A DNA stretch of 64,000 nt, taken from IMG/VR virus record IMGVR_UViG_3300017971_000185, positions 62,001 through 126,000 of that record; one strand, given 5' to 3'. Positions within the stretch are counted from its first letter, which is position 1; every line of letters begins with the position of its first letter. The translations under genes and the position numbers were made by a program. The notes beneath the pieces were generated by a model, which did no database searches, had not been told where the DNA came from, and was given only the letters and a program-made list of their open reading frames with translations. Positions 1-64,000 of the stretch are shown in pieces.

Positions 1-141
1 CAGTCCAACATTCGACCGGTGGAGGATCTGCTCGGAGTCCAGAATCCGTCGACTGCGGTAGAGGATCTGGGGCTCGGATTGCGGTCTTTCCGCGACCCGT
101 TCTTCAAGGTCTACGCGGGCACCTACGAGAAGCTCAAGTAG
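1..141 (+). CDS. 3' end of a gene starting before the window (...RDPFFKVYAGTYEKLK*); unknown, possibly neck/tail completion by position
   Basis: Frame 1 open from base 1 to TAG at 139-141; codon usage like the structural genes. Confidence 0.6.
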   Translation, partial: QSNIRPVEDLLGVQNPSTAVEDLGLGLRSFRDPFFKVYAGTYEKLK

Positions 142-155
142 TGCGCGTCCCTCGC

Positions 156-167
156 TAGGTCGCCTAT
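156..167 (+). promoter_or_regulatory. Candidate late promoter motif TAG-N5-CTAT
   Basis: TAGgtcgcCTAT; same spacing seen in four other intergenic gaps before + strand genes. Confidence 0.35.
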
Positions 168-196
168 ATCCCACACAAAGTAGGCGGAGGTCTATC

Positions 197-676
197 CTGC
201 CGATCTACGAATACCACTGCACGGGTTGTGGGCTCCACTTCGAGAGGATGCGCCCGGCGAAGAAGGCTGAGGAAGCCGTCAATTGCCTGAGTTGCGGTGG
301 GTCCGTACAAGCACAACTTTCGGCTCCCGAGTTTGCATTTTCGCACGCGCCGGATGGCGCAGGTCCGCAGAACACGGGAGTCAGCGGCTTGGATCTTGAG
401 GTTGATCGGGTGATCGGCCGAGAGGCGGAGCAGCAGTGGGCCAAGGTAGCTGCGCGCCAAGACCGCAAGCATCAGGTTCTTGCGGCCAATCCCGGCGCGA
501 CCGGCTTCGATTTGAGCCGGACCCCGGACGGCGATTACCGCGTCATGCAGCCCGACGAACGGAAGGCTGCGGAGACTGCGCGAGGTCTCCATCAAGAGGC
601 TCAAAGTGAGATCTTGAAGACCAAGAAAGGGAAGGATTGGCTCGCGTCACGAGTGACGGGAGCGGCTGGCCCCTGA
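197..676 (+). CDS. FmdB-family zinc-ribbon protein, CTG start
   Basis: Extending ORF 248..676 upstream gives (M)PIYEYHCTGCG...CLSCG, the FmdB N-terminal signature; GGAGG at 186-190 lies 6 nt before CTG at 197. Confidence 0.85.
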   Translation: MPIYEYHCTGCGLHFERMRPAKKAEEAVNCLSCGGSVQAQLSAPEFAFSHAPDGAGPQNTGVSGLDLEVDRVIGREAEQQWAKVAARQDRKHQVLAANPGATGFDLSRTPDGDYRVMQPDERKAAETARGLHQEAQSEILKTKKGKDWLASRVTGAAGP

Positions 677-689
677 GTCAGCAGTCATG

Positions 690-900
690 CCTCTCCGCGA
701 GGAGAGTGCCAGATAAGAACACACAGATCAGACCCATACGCAGATGACTCTGGGACGAGGCACCGCACGCCTCACACGACCGCGCCTTCGGGCTGCCAGA
801 TAAGAACGCACACATAAGTCGCAGAAGCAGAAACAGACCCAGATGAGGACAGGCTGTTCGCAGCCGCATTTCTGACTGCAACCAGGCGGGTTCACCCGAC
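690..900 (+). ncRNA. Candidate structured leader/ncRNA with CAGA repeats upstream of sheath
   Basis: Hairpins CTCTCC-GCGA-GGAGAG (691-706), GCC-TTCG-GGC (784-793), GGCTG-TTCG-CAGCC (852-865), CGGG-TTCA-CCCG (887-898); duplicated TGCCAGATAAGAAC (707-720, 794-807); about 9 CAGA units. Confidence 0.5.
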
Positions 901-938
901 AGGGAGAATTTACCCGCAACCAAAACTCAGAGGTTCCA

Positions 939-3900
939 ATGCCAGACGGCACCCAGATTCCTGGTCACATTTACGCGCCCCCCAACGTCTACGTCGAGAC
1001 TCAGACTGACACGCCGGTTCAAGCACCGATTCAGGGTGTTCGCATTCCGGTGTTCATCGGCACGGGCAACGAGGTTCTGACTCAGACGGATCTCGCGGTG
1101 GTTCGCGGGTCGTCTTCCAGTGTTGACCAGCAGGTTCCGCAGGAGGACATGACCGGCCGCGCGGTTGTCGCAATTCTGGCTTCCGGCGAGGTCGTCCTGG
1201 GTGACTTCGATGGTGATCGGCGGCTCATCCAGGTGCGCAATTATCCCATCGTCACGGGCGACGGGACGGGTACCACGGCGACGGATGCAGCCAGCATCCA
1301 GGTGACGATCAACGGGCAGCCTGACGTGGTTTTGAACGTCCAGGGGGACAGAGGGGTGCTTGAGCTTTCGACGGCTCCAGGGCTCCATGACGACGTGAGA
1401 TGCACGTATTTCTTCAACCGGACCGACACGCTGATCACGGACGACGTGAGCGATCAGGTGACTGCGGATCCCGCGCTCATTTACGGGAGCGGCGAGGAAC
1501 CCGCAGGCGGCTACGACATCACGGTGGACAACAATGAGTTGATCCTGACCATCGATGGCGTCGAGACCACCATCAGCCTGGGGACGCCGGGCGTGAAGCC
1601 CGCAGCTACCGTGGTCTCGTTGATCAACGGAGCGGCCTCTTCTACGTCTCTTGTGGCTTCGCTCTACACCACGAATTTCGGCGGCACTGCCATCCAATTC
1701 GTGGCCGACGAAAACCTCATCGTTGGTGCCGGTACGGCCAACACACTTCTTGGTCTGACCACGGGTGACGCGACCAATCGGCGCTCGACGTTCTACACAT
1801 TCCAGGGTCCGATCGTTGACGGTTCCAACGGAGGAATCACGACCACGGACACCGGGAAGGTGACGGTCCGCGTCAACAATGTCCAGGTCATCCCCACGTC
1901 CGTCAATGGATCGACGCGAGCGGTGACGTTGCCCTTTGCTCCGGCTGCTGGCTCGACCGTCACCATCGAGTACTTTTTCAATAGTTGGCAAGATACCTTC
2001 GACTATCTGGCGAACATCAACCTCACGGAGATCACCCGAGTCGGCATCGTTCCGGGGAACAGCGATTTCGTGCAGGGTGCGGACTTCGTGCTCAAGGATG
2101 ATGTCATTGTCTGGGGTACGTCGGTTCTCATCACTTCGGGTGTTCACACCGAAGGAAGCACGTACTTCGGTGGAGATGGAGGCCAGGTCAGCGCGCTCTT
2201 GGTGGATGCGCAGACGTACTTGGAGGAAGCCACTCCTGTCACGGATGCGACGGTCAGCCCGCCAGTTACGAGTCGGACGAAATTCGACCTTCCGTTCCAG
2301 CCCACGACGGGCAACGGACGCAACACGCCGATCGGGTTGAGTCTGTTCCAGACGGTCAGCAACAACCGTATCGATCTTCCGACCAATCGCCCGGATCTGG
2401 TGATCGCCTATTGGGGCTTCTCGGTCGAGGATGCTTTGCAGCGTGGTCCGGTGGACGTGACAGCGGTCGAGGGAACCAGGATCACTTTGAAGGATCCCGT
2501 GGACGTGGGTGCAACGGTCTACGCCACGTTCTACTACAACACGCTCGTAGATGAGGAGTACAGCCTGGTTTGTGACGTGGCTGGTGCTTCGGGCATTGGT
2601 ACCTATTTCATCCAAGACTCGAATAGCAACGACATGTTCACGCCGCGGTTTGGCGTGAAGGGGGCTGCGCTCACGGGCATCACCATCCAATTCCCGAGCG
2701 GCAGCGAGCTAACCCCGGACGTGCGTTTCGAGAGTGGTACGGACGGTCCGGTCGAGGAGACGGTCACGGTCTCGTTCGCGAGCATCGATGACACGATTGC
2801 GAAGTACAGCGTGCCCGGATCGGGACCGTACTTCACGATCGAGGATGCCTCTGATCATGCACGTTTCTTGATCGACGGCACGGCACCGACTGGTGGCGGA
2901 GCGGGAATCGATCTTGCCCGTGTGGACGGAATCACCGGCTTGGGCGTGTCGGCCAGCTTGCTGGGCGAGGAGATCGAGTATGACGTAGCCTCGGGCAGCA
3001 CGACCTACGACATTACGGCCGGGACCAACGACGAGGTTTCGGTCACGGTCGATGATGTGCTCATTACGTCGATCGCTGCGGCAGGAACGGGTGTCAACGC
3101 GGACAACTACGTTGACGCGCTCAATGCTTTCGCCAAGCTGCAACAGTTTGCTCCGTTCTACACGGCACAGACACGTTTCGTGGGGTCGACGGTCATTACT
3201 GCCGGCGAGTACGACACTTTGGTCATGCACTACAATGGTGCTGTGGCAGGCCCATCGGGTGCGATCACGGCGATCATTCCGCCGCTGACCTACGCCAGCC
3301 CCATGGCTCTGGCAACGGCTCTGGATGGAGTGATTGCAGCCGCAGTCGGTGGTTTGGGTCCGGCGTTTGCCGGGTTGGCGATCAACGTTACTGTGGATGC
3401 CAATAGCCGGCTCCGATTCACGTTGCAGGCGGCGACGGGAGACATCGGCACTTTCGCGGCCGGTGGTGTCATCACCGTGGCGTTAGTGCCGGTCGTGGGT
3501 GACCAGATCATCTTCACGGATTGGGCTGGGAACCAGGCAGCACTCACGGCAGATACGGCCACAACGCCAGGCGGCAACAACTTCGACGTGTCGTCCGGTG
3601 TGGCAGCCACGATCGCTGGTCAGATCGCTATAGCGATTCAAGATGTGACGAACAACGTGGCTTCGATCGTGACCACGACGGGCGCTGTTGGTGTGACGAT
3701 TCCAGTGGTGCCAACTGTTCCGGGTACGCTCGGAAACCGGGTCGTCATGGCCGAATCCGCCGCAACTCCGGCAACCTTCACGTTCGTACAGCCTTCGGGC
3801 GCGACGGACTTGGCAGGTGGCTATTTGGAGTTTGCGGACGCACCGACGCTTGCCAGCGATTTCGCGATTCTGGCAGGCATCAGCGTGGCTCCGGCACCGG

Positions 3901-6278
3901 GAGGATTGCAGACCAAGTTGCTCAACGGAGACATCGCTCGGCGCTTCTCGGTAGCGGGCGGTTCCGGTGCGCTTATCTACGATCGCATCATTCTCCGCAA
4001 CCGCATCATGCCTGGATCGGGCAGCGTGGCCGGGCCTTCCCAGCTTGCGCAGACAGAGCTACGCATCGAGGGGAACAATGCGATCACGGAGACGGGTCTC
4101 CAGCCCAACGACGCTGGGTTGGCGGCGATGGGGGCGGTCGTGCAGCCAGCGACGCTGTTTGGCGAAGTGGGGTTTGTCAGCGGTCAGGTGCCGACAGGCG
4201 CCTACGGGGATGCTCGCGACGGGCAGCCGGTGGTGACGTTCTTCGCAGACGGAGGCACACAGCCGCAGAACAACGTGTTCAAGATCAACATCGATGGCAT
4301 CATGGTGAACGTCACGTTCACGGATGCTGCGGGTGTGGTCATTCCGGCTGGCGGCACAGCAGACGTACCGTTGGGGCCGGGAACGATCGCGAACACGATT
4401 CTGGCACAGCTAGACGCCGCCGCAGTGGCGGCTGGGTTGCCCGCGGGCACGTTCTTGCCAGAAGGCGCTGGTATTCGGATCGTGAGCGGCACGTCTCGCG
4501 TGTCCTCAGCGATCACGGTTGGAGCCGGGAATGCCAACGATGTGTTGGGATTCTCGTCTGGCGGCACGGCGGCACGGACGGAGGTAGAGCCCGAGCAGAT
4601 TGCTTCGGCTCTCATGGCGCATCACGACGCAACGGTATCGGCCAAGCTCCTGAGCTACTCCTCGCCAGGAGTGACCTACTTCGCTGGCTTGGCTCTTGCT
4701 GGTGTCATCAGGGATGCGGCGAATGCCGAATTCCTGTACCTCCAGAGTCAGGCGAGCACGGTCGGAGGTCTGGGTCTGTCGAGCAGCATTGCGCTGCTAC
4801 AGCCCACGGTTGGAAACGGTAGCTGGCTGCTTCCAGGCACGGGCATCAATGCCGAGGTTGGTGACGGCGCATCCGGTGAGGAAGGCTTCAACGGATACTA
4901 CGTCACATCGTCCGATCCGACAGACGGGTCCGGGTCAGCGAACACGTCGAGGCTCAACAACGGAGTGGGTCAAGATGGCGTGATCGGCCAGACGTATCGA
5001 GATACCGTCACGGGTCTCACGTTCACGGTTCTGGCACGTGAGGGTGGCGGGGTGTACCCGACTGGTGTGGGTGCAACCTTCACTTTCGAGGTACGCAATA
5101 AGGTCATCACGGACAGCAACCTTCCGGTCAACACAATCCCCGGAATCGAGCTTTTGGTGACGAACACCACTGGCGTCGCGGTCGGGGACACGGCTGTGGT
5201 CGATACGATCGAGCGCGGGGGCAGCGAGCCTGCCGTGGGCGATCTCTACTACGCGACCTACAACTACCAAAAGGAAAGTTTCGACACTGGCTTGTACACA
5301 CGGCTGGCAACGATCGAGCGTGTGTTTGGTGCAACATCGCCAGAGCATCTTCTGTCCCTGGCGGCGTATGTGTCGATCATCAACGGGGCGGTTGTCGTTG
5401 GGCTCAAACAGGTTCCCAAGCAGCCCAACAGCAATCAGGGCAGTATCACGGACTACTTCGATGCCGTGGACGATGTGCGTGGAGTCCTCCCAGGTGGGGC
5501 GAGGCTCAGCACGCTCACTCCGTTGCGTGGAGACTCGGAGGAGCTATTCCAGAAGATCAGTCAGCATGTTGATCTCCAGTCCAGCATCCGGCTGCGATCG
5601 GAGAGAACCTCGATCTTTGGCGTTTCCTCGGGGACGCAGCCCTCGGCTGCGGGAGACCTGGCCGAGTTGCTGGGCAACACCCGGATGAGGATGGTCTACC
5701 CAGACATCGCCAAGATCACGCTGACCGATGCGGTGAACAACGACAAGCAATTCCTGGTTGACGGCACGATTCTCTCGGCGGCAATGGCAGGAAACCGAGC
5801 AAGCCCGAACATCGACGTGGCAACGCCATGGACACGGGCACGATTGCTCGGGTTCGATGAGCTTGCTCGTATCCTCGATGCGGTCGAGCAGAATCAGGTT
5901 GCCGTGCGCGGCGTGACGATCTTGGAGGATCGCCGTCCGGCAATCAGTGTGCGCCATGGGCTCACGACGGATGTCACCAACGTCCTGACCAAGACCCCAA
6001 CCGTGATGACGATTGCGGATGAGGTACAGCAGCAGACTCGCGTGACGCTGGACAGGTTCATCGGGGTCAAATTCCTGCCCGGTATCCTGAATCAGATCGA
6101 AGGTCGCCTGACCTTCATGCTCAAGGGGCTCATCGCGGCGGAGATCATCGCTGCCTTCACTGGAGTGCAGGCTCAGACAACGAGTGATCCAACGGTGGTT
6201 GCGGTCGAAGCATGGTATCAGCCTGTTTTCCCGCTACTATACATCATCGTCACCTTCAACCTCCGCTCAGTTTTGTGA
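939..6278 (+). CDS. Contractile tail sheath protein, very large with inserted domains
   Basis: N-terminal YAPPNVYVE (PGVY-type motif); C-terminal sheath domain ...TVMTIADEV...DRFIG...DPTVVAVEAWYQPVFPLLYIIVTFNL; upstream of tube and tape measure genes. Confidence 0.9.
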   Translation: MPDGTQIPGHIYAPPNVYVETQTDTPVQAPIQGVRIPVFIGTGNEVLTQTDLAVVRGSSSSVDQQVPQEDMTGRAVVAILASGEVVLGDFDGDRRLIQVRNYPIVTGDGTGTTATDAASIQVTINGQPDVVLNVQGDRGVLELSTAPGLHDDVRCTYFFNRTDTLITDDVSDQVTADPALIYGSGEEPAGGYDITVDNNELILTIDGVETTISLGTPGVKPAATVVSLINGAASSTSLVASLYTTNFGGTAIQFVADENLIVGAGTANTLLGLTTGDATNRRSTFYTFQGPIVDGSNGGITTTDTGKVTVRVNNVQVIPTSVNGSTRAVTLPFAPAAGSTVTIEYFFNSWQDTFDYLANINLTEITRVGIVPGNSDFVQGADFVLKDDVIVWGTSVLITSGVHTEGSTYFGGDGGQVSALLVDAQTYLEEATPVTDATVSPPVTSRTKFDLPFQPTTGNGRNTPIGLSLFQTVSNNRIDLPTNRPDLVIAYWGFSVEDALQRGPVDVTAVEGTRITLKDPVDVGATVYATFYYNTLVDEEYSLVCDVAGASGIGTYFIQDSNSNDMFTPRFGVKGAALTGITIQFPSGSELTPDVRFESGTDGPVEETVTVSFASIDDTIAKYSVPGSGPYFTIEDASDHARFLIDGTAPTGGGAGIDLARVDGITGLGVSASLLGEEIEYDVASGSTTYDITAGTNDEVSVTVDDVLITSIAAAGTGVNADNYVDALNAFAKLQQFAPFYTAQTRFVGSTVITAGEYDTLVMHYNGAVAGPSGAITAIIPPLTYASPMALATALDGVIAAAVGGLGPAFAGLAINVTVDANSRLRFTLQAATGDIGTFAAGGVITVALVPVVGDQIIFTDWAGNQAALTADTATTPGGNNFDVSSGVAATIAGQIAIAIQDVTNNVASIVTTTGAVGVTIPVVPTVPGTLGNRVVMAESAATPATFTFVQPSGATDLAGGYLEFADAPTLASDFAILAGISVAPAPGGLQTKLLNGDIARRFSVAGGSGALIYDRIILRNRIMPGSGSVAGPSQLAQTELRIEGNNAITETGLQPNDAGLAAMGAVVQPATLFGEVGFVSGQVPTGAYGDARDGQPVVTFFADGGTQPQNNVFKINIDGIMVNVTFTDAAGVVIPAGGTADVPLGPGTIANTILAQLDAAAVAAGLPAGTFLPEGAGIRIVSGTSRVSSAITVGAGNANDVLGFSSGGTAARTEVEPEQIASALMAHHDATVSAKLLSYSSPGVTYFAGLALAGVIRDAANAEFLYLQSQASTVGGLGLSSSIALLQPTVGNGSWLLPGTGINAEVGDGASGEEGFNGYYVTSSDPTDGSGSANTSRLNNGVGQDGVIGQTYRDTVTGLTFTVLAREGGGVYPTGVGATFTFEVRNKVITDSNLPVNTIPGIELLVTNTTGVAVGDTAVVDTIERGGSEPAVGDLYYATYNYQKESFDTGLYTRLATIERVFGATSPEHLLSLAAYVSIINGAVVVGLKQVPKQPNSNQGSITDYFDAVDDVRGVLPGGARLSTLTPLRGDSEELFQKISQHVDLQSSIRLRSERTSIFGVSSGTQPSAAGDLAELLGNTRMRMVYPDIAKITLTDAVNNDKQFLVDGTILSAAMAGNRASPNIDVATPWTRARLLGFDELARILDAVEQNQVAVRGVTILEDRRPAISVRHGLTTDVTNVLTKTPTVMTIADEVQQQTRVTLDRFIGVKFLPGILNQIEGRLTFMLKGLIAAEIIAAFTGVQAQTTSDPTVVAVEAWYQPVFPLLYIIVTFNLRSVL

Positions 6279-6322
6279 GGTACACTAGCGCTCTAGGCTA
6301 GTACAGAGCCCAAAAGCGGCGT

Positions 6323-6352
6323 TTGCCGTGGGGTCTGTGGTGGTGGTATGGT
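6323..6352 (+). promoter_or_regulatory. Sigma70-like promoter for a leaderless nuclease-MTase mRNA
   Basis: TTGCCG (6323-6328)-N18-TATGGT (6347-6352) with TGn extension; ATG 6 nt downstream at 6359 and no clear SD. Confidence 0.5.
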
Positions 6353-6358
6353 GGTGGT

Positions 6359-8542
6359 ATGGATGAGGAGATCTGTGCAGCCTTTCGGTCCGATCTGTCT
6401 TCTGCCGCGGTTGCTGAATCGTTGGGGGTTGGTCGACAGCGTGTTCTCAAAGTCTGGAAGGCTTCCTTTGGTGCCGGTGAGGTAAGAGCACGTGCGAATA
6501 GGCTTCGCTCTCGCCCCAAGAAAGAAGATCCTCAGCAACGGGCAGCAGCTCTGCCGTGGTTCGCTGAGGGTGTGGCAGTCAAGGAGGCTGCGCGAAGATT
6601 GGGTGTCCACTATCTCAAGGTTCAACGATGGTGGATCGAAGAGTTTGGAGAAGAAGTATATCGGAGTCGTGGAAAGCGTCTTCAAGCTGCGCGAACGGCA
6701 GCCAATAACCGTAGAGGATTGCCGAAGACGCAAACGGTTGTACGAGTCGCCTGTGAAGACTGCGGCACGGAACACGACCGTACAATGATGAGTTTGGCCA
6801 AGGCTGCGCGGCTCATTTGTCCAACGTGTAAGAGCAAGAAGCAAGATCCGCATGCGTGTCCGGTGTGTGGTTTTGTGTTCGAAGGCGCTCGGGGGTTGGC
6901 GTCTCATTTTCGGCATCAACGGAATTGCTCTGCGCATAAGGAGTATCGACGCAAGCAATGGGAAGTCCTGGCAAGTCGGACTGACGAGTACGTGACTTGC
7001 CAGGAGTGTGGCTTCGTAGGTCGGTCGATTTCGGCTCATATTCAAACACACGACCTAAATTGGAGGAGCTACACGCGTAAGTATCCTGGTGCTCCTCTGT
7101 ATTCGGCGATCTCAGAGGCACGGAGGCGTGCTCGTATCCGGGAAACACATGCCAGGTACGGATTCACATACGCGGACTTCAAGGCGTACCTGGATGACGA
7201 GCATCGTTTGATTGTGGCGGCTGCGGCTAAGGGATTGGGAGTTGCTCAAGATACGGTGCGGACATACGCGAAGAAACTAGACATCCCTACGCGGAATCGA
7301 TTGGCGTGGCAGCGAGAAGTCTTGCAGACGGTAGCTGATGTTTTGGGCGAAGCGTATAAGTGGGAATGGTCTGACGATCGTATTCGAAATCCCGAGACGG
7401 GGAGGTTACTGAATTATGACGGCTGTTTTCCCAAGTCAAAGGTGATCGTGGAGTGCCATGGAATTCAGCATTACCAGTTTGTTCCTCGATGGCACCGTCT
7501 TCCAGAGGAATTTGTCAAGTTGCGGGAGCGAGACGTTTACAAAAAAGAGCGAGCGGAGGAGCTTGGCTATACCGTGATCGAAGTGCGCTATGATGCAGAG
7601 GTATCTCGTGAGTTTTTCATGGAGTTGTTGCGAGCACCAAAGAAGAGTCGTCAGGCGGTGAAGGACAAGGCCGAGACAATTCTGCGGGAGCTACGGAGGG
7701 ATTGCTTTCCGTTTCCGGTGATCGATCCAGAGGAGACTCGGAGGGAGTTGGAAAGGCTACAACGGAAGCGCCTGAAGTTAGTTGACGGGATTATCGTTCC
7801 TCGTTCGTGGGTTGGGACCAAAGTCTGCAAAGCATATTTCCCCAATCTCTTCCAAGCCAGGTACAAGAATCAGCTATCGGCTGTAGAGGCGTGGAATTCG
7901 GATGAGAAGCTCCGGCTTGCTATCCTGACTCAACTAGACTCGTCGCATCCGACGACACCAGAACGAGTGCTTAAGGCGATTCTGATGCATCATCGGGTTC
8001 CTACGGTTTTCCGTCCAGCTTATGCTCGATACTTGTATGACCGCTACTGCCCGGAAGGCAAGACAACATGGGATCCTTGCGCAGGGTGGGGCGGGCGTCT
8101 CTTGGGCGCCGCAGCGGCGAATGTGAGATACATCGGAACGGAGATTGATGCTCTTACTGTCGAGGGGAATCGCAGGTTAGCTTCCGATCTGCGGCATGAC
8201 GCGGAGATCATTGAAGGGTCGGCATTGGGCGCGGACATCCCTCAGGTAGACTTTGTATTCACCTCTCCGCCCTACTATGACGTTGAGCAGTATTCAGACC
8301 ATCCTGAACAACCTCACATGCGATTTGGTTCCGAGGAGGATTGGGTAGAGGGGTTTCTCTTGCCTTTGGTCAGGAAGGCACGTTCTGTGCTGCCTCAAGG
8401 CTGCGCTATGGCTCTCAACCTCTCCGATGCCTTGCTAGGGCGTCTAGAAGAGTGCGCTTTTGATTGTGGTTTTGAGCTTGAGACCGTGGTTGGCTTTGAG
8501 CTTCCGAATGGAAAGGTTGCTCGGACAGCCGTTTACCGATAG
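6359..8542 (+). CDS. HTH/zinc-finger + PD-(D/E)xK (DUF559/Vsr-like) endonuclease fused to amino-DNA methyltransferase
   Basis: CEDC..CPTC, CPVC..H..H, CQEC..H..H fingers; NYDGCFPKSKVIVECHGIQHY..RDVYK nuclease motif; MTase motif I WDPCAGWGGRLLG and motif IV FTSPPYY; more A/T-ending codons than neighbours. Confidence 0.85.
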   Translation: MDEEICAAFRSDLSSAAVAESLGVGRQRVLKVWKASFGAGEVRARANRLRSRPKKEDPQQRAAALPWFAEGVAVKEAARRLGVHYLKVQRWWIEEFGEEVYRSRGKRLQAARTAANNRRGLPKTQTVVRVACEDCGTEHDRTMMSLAKAARLICPTCKSKKQDPHACPVCGFVFEGARGLASHFRHQRNCSAHKEYRRKQWEVLASRTDEYVTCQECGFVGRSISAHIQTHDLNWRSYTRKYPGAPLYSAISEARRRARIRETHARYGFTYADFKAYLDDEHRLIVAAAAKGLGVAQDTVRTYAKKLDIPTRNRLAWQREVLQTVADVLGEAYKWEWSDDRIRNPETGRLLNYDGCFPKSKVIVECHGIQHYQFVPRWHRLPEEFVKLRERDVYKKERAEELGYTVIEVRYDAEVSREFFMELLRAPKKSRQAVKDKAETILRELRRDCFPFPVIDPEETRRELERLQRKRLKLVDGIIVPRSWVGTKVCKAYFPNLFQARYKNQLSAVEAWNSDEKLRLAILTQLDSSHPTTPERVLKAILMHHRVPTVFRPAYARYLYDRYCPEGKTTWDPCAGWGGRLLGAAAANVRYIGTEIDALTVEGNRRLASDLRHDAEIIEGSALGADIPQVDFVFTSPPYYDVEQYSDHPEQPHMRFGSEEDWVEGFLLPLVRKARSVLPQGCAMALNLSDALLGRLEECAFDCGFELETVVGFELPNGKVARTAVYR

Positions 8543-8798
8543 TCGTTCTAGTCGTGTTTTCCCATCAGAGGATCGGGCTTCGTTGCAGAAGCGACGAAAC
8601 GGGGGCTTGCAAGAAGCCTCTTGCCAAGAGTCGTAGCCAGGTTCGGCGTATTCGCCAGCGAACCAGATCGCTTCGATTTGGCGTCGTCCTTGGGGCGTCT
8701 TGGCCGAACGAACGGCAGCTTGTAGGGCTGGGCGACACGTCATGGGAGCCATTGGGTGCTTTCTCAGCACATCGATGGCGTGGTGTTTCGCAACTACG

Positions 8799-8869
8799 GC
8801 CGAAGCCCAAGGGCGGTATCGATTCCCGTCCTTGGGCTGTCACGCCATTGTCGGGTTAGTTGAAGTCAC
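8799..8869. repeat. 71-bp direct repeat copy 1 (hairpin + duplicated DUF932 3' end)
   Basis: 68/71 identical to 9907-9977 (offset 1108); includes hairpin 8804-8838. Confidence 0.95.
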
Positions 8870-8906
8870 CCGCTGCTGTATATTCAACCTCAGGTCGGTG
8901 CTGTAG
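8870..8906 (+). pseudogene. Relic of a second allele of the tail sheath 3' end
   Basis: ccg ctg ctg tat att / ttc aac ctc agg tcg gtg ctg tag encodes PLLYI and FNLRSVL*, matching sheath end PLLYIIVTFNLRSVL* (6231-6278) with synonymous differences and 11 nt fewer. Confidence 0.85.
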
Positions 8907-8920
8907 TTGCTCAGTCTTGG

Positions 8921-8942
8921 GGCCGCCGGATTTCCGGCGGCC
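8921..8942. terminator. Perfect GC hairpin, probable bidirectional terminator
   Basis: GGCCGCCGGA-TT-TCCGGCGGCC between relic sheath stop and the stop of the convergent gene at 8943. Confidence 0.7.
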
Positions 8943-9311
8943 TCACTTCTTCTTGACCTTCCAGGGAGTGGTCTCTTCTGGGTGGAACGTGGCCTCGATG
9001 CCAGCCTCATCGAGCGCGCCAACGAGATCAAGAAGCATCAGGAGCGAAGTCTCGATCGTGTCTTTTGGGGACTTGGTGGAAAACTTGTAAGCCTGGTCTC
9101 CGAAACGGAGGGAGACGGTTTGACAGTCGCTAGAGATGTGGATGGACGAGTGGTCTCGGATGCTCATGCGTGCCTCTACCGCTCGCGCTTCGGCTGCGTC
9201 GCGCTTGTCTTGCAGTGCAGTTGTTGTCGATACATGGTCCACGAACCGCACCCACCCGCCGTCGTCGGCCGCGTACATGCCGGAAGGTCTCCATTCGTAT
9301 CGCTTATCCAC
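8943..9311 (-). CDS. Hypothetical protein
   Basis: 122-aa ORF overlapping the upstream gene stop, ends at the terminator hairpin. Confidence 0.65.
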   Translation of the reverse strand: MDKRYEWRPSGMYAADDGGWVRFVDHVSTTTALQDKRDAAEARAVEARMSIRDHSSIHISSDCQTVSLRFGDQAYKFSTKSPKDTIETSLLMLLDLVGALDEAGIEATFHPEETTPWKVKKK

Positions 9312-9633
9312 TGTCCGACTTCTTTCCGTAACGCCCGATGCACTCGTCGCGTTTGCGTTGGATCTCGGTCTCGTCTTGCTCGGTGGTGCGGGGTGGCCTG
9401 TCGTTCATCCACGCGAGGTCAAAGGCAGCGCACGCCTTCTCGGGAGTGTCGCCAAACCCGGCCACGCCAACCTGCAAGTCTTCGCCTAGCAGCGCGCACC
9501 ACTGGTTTCCGTCTGGGAAAATGCGTGGCCGGAACACGACTGAGGGGCGCGAATACTGCTCGCCTACGATCGCTGCCTGTCTACAGATCTCTGCGCCTGC
9601 GGCCGTTGCTTCTAGCCCGACCGTCGTCCTCAT
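9304..9633 (-). CDS. Phage hypothetical protein (DGNQWCAL...GVAGFGDTP, possibly HicB-like fold)
   Basis: ATG at 9633 with GGAG SD; recognisable phage motif; the listed longer ORF start (9918) is unlikely. Confidence 0.7.
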   Translation of the reverse strand: MRTTVGLEATAAGAEICRQAAIVGEQYSRPSVVFRPRIFPDGNQWCALLGEDLQVGVAGFGDTPEKACAAFDLAWMNDRPPRTTEQDETEIQRKRDECIGRYGKKSDSG

Positions 9634-9634
9634 C

Positions 9635-9697
9635 TCACTTCTCCCATTGTCCGAAGCCGGCATCGCGATAGCCAGGTCGTCCCGTGTAGTTAGCCAT
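9635..9697 (-). CDS. 20-aa peptide MANYTGRPGYRDAGFGQWEK
   Basis: Fills the gap between RHH stop (9699) and next ATG (9633) with 1-nt spacers; GGAAGG upstream. Confidence 0.4.
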   Translation of the reverse strand: MANYTGRPGYRDAGFGQWEK

Positions 9698-9698
9698 A

Positions 9699-9860
9699 TT
9701 AGCCTTCCAGGGGTGGTAGGGCGACTTGGAGGACAGCCCGTACCAGCGTAGAGGGCGATACCCCGCGGTCCCTCGCTATCTTCTCCAGCCGGGCGCGGTA
9801 GCCTGCCGGCAACCGAAGGTGGAAATGCTCGGAAAGCTCGACGCCCCTGTTCGAGAGCAC
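9699..9860 (-). CDS. Ribbon-helix-helix (CopG/Arc-like) DNA-binding protein
   Basis: HFHLRLPAGYRARLEKIARDRGVSPSTLVRAVL fits the RHH pattern; start (GTG 9860) uncertain. Confidence 0.7.
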   Translation of the reverse strand: MLSNRGVELSEHFHLRLPAGYRARLEKIARDRGVSPSTLVRAVLQVALPPLEG

Positions 9861-9906
9861 GAAGTCGATCTGGGTTGAAAGGTCTCTTGATCGCAATGTT
9901 GCACCT

Positions 9907-9977
9907 GCCGAAGCCCAAGGGCGGTATCGATTCCCGTCCTTGGGCTGTCGCGCCGTTGTCAGGTTAGTTGAAGTCAC
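9907..9977. repeat. 71-bp direct repeat copy 2 (DUF932 stop + terminator-like hairpin 9912-9946)
   Basis: AGCCCAAGGGCGG-N9-CCGTCCTTGGGCT just downstream of DUF932 TAA. Confidence 0.95.
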
Positions 9978-10770
9978 GCCGGAGGCCACAGAAGCCATCG
10001 AGCAGGACGTGAAGCTGCTCAGTCTTGGCCGGAAGGGTGAAGAGATCGTTGCTTTCGCGTCGGGGCTTGAGAACCTCGGTAAACGCGTTCATCAGCCGCC
10101 AGGTGGTCGGTCCCGCTTCTCGGAATTCGGGGTGACGGGGCTCTCTCCACTCGGAGAGGATCTGCGAGATCTTGCTGGAGGCGATGACATCGGCATCGAG
10201 CGCGCGAATGAGCAGGTCGTTTACCTGCGCGTCGTTTAGCTCGTGCTGCTTGTACGTCGCGAGGCGCTGGTCTTGGAAGTCCTTGAGCGCTGCGACTTGC
10301 TGGAGAGCCTCGGCGATCAGCTTGGCAAGATCGCGAAGGATGTTCGGGGTGTGCTTGCGACCGACCTTGATTTCGCCGGAGAAGCACAGGTTGTCGCAAA
10401 CGAACACGCCCGAGCCGACTACAAGGCCAGCCAGGAACGTCTTGTCGTTGGCGTTGCGGAGCCCGAGGATGATGCTGTAGTCCGGGTCGAGGATCGGGCT
10501 GTTCATCTCCGTGGGAACAGGATCGAGCACCGGAGCCGGTGCTACTTCCAGCATTCCGAAGTAGCGCAGGTTCTCGTGAGAGAGTGCGTGTACCTCTTGG
10601 ATGGTGGTTAGCCCCACGGTGGTGATTTGGTTCTCCACTTCCTCCAGCAGTGTGCTGTGGGGGATGGGGGTGTGTCTTGGGCCGGCGGCCTCAGGCTCGG
10701 GCAGCGTAAAGAGGACTTCCCGAGGAACCTGATGGGCACCGCAGTGAGTCAAGAGGTTGAGGTTTGTCAT
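9964..10770 (-). CDS. DUF932-family protein
   Basis: HTPIPH, GLRNANDK, VFVCDNLCFSGE, RKHT, TTWRLMNAFTE motifs; GGAG SD. Confidence 0.85.
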   Translation of the reverse strand: MTNLNLLTHCGAHQVPREVLFTLPEPEAAGPRHTPIPHSTLLEEVENQITTVGLTTIQEVHALSHENLRYFGMLEVAPAPVLDPVPTEMNSPILDPDYSIILGLRNANDKTFLAGLVVGSGVFVCDNLCFSGEIKVGRKHTPNILRDLAKLIAEALQQVAALKDFQDQRLATYKQHELNDAQVNDLLIRALDADVIASSKISQILSEWREPRHPEFREAGPTTWRLMNAFTEVLKPRRESNDLFTLPAKTEQLHVLLDGFCGLRRDFN

Positions 10771-10788
10771 GTCGTATCTCCTGTCTCT

Positions 10789-10816
10789 TCTACGCGAGAT
10801 TCGGGGGAAAGTTTAC
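10789..10816 (-). promoter_or_regulatory. ECF-like early promoter GTAAACTT-N12-CGCGTAGA, copy A
   Basis: Identical boxes and spacing in three places, each 17-18 nt before an ATG. Confidence 0.8.
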
Positions 10817-10824
10817 ATAGTCGC

Positions 10825-11280
10825 TCATTCGCATCGGCGAATCGGAGCTTTTCTAGGTTGCGGGGTGTTTACATAGTATGTCTTCGCTTCGGATCTGAGC
10901 CACTTCAAGAAGATGGTAACCCTCGGTGCGTCGTATTCGTTCACGGTTTTCAAGGGCGCGTCCATACCCTTCTTAAAGGCTGCGAAGGCTTGCTTTTGCT
11001 TCATCCACAGACCGTCGCTGGGTATGAGCCATAGACGTTCCCAATTGTTGCTCAGGCAGAGGGCTTCATCGAGAGACTCGACAGGCTCAAAGTACCAAGC
11101 CCAGTGCCCCTTGCAGGTTCCACCGATGCAGCCGGGCGAGATGACCCAACCCTCTTCGTAGTCCTTGCAAAGTGTGCCGATGGTGATGCCTTCTACGCGC
11201 ACGTCGTATTGACAAGCGTTGCGGTGCTTTTCGGCCAGCCGCTTGAATTCGACGTTCATCTTTTGGTAGCCGCTGATCAT
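10825..11280 (-). CDS. Hypothetical protein
   Basis: ATG 2 nt after PolX stop; 151 aa. Confidence 0.6.
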   Translation of the reverse strand: MISGYQKMNVEFKRLAEKHRNACQYDVRVEGITIGTLCKDYEEGWVISPGCIGGTCKGHWAWYFEPVESLDEALCLSNNWERLWLIPSDGLWMKQKQAFAAFKKGMDAPLKTVNEYDAPRVTIFLKWLRSEAKTYYVNTPQPRKAPIRRCE

Positions 11281-11282
11281 GT

Positions 11283-12023
11283 TTAGCTCGCTATCTCGCA
11301 CTCTTTGTTGTACTTGGCCTGAGCGGTCTCGATGTGACGGCATTTGCGCCGAAACTGGAAGCCCTCGCACTCGCAATTCCAGCGGTTGTTCTTGCCAAGC
11401 CAGACTCGGTAAGAACCATCCTTGGCGCTCGGGATCTCGCACTCCCATTCGACTTCGCCACGGAAGCACTTGAGATCGTCACGAGCGGGCGGGGTGGTGT
11501 ACTCCAGCCCGAGCGCTTCGAAAACCTCGCGTTCGGTCTTACCGGCGATGCGCCGATACCAGCGCTTTTCAGTCTCGCCCTTCCGCTTGACGTGAATGAA
11601 CGCGTAGCCCTGGGACTCGTCCGTTTCCTCGGGATCACATGGCTTGTATACGCCCTTTTCGTTGAGGAGTAGCCCCAGCGCGGCGGCGTGGCTTCGCATC
11701 TTGATGTTGAAGGTATGCGGGCCGGTCAGGTAGAGCCACGCGGCGCCGAAGCCATCTTCATCGGGCGCTCGGATCACGTCTACCTGCATGCCACCCACGA
11801 TGAGCCGGATCTTGGCATCCTTTCCTTGGACCCACTCGAAACCAGCTTTCTCGATTTCCGCCTGTGTGGGTAGCGTGCCGAGGAACACGATATCGACATC
11901 GCGAACGTACTCTTTGCCACGACGGAGAGAGCCGGCGATCTTGGCTTCCTTACCGAGCAAGGCGAGGACGGGAGCTACTCGCTCGACCGCGACGCCCTGG
12001 GGAATCTTCTTACCTTTGCTCAT
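11283..12023 (-). CDS. Minimal X-family DNA polymerase with C-terminal SWIM zinc finger
   Basis: AGSLRRGKEYVRDVDIV, QVDV, YLTGP..FNIKMR, LNEKG, TEREVFEALGLEY..P..R; then YRV...WNCECEGFQFRRKCRHI (CxC-xn-CxH). Confidence 0.88.
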   Translation of the reverse strand: MSKGKKIPQGVAVERVAPVLALLGKEAKIAGSLRRGKEYVRDVDIVFLGTLPTQAEIEKAGFEWVQGKDAKIRLIVGGMQVDVIRAPDEDGFGAAWLYLTGPHTFNIKMRSHAAALGLLLNEKGVYKPCDPEETDESQGYAFIHVKRKGETEKRWYRRIAGKTEREVFEALGLEYTTPPARDDLKCFRGEVEWECEIPSAKDGSYRVWLGKNNRWNCECEGFQFRRKCRHIETAQAKYNKECEIAS

Positions 12024-12303
12024 CGTTGGTCTCCTTTAGCCGATACCAGAGGAAGCCTCGGTCTACACACTCAGCGACTCGAATGGCAGTGCTCTCCAGC
12101 ACGAGATGCTTGACCGGATGCCCGGACGAGCAAACCGGACACGGTCCGGTGAATGAGCCGGTGATTCGTATTCGTGCTCCGCCAAGCTCGGAAGGAAGCC
12201 TGACCCAATCGGGAGCGCCGTCGCCCACGAGGTACATGCTCTCGTCCTCCGTGGAGGGTGAGGCGAAGTCGCCGGGGCGGCGGTTGAACCATGCGGTGGT
12301 CAT
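12010..12303 (-). CDS. Hypothetical protein (CPVC, possible Zn site)
   Basis: ATG in a TGATG overlap with the upstream stop. Confidence 0.6.
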   Translation of the reverse strand: MTTAWFNRRPGDFASPSTEDESMYLVGDGAPDWVRLPSELGGARIRITGSFTGPCPVCSSGHPVKHLVLESTAIRVAECVDRGFLWYRLKETNDEQR

Positions 12304-12519
12304 CAGGACGCCTTGGCTTCGGGAGCACTCTCCAGCTTGAGATCATCCCCGATGGCTGTCAACGCATCTTGGAAGGACCCCACGAAGGTGTTGCGAGAGG
12401 CGGTTATCACGTTGATGTGACGGCCGCGCCTCTCCTTGGGTCCGGCGAGTCCGCGGTCGATGCTTGTCCTGGTAGACGAGGGTCCGGTCGTCGCGGGAGG
12501 TTTCGAGAAGAAGGTGCAT
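12303..12519 (-). pseudogene. Small gene split by a +1 frameshift
   Basis: SD+ATG at 12519 (MHLLLETSRDDRTLVYQDK) and the C-terminus coupled to the next gene (IDRGLAG...APEAKAS*) are in different frames; span 217 nt = 3n+1. Confidence 0.5.
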
Positions 12520-12537
12520 CTTTTGCTCTCCAACCTC

Positions 12538-12565
12538 TCTACGCGAGATCCCCGAAGAAGTTTAC
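12538..12565 (-). promoter_or_regulatory. ECF-like early promoter, copy B
   Basis: GTAAACTT-N12-CGCGTAGA. Confidence 0.8.
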
Positions 12566-12619
12566 ATTTCAAAACGCGCGTAGGGCGCGGGCAAATCCTT
12601 CGATAGAAGCCTGTCTACG

Positions 12620-12877
12620 ATGGCTCTGGCCAAGATCATTAGGTTTGTCCGCTTGGCGGACGGCAAGACCAAGCTGGAGGCGAAGCGTGGAGCGAAGAAT
12701 CCCTACTTGAACACGCCGCCGACTGTGTTGAAACGCGATCTCGAAAAGGAGACCAATCCCATGAAACGCAAGTTGATGAGCGACGCATTGAATGCTTGGC
12801 GGATGACGCATGGGAATCCTTTGGCTCGTTCTGCGGCTCGTGTAGCTGCGCGTTGGCTCGACAGCGGAGGGACCTGA
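12620..12877 (+). CDS. Small basic hypothetical protein
   Basis: 85 aa, K/R-rich, stop 2 nt before the SpeD-like ATG. Confidence 0.65.
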   Translation: MALAKIIRFVRLADGKTKLEAKRGAKNPYLNTPPTVLKRDLEKETNPMKRKLMSDALNAWRMTHGNPLARSAARVAARWLDSGGT

Positions 12878-12879
12878 CG

Positions 12880-13275
12880 ATGCATGGGCCGTTTGCTGGT
12901 TGGCACCTAATCGTGGATGCTCTCGTCGGGTCTGGAGATCCCACTGACCGGTTGGCGGATGTTGAGTTTCTGGAGACGTTTCTCAGGGATCTCGTGATCC
13001 ATCTGGATATGAAGATCCTGGGCGGTCCCTACATGAATGTGGTCGAGCCCGATTCGAAGCTCATTGAGACGGAAGAGGATGAGGGTGGGGTGACAGGATG
13101 TGTAGTGATCACAACGAGCCATATCTCACTGCACACGTGGCCGCTACGCAACCGCTTCTCCCTCGACATCTACTCGTGCAAGCAGTTTGACCCGGATGCA
13201 GCTAAGGACTTCATCACGGGACGACTTAGTTGCACGGAGCGAAGTATCAACTGGACGCAGCGGCTCTGGCCTTAG
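12880..13275 (+). CDS. speD: S-adenosylmethionine decarboxylase-like pyruvoyl proenzyme
   Basis: GWHLIVD, GGVTGCVVITTSHISLHTWP, DIYSCK; GGAGG SD before ATG 12880. Confidence 0.85.
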   Translation: MHGPFAGWHLIVDALVGSGDPTDRLADVEFLETFLRDLVIHLDMKILGGPYMNVVEPDSKLIETEEDEGGVTGCVVITTSHISLHTWPLRNRFSLDIYSCKQFDPDAAKDFITGRLSCTERSINWTQRLWP

Positions 13276-13590
13276 CTACTTGTCCTTGTCTAGATCGGCC
13301 TTGCAAGCGTCCAGGTCTTCATACGTGATGAGCAACGGGCGCTCATCCACATCGGGGAAACACTGATTGGGCACGCACTGTGACTTCACGTCCCAGCCAT
13401 CGACGGTGGTCACGATGGAGCAGGTGAAGCCATCCTTGCAGCCGTCCTCGCCGTGGGGTGCCTCTTCATCGCATTCGTCCGCAGGCGCATTCACGACAAT
13501 CGGATCGCTCTGCGTGTCAGCGGCAGGCGCCGTCTGCAAAGGAGCGTTGGCCGTCAGAGCGAGGAACCCGGTGAGGATGGTGGTGAGCAT
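13276..13590 (-). CDS. Exported Cys-rich protein with signal peptide
   Basis: Hydrophobic N-terminus MLTTILTGFLALTANA, 6 Cys, acidic; GGAG SD. Confidence 0.7.
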   Translation of the reverse strand: MLTTILTGFLALTANAPLQTAPAADTQSDPIVVNAPADECDEEAPHGEDGCKDGFTCSIVTTVDGWDVKSQCVPNQCFPDVDERPLLITYEDLDACKADLDKDK

Positions 13591-13607
13591 TTCTTGTCTC
13601 CACCCAG

Positions 13608-13635
13608 TCTACGCGGGTTTTGTGGAGAAGTTTAC
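13608..13635 (-). promoter_or_regulatory. ECF-like early promoter, copy C
   Basis: GTAAACTT-N12-CGCGTAGA. Confidence 0.8.
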
Positions 13636-13654
13636 TGCGCCAAGTCCGCGCCCC

Positions 13655-13666
13655 TAGCTTGTCTAT
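13655..13666 (+). promoter_or_regulatory. Candidate late motif TAG-N5-CTAT before tube gene
   Basis: TAGcttgtCTAT. Confidence 0.35.
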
Positions 13667-13722
13667 TTTCAAGCGCTTAACGAGGGTGGTGCGTCGCGCA
13701 TTCCCCGCCCTTAGGAGACAGT

Positions 13723-14520
13723 ATGCCAAACACCGATCTAGTCCAGGGAGGCGCAGCAGGGCTCCAGGGCTCTAGCTCCGTCTACGACTACGGGACTTCC
13801 CCCAACACGAGAACAGCCGTTTCACAGAAGGTGAGGATCTTGTCCCCGGCCTACGGGACGACAAGTCAGCTTCTTCAGATTGGCGTGCTGACCAACTTCA
13901 CACCTTCCGAGAGTCGCACTGTCGAGCCCCTACGCGGCATTGGGTTTGGCGATCAGATCGCTGAGCTTGTGCCGTCCGTGACGACAGAGATGACGCTGAG
14001 CTTTGAGCGAGCGTTGCTCTACATGGCGAATCTCTGGCAGGCGACTGGTTACGCTGGAGGCATCGACGGGCCCGTGCGTTCGTTGAAGCATCACAGGTGG
14101 CCGTTCGATGTGGAGGAGCAGCTTGTGTTTTCGACTCTTGTCGATATGGCACTTGGAGTCGAGAACGTGGGCTACCAGGGTCAGGGTTTCCAGGGAGGAA
14201 CGGCTCAGATCGTCTATCCCGATCAGCTAGATGGCGAGACCGGCCCGACTCCCAACGGTCCTTTCCCGCAGGGTGGCCAGCAGGGACACACGGCCATCAT
14301 CACCATGTACGAGGCGTGCTGGTTCACGTCTTGGTCCAAGACCAACATCACCCGCGACACGGGAATGCTCATGGAGACGGGAGATGCGATGGTCACCGAC
14401 GTTCACGACTTCGCCTCCGAGTACGGAGAATTTCTGGCTACGGGCAACGACCCATCCGTAGGCCAGCTTGGATCAGTCAGGTTTGGCGATCCACAGGCAG
14501 GAGGGACGCCGTTCGGCTAG
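13723..14520 (+). CDS. Tail tube protein
   Basis: IGVLTNFTPSESRTVEPLRGIG..ELVP, PFD, YEACWFTSWS tube-fold pattern; AGGAG SD; position between sheath and tape measure. Confidence 0.8.
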   Translation: MPNTDLVQGGAAGLQGSSSVYDYGTSPNTRTAVSQKVRILSPAYGTTSQLLQIGVLTNFTPSESRTVEPLRGIGFGDQIAELVPSVTTEMTLSFERALLYMANLWQATGYAGGIDGPVRSLKHHRWPFDVEEQLVFSTLVDMALGVENVGYQGQGFQGGTAQIVYPDQLDGETGPTPNGPFPQGGQQGHTAIITMYEACWFTSWSKTNITRDTGMLMETGDAMVTDVHDFASEYGEFLATGNDPSVGQLGSVRFGDPQAGGTPFG

Positions 14521-14526
14521 GGTACA

Positions 14527-14708
14527 GTGGCCTAAAACCGAGCAGTCGGTGGTTTCCAAGAATCAGACGCAGATGAATATCAGATCATATCCAGATTCCC
14601 GTGCTGTCTCCTAAACCCTATATCAGATCCAGACCCACATAGATCAGACCCAGATTCGTTTGCGCTGTTTTCCAGGCCACCGCTTGCTCTCTCAACGGGA
14701 GTAGCGGT
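14527..14708 (+). ncRNA. Candidate structured leader with CAGA repeats and SD-sequestering hairpin
   Basis: Closing stem GTGGCCT (14527-33)/AGGCCAC (14674-80) around 8 CAGAY units; hairpin 14679-14708 pairs GGGAG just before ATG 14709. Confidence 0.5.
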
Positions 14709-15932
14709 ATGACAATCAACTTTGAGGCTCTGCAAGCCTCGCTCGAAAAGATCGGGCAACTAGGCCAAGCGGAGCGTTCTTTCAAAGCAGGCGACCACGC
14801 GATCACCATTCGTGTGCTTCAAGCACGTGAGGAGATCGAGGTCGATAAGTACGCTCAGATAGCCTGGGATGAGGCTTCGGGAGATGAAGACCGGGCTGCC
14901 TTGGCGGACTACATCGATCGGGTGCGGGTAGCCACTCTGTCACACGTCATCGTTCAGATTGGCGATCAAGACCTTCGACGGGAGGAGTTTGTCGAGACGG
15001 GGGAGGAGGACGAGAACGGGAACAAGGTCAAGAAGCCTCGTTATCTCGTGATTCGCGAGATGATCGGCAAGTGGAGTCGGCCTGTTTTGCACATGTGTTA
15101 CCTCAACTACGGGACTTTGGTTCAAGAAGTCGAGAGTGCTTCTAGTAAGAGTATCGAGTCCTCAGAGGCTAACGTCGGGGGAGAGATCGATCGCCTTCAA
15201 ACGCGGTTAGAGAACCTCAAGCGCATTCAGAGTGAGCAGAAGGCCATGGCTGATCGTGCCGCCATGACGGCGCAGACACGAGAGGCTCTCGGTGAGTACA
15301 GCCAAGCCCATGAGGATCACATTGACCGACTGGCAACTGTGACGGGAGAGGTTGTAGAAGAGTCCGAGTCCGAGCCCGAGGCCGCGCCCAAGGCTGAAGG
15401 CGCGACCGAGCCCCCGAAGCGGCCTGTCAGACGAGAGCCGACGATACCACGTCGGGCAGTGCCGCCTGTGCGCGCTCAGAAGTCCGAACCTGTTGATGCG
15501 GACGGGATACCGCTGCCACATGAGGGGGATTCGTTCTACGATCCGGCCGATGGGGATGCGGCTGTAGCGGCTGAGCACAAACGTCTGGAAGCTTTCCGAC
15601 AACAAAAGATGCGGGCGCAATCGAGACCCACAGCAGAACCAGAAGCGCCTGAATCTCCAGAACCGGAACCGGAGCCCCTTGAGCCTTTGCCTGGGGTGAC
15701 GCGAGGACGGAAGCCGCCACACCGAGACGCACTCAACACGGCTGACGCCGTGCTCAATCTTCAGGGAGAGACGGTAGTGGACCAGCCCAAAGCTGCCACG
15801 GAAGCAGTAGAGGGTGTTCGATTGCCGACAGAGACCCTAAGTCCTCGATCGAAGCCAACAGAAAAACCAACGAAGGCTCCTGTGGATCCTCCACCAACGG
15901 GCTCAAGAAACCCGCGGTTTAGAGGTGCGTAG
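14709..15932 (+). CDS. Probable tail assembly chaperone with long Pro/Glu-rich C-terminus
   Basis: Position between tube and tape measure; ITIRVLQAREE chaperone-like start. Confidence 0.6.
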   Translation: MTINFEALQASLEKIGQLGQAERSFKAGDHAITIRVLQAREEIEVDKYAQIAWDEASGDEDRAALADYIDRVRVATLSHVIVQIGDQDLRREEFVETGEEDENGNKVKKPRYLVIREMIGKWSRPVLHMCYLNYGTLVQEVESASSKSIESSEANVGGEIDRLQTRLENLKRIQSEQKAMADRAAMTAQTREALGEYSQAHEDHIDRLATVTGEVVEESESEPEAAPKAEGATEPPKRPVRREPTIPRRAVPPVRAQKSEPVDADGIPLPHEGDSFYDPADGDAAVAAEHKRLEAFRQQKMRAQSRPTAEPEAPESPEPEPEPLEPLPGVTRGRKPPHRDALNTADAVLNLQGETVVDQPKAATEAVEGVRLPTETLSPRSKPTEKPTKAPVDPPPTGSRNPRFRGA

Positions 15933-15934
15933 TA

Positions 15935-17089
15935 GTGTTGTCTCCGCCCGCACCAACGCTTGAACAACGCAGTCCCATGTATGCGGACGTGCGTCATCTA
16001 CTGACGCCTGGTTTTTTGACAGAGACGGTTCGTATCAACGAGACAGCGTTGGTATTGCGGACGTTCAACCGGGGAGACTATTTCATGCTCCTCAATCGAG
16101 GAGTCGAGTCCGAGAATCCGGCCTTTCTCGACTGGATCATAGCTGCCGCTGTGTGGGTGGTTGATGGGCAGCCGGTTCTAGAAGATCCGTCTGCTACCTA
16201 CCACATTCGGGAGATGTGCGCGGGGTTTCCGAGAGTCATCAAGCACGATCTCATGGCGGTGGTTGGTCATCTTCGCGAACGAGTCGAGACAGCATTGAAC
16301 CGGGTGGAGGCTTTCTTTTACGAGGATGAGTCTCGCTTTATCTGGCGTGCTCATGGGCCACGCATTACGGGAGCAACCGGCGTTCCTGGCAGTGAGCGAT
16401 TGGGTGTGAATGCGTTGCAGGAGTTGTGGATCGCTTACAACGAAGTTGAGGATCACCGGGAGTCCTTCGTCGCACAATGGACGCAGACGAAGTTGATCGC
16501 CCAAACCATGGCTCCGAAGGGGATCAAGAAACTCAACAAGTCGGATGAGATGGCTCAGCGTCGGTTGGACCAGGAGCGCGAGGCTGTACGAACGAAGGCG
16601 TACTATCAATTCATTGGGCGCGAGGAGCTAGCGGCCAAGAGGGTGCCGGAGCAGAGCAACAGTCCCTATGTAGAGCGGTATGTTGTTCGTTCCGTCGAGG
16701 ATATGCAGGAGGAGTATCGGAAGTGGCGTCAGGGCATCAAGGATGAGCACGATCTGATCGTGGACGCCTACAAAGCGAAGATTCGCGAGAAGATGGAACG
16801 CGAGCGACATGAGCGGGAGGAACGGATTGTAGAGGTCGATCGGGCAATGGAGACTGAGGGGGTCTCTGAGCCGCCTCTTCGAAACGTGTTGGGGCGCATT
16901 GAATCAATGGAGCCAGGATGGGCGAAGGGCAAGCGGATCTACTCAGGAGGAAAATCAGAGCGTCTTTACGAGCGCTATCTCAAGAATGACGTTGTGCCGG
17001 GTGCCATTCGCATGAAGGACGGCCAAGCAATCTCTGTTCCCGACACGTTACAAGAACGTGTGGAAGCCAGGAAGCCTGGAGGAAAATAG
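15935..17089 (+). CDS. Probable second tail assembly chaperone
   Basis: Synteny; LVLRTFNRGD start; charged helical C-terminus. Confidence 0.55.
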   Translation: MLSPPAPTLEQRSPMYADVRHLLTPGFLTETVRINETALVLRTFNRGDYFMLLNRGVESENPAFLDWIIAAAVWVVDGQPVLEDPSATYHIREMCAGFPRVIKHDLMAVVGHLRERVETALNRVEAFFYEDESRFIWRAHGPRITGATGVPGSERLGVNALQELWIAYNEVEDHRESFVAQWTQTKLIAQTMAPKGIKKLNKSDEMAQRRLDQEREAVRTKAYYQFIGREELAAKRVPEQSNSPYVERYVVRSVEDMQEEYRKWRQGIKDEHDLIVDAYKAKIREKMERERHEREERIVEVDRAMETEGVSEPPLRNVLGRIESMEPGWAKGKRIYSGGKSERLYERYLKNDVVPGAIRMKDGQAISVPDTLQERVEARKPGGK

Positions 17090-17092
17090 CCG

Positions 17093-19981
17093 ATGCCTGC
17101 TCCAGATAGCATCATCGAGATGGCTGCACGCCTCCAGGTGGACGCCGCCAGCCTTCACCATGCGGCCAGAGCAGTCCACAAGTCGATGGGAGATGCCATC
17201 ACGGGCAGCGTGGACCAGGGCATGAAGGCGAGTTACCGGCTGATCAAACGCGGACTTGAACGCGCTGCGTCGGCATCAGACTTCGCCAAGAAGATGCTGG
17301 ATGCTCGCAAGACGCGGAAAGAGCTTGTGGACTTTGCTGGGAAGGTGGGCGACTGGTTTGGGAAGGGGTACACGAAAGCACAAAAAGTGTTTTTCGATGA
17401 GGTTGACAAGTATCGGAAACGCAGCAGACGGAAGGAGCAAGAACACGAAGATCTGATGCACGATCGGCGCAGGCAAGCTGCGCAAGAGATCGAGAGCTTT
17501 CGTAAGAAGGAATTGGAAGAGCAGATCGAGACTTACGGCAGGGGAATGACCGGAGTGCTCGAAACCCTGAAGAGCGGGGAGCTAGCAGGGTTAGCGGGAA
17601 TCGTCGGGGCCGCTGGACGAGCGGGAGTGACTAGGGGACGCGCGTGGCAGGCTGCGGGCGAAGCAGGGGACGCAGGCAAACTACAGAAGGCCATGGCGAA
17701 GTTGGGGAAAGGCATGGTAGCGGTGGGGAAAACACTTGCGGTAGTAGGCGCGACGGCTGGGGTCTTAGCTATAATCGTGAAGCTCTTGGTGGAAATTGCA
17801 GATGGGGCTTCTATAGTCAAAAAGTCGTTTTTGGAGATGGGTGGCGCAGTCGCCATGGGACGGACTTCGGTGGCGGCTTTGGATAGACAGATGGAGGCTT
17901 TCTACAAAACTGTGTACGAAGGCGACTTCAAGACACACTGGAGTCTCGTCAAGGATGAGATGATCGGTGTCACAAAGGCCATGGCGGATGCCGGGATGCA
18001 CATGGCACGGCTGAGGGCGCAAACGAAGGCGGGCGCCAGTGTCATGGGAACCCTCAAGGACAACATCGGGTTCGCAGTGACCTACGCCACCATGTTTGGC
18101 AAGCAGATCGATGAGGTTGGGCGTGACATGGCGACGCTCTCCTTTGAGACCGGCCTTTCTATGGAAACGATCGCGCACGGGATGGCGGAGATCTCAGAGA
18201 TCACGAGAGTTGCGGGATTCGACGCCAAGCGGTTCTACGGGACCGTTCTGGAAGTCACCAGTGGCATGGGCATCTACAGCCGGCGTGTGGAAGAAGCCGC
18301 GGGGATGTTGAAAACGCTCAGCCATATTCTGGGAGAAACGGTGGGTGCGGATTTCCTCAAAGGAATCGAGCGCAGCTTCAAGGACATGCCTATCACGCAG
18401 CGGATCCAGTTTGTTGCGATGGCGGGCACCGAGAACGTTATGCGGCTCATGAAGGACGCCGCGGAAAGGCAAGGACGGGCTGTAGAGGAAACCTTGGCTG
18501 ACATGGTCGGACAAGAGGACAAACGAGCATTGGCAATCGTGAAGGCATTTGGCGGAAGCGCGGACAAGGTGGCGGAAGCAATTGAAGGCATGACGAAAGA
18601 AGAGTACCGAGCGGCTGAGGCAAAGGCGCTTCGCGTCGGGGGTCCTGGCACGGCAGAGCTTCTCAAAGAGCTGACTCGTCTCCGCAGGTTGCAAGAAGGC
18701 GCTGTGGATGAGCGCAAGACTACTTTGGCACTGCAAGACTGGCCAGCCACGCACAAATTGTTGGGGCAACTGTTTGCGGCCATGCGGCCATTGGGGGGCA
18801 TCGAAAAGAACATCGATAGGCTGAATGACATAGAGGCCCTAGCCTCGGAGGCTGGCTGGAGCATGTCGGTCGAACAGTTGCATACACTGCAAGATTTGGT
18901 GGGCCGGTCGCAAGCAGGCTGGAAAGACTTGGAGAACGCGACGGGAAAGGTCAGAAAACAACTGGCAGAGCAGTATGGGTTGACCGTGAAAGATGGGAAG
19001 TTGCAGGAGAAGGGCTCAGGCAAACTTGTGGAGTCGTTTACGGATTTTTTGATTGCGACTGCGACTCTTGAGAAGGATACGAAGAAGCAGACAGATCTTC
19101 TCACCGACCAGGCCAACCTTGCTAAGGGAATACGCGACAAAACCGAGGGGATGTCAAAAGATATTGAGAATCTCAAGGACGAACTCATCGAGAAGATCCA
19201 GATTGACCTGCACGATCTGGTTACGACGATACCCGGTAAAATTGAGGATCTGATAGATGCCATAGATAGCATTACAGGAAAGAAAGGAACGGCTAAGGGG
19301 GATACAGGTGAAGAGTATCAAACGGCATCTACTGTCGGGGCGGCTCTTAAAAAGGGGACGGAAGGGACGTGGGTGCAGCCTGTAATTGAGGCCCTTGGCA
19401 CGGGAGAGTTTGCTGTTGGTCAGACGACCGAACAGGCGGTTCAGGCGGGGTTGCGTTCTGCCTTCGAGGCATGGGCGTTGAGGCCAACACGAGGGACTGA
19501 GGAAGAAAAGAGACAAAAAAGAGTCGAGTGGATCACAGGGGAGACAATCTCGGAGGACCCCGCATATTTGCGGATGTTGGAGAAATTGAGGGGAGCTGGG
19601 ATGTCTGAGGAAATGATTAAGCAACGAAGTGCCGTGGCCATTGACTTGGCTGATTTAGCTAAGGAACAATTGTTGGCAGAACATCCTGGCGCAGGGCCCT
19701 TTGTCGTAGGCGGCACCATGGCAGGCGCAATGGCTCCGGTACTGTTATATGGGCGCGAGGCTGGCTTTACTGGTCCTGAGCAGCCGGCGGGGGATTTTGT
19801 TGTTACCGATCGAGGTGATGTCATCAAGGCAGACCCGAGAGACACCATCGTGGGGTTCCGCGGTAGAGCAGGCGGTCCGGGCGCTGGGGCCGTGTACGTC
19901 AACATCTATGGAGGCGATCGGCGTGAGGTTTACGAGACCGTGCGCCAGGCTCTCCGTGTCGCGAGGGTGGCTACTGCGTAA
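17093..19981 (+). CDS. Tape measure protein
   Basis: 962 aa A/G/K/E-rich helical, hydrophobic segment VAVGKTLAVVGATAGVLAIIVKLLV, C-terminal VYVNIYGG. Confidence 0.75.
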   Translation: MPAPDSIIEMAARLQVDAASLHHAARAVHKSMGDAITGSVDQGMKASYRLIKRGLERAASASDFAKKMLDARKTRKELVDFAGKVGDWFGKGYTKAQKVFFDEVDKYRKRSRRKEQEHEDLMHDRRRQAAQEIESFRKKELEEQIETYGRGMTGVLETLKSGELAGLAGIVGAAGRAGVTRGRAWQAAGEAGDAGKLQKAMAKLGKGMVAVGKTLAVVGATAGVLAIIVKLLVEIADGASIVKKSFLEMGGAVAMGRTSVAALDRQMEAFYKTVYEGDFKTHWSLVKDEMIGVTKAMADAGMHMARLRAQTKAGASVMGTLKDNIGFAVTYATMFGKQIDEVGRDMATLSFETGLSMETIAHGMAEISEITRVAGFDAKRFYGTVLEVTSGMGIYSRRVEEAAGMLKTLSHILGETVGADFLKGIERSFKDMPITQRIQFVAMAGTENVMRLMKDAAERQGRAVEETLADMVGQEDKRALAIVKAFGGSADKVAEAIEGMTKEEYRAAEAKALRVGGPGTAELLKELTRLRRLQEGAVDERKTTLALQDWPATHKLLGQLFAAMRPLGGIEKNIDRLNDIEALASEAGWSMSVEQLHTLQDLVGRSQAGWKDLENATGKVRKQLAEQYGLTVKDGKLQEKGSGKLVESFTDFLIATATLEKDTKKQTDLLTDQANLAKGIRDKTEGMSKDIENLKDELIEKIQIDLHDLVTTIPGKIEDLIDAIDSITGKKGTAKGDTGEEYQTASTVGAALKKGTEGTWVQPVIEALGTGEFAVGQTTEQAVQAGLRSAFEAWALRPTRGTEEEKRQKRVEWITGETISEDPAYLRMLEKLRGAGMSEEMIKQRSAVAIDLADLAKEQLLAEHPGAGPFVVGGTMAGAMAPVLLYGREAGFTGPEQPAGDFVVTDRGDVIKADPRDTIVGFRGRAGGPGAGAVYVNIYGGDRREVYETVRQALRVARVATA

Positions 19982-20730
19982 TGCCTGGCCCGATTCCCAT
20001 CGTCCCCTCTGCGTTTGAGACTCATCGAGATGGTGAGCTTGGCCTCGGTAAGCGGCCTGTGGTGTTTGACATCCTCGCGTCCGATCGCGAAACGAGTCTG
20101 TTGCCCGATGACATCAAACTCGTGCTGCATGTGAATCCGCGCACGATGCGGTTGAATTACCAGAAGTTGATCACTCGCCAGCAGACGCTTGGAGGGTTTG
20201 TCGAATTCCATTGGGGCGATGCGCTGGAGGACATCAATTTCGAGATGGCTACTGGTGCGTTCGTTCGCCTCTACAGCGGCCTATCGAACATAACGAGCAG
20301 CCCAGGAGGACCGGGTCGGAGAGAGTCGATTGCGTATGACCGCTTCCTCGACATCCTGGCTCTCTTCCATTCGAATGGAGCCGTCTACGACATCAACGGG
20401 AACATTGCCCTTCAGGGTTACCTCCAGGTGACGTTCGATGGGGGCATTTACATCGGTTGGTTTGACACGGATTTCACGCTCACTGAGAGCGCTGATTCTC
20501 CGTACCAATTCACGCTCACTTCGCGCTTCATCATCGACCGGGAGGAGCTACAGCTTCGTTCCACCATCCTCAACCCTGTTACGGACACCATCATTGCTGC
20601 GACGGGCGCTTCTCAAGCAAACCAGCCTATTGGTGGTCTGGATGCCAACCAAGTTTTTGGTGAGGTTGGTGCTGACCCAAATACCGGCGAAGTGGGAATC
20701 CGGCGTCGCTCCGGGTTCACGTCGTTCTAG
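19981..20730 (+). CDS. Tube-fold baseplate/tube initiator-like protein
   Basis: LHVNPRTM..K..TRQQTLGGFVEFHWGD pattern; TAATG coupling after tape measure. Confidence 0.6.
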   Translation: MPGPIPIVPSAFETHRDGELGLGKRPVVFDILASDRETSLLPDDIKLVLHVNPRTMRLNYQKLITRQQTLGGFVEFHWGDALEDINFEMATGAFVRLYSGLSNITSSPGGPGRRESIAYDRFLDILALFHSNGAVYDINGNIALQGYLQVTFDGGIYIGWFDTDFTLTESADSPYQFTLTSRFIIDREELQLRSTILNPVTDTIIAATGASQANQPIGGLDANQVFGEVGADPNTGEVGIRRRSGFTSF

Positions 20731-20732
20731 TC

Positions 20733-21899
20733 ATGGCACGGACACCACCCCCTGCGTTGTTGTACCAACCACTTCCGGCCGGGCCGGGTTGGAAACGCAC
20801 GTATGAGATCCAGGCGAATGTCCCGATCGATGGGTCCAGGGGCATTCTTCGCGATTCATCCGTTGGCTCTCCCTTCACGCTCAGTGTGATTCCTCCGCCT
20901 CTTCTCATGGACGCGATGAACCGCGAGCGGAAGGAGCCCATCGATGTCATCAGTGCCTCGTTGCGGGTCAACGACGACTTCACGGCTTTCCAGGAGAAGA
21001 TCACCGAGTTTCGTAGCAACGGGATTGTCACGAAGTCGAATGTGCAACAGACTCGGCTGGAAACTCTGGTGGGGAACAACGGCATCTTCTTTGATCCGCA
21101 AACTGGCCAGACGAACCAGGCTAACGTGTTGGGGATTGCGGATGTCACCCAAGCTCTGAGTGTCATCTCACAGCTTAACGCATTGCTGGCAACGCCGCCT
21201 CTCACGCTGTTGATCAATCCCATGGCCTTCTCGATTGTGCGGCAGAAGAAGCAGCAGTATTCAGACCGCAATCGGAGTGGGTACATTTTCATGGCTTGGG
21301 GTGAGGAGCAGGTACGTCTCAACGTGTCTGGTCGGATCGGAGCTTACTACGCTGGAACACGGTACTTCGATGGAGACTCTCCCCAGAATTTCCAGGGGCA
21401 TGGTGGCCCGTCGCGGGGGCGGATTTCCACGACCACATCGCCATCGGGAAATCAGTTTGCCACGATGCGCGATTCGGCGTCGTACCAGAACCTCATGAGC
21501 TTGCTGACGCTGTTTCGGAACAACGGTTACATTTACGATCTCGTTGGCGAGAGTGAGGCGCACTGGTGGATCGGAATGATTGCGATTTCGTATGACCAGT
21601 GGACGTATGCCGGGCACTTCGAAAACTTCAGCTTTACGCACCAAGAGACCACTATGCGGGGAGGAATCGAATTCACGTTTGACTTCGTAGCCTCCTTCGT
21701 ATTCGACAACGCTCAGCGAAACTTCCAGGTGCTTCCGATCCGGGCACCGACGCCGAGCCCGAGCGATCCTTTGTGGTCTGATCCGACTAAAAGACCGCTT
21801 CCTATCGGGACCACACGAGGTCGCTTACAGCCGGCCCCACGGCTCAACCCTCCCCTCTCACCCGTGGCCGATCCGCTTCGCGCACCGCTTCTGAGGTAG
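20733..21899 (+). CDS. Second tube-fold initiator-like protein, paralogous to previous
   Basis: LLINPMAF..KK....RSGYIFMAWGE; SASYQNLMSLLTLFRNNGYIYD aligns with SIAYDRFLDILALFHSNGAVYD. Confidence 0.6.
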   Translation: MARTPPPALLYQPLPAGPGWKRTYEIQANVPIDGSRGILRDSSVGSPFTLSVIPPPLLMDAMNRERKEPIDVISASLRVNDDFTAFQEKITEFRSNGIVTKSNVQQTRLETLVGNNGIFFDPQTGQTNQANVLGIADVTQALSVISQLNALLATPPLTLLINPMAFSIVRQKKQQYSDRNRSGYIFMAWGEEQVRLNVSGRIGAYYAGTRYFDGDSPQNFQGHGGPSRGRISTTTSPSGNQFATMRDSASYQNLMSLLTLFRNNGYIYDLVGESEAHWWIGMIAISYDQWTYAGHFENFSFTHQETTMRGGIEFTFDFVASFVFDNAQRNFQVLPIRAPTPSPSDPLWSDPTKRPLPIGTTRGRLQPAPRLNPPLSPVADPLRAPLLR

Positions 21900-21902
21900 T
21901 GG

Positions 21903-24900
21903 ATGCCTAATCTTCTCGATCGTCCTTATGCAGGCAACTTCCAGCCCAACGCACGTCGGGTTGTGAAGTACACGCCTGATGCGTTGGTCTACGTCAACGG
22001 GGATCTCTCTATCCCAGGTTGTCCCAAGTGCAATGGACGAATCAACATCCAGCGGTTCGTGAAATCGGTTTCGGTCGAGGCCGGGGTGCATGCGGGAGCG
22101 GCCAGCGGCTCGATTCAGCTTGCGGTTCCCGTCATCTGGGGGGACCAGCTATTTCGAGAAGGCCGGATGCTGCTTCAGCCTGGGTTGGAAGTCCATATTT
22201 ACATGCGCGGCTATTTTCCGGTGCAGGGTCAGTTTGCACATCTGGATACGGCAGATGCCGTGGGGCAGACGGGGCTGAATCAGGGAAACTTCGATAATTT
22301 CCCGACCTACCCCTACTACCATGTGTTCCATGGCGTTGTTACGTCGGCGGATTACAGCTACTCGGATGGTTTCTATTCGGCATCACTCCAACTCGCGTCG
22401 ATGTTGCACTTTTGGCAATTCCACAACATTGCCACGAACGCTGCGTTGGTGGCCGTCAAGCCAGATGGTACGAGAGCGCAGCCAAACATCTGGGGGAACA
22501 TTTACACCAACATGCACCCCTATGCGATTATCTACGATCTCTATCGGTCGATAATCGGAGCACCGGGAGGCATCGAGGGGATAGCCCGTCTTGACACATA
22601 CAGGACCAACCTCAACGCAACAATCACGACTAGAGACGGCCAGGATCGCTTGATCTACTCGATGATGCAGTTGTATTGGGAGGAGCGGTTTCGTACGTCG
22701 ATTCAAAGCCTGCGCATGTATGGGGTGAACGGGAAGCTATACAACGCAGTGCAGCAGGCGTACATCGGACGGCGAAACAGCACCAAGCTCAACAAGTTAC
22801 TGCAACACAACCAGCATCTCGATCTCGATGCGCAGTCGAATGCGAAGGATCCCTTCTCTCGGAGCTTCGCAGTCGCCAAGGCTATTGGTCTTGAGGGAGC
22901 GGGTCTGGATGTCACATTTGCCCCGAGCATGGGGACAGAAGGAGCGTCAGACGAGAAGGAACCGCTCGACTTTAACATGACTTCGATCTTTGCGTTCACC
23001 TTATCGCCAGGATCGGCCAATCTCAACGTTTTCAACACGTCGTACATGCCCAAGCTCACCATCGCCCAACAGGTTTGTGAGGCGACGGGTTTCGAGTTTT
23101 ACCAGGACGTGGACGGCGACTTGGTGTTCAAGCCGCCCTTCTACAACCTGGACACGCGATCGAGTCGGGTCTATCGGTTGGAGGACATCGACATCATCAG
23201 CTTCTCTGTTCAGGAGAAGGAACCGCAGGCTACCTACTGCACCGTGAAGTCCGGGTTGATCAACAGCTTGAACACGGGTAGCGATCCGTCTGTTGGAAAC
23301 AGAGGTACGTTTATCGATTGGCGGCTCGTCTGCAAGTACGGATGGCGTCCCGCTGACATGGAGATCACGTATTTCTCTAATCCCAAGTCATTGTTCTTCG
23401 TTGCGCAGCATCGGCTGGATATTCTCAACATCGACATTCACTCAGCGCAAGTGACCATTCCTTTGCGTCCCGAGATGCGGCCGGGGTATCCAGTCTACAT
23501 CCCATCGCTGGATTGCTTCTACTACATCACGGCACTGAGCCACCAGTTTTCGTTCGGCAGCGCGTGCCAAACATCGCTGACGTTGACGGCACGGAGGGCG
23601 AAGGTCTTTGCTCCCGGCCTTCCAGGGCCGCTGCAAGAGGGTGAAAACGCCATCGATCGGATCAAGTTGGATGAGCCGTGGCTGCCCGAGCGTCCTCTGG
23701 AGATCATGGACAATGGCATACCGCGTTGGGCTGGGTTTCCCAATCTGGTCATGGCGCTGGATCCTCTCAAGCTCAACCCCAAGCAGTTTGCGTTGCGGGC
23801 AGGGTTGGAGGATCTGGGGACTGAGATTCTGGGCGAGGGCAAGGTCGAGTTGCTTTTCAACATCATCAATCAGCAAGTCAAGACGACAGGCGAGGGAGCG
23901 GGGGTTTTTGCCTTGGCTGCTCCGCGAGAGGATGATGCTTCATCGCCCACCGAGCACACACGGTATGTGTTGCGTCGTTCCGGCAACCCCGAGGATGACA
24001 TCGAGTTTTCGCTGGCCGAATTGCGTGAGGACTACGCTTCTTTCGACGCTGCTCGGACAGAGATTCAGAAACGACGGGGACAGGTCGCACGTCTGCGGGA
24101 TGACCTGCGCCTGACGGCGAGCGGCGGCGAGCCAGGGCTTGCTCAGGAAGGGACTCTCTCACGAAGAACGGGCGGGGCTGACGCGATAGAAGCCCGGTTG
24201 AACGAAGCGACTGCCTCCCTGCGCCGCGCCACGGAGTTGTTCGCCACGGGCGTGACTGACTTCTCGGCCAATGGCGACAAGACCATCAATTCACTGGTTT
24301 TGATTGTCCAGTCTCTTCAGAACAACGATGTGATACGGCGCTCGTTTGGCGGGATGCCAGACGCGTCAACAACGATGACATGGCTGGACATCATAGCGGA
24401 CACCAAGGCCAACATGAATCCCGGCATGTCGTTGCCTGGCTACTATCGGTTCTACTCTGCTTCTCATCCTAGTCCCGAGATGCAGGGCCAGGCGACCCTG
24501 ACTTTCACGGAAGGGTCAGCAGATGACTTGTTTGTGTATCAGGATGAGACGTTGTCCGAGCCTGCCGAGACTTCGGGCGGAGAGGTAAAAAAACCTGTTG
24601 AGCCCGAGCCCGCGCCTCCCGAGGAAGTCCCTGATGATCTCAAGGTTACGGAGGATGGCCGCGTAAGGCGAAAGCAACCTGGAAGCCATATCGGTTGGTT
24701 TGACGACTACACGAGAGGAAAAGCGGGCAAGCAGGAATTCGAGGATGTGGCACGACGGGCGCAAGCTCTTGGTGTTCCAGAGTCCTACATTCGCTACATG
24801 CGTGTCCAGGTAGCGCGCGAGACAGGCAACACTTGGAACACGGGGGTGGTTGCGCTCAGGTCAGGAGGCACGGCGAGAAGAGACTACAACAAGCGAAAGA

Positions 24901-27446
24901 AACGAGGCGCGTTCTCTGATCAGACGGCTCCCGATGACCATTACACGATGGGGGCGTCGGGATGGTTTCAGCTTCTTCCCCCGACAGGCATGGCTACTTT
25001 CGAGGGGACGGATTGTGAAAACCACGATCCCTATGTGTTGTTTGATCCCGACTATGCAATGGCTGCGAATTTGTCGAACATGCGTGCTCGTCAGAGAGTC
25101 ATGAGTGGTCGGGTACACCAGCTTCCCCCGGACGAGCGCACTTGGTCAGCGATTGCTCGGTCTCAGCATAACCTCTGGTCTATCAATCCTCATTCGACAG
25201 CCCCAACCCATTACGTGAACAATGGTGGCAGTTTCGCGACTAACTTACTCCGGCGGGGGGAGATGGTGACGTCAGCGCAACAAACCGATGCGCGTCTGAG
25301 AAAGTGGGCTGCGGTGGTGGGTGAAGATGAGAGCTTTCTGTTTGAGAGCGGACCGCCTTCGCGGTCGTCCTGGGGTTATCCGGCCGGCAACGTAGACAGT
25401 CGCGGTCGCCCTGCTTTCAATCCGTGTGCTTTCGCCGCCGCTTTGAAAGAGCTACGGGCACAGGAGGAGGGGGAGGCTACACAGAATCAGCTTGAGCCCC
25501 CAACACCGCAGCCTTCGAAGGGTCTCGTAGCGCAGAACGATCCTTCGCGGATAGTAGTGGCTCCGGCTAAGCTGAGCGGTGCTGCCCGGAAAGTCCAAGG
25601 TTTTATAAAGGGTGTGCTGCCGCTCGGTTCGCGGGCTGTCGAGGCAGCGCTGGGTGATGTGACCCCTACGCGCGGTATCAAGGTGCTGGTGAACAACTCT
25701 GGTCAGACCAAAGTTGTCGATACCTCGCAGATTCAACGACTGACTTTCACTCGCTCCGAGGTTAACAAGAGTATCACTGTTGAGGGCCTCGCCAACGAAC
25801 AGGGGATCTACGGACCGGCTGACTTCGAAGCCTTCCTGACCAAGAATCTCACGCGTCGGCTCCAAGAGGAAAGCAACCCGAAGATCGAAGGGATGGACAG
25901 CACGCCCAACGATTTCCTCAAAGAGAGTTACGATCAGATACGGAACGATCTTCTGGAGGGCGCCGGGCAAGATTTCCGCGACTTCCCAGAGGCCAAGAGC
26001 TATCCCGTCTACTTTTCGATTGGAGACCAACTGGCGTCTCCCGATACGGAATACGTGATCGATGACTTTGAGGTTGTCCGTCTGCCTACGTTCGAAGATG
26101 CGGCGTTCACGAACGAGATCTTGTTGCACGATCCGTATGATACGTCTGTCGACTTTGAGACGCTGGATGATCAAGGTCAGTCGGCCGCGGGGCTTACGCT
26201 GAAAAAACTCGGGCAAGTGCCTCCCTTCCAGGGAGTCACGCTCGATGTGATCGTAGAAAAAGTCATTACTGCTTACGTCAGCACGATCGTCACGACGGTT
26301 GTAAGAGACTTCACCACGGCTCGGGACAGAGCTGGCTTCGTGGAAGGGAAACGTCCGTTCGGCTTCAGCGACCGGATGGCGATCATTACTGATGGTTTCA
26401 GCAACATCGCATTGACGGTTACGGGTGTCGAGTTTGACATCAAGGCTCAGCGTTCGGAGGCTCGCGCGCTTCGGGCAGCCAAGCGCAATCATGGGATCTA
26501 CACGCCTGTGTTTCCGGTCTCTGATTCGGGCGGCTACGAACACATTGGTGCGTTTCGGTACGGCCGAGGGCTAGAGATCGATCCGGGCGGCAACTTCGAA
26601 GTGATCAACACTGGTCTCGATCCCTTCAGGAATGTTGACGCACAGGCGGCAGAGGATTTTCTAAACGCACTGACGAGCATCAAGGGTGTTCGGCCGCCCA
26701 AGGAGGGGGAAGAGGCGAAGCCGGGGCGCGAGGCTTTCCTTGCGGAAGAAATCCGTCGTCTGACTGAGGAGCAACGGGATGTGTTGTTGGGAGTGGCGGG
26801 CGGCACGAGGGACATCGATCAGTCCACTCTGGAAAGCCTGACCATGGCGGACATCCACAGAGTTGCGCAAACGCGACTAGCCTTGCAGGAGCTACAGAAG
26901 ACCAATCCCGATGCTGTGCGCCAACTGGAAGAGGCCAACGACATGGAGCAGGGCACACTGCTCATCCGCAGCGCACGACCGAACATTTTTGAGACCAAGT
27001 TTGCCAATTACCCCGCGAACCAGCTTCAAGAGGGGGTCCTCAAGACCACGGTGATGAACGCCGCCTACAACCTTGCTGACCTGGAACCGCACATGCAGCA
27101 AAACGCCCACCAAGGCTGTGTCTGCCGGGGGAATGCTTCACAACTAGTGCTTCCTGCGTTTGGAAGGGATGACTTCGTGGCTATCGATGGGATCGATTCC
27201 AAAAGGGATCCGGCAACCGCTTCGTTGTCGGAGCAGATTCTACAGTCGCTACCAGACTATGTTGCCCAGAGGCAGGCGCTCCGCGGTCAGCAGCTTGACA
27301 CAAGGCCGCCTAGTCTGAGCGATGCTTTCAACAAGGTCAGGGATATCCGTAACCTGATCGCCGGCACGGGAGAACAACTGGCTGAGGCGGGCGAACAACT
27401 GACGGAGGTAGGTGGGCAGGTAGGCAGCCTGTTTGGGAGTGATTGA
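21903..27446 (+). CDS. Baseplate hub protein with inserted lytic transglycosylase-like domain
   Basis: FEFYQDVDGDLVFKPPFYN and IPLRPEMRPGYPVY hub motifs; internal ARETG..GASGWFQLLPPT..FDPDYAMAA. Confidence 0.75.
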   Translation: MPNLLDRPYAGNFQPNARRVVKYTPDALVYVNGDLSIPGCPKCNGRINIQRFVKSVSVEAGVHAGAASGSIQLAVPVIWGDQLFREGRMLLQPGLEVHIYMRGYFPVQGQFAHLDTADAVGQTGLNQGNFDNFPTYPYYHVFHGVVTSADYSYSDGFYSASLQLASMLHFWQFHNIATNAALVAVKPDGTRAQPNIWGNIYTNMHPYAIIYDLYRSIIGAPGGIEGIARLDTYRTNLNATITTRDGQDRLIYSMMQLYWEERFRTSIQSLRMYGVNGKLYNAVQQAYIGRRNSTKLNKLLQHNQHLDLDAQSNAKDPFSRSFAVAKAIGLEGAGLDVTFAPSMGTEGASDEKEPLDFNMTSIFAFTLSPGSANLNVFNTSYMPKLTIAQQVCEATGFEFYQDVDGDLVFKPPFYNLDTRSSRVYRLEDIDIISFSVQEKEPQATYCTVKSGLINSLNTGSDPSVGNRGTFIDWRLVCKYGWRPADMEITYFSNPKSLFFVAQHRLDILNIDIHSAQVTIPLRPEMRPGYPVYIPSLDCFYYITALSHQFSFGSACQTSLTLTARRAKVFAPGLPGPLQEGENAIDRIKLDEPWLPERPLEIMDNGIPRWAGFPNLVMALDPLKLNPKQFALRAGLEDLGTEILGEGKVELLFNIINQQVKTTGEGAGVFALAAPREDDASSPTEHTRYVLRRSGNPEDDIEFSLAELREDYASFDAARTEIQKRRGQVARLRDDLRLTASGGEPGLAQEGTLSRRTGGADAIEARLNEATASLRRATELFATGVTDFSANGDKTINSLVLIVQSLQNNDVIRRSFGGMPDASTTMTWLDIIADTKANMNPGMSLPGYYRFYSASHPSPEMQGQATLTFTEGSADDLFVYQDETLSEPAETSGGEVKKPVEPEPAPPEEVPDDLKVTEDGRVRRKQPGSHIGWFDDYTRGKAGKQEFEDVARRAQALGVPESYIRYMRVQVARETGNTWNTGVVALRSGGTARRDYNKRKKRGAFSDQTAPDDHYTMGASGWFQLLPPTGMATFEGTDCENHDPYVLFDPDYAMAANLSNMRARQRVMSGRVHQLPPDERTWSAIARSQHNLWSINPHSTAPTHYVNNGGSFATNLLRRGEMVTSAQQTDARLRKWAAVVGEDESFLFESGPPSRSSWGYPAGNVDSRGRPAFNPCAFAAALKELRAQEEGEATQNQLEPPTPQPSKGLVAQNDPSRIVVAPAKLSGAARKVQGFIKGVLPLGSRAVEAALGDVTPTRGIKVLVNNSGQTKVVDTSQIQRLTFTRSEVNKSITVEGLANEQGIYGPADFEAFLTKNLTRRLQEESNPKIEGMDSTPNDFLKESYDQIRNDLLEGAGQDFRDFPEAKSYPVYFSIGDQLASPDTEYVIDDFEVVRLPTFEDAAFTNEILLHDPYDTSVDFETLDDQGQSAAGLTLKKLGQVPPFQGVTLDVIVEKVITAYVSTIVTTVVRDFTTARDRAGFVEGKRPFGFSDRMAIITDGFSNIALTVTGVEFDIKAQRSEARALRAAKRNHGIYTPVFPVSDSGGYEHIGAFRYGRGLEIDPGGNFEVINTGLDPFRNVDAQAAEDFLNALTSIKGVRPPKEGEEAKPGREAFLAEEIRRLTEEQRDVLLGVAGGTRDIDQSTLESLTMADIHRVAQTRLALQELQKTNPDAVRQLEEANDMEQGTLLIRSARPNIFETKFANYPANQLQEGVLKTTVMNAAYNLADLEPHMQQNAHQGCVCRGNASQLVLPAFGRDDFVAIDGIDSKRDPATASLSEQILQSLPDYVAQRQALRGQQLDTRPPSLSDAFNKVRDIRNLIAGTGEQLAEAGEQLTEVGGQVGSLFGSD

Positions 27447-29896
27447 TGCCACCCAGAGACTACATGCCGCCTTTCCCGCTGAATCTCCTCACGTATGGAG
27501 AAGTCTGGAGAGATTGGCAGGCTGAGAATTGGCTCAAGGATCAGGATCCTGACCAGGGAGACAGCAGGTTCTCTCTCGCGCTCGCTCGTGTGACGCGGGT
27601 GGACTATTCGCTTCACACCGTCACGTTGATGATGATCAGCGGGACCAAGAAAACGGAGCTTCGGACTCCTGTTCCGATCAGCTATCCGGGGGCCGGCGCT
27701 CGTCATTTCCTTGGGGCAGTCCCCACCGTAGGTTCCTTTTGTGTAGTCGGGTTCTTACCTACCAAGCCCACGCACACGCCGGTTGTGCTCGCCTGGAACA
27801 TTCCAAATCCGTGGATGGGACACGACTGGATTCCCACACAAGATTTCCACCCGACAGAGTTTGATCTCACCTTCCGAAAGCAGACAGAGCTAGAAGGAAT
27901 CTCTCATCGGGTTCGCCACAAACTCCGGCACATGTATCCCGGTAACATCTGCGCCTCGTCAGACCAAGGCGCGGACCTTGTTCTCGATGAGGGTGTGCTG
28001 GTTTGTGACCGCCGCGGAGATGAATTTCGGATTCGAGAGCAAGATGGTTCGTTCATCTTCCGTTCGCAGCAGCAATTCCATGCGGCTGGAGGCATGCGTC
28101 AGTACACGGGGATGGTCCAGCGTGACGCGAGCTTTCTTCCTATCCCAATGGTCTCGGATGGACGGCGATGGGACGGGCCAAAGGTTACCTCCAACGGCTT
28201 GCCTTCGGCTCCCTTCCAACTCGATGAAGATCTCCTGCGCAAGGCAATGCAGATTCAGCCCCACGATGCTTTCAAGCGGGTGCAAGTGGGCGGCGTGGAC
28301 CCCGACTCGGGCTATCGGATTCAGCCGAGTCTGGATCCCTATCGATTTCTTCGGAACGGTCTGTTCATTGCAGAGGATGGGCAAGTCATCAATCCCGATC
28401 TCACGCTCGCAGACGCGGAGTATGCTGGCAAGTCGATCTTTCGCGTGTCGGCAGGGGACAACCCGGATTCGGGAGATGGGCAGCCGGCCAACGCTGCGGT
28501 CGATGCGGATGAAAAGACCTTGGTCGAGCACCGTGTCGAGATCGATCATACGTGGGATGGTCGCTTGCCCGTCACGGAGCAGACGGATGGGTTTGATGCA
28601 GATCGGTTGCCTCCGGCCCCCGGAGACGGTAGTCCTCTTTCCGCAGGGGAGCGGCCGTTCATTGAATGGGTGCTTGGAAGCGTAGTCGGCAATGACCCCT
28701 TCAGCGCTCAGGGGAGGCCGCTCTATGGCAAGCCGCTTCTTGCCAGGGTCTTCGATGACGCGGGGGCGATCGAGCCCGTGCTGGAGTCTGCGATTGGGGC
28801 CAACGTCAGCGAGCATGCTGCTACGTTGTTCCGTCTGGACCCGCCGGTAGATCCCAACTATCTGCCGACGTTTGCCTCGTTCACAAAGGATGGTCGGCTC
28901 AAGGCATATGTCAGTGGTCCGCCGACTGAGAACAGCATCGAGATCGCAACTTCGGGAGGGATCAAGGTCAGGGCAGGCGGAGCTTTGGATCTCAGGACCG
29001 GCTCTCCTCTCATCATTGAGGCTCCTTCCGGCGACGCTAAAGACAACTTCGGATTCTGCTTCACGTCACCCACGGGTGCGATTTGCCTGACTGCCGGAGC
29101 GGCTACGACGCGGGGAAGCGTGACGGCTCGGACGGCTCCCGAGGCTTTCGAGGAGAACACGCTGCCTGGGATTATCGTTGAGGCCCCCACAACCAGCGTG
29201 AACATCACAGCCGGGCGCAACGTGAAGATCTCCGCGGGAGGTCAGACACGCATCGAGAACAGCCAGGATGTGGTCATTTCGCCGCAAAATACAGTCAGCA
29301 TTACGACAGATAAGGTGTCGCAGCAGAGTACGTCTGTCGATAAGACGGTTCTGGCGAAGGAAACCACGCTTTACTCCGGTCCCAAAAACTTCAACCCCGC
29401 CAATGCTCCCCTGCGATCAGTAACGTTTGGGGCCAATCCTTTGACAGGACATATTGGGGGGCCCACCGACACTTACAGGATGGTCTTTGGTGATCGTGAA
29501 GAGACCTTCTTGTTTGGTAACCATTCCACTAACGTCATCATCGGGAACCTGACCTATCAGACTGGCGTGGGAGCCTTTCGTGCGCAGGCGGGAGCCAATC
29601 TGCTCAACTTGGATACCGTTTCTGGCATGGCCGCTACCGTGACGGCGGGCACGATGTCCATGACATCGACTACGACCGCGACCATTACAGCAGTTGGTGC
29701 TGCTTCGATGTCCGCTGTATCAGGTACGGCACGCGTGAGCGGTTTGGCTACAGTCCTTGGTGGACAACTCACGCCCAAGACGAAATTCGGGGCGATCATT
29801 GCCGAGTCGGACATCGATCCTACTTCGGGGTTGCCTTTTACCTTCTACGGGATGGGAAGCGCTACCCATCTTCTAGTGCCGCACACAGGTCCGTAA
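27446..29896 (+). CDS. Baseplate central spike (gpV/gp5-like)
   Basis: N-terminal OB-fold ARVTRVDY..GAVPTVGSFCVVGF; beta-rich C-terminus; TGATG coupling. Confidence 0.65.
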   Translation: MPPRDYMPPFPLNLLTYGEVWRDWQAENWLKDQDPDQGDSRFSLALARVTRVDYSLHTVTLMMISGTKKTELRTPVPISYPGAGARHFLGAVPTVGSFCVVGFLPTKPTHTPVVLAWNIPNPWMGHDWIPTQDFHPTEFDLTFRKQTELEGISHRVRHKLRHMYPGNICASSDQGADLVLDEGVLVCDRRGDEFRIREQDGSFIFRSQQQFHAAGGMRQYTGMVQRDASFLPIPMVSDGRRWDGPKVTSNGLPSAPFQLDEDLLRKAMQIQPHDAFKRVQVGGVDPDSGYRIQPSLDPYRFLRNGLFIAEDGQVINPDLTLADAEYAGKSIFRVSAGDNPDSGDGQPANAAVDADEKTLVEHRVEIDHTWDGRLPVTEQTDGFDADRLPPAPGDGSPLSAGERPFIEWVLGSVVGNDPFSAQGRPLYGKPLLARVFDDAGAIEPVLESAIGANVSEHAATLFRLDPPVDPNYLPTFASFTKDGRLKAYVSGPPTENSIEIATSGGIKVRAGGALDLRTGSPLIIEAPSGDAKDNFGFCFTSPTGAICLTAGAATTRGSVTARTAPEAFEENTLPGIIVEAPTTSVNITAGRNVKISAGGQTRIENSQDVVISPQNTVSITTDKVSQQSTSVDKTVLAKETTLYSGPKNFNPANAPLRSVTFGANPLTGHIGGPTDTYRMVFGDREETFLFGNHSTNVIIGNLTYQTGVGAFRAQAGANLLNLDTVSGMAATVTAGTMSMTSTTTATITAVGAASMSAVSGTARVSGLATVLGGQLTPKTKFGAIIAESDIDPTSGLPFTFYGMGSATHLLVPHTGP

Positions 29897-30477
29897 TGGC
29901 TGTTGATCCCGGCACGCTTGCGAAGGACATCCTGACGATCGGGCGCGTGGTTGCTCCGGGTGCTCCGAATCTGCCGAAGATAGCAGGTGCGGTCGGAACC
30001 TCGGTCTTTGCGTGGCTTCCTCAGCTTCAGAACGTGACTTCCAACGGCGTTACTGCGGGGTTGTCGGGATTGGGAACGGCCACCGGCAAGCTGTTCTTCG
30101 TCCCCGCAGGCCAGGTAGTCAGCCAGCTTTCGGCAGCGGGCTTGACGGGACCATCCAAAGCGGTTGGGTTGGCAGTTGAATTAGGTCTCGCTAAGCATCT
30201 CAATGCCCGAGCGCAATACCTGGGCACTTCTATAGGTGTTTCCTCTGGCGTTGATGTCACGAAGGTCTCGCTGTCCAACCCAGCAACGCTGATAGGGCTG
30301 CTGTCCAGCAATCTCCCGGCTATGGGGATAGCTGGACCGTTGGCTGCTCAGTACGCCACAGGACTCGGTGTCGGCATAGCTCTGCTCGTTCAAACCGGCT
30401 TTGGCGTGGGAGGGGTTGCTCCCGTGACACCCGCGCCGCTTCCAGGAGCCGGTACTTCCATCTCGACGGTATTTTGA
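29896..30477 (+). CDS. Gly/Ala-rich structural protein, possibly spike-associated
   Basis: TAATG coupled to the spike gene; 193 aa. Confidence 0.6.
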   Translation: MAVDPGTLAKDILTIGRVVAPGAPNLPKIAGAVGTSVFAWLPQLQNVTSNGVTAGLSGLGTATGKLFFVPAGQVVSQLSAAGLTGPSKAVGLAVELGLAKHLNARAQYLGTSIGVSSGVDVTKVSLSNPATLIGLLSSNLPAMGIAGPLAAQYATGLGVGIALLVQTGFGVGGVAPVTPAPLPGAGTSISTVF

Positions 30478-30486
30478 GTCACGACT

Positions 30487-33400
30487 ATGGGATTCCCTCT
30501 CGACGGCTTCGTTCTACGTGCTCCGCGCACGGCTCCGTCCAATGCGATATCTACGGATGAGGCGGTCAATGGTGTCGAGCGCGACTTCAAGCCGCCAGTC
30601 ACGTCGGCCTTCGGTGGTGGCGAAGCTCCCGAGCTAGTCGAGGTAGCGGCAGATCAGTACCGCGCAGCAGTGCTTCTGCGTCCTGACGATGGCCAGACCG
30701 AGTATCTCATCTGGGCCGCCAACACGGCTGATCTATCGACGCTGGAGATCTTCGAGGCCGACAGTGACGACGGCTCGATCAGAGCGCTCTATGGAACGCT
30801 TGAGGTCGAGAATCAAGTATCCGATCCCGATCCTGAAGTCTATGAGGATGGGACGCTTCGGTTCTATGTCAGCGATAGCACCAACGCTAGCATCGCCGCC
30901 ATTCTGCAATTCAAGATCGCTCGGGGTGACACCGACGATACTCTCGTTCTCACAGAAGGTTTCTACGACTTCAATCCAGTCACGAGCATCGTCACGATCA
31001 CGGATGAGGCGACCATCCAAGCTCTGAGTGGTGGTTTTTCGCCGCTGCGGAGGGATCGGCTAGGTAGCTTGCGCTACACGAGAGCGGCGGTCCGCTTTTG
31101 GTGGTCCAAAAACGATCGCTATGCAACTCGGTTCCAGTGGAACGGCTTGACTCAGAGATGGGAACCGCTCAAAGGAACCGCTCCCCGAAATCTGGGTACG
31201 CTTCTCGCAGACGGAACGTACACGGCCATTCCGAATCCCAACGTGCCGGCGGGTGAGTACCTGCCGGGGAACAGTGTCGATCCTGATTCGTACTCGATGA
31301 TCCGTGTTGGTGTTCGCCCGGACTCGGGCTCGACGCCAGTGGCAGAGCCAGTGTCGGTGACGGGCTACGGTGGGATTCTTGTCGTTGCGGATGATGAGGT
31401 CGAGGAGTACGACTTTCCCACCAACGCTCCCACGGCAGCGGGCGTCATGGGGCAGTCGTCTGGAGAGCTACTGTGGAATCCCGGCTTCGTGAATCTGTTC
31501 GCGGGGCAGTCGGTTTTCTACTGCTACCAGAGTTTCCTAACTGAAGGAGATGCTGAGGCGGTCGGCAAGCTGGAGACGAGCGAAGAGGAGCCTCTCTTCC
31601 TTTCTCCCGTTCCGGGGGTGACGGACTATCCATTCGTGCGTATCGGCAATCGGACTCCGTTGGAAGCGCTCATGGCCGATACCGAAGCACTCTTGGCGGT
31701 GACGGCTGTCAGCGAAGGTCAAGTGGGGATTGCGCTGTCCACGGGAAAGCTCAAATTCAGCCAGGTTGACATCGACAAATCCGACCCAGAGTCAACAACT
31801 TTCGACACGAATTGGCTGGGAGCGGAAGTGTTCTACGACGGTCTCAGCCTCACGCGGAGCCCTCTCAAGACCAAGGCTCCTGTGAGACTCGTAGACGGCT
31901 CAGGAGACCCCACGACGATCTCCAAGGACCAGCGCCTCTACATTCCAGACGCGGAACCACAGCCCGCTCCGGGCGTCTCAGGCGTCCAGTTTGAACCGGA
32001 TCTGACGGGAACCATCCCCGACCCGGCGATCGATCCCAGCATCCGGTACAACAAGTCCGGGCTTGTGCGCGATGTGCGCGGAGATTGGGACTTGGTGCTG
32101 TTTACGACCGAGGGACGAATCACTTCGGTTCGCGTTGTAGACGACCCTGAAGATGAGGTTCCGAGGTTCAAATTCCGCATTCCGCAGGGCCGTGCGTACA
32201 TCGATCTCAACCGAGGGTCCGGCGGCAGTGAGGTCATCCTCGGCAAGAAGGATCGGCAACGGTTTGCTGGAGAGCCCATGTGGTTTCTTCAGTCTGGAGT
32301 GCAACCGGCTGTTTATGCCAGCGAAGCACGGATTTGTTCGCGCGTGCGCGGCTCGTTTGACTTGGTGGGGACAGAGCGACTCAAGTTTGCCATCCAGAAC
32401 AACATCTATCTCTGGAACGCATCGGCCGACCCCGGTGGCGTGGCTACGAGTGCTGGCGGCACGTTCACTGCCGAAGAGATAGCTACGAGTCTCGATGCCG
32501 TGATCACAGGTCAGGGATCAGCAGTAGTTGTCGGAAGCTGCGTCGTTCTGCAAACGGACTTGGAGGCCAACGGCAAGCAGTACGGTGAGATCGAGGTTGG
32601 ATGGGGACCGGTAGACACGAAGGACTTGTCTGGAGCAGCGGCGTTGGGCTTCTTGCCTGGTTGGCATGTCAGGGTCTCCAACCCGCCCTCAGTCGATGAC
32701 CTTCACTTCTTGCCCGACTCGGGCACGCATCTCGGTGTGTATCGTAGTCCGCTCAACATCTCCGGCAGACGCGACGACATCGCTGACATCGGTCACCGAG
32801 ATCGCCTAGAGGACACCACGTTGTCCGAGAACATCGCGCAGATACCCGTGGTGCTTCTCGACAAGATCCCTTTGGAGGACCAGCCGGGCTATGACGACGG
32901 TGTGTTTTTCCGGCTCCAGACGGGATTTTTCACTCGCGATCTTCAGAATTACGATGAGGTTCTTCACCAGTTTGGCGAAGGCAAATTCACGTGGGTTGAC
33001 GAGAACAGTTTGTTCGGCTTGGTGCCACGCCCCACGACGGAGTTAGGACTAGGAGCATCCTCTCTCGTTCCCGATTCGTTCCGTTTGCCTGGCAAGGGCT
33101 TGAAGGTGTCGGCAGACGGCGGTCCCTTCGTTGAGCAAGAGCTAGACACGGACTTCAAGCTCTTGCTCGATGGTCAGCCAGGCATCGCCACGCTCATTCA
33201 GCAGGTTGGTGATCGAGTCGCTTTGGGCGCGCGAGGAACGGTTGCCGCGCGGGGAACGACATTCGAGGACAACTCCCCGGATGTGGACTTCGTGGCGCTT
33301 GGAGTTACGGAGGGCTATCAGCTCAAGTTGCTGACCGGGGCAGAAGCGATCCAGGGAACGTACATCGTCACGGCCGATGCGACCAATCCCAAGCAGCTAC

Positions 33401-36400
33401 AGGTCAAACCGGCGTTTCTCGATGATTCGTCCAGCGTGACTTGGGAGTTATTCGTCGGTGTAGATGAGGACACGAACGATCCGGGGATCGTTGCCGATGC
33501 TCACTACCTCCAATTCAACCATCTGTTGGAGGAGCCGTTCAAGATCCGCACGCTCACTGACCTGGGCGACGTACCGGTAGACGCAACGACACAGGAAGCC
33601 AGTCGTCTCCAAGCCAACATCAGCCGCGCGTTGGCTTCCGAGCGAGAGATCGACATACGGTTTGGACAACCCAACGGCAGTCCCACGGCCACGCTCAGGC
33701 GGCTAGAGCAGGAGTTTCTCGGAGAGATCGTCAACAGTGGGTTGTATGTTCCCGATCCGAGCGGTGAGAGGTTCGTCAACGAGGACTTCTCGATTCGAGT
33801 CGGGACCAAACTGTTTACGTTCGCTGCGGGAGATCTGGTCAAGGTCCCGCCACCTGTGACGTTCCCGTTGACGGGCAACATCATCGAGGTCGAGGATGGT
33901 TCGGGGCTCCTGAATTTCGGCGCTGAGGTTTTCGCTGAGCTAGCGCAGTCCGATGTCTACTACGTCGAGGAATTCGCGGACCCGGCCGCCAGCCCAACGG
34001 TCTTGCCAGCAGGAGTGGCCGAGTATCGCATTGACGATGGTCTGTTGAATTTCTCGGCAGACGACATGGCGCAGTACGGGGGAACCACGACGGCTTACTT
34101 CGTGCAGCAGATGGTCACGGAAAACGGTCAGGATGTGACCATCAGCCCTCTTCAGGGATCGATCCTGTTCAACACTCCCATAGATGAGCAGACCATTGTC
34201 GAGGTCGAGTACTTCCAGGCCCAGGTCGGATCGGGGGAGCTAGCACTCGATAATGAGGGGGATCCGATTCAGGTCATCGAGTTTGTACCTCTGTTCGTAG
34301 ATCAGGAGGAAGCGACACTACCGCCGGTTCCGCCGGGGAGCATCGTGCCTGCGGACTACGGTAGGCGATGGGATTTCAACCCCACAGAGAGGACCGTTCG
34401 TGAGGACATCGACGCAACGATCTACGTGGGGAACAACTTGGCGAACGTCGGAGGCGCTGTTTCTCCCCAAGTCGAGATTGACTACGAGGCGAACCAACTC
34501 ATTCTCAAGCAGCCGGTTGATCAGAACACGAAGGTCACGATCACGTATGCCGTCAATGAATCGTTTGGGGGCGAGCAGTCCTACACGGTGTCTACGATTC
34601 CCGTGTATCGGCCGCCTTTCCGCATCCCGGCGAACACTGACGAGTTTGTGTTGGAGGGAGACCGGACCGGCGATGTGATCGCAGGCAAGCTGCTTCGCGT
34701 CGGTGAGTTTCCGTTCTACATCAAGGAGTCCACATACGACGCGTCGGCAAACAGCACGACGGTCGAGATTTTCCCCCCGACGCAGCCAAACCAGGAGCCC
34801 GGCACGCTTGCTCCAGGGCACGATGTTCTTTCGCTGCTCACGGAGCGCCCCATCGCCAAGCAGTACAACACGGCGGCTGACGACGGCATTTGGAAGGACA
34901 TTCCCAACGAGTATGAGCCGGTCAATCGGGGCTTCGTTTCGGTCACGTTCTTCGGCAACTTGGTCGAGGATGCAATAACGGGTTACTTGCTGGAGATCGG
35001 CGGCTACCCGTTCATCATCGCGGGCGCAACGCTTTCAGAGGACGGGAACCGGACTACGATTGATCTGACTTCGCCAACACCAGAAGGGTTTGTGGTTGGG
35101 CAGGATGCGGTCCGGGTCACGATCCGCCCTGTGTATCAACCGGCACCGATGAATTTCCTGGGGCTCGGGCCAGTTTCCAGGGAGGACGTTGCCGAAGTAG
35201 TGCTGTTTGGAGAGACGGATGATTCTGGCAACGTACTTCCTGGGCGCACCCTCAAGCTGTCAACGGAATACACGCTGGACTACGACTCAGGAACCATCGA
35301 CTTTCTGGCGCCCCAGCAGGCTCCTCTCCGTCCTGGTCAGACGCTCTATCTCCGCCACACGCGGCTCAGGGTTCTGGCTCCGTTCGTCAGGGATGAGGTT
35401 GTCGTAACGCCGCGATACTTTGCTTCGTATGTCAATGGCATCGTGCCGTCCGAGGACAACGGCATTCTGGGCCAGGTTCTTCGTGCCGAGTACACGTTTG
35501 CCAGCCCAGACACATGGTTCTATCGCACAGCGCCTTTGCTCGACTACTTGGGAGAGGTAGGCGAATCGCTGCAAGCGGGGATTTCAGCGCAACTGCCGTC
35601 TCGCGGTGCTGTTGTTGCGATTCCTCCGGCGGTCGAGAACGACACAGAGGGCAACTTGGGGCTCAGGGCGCAGATCAGTGATCTGGAGGACCAAGATCGT
35701 GCTGCCCGGACGTTCATCGAATTCTACAACAATGTCATCCTGGCATACGAACAGGTGTTGGAGACGATCTCTGGCAACGTCATTGGCGACCGGGATGGGA
35801 AATTCAAATTCTTCGTTGGTCGGGGAAAGGAGCTAGCGCCACCCGGATACGAGGATGCCATCACAGGCAACCTCAACACGCGCAACATCTTCTCGGAGTT
35901 GTTCTTCGCCTACAATCGCCATCTCATTCACCTGACGCGAGACCCGTTGGTAGAGCCGATCACGGCGGAGCTACAAGGCGATCAGATTGTCGGAGATTTC
36001 CTCGATCCTGATCGCCTGGCCGACTTGTTTGGGGAGATGCGCGAGATCATCCACAACGATGTGGACGATTTGGTGCTGGTGTCTCGCACTCGCAAGCGCG
36101 TGCGAAGGAAGCCGCTTCGCTATGAGTCGTTTGGGCGCTATGACATCGCAGGAGAGCCCAACAAATTCTCACGTCTCTTCCCCGAGCGCGCAACCGCTTT
36201 CACGCTGACCGATCCGGGGCTCTTGGCGGATCTCGAATCCGATCCGGTCGATCCGGGTGTCTACGCTTTCCGCAAGAAACTTACGAAGTGGTCGTTCAAG
36301 GGAGGGATTCAACGGCCGAAGCGCGGGAGCACGTTCCGCAAGTCCATTGGGATCATCGGGAATCCTGTGTTGGGCCAGATGACTGGGATCACGAGTATCA

Positions 36401-39400
36401 CGGTGACCGATCGGTTGCCGAGAGCACGGGTGTTTGCCTACTCGGAGACGGGGTTCCCCGATCTTGATTCGAGTTTTGAGTCTGACCCGCGGCCAGCGGT
36501 GATTGCCACGGTTCTTCCGCTGCACGAGTTTCCCATCCGTGACGATGGTTTGCCGGACGTATCGCAGTTAGAAGCGAACGGCGGAGAGTTGCCAGACCTG
36601 ACGACTGGCGATTCCGACTTGATCACGCCTGCGTTCACTACCTTCGATCGTGACGACCGAAGGTTTCCCCAGATAGCGATTGGGCGTCCTACGGGAGAAA
36701 TCATCGACATCGTGTCCGCTACCAGCGTGAACATTGGGTTTGGGGACTTTACTGTTTCCATACCTCAAAAGGTGTTTGTAGGAGAGGTTCTCCAGGGCTG
36801 CATCCTCACGTTCGTGACTTCAAACAATTCGACTGGCGATCCTATCCTCGATTCGACTGAGATTCTTGAGGCTGGCGATGAGCCCGAGGACGCGACGCCG
36901 CTCACGCTGGAGCGCGGCGATACCATCTTCATTACGCCGCCGGACGTGGACATTGAACCGGCCGATCCCTCGGAGAACGAGCAACGGGCTGCGGAGGTAA
37001 AAGGACTCCCAAGCTATCGCGTAGACTTCGATCTTCGTGTGAACGATGGCGATGGTGTGTATGAGGACAACACGCTGCCGTCGATCCTCGATCCCAGCAT
37101 CTTCTTCCTCAAGGAGCTACTAGGCCAGAAGCCTCCAGATCCACTCAGTCATCTGGAAGCTGAAGTGAGCTTCCGCAACAGCTTGACCGATCCTCTGGAG
37201 ATCCCCGCGCTTACGGGTGGCTATACGAACGACTCGGGGGACTACACGCTTCCGTATCTGTACGTCACGAATACGGAAATCGATCGCTTGGGTGAGGCAA
37301 AGGCAGCCTTCGCGACGATCGTGAGTACCGATGCCCCCGCTCCTCGGGCTGTGTATCCTGATGAGATTCAAGGAACGGATGGGCAAGTCCTCGCGTCGTT
37401 GTCGTTCGGGGGCGAGCAGCCTGCGGCGTTGCTCACGAGCCTGGATGCTACGCCCGTTACGACTGCCGGAGGCTACACACCGGGCTCGGGAGTGGGTGAC
37501 GTTGCGCCTTACGATCTGCTCCTCATCGAGACTCCACAGAGCGAGATTCCGATAGGAGCGCAAGGCATCATCAACCTCGGGACGGTTGAAGGCGGCGCCT
37601 CTGGAAGTCGGCTTCATCCTGCGCGCTTCGTGACGGCGACTTCGGCAGGTGCGCGTTTTCGCTACGAGTTTCTGGCGATGCAGACCTACGTTAACCAGCC
37701 GCCGACTGTGGCTCCTCCTGGCATGGTGGTTTCGGTAGCCGGCCCGACTACGACGTTCGATGTCACGTCTGTCTCTCCAGGTTTCATCGTGTTCAACGAC
37801 GGGAATCCGCCTCCGAGTCCGACTGGCGGTCTCAATGACATCGTTGATCCGGGCGGACCCTTTGCCTACCCGGCCAACGACAACCGCATTCGGATCAACA
37901 TTTGGACGGCAGACGATACGGTCAATCCGGTCGTGTTCGTGGGATACATCGAGATCGCCATGAATGGCGTCGGAGTCCCCACGGCAGACGCACCATTCAG
38001 TGGCCTTGGGCCTCAGACGATCACATCACCGCCGCCCTTCTTCGATCAACAAACGCTCAGTTTCCAGACGGCTGCTCCGTTTCTCACGGTGGGGTTTGGG
38101 CCGACCGACGTACCAGAGGACATCTCGAATCCGGGGTTCTCACGGCCGCTCTGGTTCACGGTCGATGTGGACACGACATCAGCGGCTCCGTCTGGCGGAG
38201 CAAGCCTGACGGGTTACATTGACAACGATCGAACGACTTTCCGTGAGGGCATCGACATGCGCGGTGTTCTCGATCGTGGCACACCAGCGTTGGTGGGACA
38301 ACCGGTACATGGGCGTCTCAGGGTCGAGTTTGTGGAAGGCCCTGGCGGTCAGGATGCGATCACGGTCAACAACCCGGCAGAAGTGAATGGCGGCGTTCCG
38401 TTCACATTCTTGAATCGAGAGTTTTCGTTCCCGACCATAGGCAGTTTCGATCTCAACACAGGGCGTGGATCGATCAAGGTCATGGGGTTTGAGGGACACG
38501 GGAACACGCCGTTGCCCTCGACCGGGGAAGTGGTCTTCTCGGCCATTCCGTCTTGGAGTCAGGACGAGAACGGGACGATTGCCTACGGCACCGGTACTTC
38601 GGCAGCAGCCACTTTCAACCCGGATTTCGACAATCGGGTTGCGGTGCTCACTGAGGCTGATGTGACGAGCGGCAATCTGGCTAATGTGGAGGCTGGCGAC
38701 ATCCTCACCATTGCCAGTAGCGACGACACGTCTGCTAGGGCGACCACCAAGGCAGGTACCTACCTAGTCAAGCACGCGATTCAGCCCCTCGCAGGAGGTT
38801 GGCCTTTCGCTACCTACGGGCTCACGACAAACACCAACCCGATTAACACAGGAGCCGGCTGGTTGCAGGTCCAGTTTCCGAGACTGGTCAGCGTCAACAC
38901 GCTGACCAAGGAAATCACGATCACGTCGGCTCGCCTCGATAACGGAACGGATGCGTGGCCTCCTGCCACAAACCGGATTTATCTCATCCCCGACGTGGCG
39001 GACATCGCTTCGGTTGTCAGCGTCGAGTACACGGCGGTGGACTTTGCCAACGCGGTGTTCACCTACGATGACACCACGGTTGAGGATGCGAACGGAGGGG
39101 GTTTGACTGAGGCGGATTTGGTAGCAGTGGCGGAGGACTCTTTCGTGTCTGGGTTCTGGGCTGCTGAGGTGCGGATGGATCGGGCAGGCGCAGGCTTGCC
39201 GAGGAACCTTGTGGGGTATCGGACGCCGGGGCCTGACAACACAGCTTACGGCTTCGGAGGAGTCAGGTTTTTCAATCCCAAGGTTCCCGCAAGCACGGCA
39301 GTCATCTTGACTTTCGGAGGAGGTCAGATCATTGAAGGCGGCACACCTGCTGCGAACGAGATTCGTGTTACGGATCATACGCCCATAGTCAACACGTCCT

Positions 39401-41391
39401 TTGTCAACGATCCCGATGCCATCGTGTATCCAAGCGTGGCGGAGAATTTCTTGTGGCGGCTTAGTCAGGCTAACTGGGATTTGATTCATGACGGAGCGGC
39501 TCAAGGTGCGGCGCAGGTGAATTGTCTTTTCCCTGGCGATCAGCTCAATACAGAGACAGCCATTCCGGCATTTCGAGCGCAGGCGGGTGTGTTTCTGGAG
39601 CCGTCAATCCCGAGGCCCGTTTTCGATCTGGGAGGAGTGTCGCCCAAGGTCGTGGACGCGAACAACTCACTGCTCCCGGCTGATATCGGGTTTCGGGATG
39701 CGGTGACTTACGGCATGTCGGAACCCGAGCGTGTGCGGTTTGAGGTACGTCGCATTCGTCGGTTCCATCTGCCGCTCACCGATGCGTCGCAAGCACTGCT
39801 GCCGCTCCAGTACGCGTACCAGATTCGGCGTGGGGTGGTGACGACCTATGGCCCAGACACGCTGCCTCCTACGAGTGAGGAGTGGCCTTACGTCATAGAG
39901 ACCATTGGCGGCACTACTCTAGGCGACTTCTTGGATGAGAACGTCAACATCAACCCCGGCGACATGTTCCGTCTGCTCGATAGCGACGGAACATTGCTCG
40001 ATGAGGTCGAGATCGCGGGTATTCCAGACGAGAATCGCCTGGCTCTTGCTGCTCCGGGGATCTCGGCTGTCAGCGCGGCTAACGTGAACGGAAAGGCTTT
40101 CGAGATCTACCTGCGGGCGGTTCCGGTTCCGCACGAGCAATCGAATGAGCAGCTTCTCGATCTGGTCGCTGACGAAGTGCTGATCGAGCGCACGGCAGAC
40201 TACGGTGCGCAAACCGGCGGGTGGGTTCCCATCGAAGCGTCATCGCTCGATCCTCGGCGTGTTCGTGACACGGACGGGAGCGTCAACTTCGCTGGTGCTG
40301 GAGTGGAGGAAGGCGACATCGTTCTCATCGACGGTGCGGGGGATCTGAGCGGACCAGGCGGTATTCCCATCACTGGTCAGGAAAGAGGAGCACGGCCGTT
40401 TGGGGATCGTTCTGTTCCGAATCGGACCGTGGCTACGCCTGGGCAAGAGGTTCCGTTCATCGCGGGCGCTCCGTCTGAGTTGGATGACAACCGGGGGTTC
40501 TACCGCGTGTCGGAGGTTGCTTCTGAGTCGGTGACGATAGATCCCACAACGACCTTCTCTGGAGAGAACGGCGGAAGTTTCATTACGTTTGGCGACCAAG
40601 CGGAGTATGCCGTCTACCCAACTGTGAGCGATTCGACGGCTCCGTTTGCCGATCCTCCGGGCGGTCCGGGGGTGGAAGGGCAGATGGATCTGAGGCCCAC
40701 GTCGTTTGCTGGAGAGAACGGGTCTCCAGCGGATTCGTACTTGGACAATCTGTTCTCCATCGCTCCGTTCTCCTACCGCATCATCCGTCCTTCGGCTCTC
40801 CTCTCAGATGAGGCAGTGGATCTCATCTTGCTGATGCGCGAGCGAACGCTCAGCTTCATCGATGCGTTCAATGTGTTCTTCACAGGCACGAAGGAAGGGT
40901 CGTACTTCATCTTCCAGCGCGACGCTCACATCTCTGATTTGGGGAATCCTCTTATCCCAGATGAGGGGTTGGGAGTCATGTCCAATGCTCTCATTCAGGG
41001 TGTCGCGGGACTGACCCAGATCTCGCCTTTCGCCAACACGACGGACGCACTCTCCGTGCTCGACCGGCGGTTTTGGGTAGCTGACACGCGTCTCGACGCC
41101 GAGCGCCCCCAGCCGGGAGATCCCACATACTCAACCTTTGAGACGAACGACGGCAACCCCAGCGCCGCTGTGGGCGATGGGCGTCCGGTTCTGCCCGACC
41201 GCATCACAGAGGTACTCGATAACAGCGATCAATTCCGGCCGTTGCGGTTGTCCTGGCTGAATTTCCGCGTGAACCGAGAGGATGGCATCTTGGTCACGCT
41301 CAACATCAGCCGTAGTCGGTTTTCCAAGAACAGGCGCAGGCAGATTCGCCAGCTACAGCAGGCCAAGTCTCTAGAGGATGCGCAGTCATGA
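30487..41391 (+). CDS. Giant 3634-aa acidic beta-rich virion protein
   Basis: Uninterrupted 10.9 kb ORF within the baseplate cluster. Confidence 0.8.
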   Translation: MGFPLDGFVLRAPRTAPSNAISTDEAVNGVERDFKPPVTSAFGGGEAPELVEVAADQYRAAVLLRPDDGQTEYLIWAANTADLSTLEIFEADSDDGSIRALYGTLEVENQVSDPDPEVYEDGTLRFYVSDSTNASIAAILQFKIARGDTDDTLVLTEGFYDFNPVTSIVTITDEATIQALSGGFSPLRRDRLGSLRYTRAAVRFWWSKNDRYATRFQWNGLTQRWEPLKGTAPRNLGTLLADGTYTAIPNPNVPAGEYLPGNSVDPDSYSMIRVGVRPDSGSTPVAEPVSVTGYGGILVVADDEVEEYDFPTNAPTAAGVMGQSSGELLWNPGFVNLFAGQSVFYCYQSFLTEGDAEAVGKLETSEEEPLFLSPVPGVTDYPFVRIGNRTPLEALMADTEALLAVTAVSEGQVGIALSTGKLKFSQVDIDKSDPESTTFDTNWLGAEVFYDGLSLTRSPLKTKAPVRLVDGSGDPTTISKDQRLYIPDAEPQPAPGVSGVQFEPDLTGTIPDPAIDPSIRYNKSGLVRDVRGDWDLVLFTTEGRITSVRVVDDPEDEVPRFKFRIPQGRAYIDLNRGSGGSEVILGKKDRQRFAGEPMWFLQSGVQPAVYASEARICSRVRGSFDLVGTERLKFAIQNNIYLWNASADPGGVATSAGGTFTAEEIATSLDAVITGQGSAVVVGSCVVLQTDLEANGKQYGEIEVGWGPVDTKDLSGAAALGFLPGWHVRVSNPPSVDDLHFLPDSGTHLGVYRSPLNISGRRDDIADIGHRDRLEDTTLSENIAQIPVVLLDKIPLEDQPGYDDGVFFRLQTGFFTRDLQNYDEVLHQFGEGKFTWVDENSLFGLVPRPTTELGLGASSLVPDSFRLPGKGLKVSADGGPFVEQELDTDFKLLLDGQPGIATLIQQVGDRVALGARGTVAARGTTFEDNSPDVDFVALGVTEGYQLKLLTGAEAIQGTYIVTADATNPKQLQVKPAFLDDSSSVTWELFVGVDEDTNDPGIVADAHYLQFNHLLEEPFKIRTLTDLGDVPVDATTQEASRLQANISRALASEREIDIRFGQPNGSPTATLRRLEQEFLGEIVNSGLYVPDPSGERFVNEDFSIRVGTKLFTFAAGDLVKVPPPVTFPLTGNIIEVEDGSGLLNFGAEVFAELAQSDVYYVEEFADPAASPTVLPAGVAEYRIDDGLLNFSADDMAQYGGTTTAYFVQQMVTENGQDVTISPLQGSILFNTPIDEQTIVEVEYFQAQVGSGELALDNEGDPIQVIEFVPLFVDQEEATLPPVPPGSIVPADYGRRWDFNPTERTVREDIDATIYVGNNLANVGGAVSPQVEIDYEANQLILKQPVDQNTKVTITYAVNESFGGEQSYTVSTIPVYRPPFRIPANTDEFVLEGDRTGDVIAGKLLRVGEFPFYIKESTYDASANSTTVEIFPPTQPNQEPGTLAPGHDVLSLLTERPIAKQYNTAADDGIWKDIPNEYEPVNRGFVSVTFFGNLVEDAITGYLLEIGGYPFIIAGATLSEDGNRTTIDLTSPTPEGFVVGQDAVRVTIRPVYQPAPMNFLGLGPVSREDVAEVVLFGETDDSGNVLPGRTLKLSTEYTLDYDSGTIDFLAPQQAPLRPGQTLYLRHTRLRVLAPFVRDEVVVTPRYFASYVNGIVPSEDNGILGQVLRAEYTFASPDTWFYRTAPLLDYLGEVGESLQAGISAQLPSRGAVVAIPPAVENDTEGNLGLRAQISDLEDQDRAARTFIEFYNNVILAYEQVLETISGNVIGDRDGKFKFFVGRGKELAPPGYEDAITGNLNTRNIFSELFFAYNRHLIHLTRDPLVEPITAELQGDQIVGDFLDPDRLADLFGEMREIIHNDVDDLVLVSRTRKRVRRKPLRYESFGRYDIAGEPNKFSRLFPERATAFTLTDPGLLADLESDPVDPGVYAFRKKLTKWSFKGGIQRPKRGSTFRKSIGIIGNPVLGQMTGITSITVTDRLPRARVFAYSETGFPDLDSSFESDPRPAVIATVLPLHEFPIRDDGLPDVSQLEANGGELPDLTTGDSDLITPAFTTFDRDDRRFPQIAIGRPTGEIIDIVSATSVNIGFGDFTVSIPQKVFVGEVLQGCILTFVTSNNSTGDPILDSTEILEAGDEPEDATPLTLERGDTIFITPPDVDIEPADPSENEQRAAEVKGLPSYRVDFDLRVNDGDGVYEDNTLPSILDPSIFFLKELLGQKPPDPLSHLEAEVSFRNSLTDPLEIPALTGGYTNDSGDYTLPYLYVTNTEIDRLGEAKAAFATIVSTDAPAPRAVYPDEIQGTDGQVLASLSFGGEQPAALLTSLDATPVTTAGGYTPGSGVGDVAPYDLLLIETPQSEIPIGAQGIINLGTVEGGASGSRLHPARFVTATSAGARFRYEFLAMQTYVNQPPTVAPPGMVVSVAGPTTTFDVTSVSPGFIVFNDGNPPPSPTGGLNDIVDPGGPFAYPANDNRIRINIWTADDTVNPVVFVGYIEIAMNGVGVPTADAPFSGLGPQTITSPPPFFDQQTLSFQTAAPFLTVGFGPTDVPEDISNPGFSRPLWFTVDVDTTSAAPSGGASLTGYIDNDRTTFREGIDMRGVLDRGTPALVGQPVHGRLRVEFVEGPGGQDAITVNNPAEVNGGVPFTFLNREFSFPTIGSFDLNTGRGSIKVMGFEGHGNTPLPSTGEVVFSAIPSWSQDENGTIAYGTGTSAAATFNPDFDNRVAVLTEADVTSGNLANVEAGDILTIASSDDTSARATTKAGTYLVKHAIQPLAGGWPFATYGLTTNTNPINTGAGWLQVQFPRLVSVNTLTKEITITSARLDNGTDAWPPATNRIYLIPDVADIASVVSVEYTAVDFANAVFTYDDTTVEDANGGGLTEADLVAVAEDSFVSGFWAAEVRMDRAGAGLPRNLVGYRTPGPDNTAYGFGGVRFFNPKVPASTAVILTFGGGQIIEGGTPAANEIRVTDHTPIVNTSFVNDPDAIVYPSVAENFLWRLSQANWDLIHDGAAQGAAQVNCLFPGDQLNTETAIPAFRAQAGVFLEPSIPRPVFDLGGVSPKVVDANNSLLPADIGFRDAVTYGMSEPERVRFEVRRIRRFHLPLTDASQALLPLQYAYQIRRGVVTTYGPDTLPPTSEEWPYVIETIGGTTLGDFLDENVNINPGDMFRLLDSDGTLLDEVEIAGIPDENRLALAAPGISAVSAANVNGKAFEIYLRAVPVPHEQSNEQLLDLVADEVLIERTADYGAQTGGWVPIEASSLDPRRVRDTDGSVNFAGAGVEEGDIVLIDGAGDLSGPGGIPITGQERGARPFGDRSVPNRTVATPGQEVPFIAGAPSELDDNRGFYRVSEVASESVTIDPTTTFSGENGGSFITFGDQAEYAVYPTVSDSTAPFADPPGGPGVEGQMDLRPTSFAGENGSPADSYLDNLFSIAPFSYRIIRPSALLSDEAVDLILLMRERTLSFIDAFNVFFTGTKEGSYFIFQRDAHISDLGNPLIPDEGLGVMSNALIQGVAGLTQISPFANTTDALSVLDRRFWVADTRLDAERPQPGDPTYSTFETNDGNPSAAVGDGRPVLPDRITEVLDNSDQFRPLRLSWLNFRVNREDGILVTLNISRSRFSKNRRRQIRQLQQAKSLEDAQS

Positions 41392-41645
41392 AGCCACTCG
41401 ATGAAGATCTGACTCCAGAAGAGGCCAAGCGACGGCTTGATGAGATGGGCATTCCAACAGACGCCTGGCAGAACACCAACCCTGATGGGGAGGTCGAGAT
41501 CACAAGCATCCCAACATTCGAGCGCATGGCAGGTAGGCTCGGGGAATTGGGTGGCTTGATCGAGGAACAGATCGAGAAGGACCGGAAGCAGATCAAGGAT
41601 CTACAACTCAAACTCGCGCGGCTCAAGCATGGAGGAGGCAGGTAG
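41388..41645 (+). CDS. Small coiled-coil protein
   Basis: ATGA overlap with the giant gene; GAGGA SD. Confidence 0.75.
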   Translation: MKPLDEDLTPEEAKRRLDEMGIPTDAWQNTNPDGEVEITSIPTFERMAGRLGELGGLIEEQIEKDRKQIKDLQLKLARLKHGGGR

Positions 41646-44258
41646 GTGCCAAACCCAGAACAGGGGCCGCAACAGCAGGGGCTCGTAGGCACCTGGCAGA
41701 CGGTCAATCTCGGGATTCCCGACTTTCTGGAGGAAGTCCGCGAAGCCGTAGACCAATTCTTCTCGTTGCTCATCCAGATCCTCAACATCCTGTTGCAGAT
41801 CTTGGAGATTCTCAAGACGTTCGCCATCGGTTTTCTCGATCCGATCATCGCGTTGATCGAGGCTCTCCTGGCGCTTCTTGAGGCAATTCTCAACGACCTA
41901 CGTCAAGCAGGGTTGTATCTTCACGGAGATTGGTCGCTCTTGAAAGGGCCTGAATTTCGCAACCTTCTCGGCGGATTCACGGCTTACGAGCGACGGATGA
42001 TAACTCGGCTTGTTGATCGACGTGACCCGAACCGGCCGAACATCTCCAGTTTCTCGGCTTGTATTGCGGTGTTCTTGTACGTCTCGGTAGACATTTCGGC
42101 ACTGGAACGACTCATCCGGCTGATCAGAGGCATCTTGGCTCTGTTCACTCGCAAGATTCCGTTGCCGCGAAGTCTGGGGGCAGTTGTTCAACTTCGGGCG
42201 ACGTATGGATACGAGGGTGCTGCGGTCACTTCGTTTGCGAAGCCGGGGTTCTTCCCGACACGCGAGCAGTTGAAGAATGAGAAGCTCTCGGATGCTTTCA
42301 ACGCGGTGAACATTACGTGGCGGATGGCTCCCACGCCCGGTAATTTCCTCACCACGTTCGCACAGCTTCCGCCCTCGGGTTTCTTGGTCGAGGTTTCCAC
42401 GATCTCGCAGGGCATTACAGTCCAGTACGACAAGCCGATCAAGGGAGCGAACGAAGGACAGGAGGACAACAAGGGGCGAGACGTGGGCACGGCGGTCAAC
42501 GAAGATGGGCAGCCCATCGTGTTGTTCGGTGGCTATGACCAGCTACGAGTCGAGGACAGCCTGCAATTCAACGAAGGGGTCACGGGCCAGGGACCGTTCC
42601 GACAACTCAAGCCTCTGTCTGTGAGGGTGTTCGGAGTCAAGAGCCTTTCCGACGCTGCGCCGATTCAGTTTAGCGATCTCAAGGACGCCAGCGGCAACTA
42701 CTACATCCAAAAGACGTTCTACACGAGCGGCTTTGCTGGCGCGTTCTTCCCCGGCAAGGGATACGGCATCACGATTCCGTTTGAGGAAATGCCGTTCGAT
42801 GCGGAGTTTGGCTACGAGGGTGGTCTGTCCAAATTCAAGCCGACTGGACGGCCCTCCAAATTCTTCGTCCGCGTTCGGGCCGTCAGCAAAACGATCAAGA
42901 AGCCGGAGGACTTTGCCTATGACGTTGCTCGGGTTTTCTTTGATGACGTAGGCAACCCGGTGACGCTGCCGTTGGTCCAGCCTTTTCCGTTTGAGGAAGC
43001 CACTACGCCGGGTGACGCAGGCCCTCTGTCCGCGCCTTTGGAGATCGTGTTCCCTGGCGGAGCCACCGAGGAGTATCTGCGCTGCGTCGTATCGGCTCTG
43101 GCTGTCATGGTGCTGAGTCGGGCGGACTTGCCGGTCAAGGTCGGAACGTCCTCGACGGAGGGCGATGCTCCTACGATCCACACGTTCAACTATCCGCCGA
43201 CAGAGGAGGATTTGGAGTTTGAGGGAGCTAGCTCGTCATGGTCAGGCTACGAGGGACAGGCGCGCAAGTACACACAGCTTGAAGAGTTGGCTGGAGTCCT
43301 GACGCCGCAGCTTCTCGGTCGTAAGTGGCGAGTGGCGAAGTTTTACGAGTCAACGAACAACCTGGCGAGATGGCGCAAGAGGTTGTTGGCCCGGTGCGTC
43401 AACCTGACGAATCGCATGTACCGAGAGAATCGTCCTCCAGCCTCGCTGGAGGAGGTTGTGGTCTCGACTTGCAAGGACTTGTTAGACTTCAAATTCGATC
43501 TCGGCGAGTCCGTAAGCATCATCGAAGCATTGAGTAGTCGAGAGGTCAAGTCAGGATTAGCTCCCAATCCGCTCAGTATTGGCATCACATCACCAGGGCG
43601 CAATGTCGAGCAGATGGAAGATCCCGGTCTGTTGGCTCGTGCGGAGCACTTCTTTCAGATTAGCCGTAGAGGCGGGAAGAGCATTCAAGGTTCCGTAGAC
43701 AAGTCGCCTGTGGTCTTTAGCCGAAGGAACAACATCGATATCGATTCGCTGGAGTTTTGTCGCAACGCATTCTCCGATGCGATCTATGAGCAAGCGGCTT
43801 TTGCTCTCCGAGTTGCGGTAGGGCCTTTCCAGCGACCACAGGAGGACGGCTGGATCGCTATTCGGCTGTTCCCTCAGGGGCTCCCCGCTATCGATCGATT
43901 CCTCGATGAGTTGCTTGCACTTCTGCGCAGCATCCGGGCTGCTCTTCAAGCAATCACGGATCTGATCAAGCGCTTCATCGAATTCTTGCAGTCGCGCATT
44001 ATCGAGTTGCAAGCGTTGCTCAACCGGATCAACGCGATGATCCAAAACCTCTTGCGGTTTTTCATTGGGATTCCGGCGGCAGCCGGTTTGGTGGTTGTTG
44101 CGCCGGGGACAGATGGGGTGTTGTCTGCTCTCGTTTCGGCAGGCAACAAGCCCTACGACAGCCCAAGAGCTTACGGTGGCGGGGTGGTCATGTTGGCTGG
44201 CGGCATACCGACGATCGCGCTGGATCTCTTCAAAGCGCTTGTACAGGGGAGTGGCTGA
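41646..44258 (+). CDS. Virion protein with long hydrophobic/amphipathic helices at both ends
   Basis: GGAGG SD + GTG; FFSLLIQILNILLQILEILKTFAIG and LLALLRSIRAALQAITDLIKRFIEFLQ. Confidence 0.75.
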   Translation: MPNPEQGPQQQGLVGTWQTVNLGIPDFLEEVREAVDQFFSLLIQILNILLQILEILKTFAIGFLDPIIALIEALLALLEAILNDLRQAGLYLHGDWSLLKGPEFRNLLGGFTAYERRMITRLVDRRDPNRPNISSFSACIAVFLYVSVDISALERLIRLIRGILALFTRKIPLPRSLGAVVQLRATYGYEGAAVTSFAKPGFFPTREQLKNEKLSDAFNAVNITWRMAPTPGNFLTTFAQLPPSGFLVEVSTISQGITVQYDKPIKGANEGQEDNKGRDVGTAVNEDGQPIVLFGGYDQLRVEDSLQFNEGVTGQGPFRQLKPLSVRVFGVKSLSDAAPIQFSDLKDASGNYYIQKTFYTSGFAGAFFPGKGYGITIPFEEMPFDAEFGYEGGLSKFKPTGRPSKFFVRVRAVSKTIKKPEDFAYDVARVFFDDVGNPVTLPLVQPFPFEEATTPGDAGPLSAPLEIVFPGGATEEYLRCVVSALAVMVLSRADLPVKVGTSSTEGDAPTIHTFNYPPTEEDLEFEGASSSWSGYEGQARKYTQLEELAGVLTPQLLGRKWRVAKFYESTNNLARWRKRLLARCVNLTNRMYRENRPPASLEEVVVSTCKDLLDFKFDLGESVSIIEALSSREVKSGLAPNPLSIGITSPGRNVEQMEDPGLLARAEHFFQISRRGGKSIQGSVDKSPVVFSRRNNIDIDSLEFCRNAFSDAIYEQAAFALRVAVGPFQRPQEDGWIAIRLFPQGLPAIDRFLDELLALLRSIRAALQAITDLIKRFIEFLQSRIIELQALLNRINAMIQNLLRFFIGIPAAAGLVVVAPGTDGVLSALVSAGNKPYDSPRAYGGGVVMLAGGIPTIALDLFKALVQGSG

Positions 44259-45313
44259 TGAGTTTCGGATTCCTTGGGAGTTTTCGGCAGACGCAGTGGC
44301 GAATCTTCCGCCAATTCATCCTCAATGAACGGCGGGTCATCGATGCTCGTTTGGCTTACATCGATGCCGAGCTACAGCGTATTGGTGAGATCACGGTGTC
44401 CTATGCCCGTCGAAATGAGGATTCCTCGGGAGAAGTAACAGAGCGTAGAACCGGTTTCTCCGTGATGCCTGAAAGCTCGTCCCTGCACAAGCTCGTGCAA
44501 GCCTACATCGCTCAGGGCGGCAATCCGTGTGAGATTTCCTTGTTCCTCAAGCCGGATCATGTGCTCTGGGAATCGGACCGTGATCCTGATGAGAACCCGG
44601 ACATCGATCCCACGGCTCCGATCAACGATGAAGAAGTGGACGGCGCTCTCAGCGAACAGCCGGAGTTTGGCGTGGTGTCTCCCGAGAGCGATAACCGGTC
44701 GGTGGGTGGTCCCGATCGTGGTGGGTGGCTTCGGTGGGGACGCTATCCGTTCCGTAGAATTGGCCGCATGATCGACCTGAGTGAAGCCGATCAGCAGATT
44801 GCGTACCACGTGGATTTCGCACGTCGGTGGGCTAATCCGACGATTCAGGAGCGTCGTAACAATCTGGAGGCTCGCATCATCAAGTTGATGGATTACCGCG
44901 AGCAACTCATTCACGAGCGAGAGAATGTTCTGTCGCAAGCGGTAGGCGGAAGCGTGGATAGCGTGCCCCTAGGCGATCAACGGATGGTTCAGCCGAATCT
45001 TCATGTTGCTCTCATCGTGCAGGCTATCGACAAGATCATCTACACCCTCATTCCTCGCGGCCGTACCCGAGGAGAGTTACGGGAACAGCAGCGAAAGGAG
45101 ATTACGGAACGACCCGGAGTGGTGGTTAATGCCGATGAGGCTCTTGCGAAGTTGAAAGCAGATTTGGAGGCCAGTCAAACTGCTACAGAGAGCCAGGGAT
45201 TGCCAGATGAGGATCTCATTCCCGACTTCAACCAACCCAACTACGCCAACTTGGGGGAATTCGACACTCTTTGGTGGGACCATCCCGTAGAGGACGACTC
45301 CAATACTGCGTGA
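44258..45313 (+). CDS. Hypothetical protein
   Basis: TGATG coupling; 351 aa. Confidence 0.75.
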   Translation: MSFGFLGSFRQTQWRIFRQFILNERRVIDARLAYIDAELQRIGEITVSYARRNEDSSGEVTERRTGFSVMPESSSLHKLVQAYIAQGGNPCEISLFLKPDHVLWESDRDPDENPDIDPTAPINDEEVDGALSEQPEFGVVSPESDNRSVGGPDRGGWLRWGRYPFRRIGRMIDLSEADQQIAYHVDFARRWANPTIQERRNNLEARIIKLMDYREQLIHERENVLSQAVGGSVDSVPLGDQRMVQPNLHVALIVQAIDKIIYTLIPRGRTRGELREQQRKEITERPGVVVNADEALAKLKADLEASQTATESQGLPDEDLIPDFNQPNYANLGEFDTLWWDHPVEDDSNTA

Positions 45314-45344
45314 TTTGCCTATAGCAAACCCCTCGTGAACCAGC

Positions 45345-46511
45345 ATGACTGTCGATTTCCAGATCGGTTTTCCTTGCCCGCATCTCACCATTGAGGAGCG
45401 GGTAGCCCTAGGGGAAGATCGCCGTTCTCTGGAGACTCTTCAGCCGGTTACGTCAGGGGACTTTGTTCGGATTACGGCAAACGATGACGTGGACATTCCG
45501 AAGCAAGGTCTGGTTTCCTCTGCTCGGATTGCGGCAAAAGCTCCCGGTCCGTTTACTATCCCTTGTGGACGGAATCGCATTACGATCAGCAATGCTCGCG
45601 GGTCACTAGAAGACTTCGTGCTTCCTGTTGGTGTGCGTGTCGAGGCGGCACGCGTGGTCGGGCTTCTCTCTGCGGCTTTTCTGAATGCCCAGCTTGGCAT
45701 CTTGCCGGTAAGTCGCAATGGTGTGTTGGTTTTGACGGACACGGACGATGCGGGGCCTCTTTCTCGCATAGACGTGCGCGGGACCGCTGCTGAAGCGTTG
45801 GGGTTCACGGGACAGATCGCGAGCCGAGGCCGACAGGTATACCCCGGCTGGGAGATGGCGGAGCGCGAAGATCTAGTCACCGCAACGAGCATCAATCAGT
45901 TTGTGAGCATCACGACTCGGTATCCTCGTTTCGTTACGCCAATCAAGGCCAATCCCGTTTTCAAAGTCACCTATGCCACGATTCAACAACGGTGTCGTCG
46001 GTGTTCGATGACTGGAATCGAGAATGACTACCGCTTCGACACTCAAGGACTCGCGCTCCTCGTACAGAACGAGGATCTGTTGAACCAGGCGCTGATCAAG
46101 ATCCTCCTGACGAGACGGGGGTCCAACCCTTACCACACGTACTATGGCTCAAGACTGTCCGATTTCCTCGGCAACAAGTCAGTCAATCGGACGACGATTG
46201 GCGTCAACGAGGATGTGATTCGGACGGTCGATACGTTCAAGCGTCTACAGACTCTCACCGGACAGTTTCAGGCAATCACCGCTCAAGAGCGGTTGTTCGC
46301 TGTGTTGTCGATCAATGTGATTCCGAAGGCAGATGATCCCAACGTGTTCAACGTGGTCATCACCGGCACCAATGCTTCGGGAGACCCGGTGACTCTCACT
46401 ACAGTGTATGTTGCCCCCGGAGCAGCGGCACTTGTGGGAGCCAGCGGGAAATCCCTAGGGCTCGGGGGTGTTGGGTTGAAGGAAGATATCACCAGAGGGG
46501 ATGTCTTTTAG
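45345..46511 (+). CDS. gp25/GPW-like baseplate wedge protein with N-terminal extension
   Basis: LVQNEDLLNQALIKILLTRRGSNPYHTYYGSRLSDFLG; directly before the J-like gene. Confidence 0.8.
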   Translation: MTVDFQIGFPCPHLTIEERVALGEDRRSLETLQPVTSGDFVRITANDDVDIPKQGLVSSARIAAKAPGPFTIPCGRNRITISNARGSLEDFVLPVGVRVEAARVVGLLSAAFLNAQLGILPVSRNGVLVLTDTDDAGPLSRIDVRGTAAEALGFTGQIASRGRQVYPGWEMAEREDLVTATSINQFVSITTRYPRFVTPIKANPVFKVTYATIQQRCRRCSMTGIENDYRFDTQGLALLVQNEDLLNQALIKILLTRRGSNPYHTYYGSRLSDFLGNKSVNRTTIGVNEDVIRTVDTFKRLQTLTGQFQAITAQERLFAVLSINVIPKADDPNVFNVVITGTNASGDPVTLTTVYVAPGAAALVGASGKSLGLGGVGLKEDITRGDVF

Positions 46512-46514
46512 CTG

Positions 46515-49500
46515 ATGTCGTTGACTCCCAAAATCCTCGGTCCAGACGGCATAGCTCGTGAGAATTCCATTTTCACGACAACGCTGCCGCAACGCTTCTT
46601 CCAGGGCACTGTCGACGCCTCGACGGTGGACATGCAGATCAGTGTTCGTGGTGAGGCTTTCACATCGAATCCCGACCTGATCATCTTCGAAGGTGAGTCG
46701 TTCCAGATTCCCAATCCTTCAGTGTATCCCGAGGGATTGGAGTTGGCGCCTGGTCTCAACGTCATCGAGGTGCGTGCAGTCTCTTTCTCGGGAGCGGTAT
46801 CACCAGCCGCTCGCGTTGAAGTGACGCTCGTACAGGAGGCCGACGTTTCCTTCATTCCCGATCCTCCGACGAACATCACGGTGGAACGGTTCGATGAGGA
46901 GATTGAGATCTCTGTGCAGATGCCCACGGACGCGCGCGTTCGGGGGATCAACTTCTATGCTTCGGAGTTTTCGGGCGGCGGTGCTATCGGATATCAGCGC
47001 ATCAATCTCGATCTTGTACAGGACACGGTAGTTGTAGAAGAGACCGATACCCTCCACACATTGGAGGTCGACAGCTCCATCGCGACGAACCCGGATGGTA
47101 CTCCTGCGGCCGACCCTTTGTATGTGCAACTGCGGGAGACCCAGACCAAGGGTGGAGACACCATAGAGAGACTGGAGGACGTGACGCTGACGGATGAGTT
47201 GGCGGCAGCGATCACGTACAACGAGCAAGAGAATCTGCTCAAGACTGATTTCCTCGATGTCTTTGAAGTCCCCGAGACGGTCCAGAACATCCGCACTTCC
47301 GTGTCGGTCGCTTCTGTCACGCAGGTTGTCTTTGCCAAATTCAGGCACAACCGCACCGCCGGCCCATCGAGCACGCCTCCCACGGTAGCCGTAGGCGTGT
47401 TCGCGTCTACTCCCATTAGCGATCCGCTGTACTACGTCGTGACGGCGGTGGCTTTCGATGAATCGACGCAGATTGAGTCGGAGTCGGCTTTCTCGATCGA
47501 GGTCTTCGGCAACCCCGTCACTGTCAACCTCCAGGTGGGTGCTTTTCCGGTGGTGTCGAGGTCGGACATCACACAGCAGACGATCACATCCATCTTGCGG
47601 ACGAATCCAACCCAGGCTCTCGCGCCTGGCGCCGTGATTCGTGACACGGTTGTTGATCCGTCCTCCAGTGAGGCAGAGCGGGTCCGCTTTATCGTGGACT
47701 TCTTGCATCGCGCACAGTCCTTTGATTCTCTGTTGCGGGTTGATGGTATCGACGCGAACGGTGATTCCATTGCCGTCCAGAATTCGGCTTACAAGCAAGC
47801 GCTTCAGCGTGCCTTTGGGAACATCAGTACGCAGCAAACTCAGGCCATCATTGATGCGGCTTTTGAGCAGGAAGCTGCGAGGGTTGGCGAATCTCGTCGG
47901 CCTGGTATTTACTCACGCGGGCTTCTCACCTTCTTCACTTCGAGACGGCCCAAGCAAACGATCCAGATTCCTCTCGGCACGCGGGCTGCTATCGGTGGTG
48001 TCTTTTTCAGCACAACGCAGTCTGCGTCAATGCCTCTTGATAGCGTGGCATCGTTTTTCAATCCGGTCACAGGGCTATTTTCTCTCGACGTGCCCATCCG
48101 TGCCGATGAGGTAGGGACGCAAGGGAATGTGGCGCGCGGGCAGATTCGGACACTCGTTGATCAGGTCGGCGGTCTCCAGGTAGTGAATCCAGGGCCGACG
48201 TTCGGTGGTCGGGGTGTGGAGACGAATCTGCAATTGGCGACGCGAGCCAGGAATGCCGTGGCTGGGTCTGATACAGGAACCGAGGCGGGATATCGCCAGA
48301 CTCTAGCAAACATTCCAGGAGTTGAGCAGGCGAAGGTTGTCACGTCGGGTAACACGTTGATGCAGCGGGACTTCGATCCTGCTTCGGGACGACACGTCGG
48401 AGGGAAGGTTGATGTCTATACCCGTGGCGATGTCCTCGCTACCGTCACGGACACGTTCGCCTTCACTTTCGAGATCGCCTACAACATCCAATTCAAGCTC
48501 TTTGGCAACCCGGCAGAGCTTAAGTTTGAAGCCATGGACCCAACACTCTCGGTGGACAATCCGATTGCCGAGATGTTGGATTTCCCCGACGCAGGGTTGG
48601 GACTCCGTAATGCTTCGCAGTCGGCTGCATACGACCTGACGGATGTGCAGATTCTCGACTACAAGACAATTCAGTTGAGCGATGCGGTCCCGCAGCCGGT
48701 GATCACGGCTCTCAGCGATGTGGTCCTTGGGGACTATCGTTACGTGGTCAGTCGCAAGTTTGTGTTGCCACGGCAGCCTACACGAGAGGTGTTGTCGGTC
48801 ACGGGGGCTGTGACCGGCGTTCTCGATGAAGACAACTACCGCTTCTTCAAGACGGAATCGCCGTTGTTGGACGGCCTCTCGACGGAATCGCAATCCTATC
48901 TCCAGATCGATGAGGTCAATGGTCAGCCGACCGGCGAGGTTATCCCTGTAGAGGATGAGGTTCATGTCATCATTGGCGAGTTTCCCGAGTCTTTGTTCAA
49001 CCTGGGTGCCAATGTTCTGACGGTAAAGGTGTACAACGAGGATCGCACGGTTCTGTTCCGCGGTCCCTTCGATCCCAGCGGCATCAGCGATTACACGATT
49101 ATCCCCGGTAGCCAGACGACTCCGGTCAAGATCAAGCGTGTCGAGTCGGGGGCGATTCTCTCGGGCCAGCGTCTCAGTGTTGACTACTCGCACGATGAAA
49201 ACTTCGTGGTCGAGTACACGATCAACCTGGCGGTACGCACTGCCCAGGACGCGGTCGATGCCCAAAAGCACGCTACGGCGGACATCTTGATCAAGGAGGC
49301 CATTCCGGTACTCGTGGACAGAACCGCTACTGTGATCAAGGAGTCGGAGGCAGCCACGTCTACGGTAGATCGGAGCATCCGATCGAACCTGAAGGTGTTT
49401 TACGAAGGGTTGTCTCTGGGTGACTCCGTTCGTCAGTCGGATGAGGCGGCAGAGATCAACCGGAGCGTTGGTGTCGCGTATGTGACGGTTCCCTTCACAA

Positions 49501-50045
49501 AACTCGCGCGACAGCCTGGCTCTGCCGTGCTGCGAGAGTCGCTCACGACGGCACAGAACGCAGACATTACCTACCTATCTGAGTACTCCACGGAGTCCGT
49601 GCTCGTTTGGCTCATCGAAGAGGAGTTGAACGCGGCGACGACTACAGGCGGCGGAGATGCGACGGAATTTCGCGAGGTCACGCAGGATGATCTGGCGATG
49701 GATTTGCAGATCGTGGATCTTCCTTCGATTGGATCCGGTGCGAGTCGTGCGTACATCATCGGGGACGCGGGGGCATCGATCATGGGCTACACGGACGATG
49801 TAACTCTTGAGGAAGAATTCCCCACGGCGACTCCTCAAGAGCGAAATCAGGTCCGTAGAGATCGGACGGCAAACCGAGTAGTCATCTCGCTTGCCGTTGG
49901 GGATAGTCCCACGAATTACAAGTACACGGTCAGCTACATCGTTGGCTCGACCAACGCTGGCGTGAAGAACCTGGATGCCTTTGACATCGAGTACTTCACG
50001 CTCGGAAACGTCAACCTCACCATCGTGGATGAAAAAGACCAGTAG
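46515..50045 (+). CDS. Baseplate J-like wedge protein
   Basis: GAVIRD, GTQGNVARGQI, VVNPGPTFGGRGVETNLQLATR, GTEAGY, GGKVDVY. Confidence 0.88.
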   Translation: MSLTPKILGPDGIARENSIFTTTLPQRFFQGTVDASTVDMQISVRGEAFTSNPDLIIFEGESFQIPNPSVYPEGLELAPGLNVIEVRAVSFSGAVSPAARVEVTLVQEADVSFIPDPPTNITVERFDEEIEISVQMPTDARVRGINFYASEFSGGGAIGYQRINLDLVQDTVVVEETDTLHTLEVDSSIATNPDGTPAADPLYVQLRETQTKGGDTIERLEDVTLTDELAAAITYNEQENLLKTDFLDVFEVPETVQNIRTSVSVASVTQVVFAKFRHNRTAGPSSTPPTVAVGVFASTPISDPLYYVVTAVAFDESTQIESESAFSIEVFGNPVTVNLQVGAFPVVSRSDITQQTITSILRTNPTQALAPGAVIRDTVVDPSSSEAERVRFIVDFLHRAQSFDSLLRVDGIDANGDSIAVQNSAYKQALQRAFGNISTQQTQAIIDAAFEQEAARVGESRRPGIYSRGLLTFFTSRRPKQTIQIPLGTRAAIGGVFFSTTQSASMPLDSVASFFNPVTGLFSLDVPIRADEVGTQGNVARGQIRTLVDQVGGLQVVNPGPTFGGRGVETNLQLATRARNAVAGSDTGTEAGYRQTLANIPGVEQAKVVTSGNTLMQRDFDPASGRHVGGKVDVYTRGDVLATVTDTFAFTFEIAYNIQFKLFGNPAELKFEAMDPTLSVDNPIAEMLDFPDAGLGLRNASQSAAYDLTDVQILDYKTIQLSDAVPQPVITALSDVVLGDYRYVVSRKFVLPRQPTREVLSVTGAVTGVLDEDNYRFFKTESPLLDGLSTESQSYLQIDEVNGQPTGEVIPVEDEVHVIIGEFPESLFNLGANVLTVKVYNEDRTVLFRGPFDPSGISDYTIIPGSQTTPVKIKRVESGAILSGQRLSVDYSHDENFVVEYTINLAVRTAQDAVDAQKHATADILIKEAIPVLVDRTATVIKESEAATSTVDRSIRSNLKVFYEGLSLGDSVRQSDEAAEINRSVGVAYVTVPFTKLARQPGSAVLRESLTTAQNADITYLSEYSTESVLVWLIEEELNAATTTGGGDATEFREVTQDDLAMDLQIVDLPSIGSGASRAYIIGDAGASIMGYTDDVTLEEEFPTATPQERNQVRRDRTANRVVISLAVGDSPTNYKYTVSYIVGSTNAGVKNLDAFDIEYFTLGNVNLTIVDEKDQ

Positions 50046-51436
50046 TGTCCAACGGCGACGACAGAGCAGATCGGTTTCTGCCGTTTAGCATCGAGCAGAA
50101 CCCCGCACCGACTCGCCTTGAGGGTCAGGACAGCACCAACCAGATCCAAGACTTGACGGACTCGATCATGGAGACGTTCCTGCGCGTTCTCCCATCGAAT
50201 TACGTCAGTCAGATTAATGGCCCGTACTACACTACGCAGTTTCGATCGCTAGCCGAGGTTCTAGCTCGGGTGCAGGTCACGGCTGAGCAAGCTGCTCTCG
50301 ACGGCTACATCAACTTCACACGTCCAGAGTATCTGTGGCAGGTCATTGGTGCGTTGGCCTTTCCTGAGGCCAAGTCGAATCGGGACGTGCCCACCATCCC
50401 AGGGGATGTCTCGTATCGAACCTTCCTCAAGAGAATCATCGAGCTACTCTTGGAGGGAGCCAAGCTGGAAGTCCAGAAGGAAGGCATCGAGGCGCTGACT
50501 TCGGCCGTCGTGTCGGTGTTGGCGAAGGTTGCCTACCAGCGTGACCCCAACACCGCGTGGGGTTTCCCCGATCAATTCACGTTTGAGATCAACGTCAGCG
50601 ATCGGACGGTTTGGACAGACCCAGGTACAGGCGATCTGATCGAGGGGGACATCGGTACGGGTTTCCCCGATCTTCCTTTCGTGCTTCAGAAAAACGTCGG
50701 AATCGTGCTCCGGGCTCTCAAACCGGGCCACGCAATCTACGATTACCGAAACCTGTTTCTGGAATCCTTTGACACGCTGTTTGAAGATACGGTTTCCTTT
50801 GACTTCGACACGTTCTACTACGAGGACTTTCGGAAATTCTGCACCGGGGCCAAGGAAGTCACCGGTACAGAAGGTGAGACGCTGACCGATCGTTTCCTCT
50901 TCTCGGACCCCACGCGTGAGTTTCGGTGGATCCTACCTGGAGCGATTCTGGAGGTTCTGTCAGGCCCCAATGCCCGTCCCACGCTCGGAGGCGTCGATCA
51001 GGCCACGTTGGGGCGTTACCGTGTCCGTGAAATTCTCCGTATGCCCATCGGTGCGGAGACAACGCCTCGAAGCTATACAACCTCGCCTACAGGTTTGGTG
51101 GGCACGGTAACGATTCTGGATGGTGGTGAGCTAGAAGATCTCAGCCAGGATTGGTCTCTGGCCGAGGAAGGTGAAATTCTGACCCTCAGCGATGGCCCCA
51201 ATGGGGGCCGCTACCGCTTGGAAACGTTGCTTGGCCCGGATGGCGGCTCTGTGGGATTCGTGCCTTCGGGGTCAGGCATAACCAACGTGCGTGTTTCGCC
51301 GAGTCTCCTTCGCTTGGAGACGATCATGCCGGAGACGGCAACAGACCAGATCTACCGTGTGGGAGTTGATCGTCTTGGCGTCAGACGCCCTCAGGTCGTT
51401 ACGGGGGAAGATGTTTCTGCGCAGTTTTACCTGTGA
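50045..51436 (+). CDS. Baseplate wedge protein (gpI/gp7-like)
   Basis: LPSNY, DVSYRTFLKRII..LLEG, LRALKPGH; follows the J-like gene. Confidence 0.7.
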   Translation: MSNGDDRADRFLPFSIEQNPAPTRLEGQDSTNQIQDLTDSIMETFLRVLPSNYVSQINGPYYTTQFRSLAEVLARVQVTAEQAALDGYINFTRPEYLWQVIGALAFPEAKSNRDVPTIPGDVSYRTFLKRIIELLLEGAKLEVQKEGIEALTSAVVSVLAKVAYQRDPNTAWGFPDQFTFEINVSDRTVWTDPGTGDLIEGDIGTGFPDLPFVLQKNVGIVLRALKPGHAIYDYRNLFLESFDTLFEDTVSFDFDTFYYEDFRKFCTGAKEVTGTEGETLTDRFLFSDPTREFRWILPGAILEVLSGPNARPTLGGVDQATLGRYRVREILRMPIGAETTPRSYTTSPTGLVGTVTILDGGELEDLSQDWSLAEEGEILTLSDGPNGGRYRLETLLGPDGGSVGFVPSGSGITNVRVSPSLLRLETIMPETATDQIYRVGVDRLGVRRPQVVTGEDVSAQFYL

Positions 51437-51505
51437 GATGGGCCGATATAGGCCCTATAGCCGAGCCAAGATAAGGGCCGCTACAGGTCTCTTTGGAGAA
51501 GTTTC

Positions 51506-54500
51506 ATGGCCATCCAAAGCCTCGTAAACGGAATCAATCCTCTGACTGACACCAGCCGGAATGATGCACGTTCTGGCGATGTCATCACGCTGAATTACGT
51601 CGGTGGTCCGTTTGTCACGATCGGTTGGTCGTTGACATTCACACCGGATGCTCCAGACGGAACGCCATCAACCGCAGTCTTGTCGGGTACGTCTGGTCCT
51701 GGTCCGATCACCTTCACGATCGATAATGAAGGTTCCTACATGGTTCGGCAGGTGGTGGACGATGGCGTGTCTATCACCGAGACCTATGTGCGGATTCGAT
51801 ACCTTACCTTCTTTGCCGATCTCAAGCTGGTAGCGGGTGGGGAGCGTATAGATCCTCCGCTTCCTCCGATTCCGGTTGATGCGACTCCAGAGGGATGGGC
51901 CGACGATCAGAACCAGAATCTCCAGACGTTGCTGGGGCTCATCGAGCACGTCTCCGCCAGCGGTCGCATCATCTACGTCGATGCCAACCGTGGCAAGGAC
52001 TACTCCAACACTCCCAGCGATCCCACGGTTGCCGAAGGCTTTGCCGACTTCGACTCAGTTGACAATGCGATCCAGGCAGCGTTGTTCGATCCCACGTACA
52101 ACGGTGGTGTTTCACCATCCCCGACTGACCCGGTGATTGTTGCGGTTCGCCCTGGTCTGTATGATGAGGCGGTCACCTTTGAGCCCTACGTGCATGTCAT
52201 CGGGTGGCCTTCGACGGGTGGTTTCCTTGGCGATACCGATCAGTCAGTCCGCATTCGTACCACATCAGGCTCGCCGCATGTTCTCAACATGACGAGTGGC
52301 GGTGAATTCTGCCACATCCATGCAGTGTTGCTGGAGAATAATGCGTCCACAGCAAGCGCCGCGGTTCGCAAGGTAGGTCTTGGTCAGGCGTATCTCTCCA
52401 ACAGCCGAGTCTTGCAGAACGGAGACAGTGTAGGGCAAGGGCCAGCGGTGGCCATCGATGTGGGTCGTCTCGTGTTTCACGAGTGCAAGGTGATCCAGAA
52501 TGCGACTACGGATGACACGGCTGTAGCTCTACAGCTATCCCCCACAGGGCCGAACACGGCCGAGGTCGTCGCGACGCGCAGCGAGTTTCGCGGCACAAGC
52601 AGCGCGATCTTGGATTCCAACCAGGCTGGGTCCACGACGGAAGCCAACTTCCGCGACTGTGACTTCGTACAGGTTGGTGCTGGAGTCACTTCGTTCTGCG
52701 TGGACTCCTTTGCACCGGCAGCACGGTTTGAGGATTGTCGCTTCATCATGGAGAATGCTGCTACGGACGCGGTTCGTGGTAACCCCGGCGCAGTGGGAAC
52801 GCCAGGCGACCTGCTCATCGCACTACGCGGTTGCATCGTAGGCGGGCCGAATCCCTCGGCCTATCTGGGTATCAACGTAGACGATACGGGTGTCACGGGT
52901 ACGCCAACGCTCCAGCTTGGATCGTCCGAGTATGGAACGCTCACTCTCGGTGGTACGGTTGTCGAGACTGCTCTTACACTTGGCACGTCGTTGTTCTACG
53001 ACAACTCGGTTACGACGATCACGGCCACGAATGTTCAGGACGCGATCGATCAGGTCTCTGCTCAGGCGACATCCATCGCAGATCTCGATGATGCCTACGA
53101 CGGCTACGACTTCACGACCACACCGCCGACACGTCTCATCGGGGGTGGGCGAACGATCACGGCCGATGCCGATGCTGTAGAGATCCATGGTTCGGGTGTC
53201 CCCACCAATCCTCCGCCACTAGAGGATGCGACCGGGGACGGAACGCTTCGTGTTGTAACGGCTACCGAGATCGGAGCGATCAACGCGCCGGAGATGGCGT
53301 TGCGCTCCAACTTCTTCGGCAGTGGCCCGATGATTGAGCTTGGCAACTTGATCTGGAGCGATAGCTCGGTCGGAGCAAACGGTCTGATCATCGCGGGCCA
53401 GAACACCCCAGGCGGGGCGTTGTTCCGAAACTACAATCTGCGGCTTCAGAGCTACAGCGGCCAGGGGAACACGGCAACAGGCGGTGCTTCTCCCGCTATG
53501 GGGTCGGTCATCGTCATGGGCGGATCGGCCTATGCCATCGCTGGCGTGGATTCTCCGGCAGGCGGGACCGTCTATGTCATGGGCGGCAACGTAGACTCCA
53601 ACGCGGTTGGGCTCGCTAGTATCGCGGGAGATATCTTCCTTGCACCGGGCATTACGGCAGCCCCTTTAGCCACCGAAGCGTTTGGGACCGTCCAGATCCC
53701 GAATCCAGAGACGGCGACGCCTGCAACACTCGTTGCGGGTGCAAACTTCGTAGACTCCGGTGCTCCCGCTGGAATCATCACTTTCGCTACGAGCAACGGA
53801 AAGGCGGACATCACGTTCACGGGTGGTGAGGTTTGGGCCGGGCCTGGAGGTATTCAGGAGGCGCTCCAACTCAACACGGGAATTTTGGCGACGTGGCCCG
53901 GCGCTGGAAACCCGATTACGTTGACAACGACGCATACGGGGCCGACTGCCGATCTGGTGTTTATCTCGGACTCGATAGCGGGAGCGCTCAATACGTTCCT
54001 TGGAGACTTCACACCGGGCGGCGGGGCTCTTTTTACTGCGGGCACCTATCCAGATACGGCACGGTTGTGGGGAGCCACCAACCAGATTCTTACGCTGGAC
54101 GCCGTTCTCAAGATGCCTCAGATCGCGCACACGACTATCCCAGCGGGTCAGTCGGGTATCTTCGTTTCGGACGGCACAGCTCCGGCCAGTGTACCTGGGG
54201 TGCCCTGGTACAAAGATCCGGGCGGGATTCTCTTCGATTTGACGGCGGGTGGCGGCGGAGGAGCGCCAATCTCGGCTCCTTATGTCACCTTCAGTGGCCC
54301 TGTTGGTGCGCTCACGAACAATCGGGTGCTGACCGGAACGCCGGGGCGAATCAGTGTTGTTGTTGGTGGCGCGGATGACGGTCCGGCCACAGTGGACATG
54401 ATCACGACCGGAGTCGTTCCCGGCGCGTACACGAACACCAATCTCACAGTTGATGCTTATGGGCGGATCACCGCCGCGGCCAACGGAGTAGGAGCAACTG

Positions 54501-54898
54501 CGGAGAAGCTGCTCTCGCGTCAGATGTTGATTCCGGTCGGCGTACCGGCTCCCAACACGATCCGTGAGTATGACATTCTTCAGTTTTCGGCAGGGTTTAC
54601 TCCGGTAGCGGTGTCCGTGATGGTAAACATAGCTGTCACGCCTGTGTTTCCTCCGGGTAATATAACCATCAGTATTGACGTGAGAGACCCAGTTGGTGTT
54701 TTAATTGGGGCGTTGATTACTCCTTTTGACGTGACCACTCTGGCCCCTAATGTGCCAGCCATTCTGCCTCTTATTCCGCCTTTTCCTTTGTTGATTCCAC
54801 CCAATAGCACCATGGAGATTCGCATGGATCAGCCTCCGGGCGCTTCGACTTTGCTCACGGGGGATGGCCTTGTCGTAGCCGTTACCGGAACGGCGTAG
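51506..54898 (+). CDS. Tail fibre/spike with pectin-lyase-like beta-helix region
   Basis: IIYVD..DSVDNAIQAA..VAVRPGLYDEAV; ATNVQDAIDQV; GAYTNTNLTVDAYGRITAA fibre repeat. Confidence 0.7.
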   Translation: MAIQSLVNGINPLTDTSRNDARSGDVITLNYVGGPFVTIGWSLTFTPDAPDGTPSTAVLSGTSGPGPITFTIDNEGSYMVRQVVDDGVSITETYVRIRYLTFFADLKLVAGGERIDPPLPPIPVDATPEGWADDQNQNLQTLLGLIEHVSASGRIIYVDANRGKDYSNTPSDPTVAEGFADFDSVDNAIQAALFDPTYNGGVSPSPTDPVIVAVRPGLYDEAVTFEPYVHVIGWPSTGGFLGDTDQSVRIRTTSGSPHVLNMTSGGEFCHIHAVLLENNASTASAAVRKVGLGQAYLSNSRVLQNGDSVGQGPAVAIDVGRLVFHECKVIQNATTDDTAVALQLSPTGPNTAEVVATRSEFRGTSSAILDSNQAGSTTEANFRDCDFVQVGAGVTSFCVDSFAPAARFEDCRFIMENAATDAVRGNPGAVGTPGDLLIALRGCIVGGPNPSAYLGINVDDTGVTGTPTLQLGSSEYGTLTLGGTVVETALTLGTSLFYDNSVTTITATNVQDAIDQVSAQATSIADLDDAYDGYDFTTTPPTRLIGGGRTITADADAVEIHGSGVPTNPPPLEDATGDGTLRVVTATEIGAINAPEMALRSNFFGSGPMIELGNLIWSDSSVGANGLIIAGQNTPGGALFRNYNLRLQSYSGQGNTATGGASPAMGSVIVMGGSAYAIAGVDSPAGGTVYVMGGNVDSNAVGLASIAGDIFLAPGITAAPLATEAFGTVQIPNPETATPATLVAGANFVDSGAPAGIITFATSNGKADITFTGGEVWAGPGGIQEALQLNTGILATWPGAGNPITLTTTHTGPTADLVFISDSIAGALNTFLGDFTPGGGALFTAGTYPDTARLWGATNQILTLDAVLKMPQIAHTTIPAGQSGIFVSDGTAPASVPGVPWYKDPGGILFDLTAGGGGGAPISAPYVTFSGPVGALTNNRVLTGTPGRISVVVGGADDGPATVDMITTGVVPGAYTNTNLTVDAYGRITAAANGVGATAEKLLSRQMLIPVGVPAPNTIREYDILQFSAGFTPVAVSVMVNIAVTPVFPPGNITISIDVRDPVGVLIGALITPFDVTTLAPNVPAILPLIPPFPLLIPPNSTMEIRMDQPPGASTLLTGDGLVVAVTGTA

Positions 54899-54901
54899 TG
54901 T

Positions 54902-57900
54902 ATGTCGAATGGCTTTGGACACGTTCCGTTCGGTTCGGGTCCTTACGGGTCCACGGGTGGCGTCCTTGTGCCTGCGCCTCATGGGGTCGGGAGCGGCTAC
55001 GGGGGCATTCCGTATGGCGTAGGAGCATACGGAGCTACGACGCCTCCGCCCTTCGCGTTTCCGATCATGGGCGGCTACGGAGGGACGGCCTACGGGTTGG
55101 GATCCTACGGCAGCTTGGGGATGGTCGCGGGCACCGTCACGAGTGTCACGTCGATCAACGGGTTTCAGACTGAGGTTTTCTTCTCGACTGCGGTGGCCGA
55201 GAACACGGCTTTCTTCAATCCCGCAAGCTACGTTTTCACGCCTGTCTTTGGTGCCGCGCCGACTACAGCCGTGAGCGTTGCGGTGGGAACGACGGATGCG
55301 TATGGCCCCACGTCGGCAATTGTCACGCATACGGGTACGACGCTTGGTGGTCGCTACGACATAGAAGCCCTCGGGATCAAAACGTGGTCAGGCCAGCCGT
55401 TGATTCCGCCAGGAAGCATCGCTTCCTCTGTGTTGACGAAGGGCGATCCTCCTTCGTACACGATGACGCCGCCTTCCGGCGACACGGTGGAGATTACCTT
55501 CGATGAGATCATGCTCACGGAGGCTCAGTTTACGCCTGGCATCAAGGACAAAACGGCGTACCAATTCAACTCGTCCTATCCCGTTCCTCTGACGATCAAC
55601 ACGATCACCCATCCAACTGGAGGGGATGCTTCGGTTGTGACCTTGGATGTGCAGGGCATGACTTCCGTGTCGTACAACACGGTGATCAGCCCGGCTGATG
55701 CCATCATCTTCGACGGCACGTACCTCCCGAGCACGGCAACCACTTTCGCGGGAGTCGAGATAGGAACCGGAACCTCTACTATCGGTGCCGGTCGACTGTT
55801 GCTGACCAAGACCCCTACTGCCGGGTACGGATGGCAATTCATCGATACCAGCGGGAAGGTTCTGCCAGCTTCTTCATTCCGATGCGAGGTCACGATCGAT
55901 GTGCCGTCTGCATCGTTCGTGCCTCCGTTGTTCGATACGACGCTAGCGACTTTCAGAATCTCAGATGGCGCAGTCGAAGCCCTCTTCACGCTCAAGCGCA
56001 TCGCAGGAATCGATCACATCGAGGTAACGAGCGGGGCGTACTTTATCTCATCTCCGACGAATTGGAGCACGGCTGGCCCTTACACGTTTGGTCTCGTTCG
56101 CAATCAGAAGGCGGATACGTTCACGATCTTGGTGGACGGAGCACCCATCGCCTCCGCGCTCACGGGCTCCTTTACGGGAGCCGCGACTATTCCCGGCGGT
56201 GCGGAATTCATACTCGACCCGACCGGAGCCTACGACGTTCAACTGTTTCCGCTCCAGAGCGTGGACTTCACGTCCTCCCAGACCGTGTTCTCTGGGGCCT
56301 GGAATTTCTTGCACGGCCAGGGCGCGACGTTTCAGGGGAATGACGGAATCACCAACGATACGCTCCTTGTCGATTGCGGGCCGCTGGTGAAGGGATGGGG
56401 CGATGCGACTCCTGCCACGAAGCAGGATGTCACGGTTCGTGTCAACGGGACTCCGGTAGAGGTCTCTTCGGTCAACCCGTACCTCGGTGTGATTACGACC
56501 ACCATCCCGATCCCGTTGATGCCGCCGGGGACGATGACGGTGGGGGTAGACTACACGTGGTTCCCGTCACCCGTCTTCGAATTCGCAGGGCTGAATACGT
56601 TGGGGGTCGTGCTCAACAAGTACGACATCCACCCAGGGAACAACACGGTCTTCTCTCCCGCGGCGATGTTGCCGGGAGGGGGATCCAAAGAGGGCGAACG
56701 TTTCCAGTTTGGGCTCGTGCTCGCTCCGCAGACTCCCCGCGAGCCGCTGTACATCAGTCATCGGTTCCTGGGGTTTGAGAAGGCATACACGGCAGCGTTG
56801 AACAGCCCGACCACGTTGCTGTTGAACCGCAGCAATCACACGGTCGCGCTGCCAGACAGAGAGATCGAGGCAGTTGGAGAGTCAGTTGCCTACGATGGCA
56901 CGACCGATCCTGTCGAGGCTGATCCCGTTTGGTCGCTGCTTGGAGTCAATGCGCAGGATGAGAACCCGGACGACATCGCTACGTCGGGTATCTTCCCCGT
57001 CGATGATGCGCTGACAGGATCGTACAGCACCGGACAGCCGACGATCTACTCGCGTGAGATCAACACGTCGCTTCCCTCTACCGTGATCGTTGTCCCGCGG
57101 TTCGTGGTTGACAGAGGGAACACGGAGGTTCCGTTCCAGACGGATGGCGTGTTTACCGGGGTGGGGTTCGGAGCACACAACGACGATCACTTGTACCTTG
57201 TGGGCGCGTTGCTCATCAACGACGTGCAGCACATAGGTATGCTGACTGAGCCCACTCGGCCCGAAGAAGTCGAGTCTTGGGAGATTGCGCTCGCGACCGA
57301 GATCACGATTACGTCGTCTACCACGTTCACCATGCTGCAATCGGACATTCCGTCAATCGTCCGCGAGCATGTTTTCTGCGCCGAGGGTTCTCGTATTCAG
57401 ATTCTTGAAGGCACTCAGGCTGGTGTCTACGAGATCGTGGAGATCGTGGACAACACGGACGACACGGCGACGGTCACGGTTTCTGACAGCACAGCTTTCC
57501 CCAACGATCCGTCCTTGTTCGGCAATGCCTTCTTCACTGGCTACTTTGAGATCAAGTGGGACGGCGATGGTGACCTGTCGAGTGCGATAACCTATCGCCT
57601 GGTCATCCTGAATGACATCAAGGACACTCCCGAGGGGTGGGCGCAACTCTACGTCGGCGGCAGTCTCACGGGACTTGTCTTGACGATGGAAGGTGGCGTG
57701 CCGAGGCTTCCCAAGCCCGCAGATTCGGTGCTGCTGTTCCCCACGTCGGATCGTGGTCAGGTGTTCTGGGGATCGCTCAGTCGGAAGGCGACAGGGCGAA
57801 GTTTGTGGAGCTTTGTCCGGTACGGAGTCGAGGATGCCGCAACGGTTCACCACTTCCGCGGCGTCGTGGTCGCGGCCGAGATGAACGACAAGCCAGAGGA

Positions 57901-60346
57901 CGATCCAAACAACATCTGGTTTGTCAGTCAGGAGTTCGGCTTCTCCGAGATCGATTCGAGCGCCGACACGCTGTTGCTCAAGAGCACGTCGGACAACAAC
58001 CAGCCCGGCGTCAATGGTATCGACCTGACGTTCGGGTACGGCCGAGTGGAAGCGTTCCTCGATAGGACTCAAGCACTCGACCTAGACGCCACCTACCGAG
58101 TCGAGAGCGGTCTCCGAGGATCAGGAGATGCTCACATCGTTGTCCGCGATGGAGAGCGTGAAGTCCGTCTTGCGACGTTGGCCTACGAAGAAACCGTAAC
58201 TGAGCGACGGCTGATTGGCACTCTTCCCTCCATTTCACTTTCTGGGCTGCTTCTGCCCGAGCGGCAAGTCACGGACGATGGCGATGGGTGGGTCAAGGCG
58301 GGATCGTTGACACTGGAATCCGTCCAGGGCCAGCGGATTCAGTATCAGCAAGTAGCTGGAGAGACGCTCTCCTACGCGGTGAAATTCACGGACTACTATC
58401 CTGACCCGCTCCCGAGCAAGGGGCGCATCATGGAGATGCGTCTCCGGGTCGGGTCTCTGACGACGGCTGACGTATCTGGCAACACGGGGCTCTACTGGAC
58501 CACGGATGCAGATGATGTCGGTATCACACGTGGCGTCGGCATAACGTTGCGTGTGCCTGTTGGTCTCAACCCTGCTCGCGTTGTGTTGTTCGATGTCAAC
58601 TCCGGGGCTGACGTTGCTACTTACGACTTCGATTGGCAAGACGGAGATCTTCACACCTATCGAGTGCTCATCGATCCAGACTCGGATGCCGTCACTGTAG
58701 TCCTTGATGATACGGTGGTCGGCACAGTCACGTTCTTCGCCAATTTCACGTTCACGCCTACTGATGGTGTTGCCTATGGGTTCGGCGGCAGTACGACAGC
58801 GGCAACGGCTGAGCTAGAGAGTTTTTCTGTGGTCGTTACGCCGCCTGCAACGGTCAAGCGCACGTTGGGTGTTTGGCTTGGGGGCGACTTCGCAGACATC
58901 GACAATTGGGAGATCCCACGCACCGATTCGTTGACGGTGCCAAATAGTGATCTTTCAGCCGTGGTCGAGGAGATGGATTGGCGCTCTACCATCAAGGTTC
59001 GCATCCATCGCGATCCGACATGGGGTGTCACGATTCTTCGCCCAGACTTGCCCCCGCCGCCTTACTTCACGGGAGACTTCGCGACGCAGATCACAGAACC
59101 AAGCGCAGGCTGGATCAACGTCGAGTACAGGCATCTTCCTCAGCTAGATAACCCACAGCTTCAGGACACGTTGCTCACGCAACTCATGTCGCTGACGCCC
59201 CCGCACATCGGGTTTGTGGCCTTTGGAGCGCTCGACCCAGCGTCGGTCACGCAGCAGCGATGGGGAGAGGTTCGCTATCGGATCTACGAGTATCCGAGCG
59301 AAGATCTGATTGCGCCGCACCACATGGTGCTCAATCAGTACAACGTCGTTTCGGGTGGTGAGCTTGGTGCGGATGTCTCCGTAGAAGAAGTCACGGTGAC
59401 GACGGTCAATGCGACAACCATTTCGCTCAGAGTCACCAACATCACTGCGGACAGGGTGTTCAACCTTGAGTATGTGGATAGTGAGGGGGAGGTCGTAATC
59501 CTCACCCCGGATTCGTTCACATTCAACCGCGAGCTACAAACCATCACGCTCAACGACGGGCTGACCTTCCGTCCGTTGTTGATTGCGCCTCCTGATCCTA
59601 ATTTTGATCCGAATGCCTCGATCAACCCCGAAGCAAATGATGCCGGGGTGGTCGTTGATCCCGCCTCTGTTCACATTCCCGCCACGGTTCGCGCCGCACC
59701 CGGCGAGCCAGTCACGACATCCTATCTGACTTCGCAGCCTTTGCTGGAAGGCATCACGCTGCTCAATGAAGGGACTCCGCCCTTCACCAAGAGTCTCGTG
59801 ACGGGAACGGAGCCGGTGCCTACGTTTGGGTCGAAGGTCAACGATCCCACGGACACGCTCAGCACCGATCCCGACTTCATCCTGAATGACCCGTATCGTT
59901 ACGTCGATTTCGCGATGACGCTGCCGGAAGGGATGTACGAGAACATCGACTTCTTGGAAGTGGATAATGGAGGATTGACCGGTCGGCTTTCTTCGTTCTG
60001 TGACAGCCAGGGAAAGCTGGCTGGCCTACATGAGCTTTCCCTCGACGGCCTGGCGTTCACGGAGGTTGACAAGATCACGTTCACGGATGGCACTCCTGGG
60101 GTGGCTCCGGCCGGCGGAAGTGCTTTCCAGGTTCCGAATCAGGTCATGGCCTGGAGCGGCGGGAGCGCAACCACATACGGGAATCTCAATCAGGGGGCTT
60201 GGGGGCCTCCGCCTCCAATGCTGCCTCCAACGGGCTCTGGGAGCCTCTCCGGTATGGTGCCGATGGGTGTCATCGGGTTCCTCTACGACACCCTCGGAGG
60301 CACGACTCAAGTCCTCTACTTTGGCAAGCAGGTGCCCTATCCGTAG
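54902..60346 (+). CDS. Large beta-rich virion protein (1814 aa), possible lectin-like domains
   Basis: GYG/PYG-rich N-terminus; FDWQDGDLHTYRVLID LamG/ConA-like motif. Confidence 0.75.
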   Translation: MSNGFGHVPFGSGPYGSTGGVLVPAPHGVGSGYGGIPYGVGAYGATTPPPFAFPIMGGYGGTAYGLGSYGSLGMVAGTVTSVTSINGFQTEVFFSTAVAENTAFFNPASYVFTPVFGAAPTTAVSVAVGTTDAYGPTSAIVTHTGTTLGGRYDIEALGIKTWSGQPLIPPGSIASSVLTKGDPPSYTMTPPSGDTVEITFDEIMLTEAQFTPGIKDKTAYQFNSSYPVPLTINTITHPTGGDASVVTLDVQGMTSVSYNTVISPADAIIFDGTYLPSTATTFAGVEIGTGTSTIGAGRLLLTKTPTAGYGWQFIDTSGKVLPASSFRCEVTIDVPSASFVPPLFDTTLATFRISDGAVEALFTLKRIAGIDHIEVTSGAYFISSPTNWSTAGPYTFGLVRNQKADTFTILVDGAPIASALTGSFTGAATIPGGAEFILDPTGAYDVQLFPLQSVDFTSSQTVFSGAWNFLHGQGATFQGNDGITNDTLLVDCGPLVKGWGDATPATKQDVTVRVNGTPVEVSSVNPYLGVITTTIPIPLMPPGTMTVGVDYTWFPSPVFEFAGLNTLGVVLNKYDIHPGNNTVFSPAAMLPGGGSKEGERFQFGLVLAPQTPREPLYISHRFLGFEKAYTAALNSPTTLLLNRSNHTVALPDREIEAVGESVAYDGTTDPVEADPVWSLLGVNAQDENPDDIATSGIFPVDDALTGSYSTGQPTIYSREINTSLPSTVIVVPRFVVDRGNTEVPFQTDGVFTGVGFGAHNDDHLYLVGALLINDVQHIGMLTEPTRPEEVESWEIALATEITITSSTTFTMLQSDIPSIVREHVFCAEGSRIQILEGTQAGVYEIVEIVDNTDDTATVTVSDSTAFPNDPSLFGNAFFTGYFEIKWDGDGDLSSAITYRLVILNDIKDTPEGWAQLYVGGSLTGLVLTMEGGVPRLPKPADSVLLFPTSDRGQVFWGSLSRKATGRSLWSFVRYGVEDAATVHHFRGVVVAAEMNDKPEDDPNNIWFVSQEFGFSEIDSSADTLLLKSTSDNNQPGVNGIDLTFGYGRVEAFLDRTQALDLDATYRVESGLRGSGDAHIVVRDGEREVRLATLAYEETVTERRLIGTLPSISLSGLLLPERQVTDDGDGWVKAGSLTLESVQGQRIQYQQVAGETLSYAVKFTDYYPDPLPSKGRIMEMRLRVGSLTTADVSGNTGLYWTTDADDVGITRGVGITLRVPVGLNPARVVLFDVNSGADVATYDFDWQDGDLHTYRVLIDPDSDAVTVVLDDTVVGTVTFFANFTFTPTDGVAYGFGGSTTAATAELESFSVVVTPPATVKRTLGVWLGGDFADIDNWEIPRTDSLTVPNSDLSAVVEEMDWRSTIKVRIHRDPTWGVTILRPDLPPPPYFTGDFATQITEPSAGWINVEYRHLPQLDNPQLQDTLLTQLMSLTPPHIGFVAFGALDPASVTQQRWGEVRYRIYEYPSEDLIAPHHMVLNQYNVVSGGELGADVSVEEVTVTTVNATTISLRVTNITADRVFNLEYVDSEGEVVILTPDSFTFNRELQTITLNDGLTFRPLLIAPPDPNFDPNASINPEANDAGVVVDPASVHIPATVRAAPGEPVTTSYLTSQPLLEGITLLNEGTPPFTKSLVTGTEPVPTFGSKVNDPTDTLSTDPDFILNDPYRYVDFAMTLPEGMYENIDFLEVDNGGLTGRLSSFCDSQGKLAGLHELSLDGLAFTEVDKITFTDGTPGVAPAGGSAFQVPNQVMAWSGGSATTYGNLNQGAWGPPPPMLPPTGSGSLSGMVPMGVIGFLYDTLGGTTQVLYFGKQVPYP

Positions 60347-60392
60347 CCGGTAGCGAGCCTATGAAATTCCACAATCGACAGCGGAGATCCTC

Positions 60393-61040
60393 ATGCTCAA
60401 ACACGACTCCATAAGGCGCGCCAAAACGGCGATGAAATTCGCCTTGCACAACCAGCATGAGGAAAACCTCGGGTTGCGTGTGAAGGGCTTGGTGACCTTT
60501 GACATGCGTGACGCACGGACCGGTGAGGTTCTTTGCTATTGGCAAAAGGACAACATCGTTCTTCTCGATGCGGGGATTCTGACTGCGCGTCTCTACAAGG
60601 ACAATGCCGAGCCGCCGCACGGAATCAACATGCTTGCCGTGGGCACCGGAGCACTCGGGGCCATTCTCAATCCCGATGCGCCGCCGGTCGAGCAGAGAAG
60701 GCTCAACAACGAGATCGAGCGCAAGGCATTCGATTCGACCACGTTCCGCGATAGCTCTGGAGCGGCAGTGTCGATCCCAACGAACGTGGTGAATTTCACC
60801 ACCATCTTCAACCAGTCGGAAGCGGTTGGTCCTCTCAACGAGATGGGGCTGATGTCCACCATCTCGGACAACCCAACCGTCACGAACCCGAACCCCAACT
60901 TCGCGGGGCAAGGAGGGCAGCCATACGATCCGACGATCGATGTCACGCTCTACGACATGCAGGTCAACTACCTGACTTTTGAGGTCATCTCGAAACCCGC
61001 GACAGCGGTGTTGGCAGTCACGTGGAGGCTTTCTTTTTGA
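60393..61040 (+). CDS. Tail fibre N-terminal/collar-like protein
   Basis: NIV..G, AVGTG, LNNEIERK, LNEMGL motif series. Confidence 0.65.
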   Translation: MLKHDSIRRAKTAMKFALHNQHEENLGLRVKGLVTFDMRDARTGEVLCYWQKDNIVLLDAGILTARLYKDNAEPPHGINMLAVGTGALGAILNPDAPPVEQRRLNNEIERKAFDSTTFRDSSGAAVSIPTNVVNFTTIFNQSEAVGPLNEMGLMSTISDNPTVTNPNPNFAGQGGQPYDPTIDVTLYDMQVNYLTFEVISKPATAVLAVTWRLSF

Positions 61041-61116
61041 AACGATGTCCTTCATGTCTCGTCCCGAAGGACGAATCTGAATTCGGCAAATGCAAGAGCC
61101 GGAGGGTGGCCTAGCG

Positions 61117-64000
61117 ATGGCGCGCCACGAAAGATATTTCCCGTCCTCGACGCTTTCTCGGTATCTCCTGCCGGGAGAGACGGCGTGGGACACTCTCGTT
61201 TACCAGAGCACCAAGCCGATTCTGGATGCCGAGGGTGTTCTCCAGCAGGACGTTCGCGAGCTATTCCAGCGCCACGTGCTCCAGCACAATGTCCACTCGG
61301 GATGGTTGCGTGGGCAGACGCGTGCTGACCCCTACGATGACTTCAGCTTCGATGCGCCGTGGCTTCCCGGTCCCGTGCTCAATCCAGACTTCACCGCGAA
61401 CACATTTCACATGCGGAGAAGGCAAGCGCTTGTCGCAGGGCACTACGTGGATGTCGAATTCACGAACACGGACACGCCAAACGACAATCTGATCACACTC
61501 AACGCTCCAACGGTGTACGACGGGACGCCGCCTTCGTTCAAGCGAACAGACTTTGTTTTCCTAGAGGTTTGGTTGGCTGAGGTTCGCGACAGCCCCAATG
61601 CCACGGGAACGATGTTGGTCGTCAGTCCGCAGACGGTGAACCCCGGCGACTTCGTTACGGTAGATGGGATCGTTCTCACGGCTGTGATAGGGCCTCCTGG
61701 TTTGAATCAGTTTCAGATTGGAGGCACGGCGCCGGCTACCGCAGCAAACCTGGCCGCGTCGATCACGGCCAATGTAGGAACCGTTCGGACGCAAGTGGTC
61801 GCCAACTTGGTGACCATCATTGCTCTCGTGTCGGGTACGGCAGGAAACCTGATTGGCATTTCGTCATCCGTACCAGCTTCGATCACCCCCTCGGGCTTGA
61901 ACCTCACAGGCGGCGTCGATACGGTCAACAAGCCGACGCAGGACTTGATCTACCGACATGGCAATGTGCAATCGTCTACTACGGTCGCATTGCCGGATGA
62001 CTTGGCCGATCCCGCAATCAACGCCGAGACGGCGCGTAGGGTCCAGGTCCAGTATCGCATTCGCGTAACGGGCATTCCCGAAGGCATCAACTACAAACTC
62101 CAGCCAGACGGCTTCAGCAACCCAGCCATCATGGCACAGGGAGCGCAGACGGCTCCGGTAGCTTTGTATCCGTTTGTTCCTGCCGATCTGACGACGGTCA
62201 TCAACAACTCAGACGCGCGAGACGAGGTTGGAGGTCCGGGGATTGGCTACGGCATTCGGGACAACGGTCTCTACATCGCAGGCAACGGAACCTCGGCATC
62301 GTCGGTTGCTCTCGGGACGGTGGATGGCTACTGCTATGCGATTCCAATCGGTTTTGTCTTTCGCCGGAACGATGCATACAACGGCGGTCTGGGCGGTGGC
62401 TGGACACCAGCTACGAACACCAACGGGGCATTGACGCACGACCATGCCTTGTTCACGAATCCGAATCTCTACGATCCAGTAGACGTAGCCGAGTCTGATC
62501 GCCCGGACAAGTACTTCGCGGACGCCATTGTCGAGACGGACTTGCTCGACCTTCGCCGCCACGTCAATCTCATGGGTGTTGATCTCGCGGCAGAGCTACA
62601 GTTTCAGATGAAGGCTCTGCTGGACGGAAACTTCCGCACGTGGGCGATCGATACGGCTGACAAGCAAGTGATGGGAGCCGGGACGGGGGACGTTTCGACA
62701 CAATTCCTCGTTTGTGACCAGATCGGCCGCACGGAGACCAATCCTCCGGGGCTCAACGGAACGCCGCCTCTGTCTGGCGACACCACAAACGGTGAGACGA
62801 TCCGAAACTTCGATCATGTCTGTCGGAGGTTTGGCGATCAGTCCGTGGTCGAGCACTTCGTGCTGGAATTGTCTCCCACGGACGACATTGGCTCGAATGC
62901 AGGCAAGTACGTCGCACGAGCCGCGTATGCTGGCGCGTATCTCGGGTGGGCCGAAGAGGACACTATCCATATCGACTTGGCTGCTCTCAACGGATCGACG
63001 CTGGGCAACTTCAATCCAGCAGACGCGACGTTGCCCACGGGAGACATCTTCGACTTCATGCCCGCAGGGACGCAGATCACGGACATCCTGTCCGTTTTCC
63101 ACGATGACGGAAACTTCGATGTGGTCGTGGCTCAGGAGGCCCAGGTATCGGTGATCACCGGGCTGGGAACGGAGCATGTGACGGTCCAGATCGATGCGAA
63201 CACCACTCAGGTCAATGGCGGCTTGCCTGGAGCTACGCATGACATGGTGGGAACCCAAGCATCGGGCGACGTTGGATCTCAGCGCCGCATCTTCGTGGAG
63301 TTGGAGATCACGTATCCGCCCGGTGGCGGCTCGACCTGCACGCCAGACGTGGAGTTGACGGACCAAGACACCGATCCGTTCCCGTTTGGGCCGTATGTCG
63401 AAAACGACATTACGTTGACGCAGCGCCCGAGGGACATGGAAAACCCCATCGCTCCAGCGTTCCGCTCGGGGTTCCGTGAGATCAACCTGGAGTACATTGC
63501 CAACGATCCCTCTGGCGGTGGTGGGAATGCTGGGGCTCCCATCGGCTCGATCACGCCCGAATTGCTCGTGAGCCGAGACAATCTCACCTTCGTGCTTCCA
63601 CGTCGAGCCTGGGGATCGTTTGTCACGTCCATGAGCCTGACGGACCAGAACGACTTGGGCGGCCGAGTGATCGATGACGGGAACACCGACTACGGTAGCT
63701 CGTCTCGCTTCGTGCAGCTTGCCAATACGGGAATCATCCCTGCGGTTCCGCTCTCGGGAGCCGGGCAGACGTTGGTAGCCGTGGCCTGGTTTGGGCAAGA
63801 TGCGATTCCGCAGGCCGGACCGGCGGGTGCGGGCTATCAGGTCGGTGTGTACTATCGCTCCAATGCGCCGCAGACGGCGGGAGTGAAAGAAGGCACGATT
63901 CACACGACGATCACCAGTTTCCCATGGACCGGAGCGGGTGGTCCGATGCCCGCGGAAGTCGTTGTCGAGCCTCTGGCGATCTCTCCCGAGCTTTGGACAG
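61117..64000 (+). CDS. Large baseplate/tail fibre protein, truncated by the window end
   Basis: ATG 61117 after GGAGG; MARHERYF..VYQSTKPILDAE..RTDFVFLEVW..ETARRVQVQYRIRV; same frame at the window end; absent from the ORF track because it has no stop. Confidence 0.8.
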   Translation, partial: MARHERYFPSSTLSRYLLPGETAWDTLVYQSTKPILDAEGVLQQDVRELFQRHVLQHNVHSGWLRGQTRADPYDDFSFDAPWLPGPVLNPDFTANTFHMRRRQALVAGHYVDVEFTNTDTPNDNLITLNAPTVYDGTPPSFKRTDFVFLEVWLAEVRDSPNATGTMLVVSPQTVNPGDFVTVDGIVLTAVIGPPGLNQFQIGGTAPATAANLAASITANVGTVRTQVVANLVTIIALVSGTAGNLIGISSSVPASITPSGLNLTGGVDTVNKPTQDLIYRHGNVQSSTTVALPDDLADPAINAETARRVQVQYRIRVTGIPEGINYKLQPDGFSNPAIMAQGAQTAPVALYPFVPADLTTVINNSDARDEVGGPGIGYGIRDNGLYIAGNGTSASSVALGTVDGYCYAIPIGFVFRRNDAYNGGLGGGWTPATNTNGALTHDHALFTNPNLYDPVDVAESDRPDKYFADAIVETDLLDLRRHVNLMGVDLAAELQFQMKALLDGNFRTWAIDTADKQVMGAGTGDVSTQFLVCDQIGRTETNPPGLNGTPPLSGDTTNGETIRNFDHVCRRFGDQSVVEHFVLELSPTDDIGSNAGKYVARAAYAGAYLGWAEEDTIHIDLAALNGSTLGNFNPADATLPTGDIFDFMPAGTQITDILSVFHDDGNFDVVVAQEAQVSVITGLGTEHVTVQIDANTTQVNGGLPGATHDMVGTQASGDVGSQRRIFVELEITYPPGGGSTCTPDVELTDQDTDPFPFGPYVENDITLTQRPRDMENPIAPAFRSGFREINLEYIANDPSGGGGNAGAPIGSITPELLVSRDNLTFVLPRRAWGSFVTSMSLTDQNDLGGRVIDDGNTDYGSSSRFVQLANTGIIPAVPLSGAGQTLVAVAWFGQDAIPQAGPAGAGYQVGVYYRSNAPQTAGVKEGTIHTTITSFPWTGAGGPMPAEVVVEPLAISPELWT

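What the first reader, a model, noticed from the sequence alone, without database searches (positions are those of the whole stretch)
690..900. Tetraloop-hairpin + CAGA-repeat element upstream of the sheath gene
Seen: twice, a stable tetraloop hairpin (GCGA, then cUUCGg) is immediately followed by TGCCAGATAAGAAC(A/G)CACA and a poorly pairing tract with CAGA every 5-12 nt that ends in CAGATGA. Two more hairpins follow (UUCG and UUCA loops). Established: GNRA and UUCG loops are typical of functional RNA, and short iterated motifs are bound by multimeric RNA-binding proteins (TRAP, Hfq, CsrA). Inference: an undescribed cis-regulatory or sponge RNA controlling sheath expression or antitermination. 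The adjacent FmdB Zn-ribbon protein is a candidate partner.
Basis: partly seen in the sequence, partly recalled or inferred. Interest (0 to 1): 0.7.

Follow-up and report, generated by a model that had tools for sequence, protein, structure and literature searches.

The report
Conserved structured leader RNA before sheath
The 262-base gap between a zinc-ribbon gene and the tail-sheath gene of a ~500-kb phage holds a structured RNA not in Rfam, conserved across a clade of huge phages and duplicated before the next tail-gene block, whose mechanism is still unknown.

Summary
Window 677-938 holds two tetraloop hairpins, each followed by the same 14-base motif, plus CAGA-rich unpaired tracts and two further hairpins. 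CAGA density here is the highest in the 497-kb phage genome.

It is not a local oddity. A covariance model built only from relatives, without the window, finds the window element at E 1e-8. It finds 27 elements, all on the + strand and all between the FmdB-like gene and the sheath gene.

- **Structure:** six helices are supported. 88% of cells pair, against 38-51% when partners are slid, and 26 of 36 pairs show compensatory change. A long-range helix closes about 190 nt.
- **Selection:** the spacer is 55-83% identical between phages whose fourfold synonymous sites are only 33-54% identical (one FmdB comparison 20%).
- **Coding and databases:** no frame is conserved and Rfam has no match.
- **Second copy:** a paralogous element lies at 14521-14708, between the likely tail-tube and tail-chaperone genes.

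Best reading: a cis-acting leader of late tail mRNAs whose repeated single-stranded motifs, displayed between hairpins, bind a protein that is still unidentified. The mechanism is inferred, not shown. The sponge, antitermination and FmdB-partner ideas stay untested. A resemblance to CRISPR repeats (the phage encodes a type I-C system) failed a direct test.

The parts
197..676 (+). FmdB-type zinc-ribbon gene (159 aa), probable CTG start behind GGAGG
   Evidence: Pfam Zn_ribbon_8 E 2.6e-10. Homologues sit upstream of the sheath gene in all 26 relatives with enough flank. All use weak start codons: TTG, ATT, CTG or ATC.
681..687 (+). P1 5' strand (GCAGUCA), begins 5 nt after the FmdB stop
   Evidence: Pairs with 873-879. 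Helix 1 of model R1: 93.7% of cells paired, 4 of 8 pairs with compensatory change.
690..706 (+). H1 hairpin, GCGA tetraloop
   Evidence: Family helix 2: 7 of 8 pairs with a change on both sides.
707..720 (+). Motif copy 1 (UGCCAGAUAAGAAC), start of unpaired tract A (707-756)
   Evidence: Exact 14-mer found only twice in the genome. No conserved pairing partner was found.
740..750 (+). M2 motif (GCAGAUGACUC), end of tract A
   Evidence: Aligns with the nearly universal AGAU(K)GA(R)AC of relatives.
757..773 (+). H2 hairpin (5 bp, 7-nt loop)
   Evidence: RNAfold finds a hairpin here in most members, with unrelated stem sequences. There is a compensatory change against L005.
784..793 (+). H3 hairpin, cUUCGg
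   Evidence: Family helix 3: 4 of 5 pairs with compensatory change.
794..807 (+). Motif copy 2 (UGCCAGAUAAGAAC), start of unpaired tract B (794-851)
839..850 (+). M4 motif (CCAGAUGAGGAC), end of tract B
   Evidence: Aligns with (A)GAUGUGAAC of relatives.
852..865 (+). H4 hairpin, UUCG loop
   Evidence: Family helix 4: all 6 pairs with compensatory change.
873..886 (+). P1 3' strand (UGACUGC) plus AACCAGG, the most conserved stretch of the family
   Evidence: Invariant or nearly invariant columns; helix 1.
886..917 (+). H5 domain: outer stem 886-891 with 912-917, inner CCC GACA GGG 895-904. Competes with the CGGG UUCA CCCG hairpin.
   Evidence: Family helices 5 and 6: 78-80% paired, 5 of 9 pairs with compensatory change.
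929..933 (+). Shine-Dalgarno sequence AGAGG, unpaired in the consensus structure
939..6278 (+). Tail sheath gene (1779 aa)
   Evidence: C-terminal 450 aa match phrog_2839 'tail sheath', E 7.8e-26. Weak Pfam Phage_sheath_1C match.
14521..14708 (+). Second, paralogous leader between the likely tail-tube gene (13723-14520) and the likely tail-assembly-chaperone gene (14709-15932). It has 5 CAGAU, helix 14564-14572 with 14660-14667, and a 3' hairpin 14679-14708 holding the GGGAG ribosome site.
   Evidence: Its orthologues in relatives are found by model R1 at E 6e-8 to 1e-4. Gene identities are leads.

Best explanation
Window 677-938 is one member of an undescribed family of structured leader RNAs of huge phages.

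Shown:
- It is read on the + strand as part of the mRNA that runs from the FmdB-like gene into the tail-sheath gene.
- A long-range helix (P1) closes a domain of about 190 nt. The domain is made of two homologous tandem modules.
- Each module is a tetraloop-capped hairpin, a 10-12-nt motif (CCAGAU..GAAC), an A/C-rich U-poor unpaired linker, a second motif copy (CAGAUG.GAAC) and another hairpin.
- A further hairpin domain (H5) lies about 20 nt before an open Shine-Dalgarno site.
- A paralogous copy sits before the next tail-gene block.

Inferred mechanism: the four single-stranded motif copies, held apart and exposed by the hairpins, are binding sites for a sequence-specific RNA-binding protein, or for an oligomer of one. 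The protein could be of the phage or of the host. Its occupancy would set the translation and/or lifetime of the sheath mRNA and of the chaperone/tape-measure mRNA, coordinating tail-protein output late in infection.

In short, structure, conservation, strand and duplication are shown. The protein partner and the regulatory outcome are inferred.
For: - Independent detection: model R1, built from 16 relatives without the window, hits window 679-925 at E 1.3e-8. It gives 27 hits in 99 loci, all on the + strand and all between FmdB and sheath.
- Covariation: 88% of cells are paired, against 38-51% with slid partners. 26 of 36 pairs have compensatory changes, and 0 of 500 shuffles reach this.
- Purifying selection: spacer identity is 0.55-0.83, while fourfold synonymous sites of the flanking sheath gene are 0.33-0.54 identical (one FmdB value 0.20).
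- Not coding: most frames carry stops and no frame is consistently open across relatives.
- The motif tracts have no conserved pairing partner, yet they keep specific sequence, including invariant A, G and U positions.
- The two modules are homologous to each other.
- The CAGA/CAGAU density here is the genome maximum. The only other intergenic cluster is the second leader.
- R1 recognises that second leader's orthologues in three relatives. Two copies sharing motifs before two tail-gene blocks is what a shared trans-acting factor predicts.
- The P1 5' strand starts 5 nt after the FmdB stop, and overlaps the FmdB coding end in L015. The RNA therefore begins upstream of the spacer.
Against: - No transcript data exist. 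All 20 public runs that hold this DNA are DNA metagenomes.
- No partner is identified. The phage encodes no CsrA, S1-domain or Hfq protein.
- The Shine-Dalgarno site is not sequestered in the consensus structure, so a simple occlusion mechanism is not visible.
- The preference for the + strand from wobble pairs is modest (88.0% against 84.3% if read on the other strand).
- Hairpins plus unstructured A/C-rich tracts could act without any protein, as stabilisers or ribosome-loading sites.
- The motif differs between the window's clade and the main clade, so 'one protein, one motif' is an extrapolation.
Confidence: 0.45

Rival explanations
1. Protein-independent mRNA stabiliser, processing element or translation enhancer. 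The stable tetraloop hairpins block exonucleases and define processed ends, which uncouples the abundant sheath message from the weakly translated FmdB cistron. The U-poor A/C-rich tracts resist RNase E and act as ribosome stand-by sites.
For: - The layout of hairpin, single strand, hairpin, single strand with an open ribosome site recalls known stabilising leaders (own knowledge: ompA 5' UTR).
- U content is only 13-17%.
- FmdB uses weak start codons in all relatives, while sheath has ATG and a good ribosome site.
- More distant relatives have shorter spacers that still follow hairpin, C/A-rich tract, hairpin.
Against: Composition and hairpins alone do not explain three things: specific 10-nt motifs with invariant positions kept in four copies, the covarying long-range P1 helix, and the conserved AACCAGG stretch.
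Confidence: 0.2
2. CRISPR-repeat-like (crRNA-like) units. Each hairpin plus following motif mimics a type I-C repeat (hairpin plus 11-nt handle). The 36-43-nt tract and the next hairpin mimic a spacer and a 3' hairpin. The phage's own Cas5/Cascade, or the host's, would then bind or cut the leader.
For: - G000 encodes cas7, cas5 and cas8c of type I-C plus a helicase, and about 24 repeats made of a GC hairpin and a tail ending GAUURCAAC.
- G002 also has a type I-C system and an array.
- The two at least 92% complete relatives without the leader (G006, G007) lack Cas7 and Cas8c.
- The pseudo-spacer lengths (36 and 43 nt) are close to the real spacers (27-42 nt).
- Solitary repeat units and crRNA-like regulatory RNAs of phages are known (PMC10651486; preprint 10.1101/2024.10.29.618823).
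Against: - A covariance model of the phages' own repeats (R2) gives no hit on the leader units in the window, and no significant hit in relatives (only hairpin-stem matches, E >= 0.6), with filters off.
- The 7/11 identity of CAGAUAAGAAC to the phage's own handle has P about 0.013 per random 11-mer.
- No Rfam CRISPR-DR model hits the leaders.
- The hairpins differ from one another within a single leader.
- The tract sequences are conserved, not variable as spacers are.
- The Cas association rests on four genomes and is confounded by relatedness.
- No spacer targets the leaders.
Confidence: 0.08
3. Processive antitermination RNA (nut- or put-like) that modifies RNA polymerase, so that the 5.3-kb sheath gene and the more than 50-kb tail operon behind the second copy are transcribed to the end.
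For: - There are two copies per genome, each before long + strand genes or blocks.
- The hairpin-plus-linear-motif units resemble boxB/boxA in layout (own knowledge).
- The phage appears to lack sigma-70-type promoters (0 found against 4.1 expected), which suggests unusual transcription.
Against: - No boxA-like sequence is present.
- In relatives the terminator-like hairpin lies upstream of the second leader, not downstream.
- At 190-250 nt the element is far larger than known nut or put sites.
Confidence: 0.07
4. A riboswitch or a self-cleaving ribozyme. P1 closes a multi-helix junction whose conserved unpaired nucleotides form a ligand pocket or an active site.
For: A closing helix, a multi-stem junction and invariant junction nucleotides are typical of both classes. 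Tandem homologous modules recall tandem aptamers.
Against: - There is no expression platform: no terminator and an open ribosome site.
- The linkers of 30-45 nt are very long and show no covarying tertiary pairing.
- No Rfam class matches even at E 10.
Confidence: 0.07
5. A stand-alone small RNA or protein sponge that is cut out of the mRNA and titrates a host regulator.
For: Iterated motifs in unpaired regions between hairpins are the layout of the CsrB/RsmZ/CrcZ sponges. P1 pairs the two ends of the domain, as in many stable processed RNAs.
Against: - The motif lacks the GGA core of CsrA sites and the 3-nt periodicity of Hfq ARN sites (direct reading).
- There is no own terminator.
- Its fixed position before tail genes in every member points to cis action.
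Confidence: 0.05

Closest known systems
Autoregulated phage and bacterial mRNA leaders with a structured nucleation site and an unstructured repeat tract (T4 gene 32 operator; own knowledge)
   Same: A folded element is followed by an unpaired tract with iterated short motifs, upstream of the ribosome site of an abundant phage protein. The action is in cis.
   Different: - Here there are two tandem modules closed by a long-range helix.
- The motifs are A/C/G-rich rather than A/U-rich.
- The partner is unknown.
- A paralogous copy serves a second operon.
Protein-titrating RNAs CsrB/RsmZ and CrcZ, and the TRAP-binding trp leader
   Same: Several copies of one short motif are displayed in unpaired segments between hairpins.
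   Different: - No GGA core (CsrA), no A-R-N triplet period (Hfq/Crc) and no (G/U)AG repeats at 2-3-nt spacing (TRAP).
- Only 3-4 motif copies.
- No own terminator.
- The phage encodes no CsrA or Hfq.
Solitary CRISPR repeat units, RNA anti-CRISPRs (Racr, PMC10651486) and phage crRNA-like regulatory RNAs (10.1101/2024.10.29.618823)
   Same: A phage-borne non-coding hairpin is followed by a handle-like tail, then a spacer-length tract and a second hairpin. A type I-C system is present in the same phage genome.
   Different: Similarity to the phage's own repeats is not above chance. The hairpins within one leader differ. The position is fixed before tail genes rather than near anti-CRISPR genes.
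ompA-type 5' UTR stabilisers
   Same: Alternating hairpins and single-stranded segments ending in an accessible ribosome site.
   Different: This leader is much longer, has sequence-specific conserved motifs, and has a covarying helix that closes the domain.
Lambda nut / HK022 put antitermination sites
   Same: Two copies per genome in leaders of long operons, built from hairpin plus linear motif units.
   Different: No sequence similarity; several-fold larger; position relative to promoters and terminators is unknown or unfavourable.

Membership tests
Any Rfam 15 family | Match to a covariance model at or above its gathering score | tested here: not met
   0 hits in the whole window. Only three chance-level hits at E 2-7 in 600-1000. 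No leader hit in five relatives.
CRISPR-repeat-like RNA (solitary repeat unit / Racr / crRNA-like RNA) | Sequence and structure similarity to the repeat of a cognate CRISPR array | tested here: not met
   Model R2 of the repeats of G000 and G002 gives no hit on leader units in the window at E <= 10, and only hairpin-stem matches at E >= 0.6 in relatives. The 7/11 handle identity has P about 0.013.
CRISPR-repeat-like RNA (solitary repeat unit / Racr / crRNA-like RNA) | A cognate Cas system is available in the phage or host | tested here: met
   Type I-C cas7, cas5 and cas8c are present in G000 and in G002. The host is unknown.
CRISPR-repeat-like RNA (solitary repeat unit / Racr / crRNA-like RNA) | Binding or cleavage by the Cas RNA endonuclease | not testable with these tools
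   Needs an in vitro Cas5 assay.
CsrA/RsmA-titrating RNA | Many GGA motifs, mostly in hairpin loops | tested here: not met
   The hairpin loops are GCGA, UUCG and ACCGCAC. Most motif copies lack GGA. No CsrA in the phage.
TRAP-type attenuation leader | 9-11 (G/U)AG triplets separated by 2-3 nt | tested here: not met
   CAGA spacing is irregular, with starts 5-25 nt apart within a tract, and the repeat is not conserved as triplets in relatives.
Riboswitch | Conserved aptamer closed by a P1 helix | tested here: met
   P1 with covariation closes a junction of four hairpins (H1-H4).
Riboswitch | Expression platform (terminator, or sequestered ribosome site, alternating with P1) | tested here: not met
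   No terminator in 677-938. The Shine-Dalgarno site is unpaired in the consensus.
Intrinsic terminator(s) of the upstream gene | GC hairpin followed by a U tract | tested here: not met
   None of the five hairpins is followed by a U run, and the scan finds none in the spacer.
Small protein-coding gene | A frame kept open across relatives, with indels in multiples of three | tested here: not met
   Most frames carry stops in each relative, and no frame is consistently open across them. Indels have arbitrary lengths.
Genome-wide promoter motif | Recurs upstream of many genes | tested here: not met
   The 14-mer occurs only twice in the genome, and with up to 2 mismatches three times. Model R1 hits the genome once.

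The most novel reading that the evidence does not exclude
The leaders are crRNA mimics. Each module (hairpin, handle-like motif, spacer-length tract, 3' hairpin) would be loaded by the phage-encoded type I-C Cas5/Cas7 proteins. The phage would then use its own CRISPR machinery as an RNA-binding switch on tail-gene mRNAs, or use abundant late mRNAs as decoys for a host type I-C system.
Probability: 0.08. Interest if true: 0.9.

Novelty: new variant of a known kind. Interest (0 to 1): 0.6.

Why it matters
Very little is known about how huge phages regulate their genes. This is a strongly constrained RNA of about 250 nt with clear covariation. It is present in two copies per genome, directly before the sheath gene and before the chaperone/tape-measure block. 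It therefore gives a concrete and testable handle on post-transcriptional control of tail assembly in uncultured 200-600-kb phages. It is also a ready candidate for a new RNA family, with a seed alignment and model already in hand. If the repeated motifs recruit a phage protein, the pair would be a new orthogonal RNA-protein module.

Tried and rejected
- **Rfam.** Gathering and permissive thresholds gave nothing.
- **tRNA/tmRNA scan.** None found.
- **RNA-seq.** All 20 runs that hold the sequence are DNA metagenomes.
- **GenBank phage collection, distant blastn.** No match.
- **Genome-wide promoter reading.** Rejected, because the motif is unique to this spot.
- **Coding reading.** Rejected.
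- **Extra helices or pseudoknots in the motif tracts.** An all-against-all column scan found only the known helices.
- **CRISPR-repeat mimicry.** Model R2 found no hit and the handle identity is at chance level. No spacer of G000 or G002 matches a leader. The pseudo-spacers have only 12-14-nt exact matches elsewhere in the genome.
- **Phage-encoded CsrA, S1-domain or Hfq partner.** Absent from four near-complete genomes.
- **Profile of the sheath N-terminus against solved structures.** Nothing. The sheath identity rests on the C-terminal PHROG hit.
- **Complex prediction of FmdB with the RNA.** Not run, because the tool gives no verdict for RNA.
- **Single-sequence folding.** The z-score is unremarkable on both strands.

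Full report
**Context**

The window is bases 62001-126000 of a single 497,194-bp virus record (57.7% G+C, 94% complete by CheckV), so it comes from a huge phage.

The finding lies in the 262-nt spacer 677-938.
- Upstream is a 159-aa FmdB-type zinc-ribbon gene at 197-676 (Pfam Zn_ribbon_8, E 2.6e-10).
- Downstream is a 1779-aa ORF at 939-6278.

**The observation**

All features are present.
- H1 is at 690-706 with a GCGA loop.
- H3 is at 784-793, a 3-bp cUUCGg hairpin.
- Each is followed at once by the identical 14-mer TGCCAGATAAGAAC (707-720 and 794-807).
- Then come unpaired tracts that end in CAGATGA.
- Two more hairpins follow, at 852-865 and inside 886-898.

The 14-mer occurs nowhere else in the genome. 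The CAGA density of this stretch is the genome-wide maximum, 9 per 200 nt against a mean of 0.94 and sd of 1.0.

The folding energy of the single sequence is not unusual (z -1.5).

**Relatives**

Searching viral and metagenome contigs with the sheath N-terminus gave 173 loci with 91 distinct upstream regions, at 100% down to about 42% sheath identity. The FmdB-spacer-sheath order is kept in every locus with enough flank.

In the clade at about 60-65% sheath identity the spacer has the same architecture as the window, with different sequence.

I built covariance model R1 from 16 of these spacers, none from the window's close kin, using a structure taken from RNAalifold and pruned by hand. R1 finds 27 elements in 99 loci. 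All are on the + strand and all lie between FmdB and sheath. The hits include window 679-925 at E 1.3e-8 and the divergent, lower-GC L030, L031, L032 and L058.

**Structure**

On the resulting alignment:
- 88% of pair cells are standard pairs, against 38-51% when partners are slid by 1-3 columns.
- 26 of 36 pairs carry compensatory double changes.
- No shuffle out of 500 reaches any of the measures.

The supported helices are:
- P1, which closes about 190 nt;
- H1, H3 and H4;
- a two-tier H5 domain.

H2 is too variable for the alignment, but RNAfold finds a hairpin at that position in most members, each with a different stem. An all-against-all column scan found no further conserved helix, so the motif tracts appear to be truly unpaired.

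Reading the pairs on the other strand lowers pairing only from 88.0% to 84.3%. The strand assignment therefore rests mainly on context and on the asymmetric A/C-rich, U-poor composition.

**Constraint**

Between pairs of phages, fourfold synonymous sites in the flanking sheath gene are only 33-54% identical, close to saturation; one FmdB comparison (window vs L009) gives 20%. The spacers of the same pairs are 55-83% identical. Most frames carry stops in each relative, and none is consistently open across them. This is a non-coding sequence under purifying selection.

**Anatomy of the family**

After P1 come two homologous modules. Each module has:
1. a hairpin capped by a UUCG- or GNRA-type loop;
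2. a motif, CCAGAU(N2-3)GAAC in the window and (C)CARAUKGAAAC in the main clade;
3. an A/C-rich linker, CAGA-rich in the window and CAGAC-rich elsewhere;
4. a second motif copy, (C)AGAUG(N)GAAC;
5. another hairpin.

The P1 3' strand and the following AACCAGG are the most conserved bases of the family. The Shine-Dalgarno site is unpaired in the consensus.

The P1 5' strand starts 5 nt after the FmdB stop codon, and in L015 it overlaps the end of the FmdB coding sequence. The RNA must therefore start upstream of the spacer, most simply as an FmdB-sheath bicistronic message.

No sigma-70-like promoter exists in 1-16000 (0 found against 4.1 expected). The only strong terminator is at 8918-8945, after the gene that follows sheath.

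**A second copy**

The only other intergenic CAGAU cluster in the genome is window 14521-14708. It lies between ORF 13723-14520 and ORF 14709-15932.
- ORF 13723-14520 is 65% identical in relatives and has tail-tube look-alikes in the ESM Atlas.
- ORF 14709-15932 has tail-assembly-chaperone look-alikes, which is lead-level evidence only.

Relatives carry an orthologous element at the same place. R1, which was built only from sheath leaders, recognises it at E 6e-8 to 1e-4. Each near-complete genome thus has two paralogous leaders, both before tail genes. R1 finds no further copy.

**Mechanism**

What is shown is a conserved, structured, cis-located RNA with iterated single-stranded motifs. The most economical reading is that the motifs are binding sites for a sequence-specific RNA-binding protein that tunes translation or stability of tail mRNAs. 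I give this 0.45.

The rivals, in order of weight:
- **Protein-free stabiliser or enhancer (0.2).** It explains the hairpins and the composition, but not the motif conservation or P1.
- **Antitermination, and riboswitch or ribozyme (about 0.07 each).** Neither has a visible platform, and neither could be tested.
- **Stand-alone sponge (0.05).** There is no terminator and the position before tail genes is fixed.

The phage encodes no CsrA, S1-domain or Hfq protein. FmdB remains a possible partner, but nothing singles it out. Its synteny with sheath also holds where this leader is absent, and the second leader has no FmdB neighbour.

**The CRISPR lead**

While scanning the genome I found that G000 carries a type I-C cas7-cas5-cas8c cluster with a helicase. 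It also has about 24 CRISPR repeats made of a GC hairpin and a 13-nt tail ending GAUURCAAC.

The only other near-complete leader-bearing genome, G002, also has a type I-C system and a long array. Two near-complete relatives without the leader lack Cas7 and Cas8c.

The leader modules look like crRNAs: hairpin, handle-like motif, a 36-43-nt tract, then a hairpin. I tested this directly.
- A covariance model of the phages' own repeats gives no hit on the leader units in the window, and only hairpin-stem matches at E 0.6 or worse in relatives, even with filters off.
- The 7/11 identity between the motif and the phage's own handle is expected in 1.3% of random 11-mers.
- No spacer matches a leader.

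The resemblance is therefore not above chance. I keep it only as the most novel reading not excluded (0.08). The known categories it would join are solitary repeat units/Racrs (PMC10651486) and phage crRNA-like regulatory RNAs (10.1101/2024.10.29.618823).

**Verdict**

- It is a new variant of a known kind, the structured cis-acting leader RNA. It has an unusual two-module, motif-displaying architecture and a paralogous second copy.
- Interest: 0.6.

Noticed in passing
window 14521-14708: Second CAGAU-rich structured leader, between the likely tail-tube and tail-assembly-chaperone genes. It is paralogous to the sheath leader and conserved in relatives. In four relatives a terminator-like hairpin with a U tract lies just upstream of it.
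   Followed up: partly
outside the window: G000 482,758-491,025 (locus L196 5564-13830): Phage-encoded type I-C CRISPR-Cas: cas7, cas5, cas8c and a 736-aa ResIII/DEAD helicase. About 24 repeats follow in several sub-arrays whose hairpin stems differ while the tail GGUU(K)CGAUU(R)CAAC is kept. No cas1/cas2 was looked for. G002 has a divergent counterpart with about 30 repeats.
   Followed up: partly
window 197-199 and the same position in L005-L027: The FmdB-like gene starts with a weak codon in every relative (TTG 9, ATT 3, CTG 2, ATC 2; never ATG), behind a conserved TAGACGGAG-like ribosome site. This suggests deliberately low or regulated translation.
   Followed up: partly
L006 about 2160-2960, L007/L008 about 2160-2960, L037, L046, L033; window 6323-8542: Homing-endonuclease-like ORFs are inserted between the leader and the sheath start in several relatives. 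By reading the translation these look GIY-YIG-like. In the window, a 739-aa ORF with HNH, ROS/MucR and methylase-like matches sits directly after the sheath gene.
   Followed up: no
whole genome G000, upstream regions: The 7-mer GCGTAGA (extended: TGGCGTAGA) is found in 18 of 238 upstream regions, against 2.9 expected, while sigma-70-type promoters are absent from window 1-16000. It may be the phage's own promoter or leader signal.
   Followed up: no
G002:C1:359320-359380 (locus L193), minus strand: Weak R1 hit (E 0.5) that looks like a minimal version of the leader: P1 strands, AACAAGGG and an H5-like hairpin, without the two modules. It lies after a gene ending in CxxC...CxxC.
   Followed up: no
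window 17093-64000: An unbroken run of + strand giant ORFs (962, 1847, 817, 3634, 870, 1176, 1130, 1814 and more than 970 aa). The one submitted to the family searches (17093-19981, PHROGs) had no match, and neither did the smaller ORFs just upstream of the run. Presumably these are tail, baseplate and tape-measure proteins of unusual size.
   Followed up: no

What the first reader, a model, noticed from the sequence alone, without database searches (positions are those of the whole stretch)
6231..8942. Nuclease-methyltransferase fusion that looks like a homing element targeting the sheath gene 3' end
Seen: one polypeptide joins HTHs, three Zn fingers, a PD-(D/E)xK nuclease and an SPPY-type MTase. 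It sits directly after the sheath gene with its own promoter. The resident sheath end uses codons atypical here (cta cta, tca gtt ttg), while a second copy of that end with typical codons (ctg ctg, tcg gtg ctg) lies 2.6 kb downstream, just before a terminator. Established: free-standing phage homing endonucleases cut a neighbouring conserved gene in competing phages and carry a resistant allele; an MTase fusion is not the usual layout. Inference: the element invaded at the sheath end and brought a recoded immune allele. The MTase may mark self DNA or protect off-target sites, making this a homing/restriction-modification hybrid for phage-phage competition.
Basis: partly seen in the sequence, partly recalled or inferred. 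Interest (0 to 1): 0.85.

Follow-up and report, generated by a model that had tools for sequence, protein, structure and literature searches.

The report
Homing nuclease-methylase behind phage sheath gene
A 497-kb phage carries, right after its probable tail-sheath gene, a gene fusing a Vsr-type DNA-cutting domain to a DNA methylase; relatives of it sit at this same spot in many related phages and behave like a selfish homing gene, a nuclease-methylase combination I found no report of.

Summary
ORF 6359-8542 (727 aa) has two HTH repeats, three zinc motifs, a third HTH, a Vsr-like PD-(D/E)xK nuclease and a TSPPY DNA amino-methyltransferase. It follows a 1779-aa probable tail-sheath gene.

A 37-nt relic of that gene's end (8870-8906, FNLRSVL-stop) lies just before the terminator. 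The closest relative (L004) has the empty site, with gene end and terminator adjacent.

The homing reading is strongly supported by comparison:
- All 12 family members looked up in unbiased protein hits abut the 3' end of a sheath homolog, one in convergent orientation.
- The gene is absent from 7 of 19 distinct related lineages.
- Nuclease and sheath trees conflict (AU p 7e-6 and 0.005).
- The sheath's last 18-49 codons lose GC3 toward the nuclease gene's value in most nuclease-bearing loci, and in no empty locus.

The same methylase module is fused to LAGLIDADG or HNH domains in about 44 of 69 other proteins.

Cleavage, immunity of the resident allele and the methylase's role are untested. 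A 71-nt duplication at the right junction suggests an irregular, one-sided repair event. This is a new variant of a known kind.

The parts
939..6278 (+). 1779-aa probable tail-sheath gene, the presumed target and host gene. Its C-terminal motif PVFPLLYI..TFNLRS is conserved across all relatives.
   Evidence: ORF. No Pfam or PHROG hit on the window protein itself. 11 of 16 relatives' C-termini hit PF17482 Phage_sheath_1C below threshold, best E 6e-4. Atlas feature hits go to tail-sheath clusters. A tube-like gene follows in relatives.
6159..6278 (+). Last ~39 codons of the sheath gene, with lowered GC3 and rare codons. Putative donor-derived (co-converted) allele.
   Evidence: The lowest-GC3 30-codon window of the whole gene starts at codon 1738. 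The last 45 codons have GC3 0.60 against a gene mean of 0.72. The best change-point is the last 39 codons, 0.75 to 0.56, but p is about 0.16. The same drop is highly significant in several other nuclease-bearing loci.
6270..6372 (+). Predicted RNA hairpin running from the sheath stop to the nuclease start codon. Possible translational or transcriptional control.
   Evidence: MFE -39.9 kcal/mol, z -3.2. Analogous hairpins precede the homologs in L008 and L013, z -3.3 and -4.9. Function is inferred.
6359..8542 (+). 727-aa fusion gene: HTH x2, three zinc motifs, HTH, Vsr-like nuclease, DNA amino-methyltransferase.
6392..7051 (+). N-terminal DNA-binding array: two tandem HTH repeats (aa 12-91), a zinc ribbon (C132...C157) and two C2H2/ROS-MucR-like fingers (C167...H186, C214...H231).
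   Evidence: Pfam HTH_23, ROS_MUCR and Zn_ribbon_8, weak here and above cut-off in P0001, P0002 and P0010. Motifs read directly from the sequence.
7166..7648 (+). Third HTH (aa 270-312) plus the Vsr-like nuclease core (aa 313-430). Invariant residues are D354, G355, E365, G368, H371, D392 and K395.
   Evidence: Alignment A2 of 34 sequences. AF2 pLDDT 94. Foldseek Vsr probability 1.0. VIA Z 10.0, rmsd 3.0 over 106 residues. PHROG 'homing endonuclease' phrog_9084 E 2e-8.
7676..8539 (+). Methyltransferase module: a family-specific helical subdomain (aa 440-545) plus a Rossmann domain with motif I D572-R580 and motif IV T635-Y639.
   Evidence: Alignment A3 of 92 sequences. AF2 pLDDT 97. Fold nearest to Trm11, PrmC and TrmN6 amino-MTases. 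The profile hits DNA N4C/N6A methylases 2zie (E 7e-13) and 8s9n (E 1e-6) in permuted order. PADLOC mad2 and Type II MTase models match.
8543..8798 (.). 256-nt spacer of unknown origin between the fusion gene's stop and the repeat.
   Evidence: No match in relatives or elsewhere in the genome. No Rfam family.
8799..8869 (+). Copy 1 of a 71-nt direct repeat. It abuts the relic and forms the right junction of the insert.
   Evidence: 68 of 71 positions identical to 9907-9977. Metagenome unitigs break here.
8870..8906 (+). Relic of the pre-insertion sheath gene end: PLLY codons, an 11-nt deletion, then FNLRSVL and stop, in typical codons.
   Evidence: 23 of 25 nt identical to the L004 gene end. 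Only 27 of 37 nt identical to the resident end, against 68 of 71 for the adjacent repeat (Fisher p 0.001).
8918..8945 (.). GC-rich hairpin terminator, apparently shared with the convergent gene 8943-9311 and likely the original sheath-gene terminator.
   Evidence: L004 has a terminator directly after its stop codon.
9907..9977 (+). Copy 2 of the 71-nt repeat. It covers the last 4 codons and stop of the DUF932 gene (minus strand) and the hairpin after it.

Best explanation
ORF 6359-8542 is a free-standing homing endonuclease gene of the Vsr-like (EDxHD-like) class, with a C-terminal DNA amino-methyltransferase. Its lineage is specialised for the 3' end of the tail-sheath gene in a clade of huge phages.

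Proposed mechanism (inferred):
1. In a mixed infection, the HTH and zinc-finger array binds a long site in or next to the conserved end of the sheath gene of a phage that lacks the gene.
2. The Vsr-like domain cuts there.
3. The break is repaired from the carrier genome. This copies in the nuclease gene together with the last tens of codons of the carrier's sheath gene.

In this phage the left crossover lay inside the sheath gene. The right side had no homology, because the downstream genes differ. It was therefore closed irregularly, leaving a 256-nt spacer, a 71-nt copy of a nearby sequence, 37 nt of the original gene end and the original terminator.

The methyltransferase most likely marks the carrier's own DNA at or near the nuclease's site, or at off-target sites. 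That would make the element a one-gene homing and restriction-modification hybrid. This last step is the least supported.

Shown: domain identities, position, patchy distribution, tree conflict, the compositional footprint and the relic. Inferred: cleavage, target, direction of transfer and methylase role.
For: Domains:
- Vsr is the top structural match: Foldseek probability 1.0, VIA Z 10.
- D354, E365, H371, D392 and K395 are invariant in all 34 family members, with or without the MTase.
- The D-to-E (11) and D-to-H (17) spacings equal those from Vsr D51 to position 62, and from I-Bth0305I D196 to H213, as given in PMC2677866 and PMC3239194.
- PHROG 'homing endonuclease' family, E 2e-8.

Position:
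- Homologs directly follow the sheath homolog in L008/L030, L013, L011/L022, L009/L016, L012, L018, L027, L025/L029, L019 and L023.
- All 12 members looked up from the 1.84-billion-protein search do too, at sheath identities down to about 40%. L044 lies in convergent orientation.

Mobility:
- The gene is absent in L004, L005-7, L014, L015, L017, L020 and L028. L021 holds a truncated remnant.
- L004 (93% aa identity) has the empty site.
- The nuclease data reject the sheath clade (p-AU 6.9e-6) and the sheath data reject the nuclease clade (p 0.005).

Footprint:
- GC3 of the sheath's last 45 codons drops by 0.08-0.32 in 10 of 12 carrier loci and in 0 of 7 empty loci (Mann-Whitney p 0.0015).
- It then matches or approaches the nuclease gene's lower GC3.
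- Change-points fall at the last 18-49 codons, with p below 0.004 in L008, L013, L009, L012, L018 and L021.

Relic.

MTase:
- Motifs are conserved in 92 sequences, with sequence matches to DNA N4C/N6A methylases.
- The module is fused to LAGLIDADG_2 (35), LAGLIDADG_3 (7), HNH_3 (2) or His-Me (2) in 69 other proteins.

The arrangement is reproduced in four IMG/VR assemblies and 11 metagenome runs, at even depth.
Against: - No biochemical evidence exists for cleavage or methylation.
- No promoter was found.
- The window's own GC3 shift is not individually significant (p about 0.16).
- At the amino-acid level the resident end is still closest to L004, so a foreign origin of that segment is not proven for this phage.
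- No variant of this very phage without the gene was found in the collections or in contig-level run data.
- At depth the nuclease tree and sheath tree share their root split, so some vertical descent is likely.
- The clades tested by AU were named after the trees had been seen.
- No sequence-level match to I-Bth0305I.
- The low GC3 could partly reflect regulatory signals for the downstream gene embedded in the sheath end.
- The MTase's nearest solved folds are RNA and protein amino-MTases.
Confidence: 0.7

Rival explanations
1. Order of events reversed. The nuclease-methylase gene is the older resident. The relic arrived later, with the downstream segment (relic, terminator and the two small minus-strand genes, 8870-9906). 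That segment recombined in from a relative lacking the nuclease gene: one crossover in the 71-nt/DUF932 homology and one illegitimate join.
For: The segment is bracketed by the 71-nt direct repeat. The minus-strand cassette 8943-12023 has no counterpart in the relatives' loci, so it is itself an acquisition. This scenario needs the same number of irregular joins as the main model.
Against: The nearest relative, L004, has gene end, terminator and then a convergent ORF with no nuclease gene. That fits the relic-plus-terminator being the native state. The low-GC3 resident end matches the pattern seen wherever the nuclease gene is present. This rival changes the history but not the nature of the element.
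Confidence: 0.2
2. The gene is a vertically inherited accessory gene of the structural module, for example a DNA-modification enzyme or regulator with a nuclease-like domain. It has been lost in some lineages and is not mobile. The relic is an unrelated rearrangement scar.
For: It is present next to the sheath gene across very deep divergence, and the deep split of both trees agrees. No empty-site variant of this phage was found.
Against: The trees are significantly incongruent inside a tight sheath clade. L044 has the gene in flipped orientation. The compositional footprint is confined to carriers. L021 holds a truncated remnant and L011 a copy disrupted by an insert. L004 has an intact terminator at the empty site. 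The nuclease belongs to a fold class with known homing endonucleases (PMC3239194).
Confidence: 0.08
3. The protein is a single-chain restriction-modification-type enzyme (Type IIG/IIS-like). The phage uses it against host or competitor DNA in general, with many sites and no homing. The MTase protects the phage genome.
For: Nuclease followed by MTase in one chain resembles the MmeI-type layout (PMC2731913). PADLOC Type II MTase and mad2 models match. The genome carries three further orphan N6_N4 methylases.
Against: It does not explain the invariable adjacency to the sheath 3' end in either orientation, nor the relic. There is no target-recognition domain of the Type IIG kind and no match to N6_Mtase or Eco57I models. 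The long multi-module HTH and zinc-finger array is typical of long-site homing enzymes.
Confidence: 0.07

Closest known systems
Vsr-like 'EDxHD' homing endonucleases (I-Bth0305I; free-standing Vsr-like genes of 'fractured gene' loci; phage Hef-type) - PMC3239194, PMC2677866
   Same: A Vsr-type nuclease fold at the C-terminal side of a modular DNA-binding region. A conserved Asp / acidic / His / Asp set with the same spacing. Mostly found in phages, both free-standing and in introns or inteins. Hairpins upstream of the free-standing genes were also noted there.
   Different: No detectable sequence match to I-Bth0305I. The DNA-binding modules are HTH repeats and ROS/MucR-type zinc fingers rather than NUMOD repeats. 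It carries a C-terminal methyltransferase. It targets the end of a structural gene rather than replication or repair genes.
Free-standing homing endonucleases of T4-like phages (Seg, Mob; 'intronless homing') - PMC2988022, PMC2330249, PMC2790892
   Same: A gene lying between conserved genes, with patchy distribution among relatives. The presumed cut is in the neighbouring conserved gene, with co-conversion of flanking markers.
   Different: A different nuclease class (GIY-YIG or HNH there). Those have no methyltransferase. Here one insertion left a duplicated gene end.
Single-chain restriction-modification enzymes (MmeI family, Type IIG/IIL) - PMC2731913
   Same: A PD-(D/E)xK-superfamily nuclease and an amino-methyltransferase in one polypeptide. 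Self-protection by the enzyme's own methylation is the working model.
   Different: No shared sequence family. No Type IIG target-recognition domain. Recognition is presumably by HTH and zinc-finger arrays. The gene has a locus-specific, homing-like distribution.
dcm-vsr gene pair of E. coli
   Same: A Vsr-fold nuclease functionally coupled to a DNA methyltransferase.
   Different: Vsr is a T:G mismatch nickase that repairs deamination at Dcm sites, and Dcm is a C5 methylase encoded by a separate gene. Here the methylase is of the (S/D)PPY amino type and the context is a mobile gene. This is a resemblance from general knowledge and was not tested.

Membership tests
Vsr-like / EDxHD homing endonucleases | Vsr-type (restriction-endonuclease-like) catalytic fold | tested here: met
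   AF2 pLDDT 94. Foldseek places 1vsr/1cw0 first (E 2e-4, probability 1.0). VIA Z 10.0 and 9.2, above TnsA at 8.0.
Vsr-like / EDxHD homing endonucleases | Conserved catalytic set (Vsr D51, acidic residue at position 62, H69, D97 equivalents) | tested here: inconclusive
   D354, E365, H371 and D392 are invariant in 34 sequences. The spacings 11 and 17 equal those reported for Vsr and I-Bth0305I (PMC2677866, PMC3239194). No residue-level structural superposition was available.
Vsr-like / EDxHD homing endonucleases | Detectable sequence homology to characterised members (I-Bth0305I, PDB 3r3p) | tested here: not met
   The profile of A2 against all PDB sequences gave no relevant hit at E up to 1. 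3r3p was not among the listed fold matches. A PHROG family labelled 'homing endonuclease' does match, E 2e-8.
Free-standing phage homing endonuclease genes | Fixed insertion site next to a conserved gene, with presence/absence polymorphism among relatives | tested here: met
Free-standing phage homing endonuclease genes | Horizontal movement independent of the host gene | tested here: met
   Tree conflict with AU p 6.9e-6 and 0.005. The groups were named after viewing the trees. L044 has the opposite orientation.
Free-standing phage homing endonuclease genes | Site-specific cleavage of the allele lacking the gene, and biased inheritance with co-conversion | not testable with these tools
   Only an indirect footprint is available: a GC3 drop in the sheath's last 18-49 codons confined to carriers.
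DNA amino-methyltransferases (N4C/N6A, (S/D)PPY) | SAM-binding motif I and catalytic motif IV in a Rossmann fold | tested here: met
   DPCAGWGGR and TSPPY are conserved in 92 sequences. Class I MTase fold, pLDDT 97. Pfam N6_N4_Mtase is below cut-off in the window protein (20.8 against 26.7 bits) and above it in relatives.
DNA amino-methyltransferases (N4C/N6A, (S/D)PPY) | DNA as substrate, and identity of the methylated base | tested here: inconclusive
   The profile matches DNA methylases 2zie and 8s9n in permuted order, and PADLOC MTase models match. The nearest folds, however, are tRNA and protein amino-MTases.
Type IIG/IIL single-chain RM enzymes | N-terminal nuclease, gamma-class N6A MTase (N6_Mtase/Eco57I families) and a C-terminal target-recognition domain | tested here: not met
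   No Pfam hit to those families. The protein ends about 90 residues after motif IV, with no TRD.

The most novel reading that the evidence does not exclude
The nuclease and methylase in one chain form a mobile, single-gene restriction-modification system with homing-length specificity. The shared DNA-binding array takes both activities to the sheath-end site. The carrier's copy is kept methylated (or recoded), and an unmethylated co-infecting genome is cut and converted.

More broadly, one methylase module has been combined with three unrelated homing nuclease classes: Vsr-like, LAGLIDADG and HNH/His-Me. This points to a general, undescribed 'self-marking homing endonuclease' strategy in large phages.
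Probability: 0.25. Interest if true: 0.85.

Novelty: new variant of a known kind. Interest (0 to 1): 0.7.

Why it matters
Homing endonucleases and restriction-modification systems are the two classic selfish nuclease systems. They have long been compared, but I found no description of a natural protein that joins a homing-type nuclease to a DNA methylase.

Here there is a whole family of them. It is locked to one structural gene of huge phages, and the same methylase module is also attached to LAGLIDADG and HNH domains. If the methylase provides self-immunity, that would explain how a homing enzyme can target an almost invariant coding sequence without destroying its own host.

The family would also supply long-site nuclease/methylase pairs of practical interest. 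In addition, the locus gives a clean natural example of co-conversion footprints and of an irregular homing scar.

Tried and rejected
- Global and local DNA alignment of the two gene ends. The score was not above shuffles, so the relic is detectable only at codon and peptide level.
- Extending the relic upstream. The apparent 'VGLVEV' similarity belongs to the 71-nt repeat of 9907-9977 and not to the sheath gene.
- Intron or RNA element. No Rfam family in 6000-9400 at E up to 1.
- Promoter. No sigma-70-like site and no recurrent motif of the intergenic region elsewhere in the genome.
- Relics in other carrier loci. None found. The weak L008/L030 match was not convincing.
- Other copies of the domains in the 497-kb genome. 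None.
- A recombination breakpoint from nucleotide identity of the window's last 45 codons. L004 remains the nearest, so this was inconclusive.
- HMMER of the nuclease profile and of the sheath C-terminus against PDB sequences. Nothing useful.
- A variant of this phage without the gene. Contigs of four runs, three viral contigs and two metagenome contigs all carry the gene. The 99.8% variant L051 differs by scattered, mostly non-synonymous changes and a frameshift, probably assembly noise.
- An approximate-regex scan for more repeat copies timed out. BLAST shows two copies only.
- A single synonymous position in the sheath end that would diagnose carriers against non-carriers. None is evident.

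Full report
**Setting**

The window is bases 62001-126000 of a 497-kb IMG/VR virus record, CheckV completeness 94%. It is a huge phage seen in sediment and seawater metagenomes. The region of interest has three parts:
- a 1779-aa ORF (939-6278);
- a 727-aa ORF (6359-8542);
- 364 nt without a convincing ORF, ending in a strong hairpin terminator at 8918-8945 that faces a convergent gene.

**The observation: the fusion protein**

The 727-aa ORF is uninterrupted, and full-length homologs align end to end (P0001 over residues 7-726). Read from the sequence, it begins with two tandem HTH-like repeats. Three zinc motifs follow: C132/C135...C154/C157, C167/C170...H183/H186 and C214/C217...H227/H231. 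Pfam support is weak for the window protein but above threshold in relatives, with ROS_MUCR at E 9e-14 in P0002 and HTH_23 in P0001.

Residues 270-430 were modelled from 34 homologs at pLDDT 94. They form a small HTH followed by a domain whose best solved matches are the Vsr endonuclease:
- Foldseek: E 2e-4, probability 1.0.
- VIA-align: Z 10.0, rmsd 3.0 Å over 106 residues. TnsA is next at Z 8.

D354, G355, E365, G368, H371, D392 and K395 are invariant in all 34 sequences, whether or not they carry the methylase.

Residues 440-727 were modelled from 92 homologs at pLDDT 97. They form a helical subdomain plus a class I methyltransferase, with motif I DPCAGWGGR and motif IV TSPPY.
- The nearest folds are Trm11, PrmC and TrmN6-type amino-methyltransferases.
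- At sequence-profile level, the two halves match DNA N4C/N6A methylases in permuted order: 2zie at E 7e-13 and 8s9n at E 1e-6.
- PADLOC Type II MTase and mad2 models also match.

**The observation: the sheath gene and its second end**

The upstream gene is probably the tail sheath. The window protein has no Pfam or PHROG hit. However, 11 of 16 relatives' C-termini hit Phage_sheath_1C at the correct end, with a best E of 6e-4. Atlas features point to sheath clusters, and a conserved 261-aa tube-like gene follows in all relatives.

The second copy of the gene end is real but small. The peptide FNLRSVL-stop occurs only at 6255 and 8883 in the window, against a chance expectation of 1.7e-5. It is preceded by the PLLY codons, with 11 nt missing between the two. 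The relic uses the gene's common codons and the resident end uses rare ones: CTA is 4% of Leu codons, TCA 2% of Ser.

No promoter could be found. Instead, the 80-nt spacer folds into a hairpin reaching the start codon (z -3.2). Similar hairpins precede the homologs in L008 and L013.

**Comparative evidence: position**

Twenty-nine viral contigs encode relatives of the sheath C-terminus. Three are the same phage and have the identical arrangement.

The nearest distinct relative, L004, is 93% identical at the amino-acid level and 82% at the nucleotide level. Its gene ends in the relic-type codons and is followed at once by a terminator. This is an empty site.

Homologs of the fusion gene lie 44-137 nt after the sheath stop in these loci:
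- L008/L030 and L013: with methylase.
- L011/L022: split, with methylase.
- L009/L016, L012, L018, L027, L025/L029, L019 and L023: nuclease only.

They are absent in L004, L005-7, L014, L015, L017, L020 and L028. L021 keeps only a 112-aa N-terminal piece.

The exhaustive search of 1.84 billion proteins returned 5,615 hits. About 11 of the top 150 clusters have the nuclease-methylase architecture and about 25 have the nuclease without methylase. I looked up the genomic context of 12 of these, without choosing by context. All 12 abut the 3' end of a sheath homolog, at sheath identities as low as about 40%. In L044 the two genes converge on a shared terminator. So the link is to the DNA at the end of the gene, not to an operon position.

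**Comparative evidence: mobility**

The sheath tree contains a tight clade of L008, L013, L011, L009 and L012, with branches of 0.02-0.08. In the nuclease tree, L011 groups instead with L038 and the window, and the others group with distant lineages.
- The nuclease data reject the sheath clade (AU p 6.9e-6).
- The sheath data reject the nuclease clade (p 0.005).
- Caveat: the groups were named after the trees were seen.

**Comparative evidence: a compositional footprint**

The GC3 of the last 45 sheath codons was compared with that of the preceding 435 codons.
- It falls by 0.08-0.32 in 10 of 12 carrier loci and in none of 7 empty loci (Mann-Whitney p 0.0015).
- The terminal value equals or approaches that of the adjacent nuclease gene, whose GC3 is lower than the sheath body in every carrier.
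- Change-points lie at the last 18-49 codons, with p below 0.004 in L008, L013, L009, L012, L018 and L021.
- The window shows the same direction (last 39 codons, 0.75 to 0.56) but is not significant alone (p about 0.16).

An embedded regulatory signal could contribute to it.

**The scar in this phage**

Immediately left of the relic lies a 71-nt copy (8799-8869) of 9907-9977, identical at 68 of 71 positions. The second copy covers the last four codons of the minus-strand DUF932 gene and the hairpin after it.

The relic and the resident end are only 27 of 37 identical, much more diverged than the repeat (Fisher p 0.001). The two gene ends were therefore already different alleles when they were brought together. 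They are not an in-situ duplication.

The five minus-strand genes at 8943-12023 have no counterpart in the relatives' loci. An incoming break-repair event would thus have lacked right-hand homology. The simplest history has three steps:
1. A cut occurred near the FPLLY codons.
2. The carrier genome was invaded and copied through the nuclease gene and a little beyond.
3. The end was joined to the unresected right end.

The alternative is that the 8870-9906 segment entered a genome that already carried the gene. This cannot be excluded and is listed as a rival. No other carrier locus shows a relic, as expected where both flanks are homologous.

**The methylase**

The methylase is present in the outgroup and in two further nuclease clades, and absent in one clade. 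This is consistent with one loss. Its motifs are conserved.

Among 69 other proteins that have this module and a long N-terminus, the other domains are:

| Domain | Proteins |
|---|---|
| LAGLIDADG_2 (best E 1e-29) | 35 |
| LAGLIDADG_3 | 7 |
| HNH_3 | 2 |
| zf-His_Me_endon | 2 |

Most also carry HTH arrays. One of them, P0064, follows a capsid gene. The module is therefore habitually partnered with homing-type nucleases.

Full-text searches found the Vsr-like homing family (PMC2677866, PMC3239194) and single-chain RM enzymes (PMC2731913). They found no description of a natural homing-nuclease/methylase fusion. The searched library is incomplete, so this is absence of evidence only.

The phage has three other N6_N4 methylases elsewhere in its genome, so this one is not its only means of methylation. 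Which base and which sites it modifies, and whether it protects against its own nuclease, remain open.

**Verdict**

The finding is real and its central interpretation stands. This is a homing-type nuclease gene specialised for the end of the tail-sheath gene, caught here with an insertion scar, and belonging to an apparently undescribed family of nuclease-methylase fusions. The immune-allele and self-marking ideas are plausible but untested.

Noticed in passing
window 8799-8869 and 9907-9977: A 71-nt direct repeat, identical at 68 of 71 positions and containing a 13-bp-stem hairpin. One copy abuts the sheath relic. The other spans the end of the DUF932 gene and the next intergenic region. Metagenome unitigs break at it.
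   Followed up: partly
L011 7598-11927 (also L022): The homolog of the fusion gene is split. A 325-aa N-terminal HTH/zinc part comes first, then an inserted C5 DNA methylase (PF00145, E 9e-71) and an opposite-strand HNH endonuclease (PF01844, E 2e-12), then the zinc finger/nuclease/methylase part. A second nuclease-plus-methylase unit is therefore nested in the first.
   Followed up: partly
proteins P0010-P0142 (alignment A6); L042 6001-10683: The same methylase module is fused to LAGLIDADG_2 (35 of 69), LAGLIDADG_3 (7), HNH_3 (2) or His-Me (2) domains. P0064 (1560 aa) lies directly after a capsid gene.
   Followed up: partly
window 12796-13275: An S-adenosylmethionine decarboxylase gene (PF02675, E 3e-19) lies between the sheath and tube genes, here and in several relatives (L008, L013, L014, L015). 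This is an odd neighbour for structural genes, and it lies close to a SAM-dependent enzyme.
   Followed up: no
window 8943-12023 (minus strand): A five-gene cassette that includes a DUF932 protein and a polymerase-beta-thumb/SWIM protein. It has no counterpart between sheath and tube in any relative. The sheath-tube gap varies from 0.8 to 7.4 kb and is an insertion hot spot.
   Followed up: partly
window 14709-60346: A run of very large plus-strand ORFs (962, 1847, 817, 3634, 870, 1176, 1130 and 1814 aa). Those scanned, from 13723 to 30477, have no Pfam hit.
   Followed up: no
L011 55-7512, L038, L043, L039/L040: Sheath homologs range from 954 to about 2485 aa while keeping conserved N- and C-terminal parts, which implies large variable middle inserts. 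GC3 of the gene ranges from 0.24 (L017) to 0.98 (L021, L027) among relatives.
   Followed up: no
L040 10386-15167: A UvrD-type helicase two genes downstream of the fusion homolog carries an intein with a LAGLIDADG domain. In L039 and L045 the helicase follows the fusion gene without an intein. These phages are rich in selfish elements.
   Followed up: no
L021 about 6958-7296: A 112-aa ORF matches only the N-terminus of the L027 nuclease protein. The sheath end beside it still shows the GC3 drop (last 33 codons, 0.98 to 0.76). This looks like a decayed copy.
   Followed up: partly

What the first reader, a model, noticed from the sequence alone, without database searches (positions are those of the whole stretch)
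8799..8920. Chimeric 122-bp junction: DUF932 3' copy with a same-length swap of sheath sequence and an apparent templated insertion
Seen: 8799-8869 matches 9907-9977 (68/71) and 8908-8920 matches 10016-10028 (13/13) at the same offset of 1108. The 38 nt between them are sheath-derived. GTCAC occurs in both the DUF932 end (9973-9977) and the sheath (6249-6253). The relic can be read as GTCACC + CGCTGCTGTATA (copied from slightly upstream in the sheath allele) + TTCAAC. Inference: this is a microhomology/template-switch repair scar, possibly at the nuclease cut site, and the PolX gene 2.4 kb away is a candidate for making it. A less likely alternative is a hairpin-flanked small RNA (hairpins 8804-8838 and 8921-8942) with a split guide/antisense segment against a competitor sheath allele.
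Basis: partly seen in the sequence, partly recalled or inferred. Interest (0 to 1): 0.75.

Follow-up and report, generated by a model that had tools for sequence, protein, structure and literature searches.

The report
Layered recombination scar in a megaphage
The 122-bp "chimera" is the dead, displaced original end of the DUF932 gene, still next to the stump of its old neighbour gene, with a 37-nt patch copied from a relative's tail-sheath gene end; it is a fossil of several recombination events, not a working element.

Summary
Positions 8799-8869 and 8908-8920 repeat 9907-9977 and 10016-10028 at one offset (1108). The 37 nt between them encode the last 12 codons of the sheath-like gene, split by an 11-nt deletion. 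Five or more independent assemblies carry the junction unchanged.

Two contigs of the closest relatives (L127, which is the same phage as L003, and L129) change the reading.
- There the order is sheath, then g99, g300, g269, an intergenic hairpin and DUF932 on the opposite strand, with no nuclease gene.
- In the window, 8611-8760 is the 5' stump of g269, collinear with 8799-8869.
- So this copy is the original DUF932 end in place, not an ectopic copy.
- It was cut off when a three-gene module (8921-9906) arrived together with a fresh 122-bp DUF932 end.
- A Vsr-like nuclease-methylase gene now occupies the place of g99, g300 and most of g269. That gene is sporadic among relatives and its tree disagrees with the sheath tree.
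- The patch matches the L003/L127 sheath allele (34/37), not the genome's own (27/37).

"Repair scar" is supported. "At the nuclease cut site", "made by PolX" and "small RNA" are not. The exact preservation of length is unexplained.

The parts
939..6278 (+). Giant (1779 aa) sheath-like structural gene. Its present 3' end, 6231-6278, encodes PLLYIIVTFNLRSVL*.
   Evidence: ORF. No Pfam or PHROG hit. The C-terminal 499 aa resemble tail-sheath clusters (Phage_sheath_1C, DUF2586) by language-model features, score 0.94; this is a lead only. The gene is conserved in about 70 related contigs.
6323..8542 (+). Nuclease-methyltransferase gene: HTH and Zn-ribbon/Ros-MucR N-terminus, a Vsr-like PD-(D/E)xK core at residues ~356-429, and an N6/N4 DNA methylase C-terminus.
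   Evidence: Pfam and PHROG hits. Invariant D-G...E..G.QH...D..K...R in 13 homologues. The AlphaFold model matches Vsr 1vsr/1cw0 (prob 1.0) and I-Bth0305I 3r3p. Its presence is sporadic on the sheath tree and its divergence is incongruent with the sheath's.
8611..8760 (-). 5' stump (RBS, ATG, about 45-50 codons, then frame-breaking indels) of the 269-aa gene that follows DUF932 in relatives; a pseudogene.
   Evidence: BLASTP 24/37, E=7e-14, against the N-terminus of L129 g269. tblastn with L127 g269 finds only this trace in the genome. DNA alignments. A 36-nt match at 94-97% covers 8633-8668.
8799..8869 (-). R1a: the old DUF932 stop region (last 14 nt of the ORF, 8856-8869) plus the 57-nt downstream intergenic region with hairpin 8804-8838, in its original place next to the g269 stump.
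   Evidence: 68/71 to 9907-9977. The left flank CGTAGTTG continues as in L127 and L129 (CGTGGTTG), whereas the left flank of R2 is the RBS and start of another gene. The hairpin is conserved at the same place in L127 and L129.
8870..8906 (+). Sheath 3'-end relic: PLLY codons (8870-8881), one stray base, then FNLRSVL* (8883-8906). It lacks 11 nt relative to a full allele and replaces the 32-38 nt that encode the conserved LHxxLD part of the DUF932 C-terminus.
   Evidence: It matches the L003/L127 allele at 34/37 and the window's own 6231-6278 at 27/37. The R2 version is the native DUF932 sequence.
8908..8920 (-). R1c: 13 nt (19 nt with 2 mismatches from 8902) of DUF932 coding sequence (KTEQL), in register with R1a.
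   Evidence: The homologous residues in relatives are shown.
8921..8942 (.). GC-rich 9-bp-stem hairpin, terminator-like on the + strand and lying after the g8943 stop on the - strand; the left end of the inserted module.
8943..9906 (-). Inserted three-gene module: g8943 (orphan), gX (9304-9633, member of a large unannotated family) and an RHH/Arc-like gene (about 9699-9893). It is absent from L127 and L129.
   Evidence: Gene calls. g8943 has no homologues. gX results. Weak Arc hit. Absence in relatives shown.
9907..10028 (-). R2: the working 3' end of DUF932 (9964-10028) plus its 57-nt intergenic hairpin, now followed by the RHH-like gene.
   Evidence: L129 homology to the window ends exactly at 9907.
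9964..10770 (-). DUF932 gene (268 aa).
   Evidence: Pfam PF06067, just under the cut-off. Its homologues carry PF06067.

Best explanation
8799-8920 is non-functional debris: the original 3' end of the DUF932 gene with its downstream intergenic hairpin.

Shown, from the present arrangement compared with relatives:
- In the closest relatives the order, in window orientation, is: sheath gene, terminator, then g99, g300, g269, hairpin and DUF932 on the opposite strand.
- In the window's lineage a three-gene module (8921-9906) now lies between the body of DUF932 and its old end. The module is flanked by a 122-bp duplication. The right-hand copy (9907-10028) serves the gene and the left-hand copy (8799-8920) is orphaned.
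- g99, g300 and all but about 50 codons of g269 are gone. In their place lies a Vsr-like nuclease-methylase gene that is sporadic and horizontally exchanged at this site among relatives.

Inferred:
- The module entered by recombination with homology on one side and an illegitimate join on the other, or by an equivalent route.
- Inside the orphaned DUF932 end, the 32-38 nt that encode its conserved C-terminal motif were overwritten by a short copy of the last 12 codons of a sheath allele of the L003/L127 (nuclease-less) type.
- That patch was templated during error-prone break repair or template switching. The source was either the lineage's own earlier sheath allele, about 2.3 kb away in cis, or a co-infecting relative.
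- The 11-nt gap inside the patch is either a second switch or a later deletion.

Unresolved: the order of the three events, and why the patch has exactly the length of what it replaced.
For: - Repeat and relic are real and statistically solid.
- The junction is fixed in many independent assemblies.
- L127 is 99.98% identical to L003 over 4.4 kb and carries DUF932, g269, g300, g99 and then the convergent sheath gene on one contig. It has no nuclease gene and no 8921-9906 module.
- L129 shows DUF932, a hairpin and g269, and its homology to the window stops exactly at 9907.
- Window 8611-8760 is the g269 5' stump, collinear with 8799-8869 just as in L127 and L129.
- The R2 version of the middle encodes the LHxxLD motif conserved in DUF932 homologues; the R1 version does not.
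- The two copies are 96% alike, whereas both are only about 65% like the L127/L129 intergenic region. The duplication therefore post-dates the split.
- Nuclease gene: Vsr-like fold and invariant catalytic-type residues. At least 10 gains or losses across 33 tips. Boundaries are exact in L010 versus L086, and L020 shows an internal deletion relative to L026. Phages with sheath 86-89% identical carry nucleases only 35-41% identical, while the window's nuclease is 52-56% identical to those of phages whose sheath is only 63-66% identical.
- A known analogue with displaced native gene ends exists: mobile endonuclease ORFs in fungal mitochondria (PMC3630166).
Against: - Length is preserved exactly (the patch equals the replaced stretch). 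No simple repair model predicts this, so it is either a coincidence of a few percent or a sign of a constraint I have not identified.
- No intermediate genome was found: none with the module but no patch, and none with the nuclease plus an intact g269.
- Polarity rests on parsimony and on the 96% identity of the two copies. L127 and L129 could in principle have lost the module by repeat-mediated deletion.
- Whether the present sheath 3' end was itself imported cannot be told. Window-L003 identity is 77% in the last 120 nt against 88% in the preceding 480 nt, but other 120-nt bins are as divergent.
- The nuclease gene could be an old backbone gene that is often lost rather than a homing gene. 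It sits between the sheath gene and the next conserved genes in many relatives.
- No transcript data were available, so lack of function is inferred, not shown.
Confidence: 0.75

Rival explanations
1. In a single event, a double-strand break at the nuclease's cut site in the sheath 3' end was repaired by microhomology-mediated joining. A copy of the DUF932 end from 1.1 kb away was used as filler, and the nearby PolX made it.
For: GTCAC microhomology is present at both sites. A PolX-like gene lies at 11283-12023. A nuclease gene is adjacent. The relic lacks 11 nt where a cut could have been.
Against: R1 is collinear with the g269 stump exactly as in relatives, so it is in its original place and is not filler. 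The relic is about 330 nt away from the nuclease gene's end. The genome has no Ku. The PolX-like ORF matches only the thumb domain plus SWIM. The patch's allele is not this genome's own.
Confidence: 0.07
2. Classical "C-terminal replacement" by a mobile endonuclease gene. The nuclease cassette brought its own sheath 3' end, and the relic is the displaced native sheath end left downstream.
For: The relic is closer to the nuclease-less relative's allele (34/37) than the in-frame end is (28/37), the pattern reported for fungal mobile ORFs (PMC3630166). The nuclease gene is sporadic and incongruent.
Against: The relic is not contiguous with the cassette. The g269 stump and the DUF932 hairpin lie between them, in an order impossible for a simple displacement (ancestral order: sheath end, g99, g300, g269, hairpin). 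The relic is bracketed in register by DUF932 sequence on both sides. None of 19 other nuclease-positive relatives has a relic. The co-conversion test is inconclusive. This model may still explain where the template allele came from.
Confidence: 0.12
3. A functional RNA or decoy. Read-through of the minus-strand DUF932 operon, or a hairpin-bounded small RNA, carries an antisense segment against the sheath mRNA of nuclease-less competitors. Alternatively the patch is a target-site mimic for the nuclease.
For: The patch matches a different lineage's allele rather than the genome's own. Strong hairpins lie on both sides. Length and reading frame are preserved.
Against: No Rfam family matches and no promoter-like site was found. 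Both hairpins have ordinary explanations. The antisense match is broken by an 11-nt gap and 3 mismatches. The structure occurs in one lineage only, so there is no evidence of conservation. It lies between two pseudogene fragments.
Confidence: 0.03
4. A diversity-generating retroelement (template and variable repeat pair), or a CRISPR-like repeat-spacer unit.
For: A ~120-bp repeat covers the 3' end of a gene with a second copy about 1.1 kb downstream and a nearby hairpin. The variable middle is 32-38 nt, a spacer-like length.
Against: The genome has no reverse transcriptase. The differences are a block replacement plus A/G transitions, not adenine-specific changes. The sequences flanking the middle are not copies of each other. 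There are only two copies in the genome.
Confidence: 0.01

Closest known systems
Mobile endonuclease ORFs (mORFs) of fungal mitochondria that create hybrid genes with a duplicated C-terminus (Allomyces macrogynus atp6; Glomus atp6, atp9, cox2, nad3); PMC3630166
   Same: An inserted module carries or creates a new in-frame gene end, and the old end survives downstream as an untranslated relic. The relic is closer to the allele of a close relative than the working end is. Here this applies clearly to DUF932 (R2 working, R1 displaced) and, at the allele level, to the sheath relic.
   Different: The module that displaced the DUF932 end has no recognisable endonuclease. The sheath relic is not next to the nuclease gene but embedded in another gene's relic. 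The host is a phage genome, not an organelle. The two DUF932 ends are 96% alike rather than strongly diverged.
Free-standing homing endonuclease genes of T4-like phages (SegF, SegG, MobE; "intronless homing"); from my own knowledge, not checked in the library
   Same: A nuclease gene lies between conserved genes, is present or absent among close relatives at one site with exact boundaries, and is exchanged horizontally.
   Different: The catalytic core is Vsr-like PD-(D/E)xK fused to a DNA methylase, not GIY-YIG or HNH. Cleavage and homing are untested. The gene is so common at this site that ancestral presence with repeated loss remains possible.
I-Bth0305I (EDxHD, Vsr-like homing endonuclease of a Bacillus jumbo phage; PDB 3r3p) and Vsr endonuclease (1vsr, 1cw0)
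   Same: Fold of the predicted nuclease core, and a conserved acidic/His motif pattern.
   Different: Foldseek E-values are weak (5e-3 and 0.4). There is no sequence-level match in the PDB. The domain context differs (zinc ribbons, HTH, methylase).
Homology-facilitated illegitimate recombination, and templated-insertion or template-switch repair (MMBIR, alt-EJ); capture of foreign DNA at breaks by bacterial NHEJ (PMC6379672)
   Same: A one-sided homologous anchor plus an illegitimate join gives partial duplications. Short patches are copied from a nearby or co-resident template, with 0-5 nt of microhomology at the joins (GTCAC, TG.AG, GG).
   Different: No enzyme can be assigned. The genome has no Ku. 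The patch preserves length exactly, which these mechanisms do not predict.

Membership tests
Free-standing homing endonuclease gene (for ORF 6323-8542) | Encodes a site-specific DNA endonuclease domain | tested here: met
   PHROG HNH/homing endonuclease hits at 1e-10 and 2e-8. Invariant D-G/E..G.QH/D..K residues. Vsr-like fold. Activity itself was not tested.
Free-standing homing endonuclease gene (for ORF 6323-8542) | Sporadic presence at one conserved site among related genomes, with a phylogeny incongruent with the flanking genes | tested here: met
   At least 10 changes across 33 tips. Exact boundaries in L010 versus L086. Sheath 86-89% identical against nuclease 35-41% identical in several pairs.
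Free-standing homing endonuclease gene (for ORF 6323-8542) | Cleaves the gene-less allele near the insertion site, with co-conversion of flanking markers | tested here: inconclusive
   Cleavage is not testable here. The identity drop to L003 in the last 120 nt of the sheath gene (77% against 88%) lies within the gene's own heterogeneity.
mORF-type C-terminal duplication (hybrid gene) | A duplicated 3' coding segment of the host gene lies downstream of the inserted module, and the upstream copy is in frame | tested here: met
   DUF932: R2 is in frame and native-like, R1 is displaced. Sheath: a 37-nt relic lies 2.6 kb downstream.
mORF-type C-terminal duplication (hybrid gene) | The inserted module encodes the endonuclease and abuts the displaced native end | tested here: not met
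   The module 8921-9906 has no recognisable nuclease. The sheath relic is separated from the nuclease gene by the g269 stump and the DUF932 hairpin.
Diversity-generating retroelement (template/variable repeat) | Reverse transcriptase nearby, and adenine-specific differences between the repeats | tested here: not met
   No RVT_1 in the genome. The differences are a block replacement plus 3 A/G transitions.
CRISPR-like repeat-spacer unit | The same repeat on both sides of the spacer, and an array of two or more units | tested here: not met
   The flanks 8799-8869 and 8908-8920 are unrelated to each other, and there are two copies only.
Known structured RNA family | Match to an Rfam covariance model | tested here: not met
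   No match with E up to 1 in 6200-10200 on either strand.
Intrinsic terminator (hairpin 8921-8942) | GC-rich stem followed by a T-rich tail | tested here: met
   The consensus scan lists 8918-8945 plus CTTCTTCTTG on the + strand. This is a consensus match only; the tail is T-rich rather than a clean T run.

The most novel reading that the evidence does not exclude
The patch is kept because it works. One version: as part of minus-strand read-through RNA, it is an antisense segment against the sheath mRNA of nuclease-less competitor phages of the L003/L127 type. Another version: it is a DNA mimic of the nuclease's target. In either version the exact preservation of length and register reflects selection rather than chance.
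Probability: 0.03. Interest if true: 0.75.

Novelty: new member of a known kind. Interest (0 to 1): 0.3.

Why it matters
This is a worked example of how accessory regions of very large phages are rebuilt. Within 1.4 kb there are at least six breakpoints:
- a gene-end duplication around an inserted three-gene module;
- a truncated neighbour gene beside a sporadic nuclease-methylase gene;
- a short patch that preserves a sheath allele of a different (nuclease-less) lineage.

It shows that displaced gene ends, well known around mobile endonuclease genes in fungal mitochondria, also occur in megaphages. Such relics can record earlier or foreign alleles.

It also serves as a caution. A striking "chimeric guide-like" structure between two hairpins turned out to be pseudogene debris once the right relatives were found.

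The register-preserving patch is a small open puzzle for people who study template-switch repair.

Tried and rejected
- Assembly artefact: rejected.
- Chance similarity of the middle to the sheath gene: rejected.
- Repeat family, MITE or PeSL-like cassette: only two copies exist in the genome and none in IMG/VR outside this phage.
- Rfam: no match. Sigma-70 promoters: none.
- DGR or retron: no reverse transcriptase. CRISPR-like unit: the flanks are not repeats of each other.
- Relic in its native place next to its own terminator (my first idea from L003): rejected. The 13 nt between relic and hairpin are DUF932 coding sequence, and L003's downstream gene is unrelated to g8943.
- Convergent overlap of the sheath and DUF932 ends as a native arrangement: rejected, because the sequence left of the relic is not sheath coding sequence.
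- Relics after the nuclease gene in other relatives: none found.
- Paralogues of the nuclease gene in the genome: none.
- Co-conversion tract in the sheath 3' end: inconclusive.
- Donor of the nuclease gene: the nearest homologues are only 47-50% identical.
- Origin of the inserted module: g8943 is an orphan. gX belongs to a huge unannotated family and was not followed up.
- DUF932 in 64% relatives: absent from five long contigs.
- Exact-protein look-ups for g8943 and the nuclease failed, probably because the called start codons differ.
- A shared nuclease-site motif (GTSAC..TTCAAC) in the sheath and DUF932 ends: noticed, but L003 lacks it in the sheath gene, so it was dropped.

Full report
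**1. The observation**

The window lies in a 497-kb, 57.7% GC, single-contig virus record.
- The repeat finder and a direct comparison confirm that 8799-8869 equals 9907-9977 at 68/71. They also confirm that 8908-8920 equals 10016-10028 at 13/13, or 17/19 from 8902. Both pairs lie at offset 1108.
- The 71-mer occurs only twice in the genome.
- The 37 nt in between read PLLY (8870-8881), one stray base, then FNLRSVL-stop (8883-8906). These are the last residues of the 1779-aa ORF 939-6278, whose end is PLLYIIVTFNLRSVL-stop. All differences are synonymous and 11 nt are missing.
- The C-terminal 499 aa of that ORF have no Pfam, PHROG or PDB sequence match. They do resemble tail-sheath clusters by language-model features. 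I therefore keep the name "sheath-like" as a lead only.

**2. The junction is not an artefact**

- The whole 5000-11000 stretch is 99.95-100% identical in three IMG/VR contigs from different samples, an ENA contig of 527 kb and JGI contigs. A 99.8% variant (L083) has 21 substitutions, none of them in the junction.
- Logan contigs of three separate runs (two sediment, one seawater) break only inside the exact 43-nt repeat core, as de Bruijn graphs must. A 1125-nt contig spans 8812-9936 at the depth of the flanks, and no alternative joints were seen.

**3. Which sheath allele the relic comes from**

- The closest relative first found, L003, is about 83% identical in DNA and 93% in protein. It ends its sheath gene with codons that match the relic at 34/37.
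- The window's present sheath end matches the relic at only 27/37 and matches L003 at 28/37.
- The alignment score of the relic against the L003 end is 25. The maximum in 20,000 random genome pieces was 14.5.
- The patch therefore derives from an L003-type allele, not from the gene now in this genome.

**4. The decisive relatives**

A search with the DUF932 protein found two 87% homologues. Their contigs were fetched.
- L127 overlaps L003 at 99.98% over 4.4 kb, so it is the same phage. On one contig it carries DUF932, a 269-aa gene (g269), g300 and g99, followed by the convergent sheath gene 38 nt after g99. It has no nuclease gene and none of the window's genes g8943, gX or the RHH-like gene.
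- L129 shows DUF932, a 74-nt spacer with a hairpin, then g269. Its homology to the window stops exactly at 9907.
- Aligning the minus strands shows that window 8611-8760 is the ribosome-binding site, ATG and first 45-50 codons of g269. BLASTP gives 24/37, E=7e-14. A 36-nt stretch is 94-97% identical, and frame-breaking indels follow.
- tblastn finds no other trace of g269, and none of g300, in the genome.
- The sequence directly left of 8799 (CGTAGTTG) continues as in L127 and L129 (CGTGGTTG). The sequence left of 9907 is instead the ribosome-binding site and TTG start of the RHH-like gene.
- Hence 8799-8869 is the original downstream region of DUF932, still joined to the stump of its old neighbour.
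- The R2 version of the middle encodes the LHxxLD motif conserved in DUF932 homologues. R2 is therefore the working gene end and R1 the orphaned one.
- The two copies are 96% alike but only about 65% like the L127/L129 spacer. The duplication therefore arose after the lineages split.

**5. The hairpins**

- Hairpin 8804-8838 has counterparts at the same place in L127 and L129. The outer stem is the same and the inner stem and loop differ. It is the ordinary hairpin after DUF932.
- Hairpin 8921-8942 scores as a terminator on the + strand and directly follows the g8943 stop on the - strand.
- Nothing matches Rfam, and no sigma-70-like promoter is present.

**6. The nuclease gene**

ORF 6323-8542 has three parts:
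- HTH and zinc-ribbon/Ros-MucR motifs at the N-terminus;
- a central core with invariant D-G, E..G.QH, D..K and R residues, whose model matches Vsr and, more weakly, the homing endonuclease I-Bth0305I;
- an N6/N4 DNA methylase C-terminus.

Its distribution among relatives points to horizontal exchange.
- Homologues sit directly after the sheath gene in 19 of 33 informative relatives. They are scattered over the sheath tree, which needs at least 10 changes.
- L010 versus L086 shows boundaries exactly at the sheath stop and about 60 nt after the nuclease stop. L020 shows a 1.2-kb internal deletion relative to L026.
- Phages whose sheath C-termini are 86-89% identical carry nucleases only 35-41% identical. 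The window's nuclease is 52-56% identical to those of phages whose sheath is only 63-66% identical.
- This incongruence supports horizontal exchange at this site. However, the gene also belongs to a widely shared backbone order (sheath, nuclease, AdoMet decarboxylase-like gene, 265-aa gene). Old presence with frequent loss is therefore not excluded.
- The nearest sampled homologues are only 47-50% identical.

**7. Reconstruction**

Shown:
- Relative to L127 and L129, the window lineage has (a) a module at 8921-9906 flanked by a 122-bp duplication of the DUF932 end, and (b) the nuclease gene where g99, g300 and most of g269 would be.
- It also has (c) a 32-38-nt replacement inside the orphaned DUF932 end by L003-type sheath sequence carrying an 11-nt gap.

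Inferred:
- (a) came from recombination anchored by homology in DUF932 and joined illegitimately on the far side.
- (b) came either from deletion or from replacement during acquisition of the nuclease gene.
- (c) is a templated patch from break repair or template switching. The joins show 0-5 nt of microhomology (C or GTCAC on the left, TG.AG on the right).
- The template was either the lineage's own earlier sheath end, about 2.3 kb away in the ancestral order, or a co-infecting L127-type genome.
- The two parsings of the relic (PLLY plus an 11-nt deletion, or GTCACC plus a 12-nt insertion) cannot be told apart.

**8. What remains unexplained**

- The patch has exactly the length of what it replaced, so the flanks stay in register, and the minus-strand frame stays open to the old stop. 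I see no mechanism that predicts this.
- Selection for frame while the copy was still the working gene end is conceivable but untested.
- The 68 nt at 8543-8610 have no assignable origin.
- The order of events (a) to (c) is unknown.

**9. Enzymes**

- The 246-aa ORF matches only the polymerase-beta thumb plus a SWIM finger.
- The genome has no Ku, and has one ATP-dependent ligase far away.

**10. Comparison with known systems**

- The closest described phenomenon is the duplicated C-terminus left by mobile endonuclease ORFs in fungal mitochondrial genes. There the displaced native end is closer to the allele of a sister species than the working end is (PMC3630166).
- The DUF932 duplication has that anatomy, but no nuclease lies in the inserted module.
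- The sheath relic has the same allele pattern but lies in the wrong place for a simple displacement.
- Capture of foreign DNA at breaks is documented for bacterial NHEJ (PMC6379672).
- DGR and CRISPR-like readings fail on their defining parts.

**11. Verdict**

This is a real, well-supported mosaic. It is best understood as layered recombination debris in a hypervariable island between the sheath gene and the next backbone genes of a megaphage. It is of moderate interest as natural history and low interest as a candidate new system.

Noticed in passing
L010:11568-15918 (also L092): In this 64% relative the nuclease-methylase homologue is split. Its N-terminal part lies at 11568-12209 and the rest at 14290-15918, with about 2 kb of other DNA between them. 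This could be a nested insertion or an intron-like element.
   Followed up: no
window 9304-9633 (-): gX (109 aa) belongs to a very large family of small proteins with no Pfam model. 1713 cluster representatives match at E<=1e-3, and the conserved core is about 60 residues.
   Followed up: partly
genome 330183-331629, 241928-243361 (inverted), 36599-36938 (outside the window): A ~1.45-kb gene-sized repeat is present in three diverged copies (82-85% identity), together with a separate 79-nt piece at 96% identity. This may be another mobile gene family.
   Followed up: no
window 8943-8945 and 8856-8942 (-): The minus-strand frame through the terminator hairpin and the orphaned DUF932 end is in frame with the TGA stop of g8943. 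Read-through would add 28 residues ending in DFN-stop. This is probably chance (1 in 3).
   Followed up: no
L127:983-1277 vs L129:6425-6498: L127 has about 220 extra nt between the DUF932 hairpin and g269 compared with L129. This is another indel hot spot at the same intergenic position where the window carries its inserted module.
   Followed up: no
window 8543-~12700 vs L131, L133, L007: The whole minus-strand block (DUF932, a 151-aa gene, the PolX-like gene and small ORFs) is an island. It is absent from 62-66% relatives, where the nuclease gene is followed directly by the AdoMet decarboxylase-like gene and the 265-aa gene.
   Followed up: partly
window 11283-12023 (-): The PolX-like ORF of 246 aa matches only the polymerase-beta thumb plus a SWIM zinc finger. 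It is 88% conserved in L129. Whether it is an active polymerase is unclear.
   Followed up: no
genome 303983-304267 and 492099-492392 (outside the window): The cysteine-rich 99-aa gene that follows the sheath gene in L127/L003 has two paralogues (56% and 41% identity) elsewhere in the window's genome, although the copy at this locus is gone.
   Followed up: no
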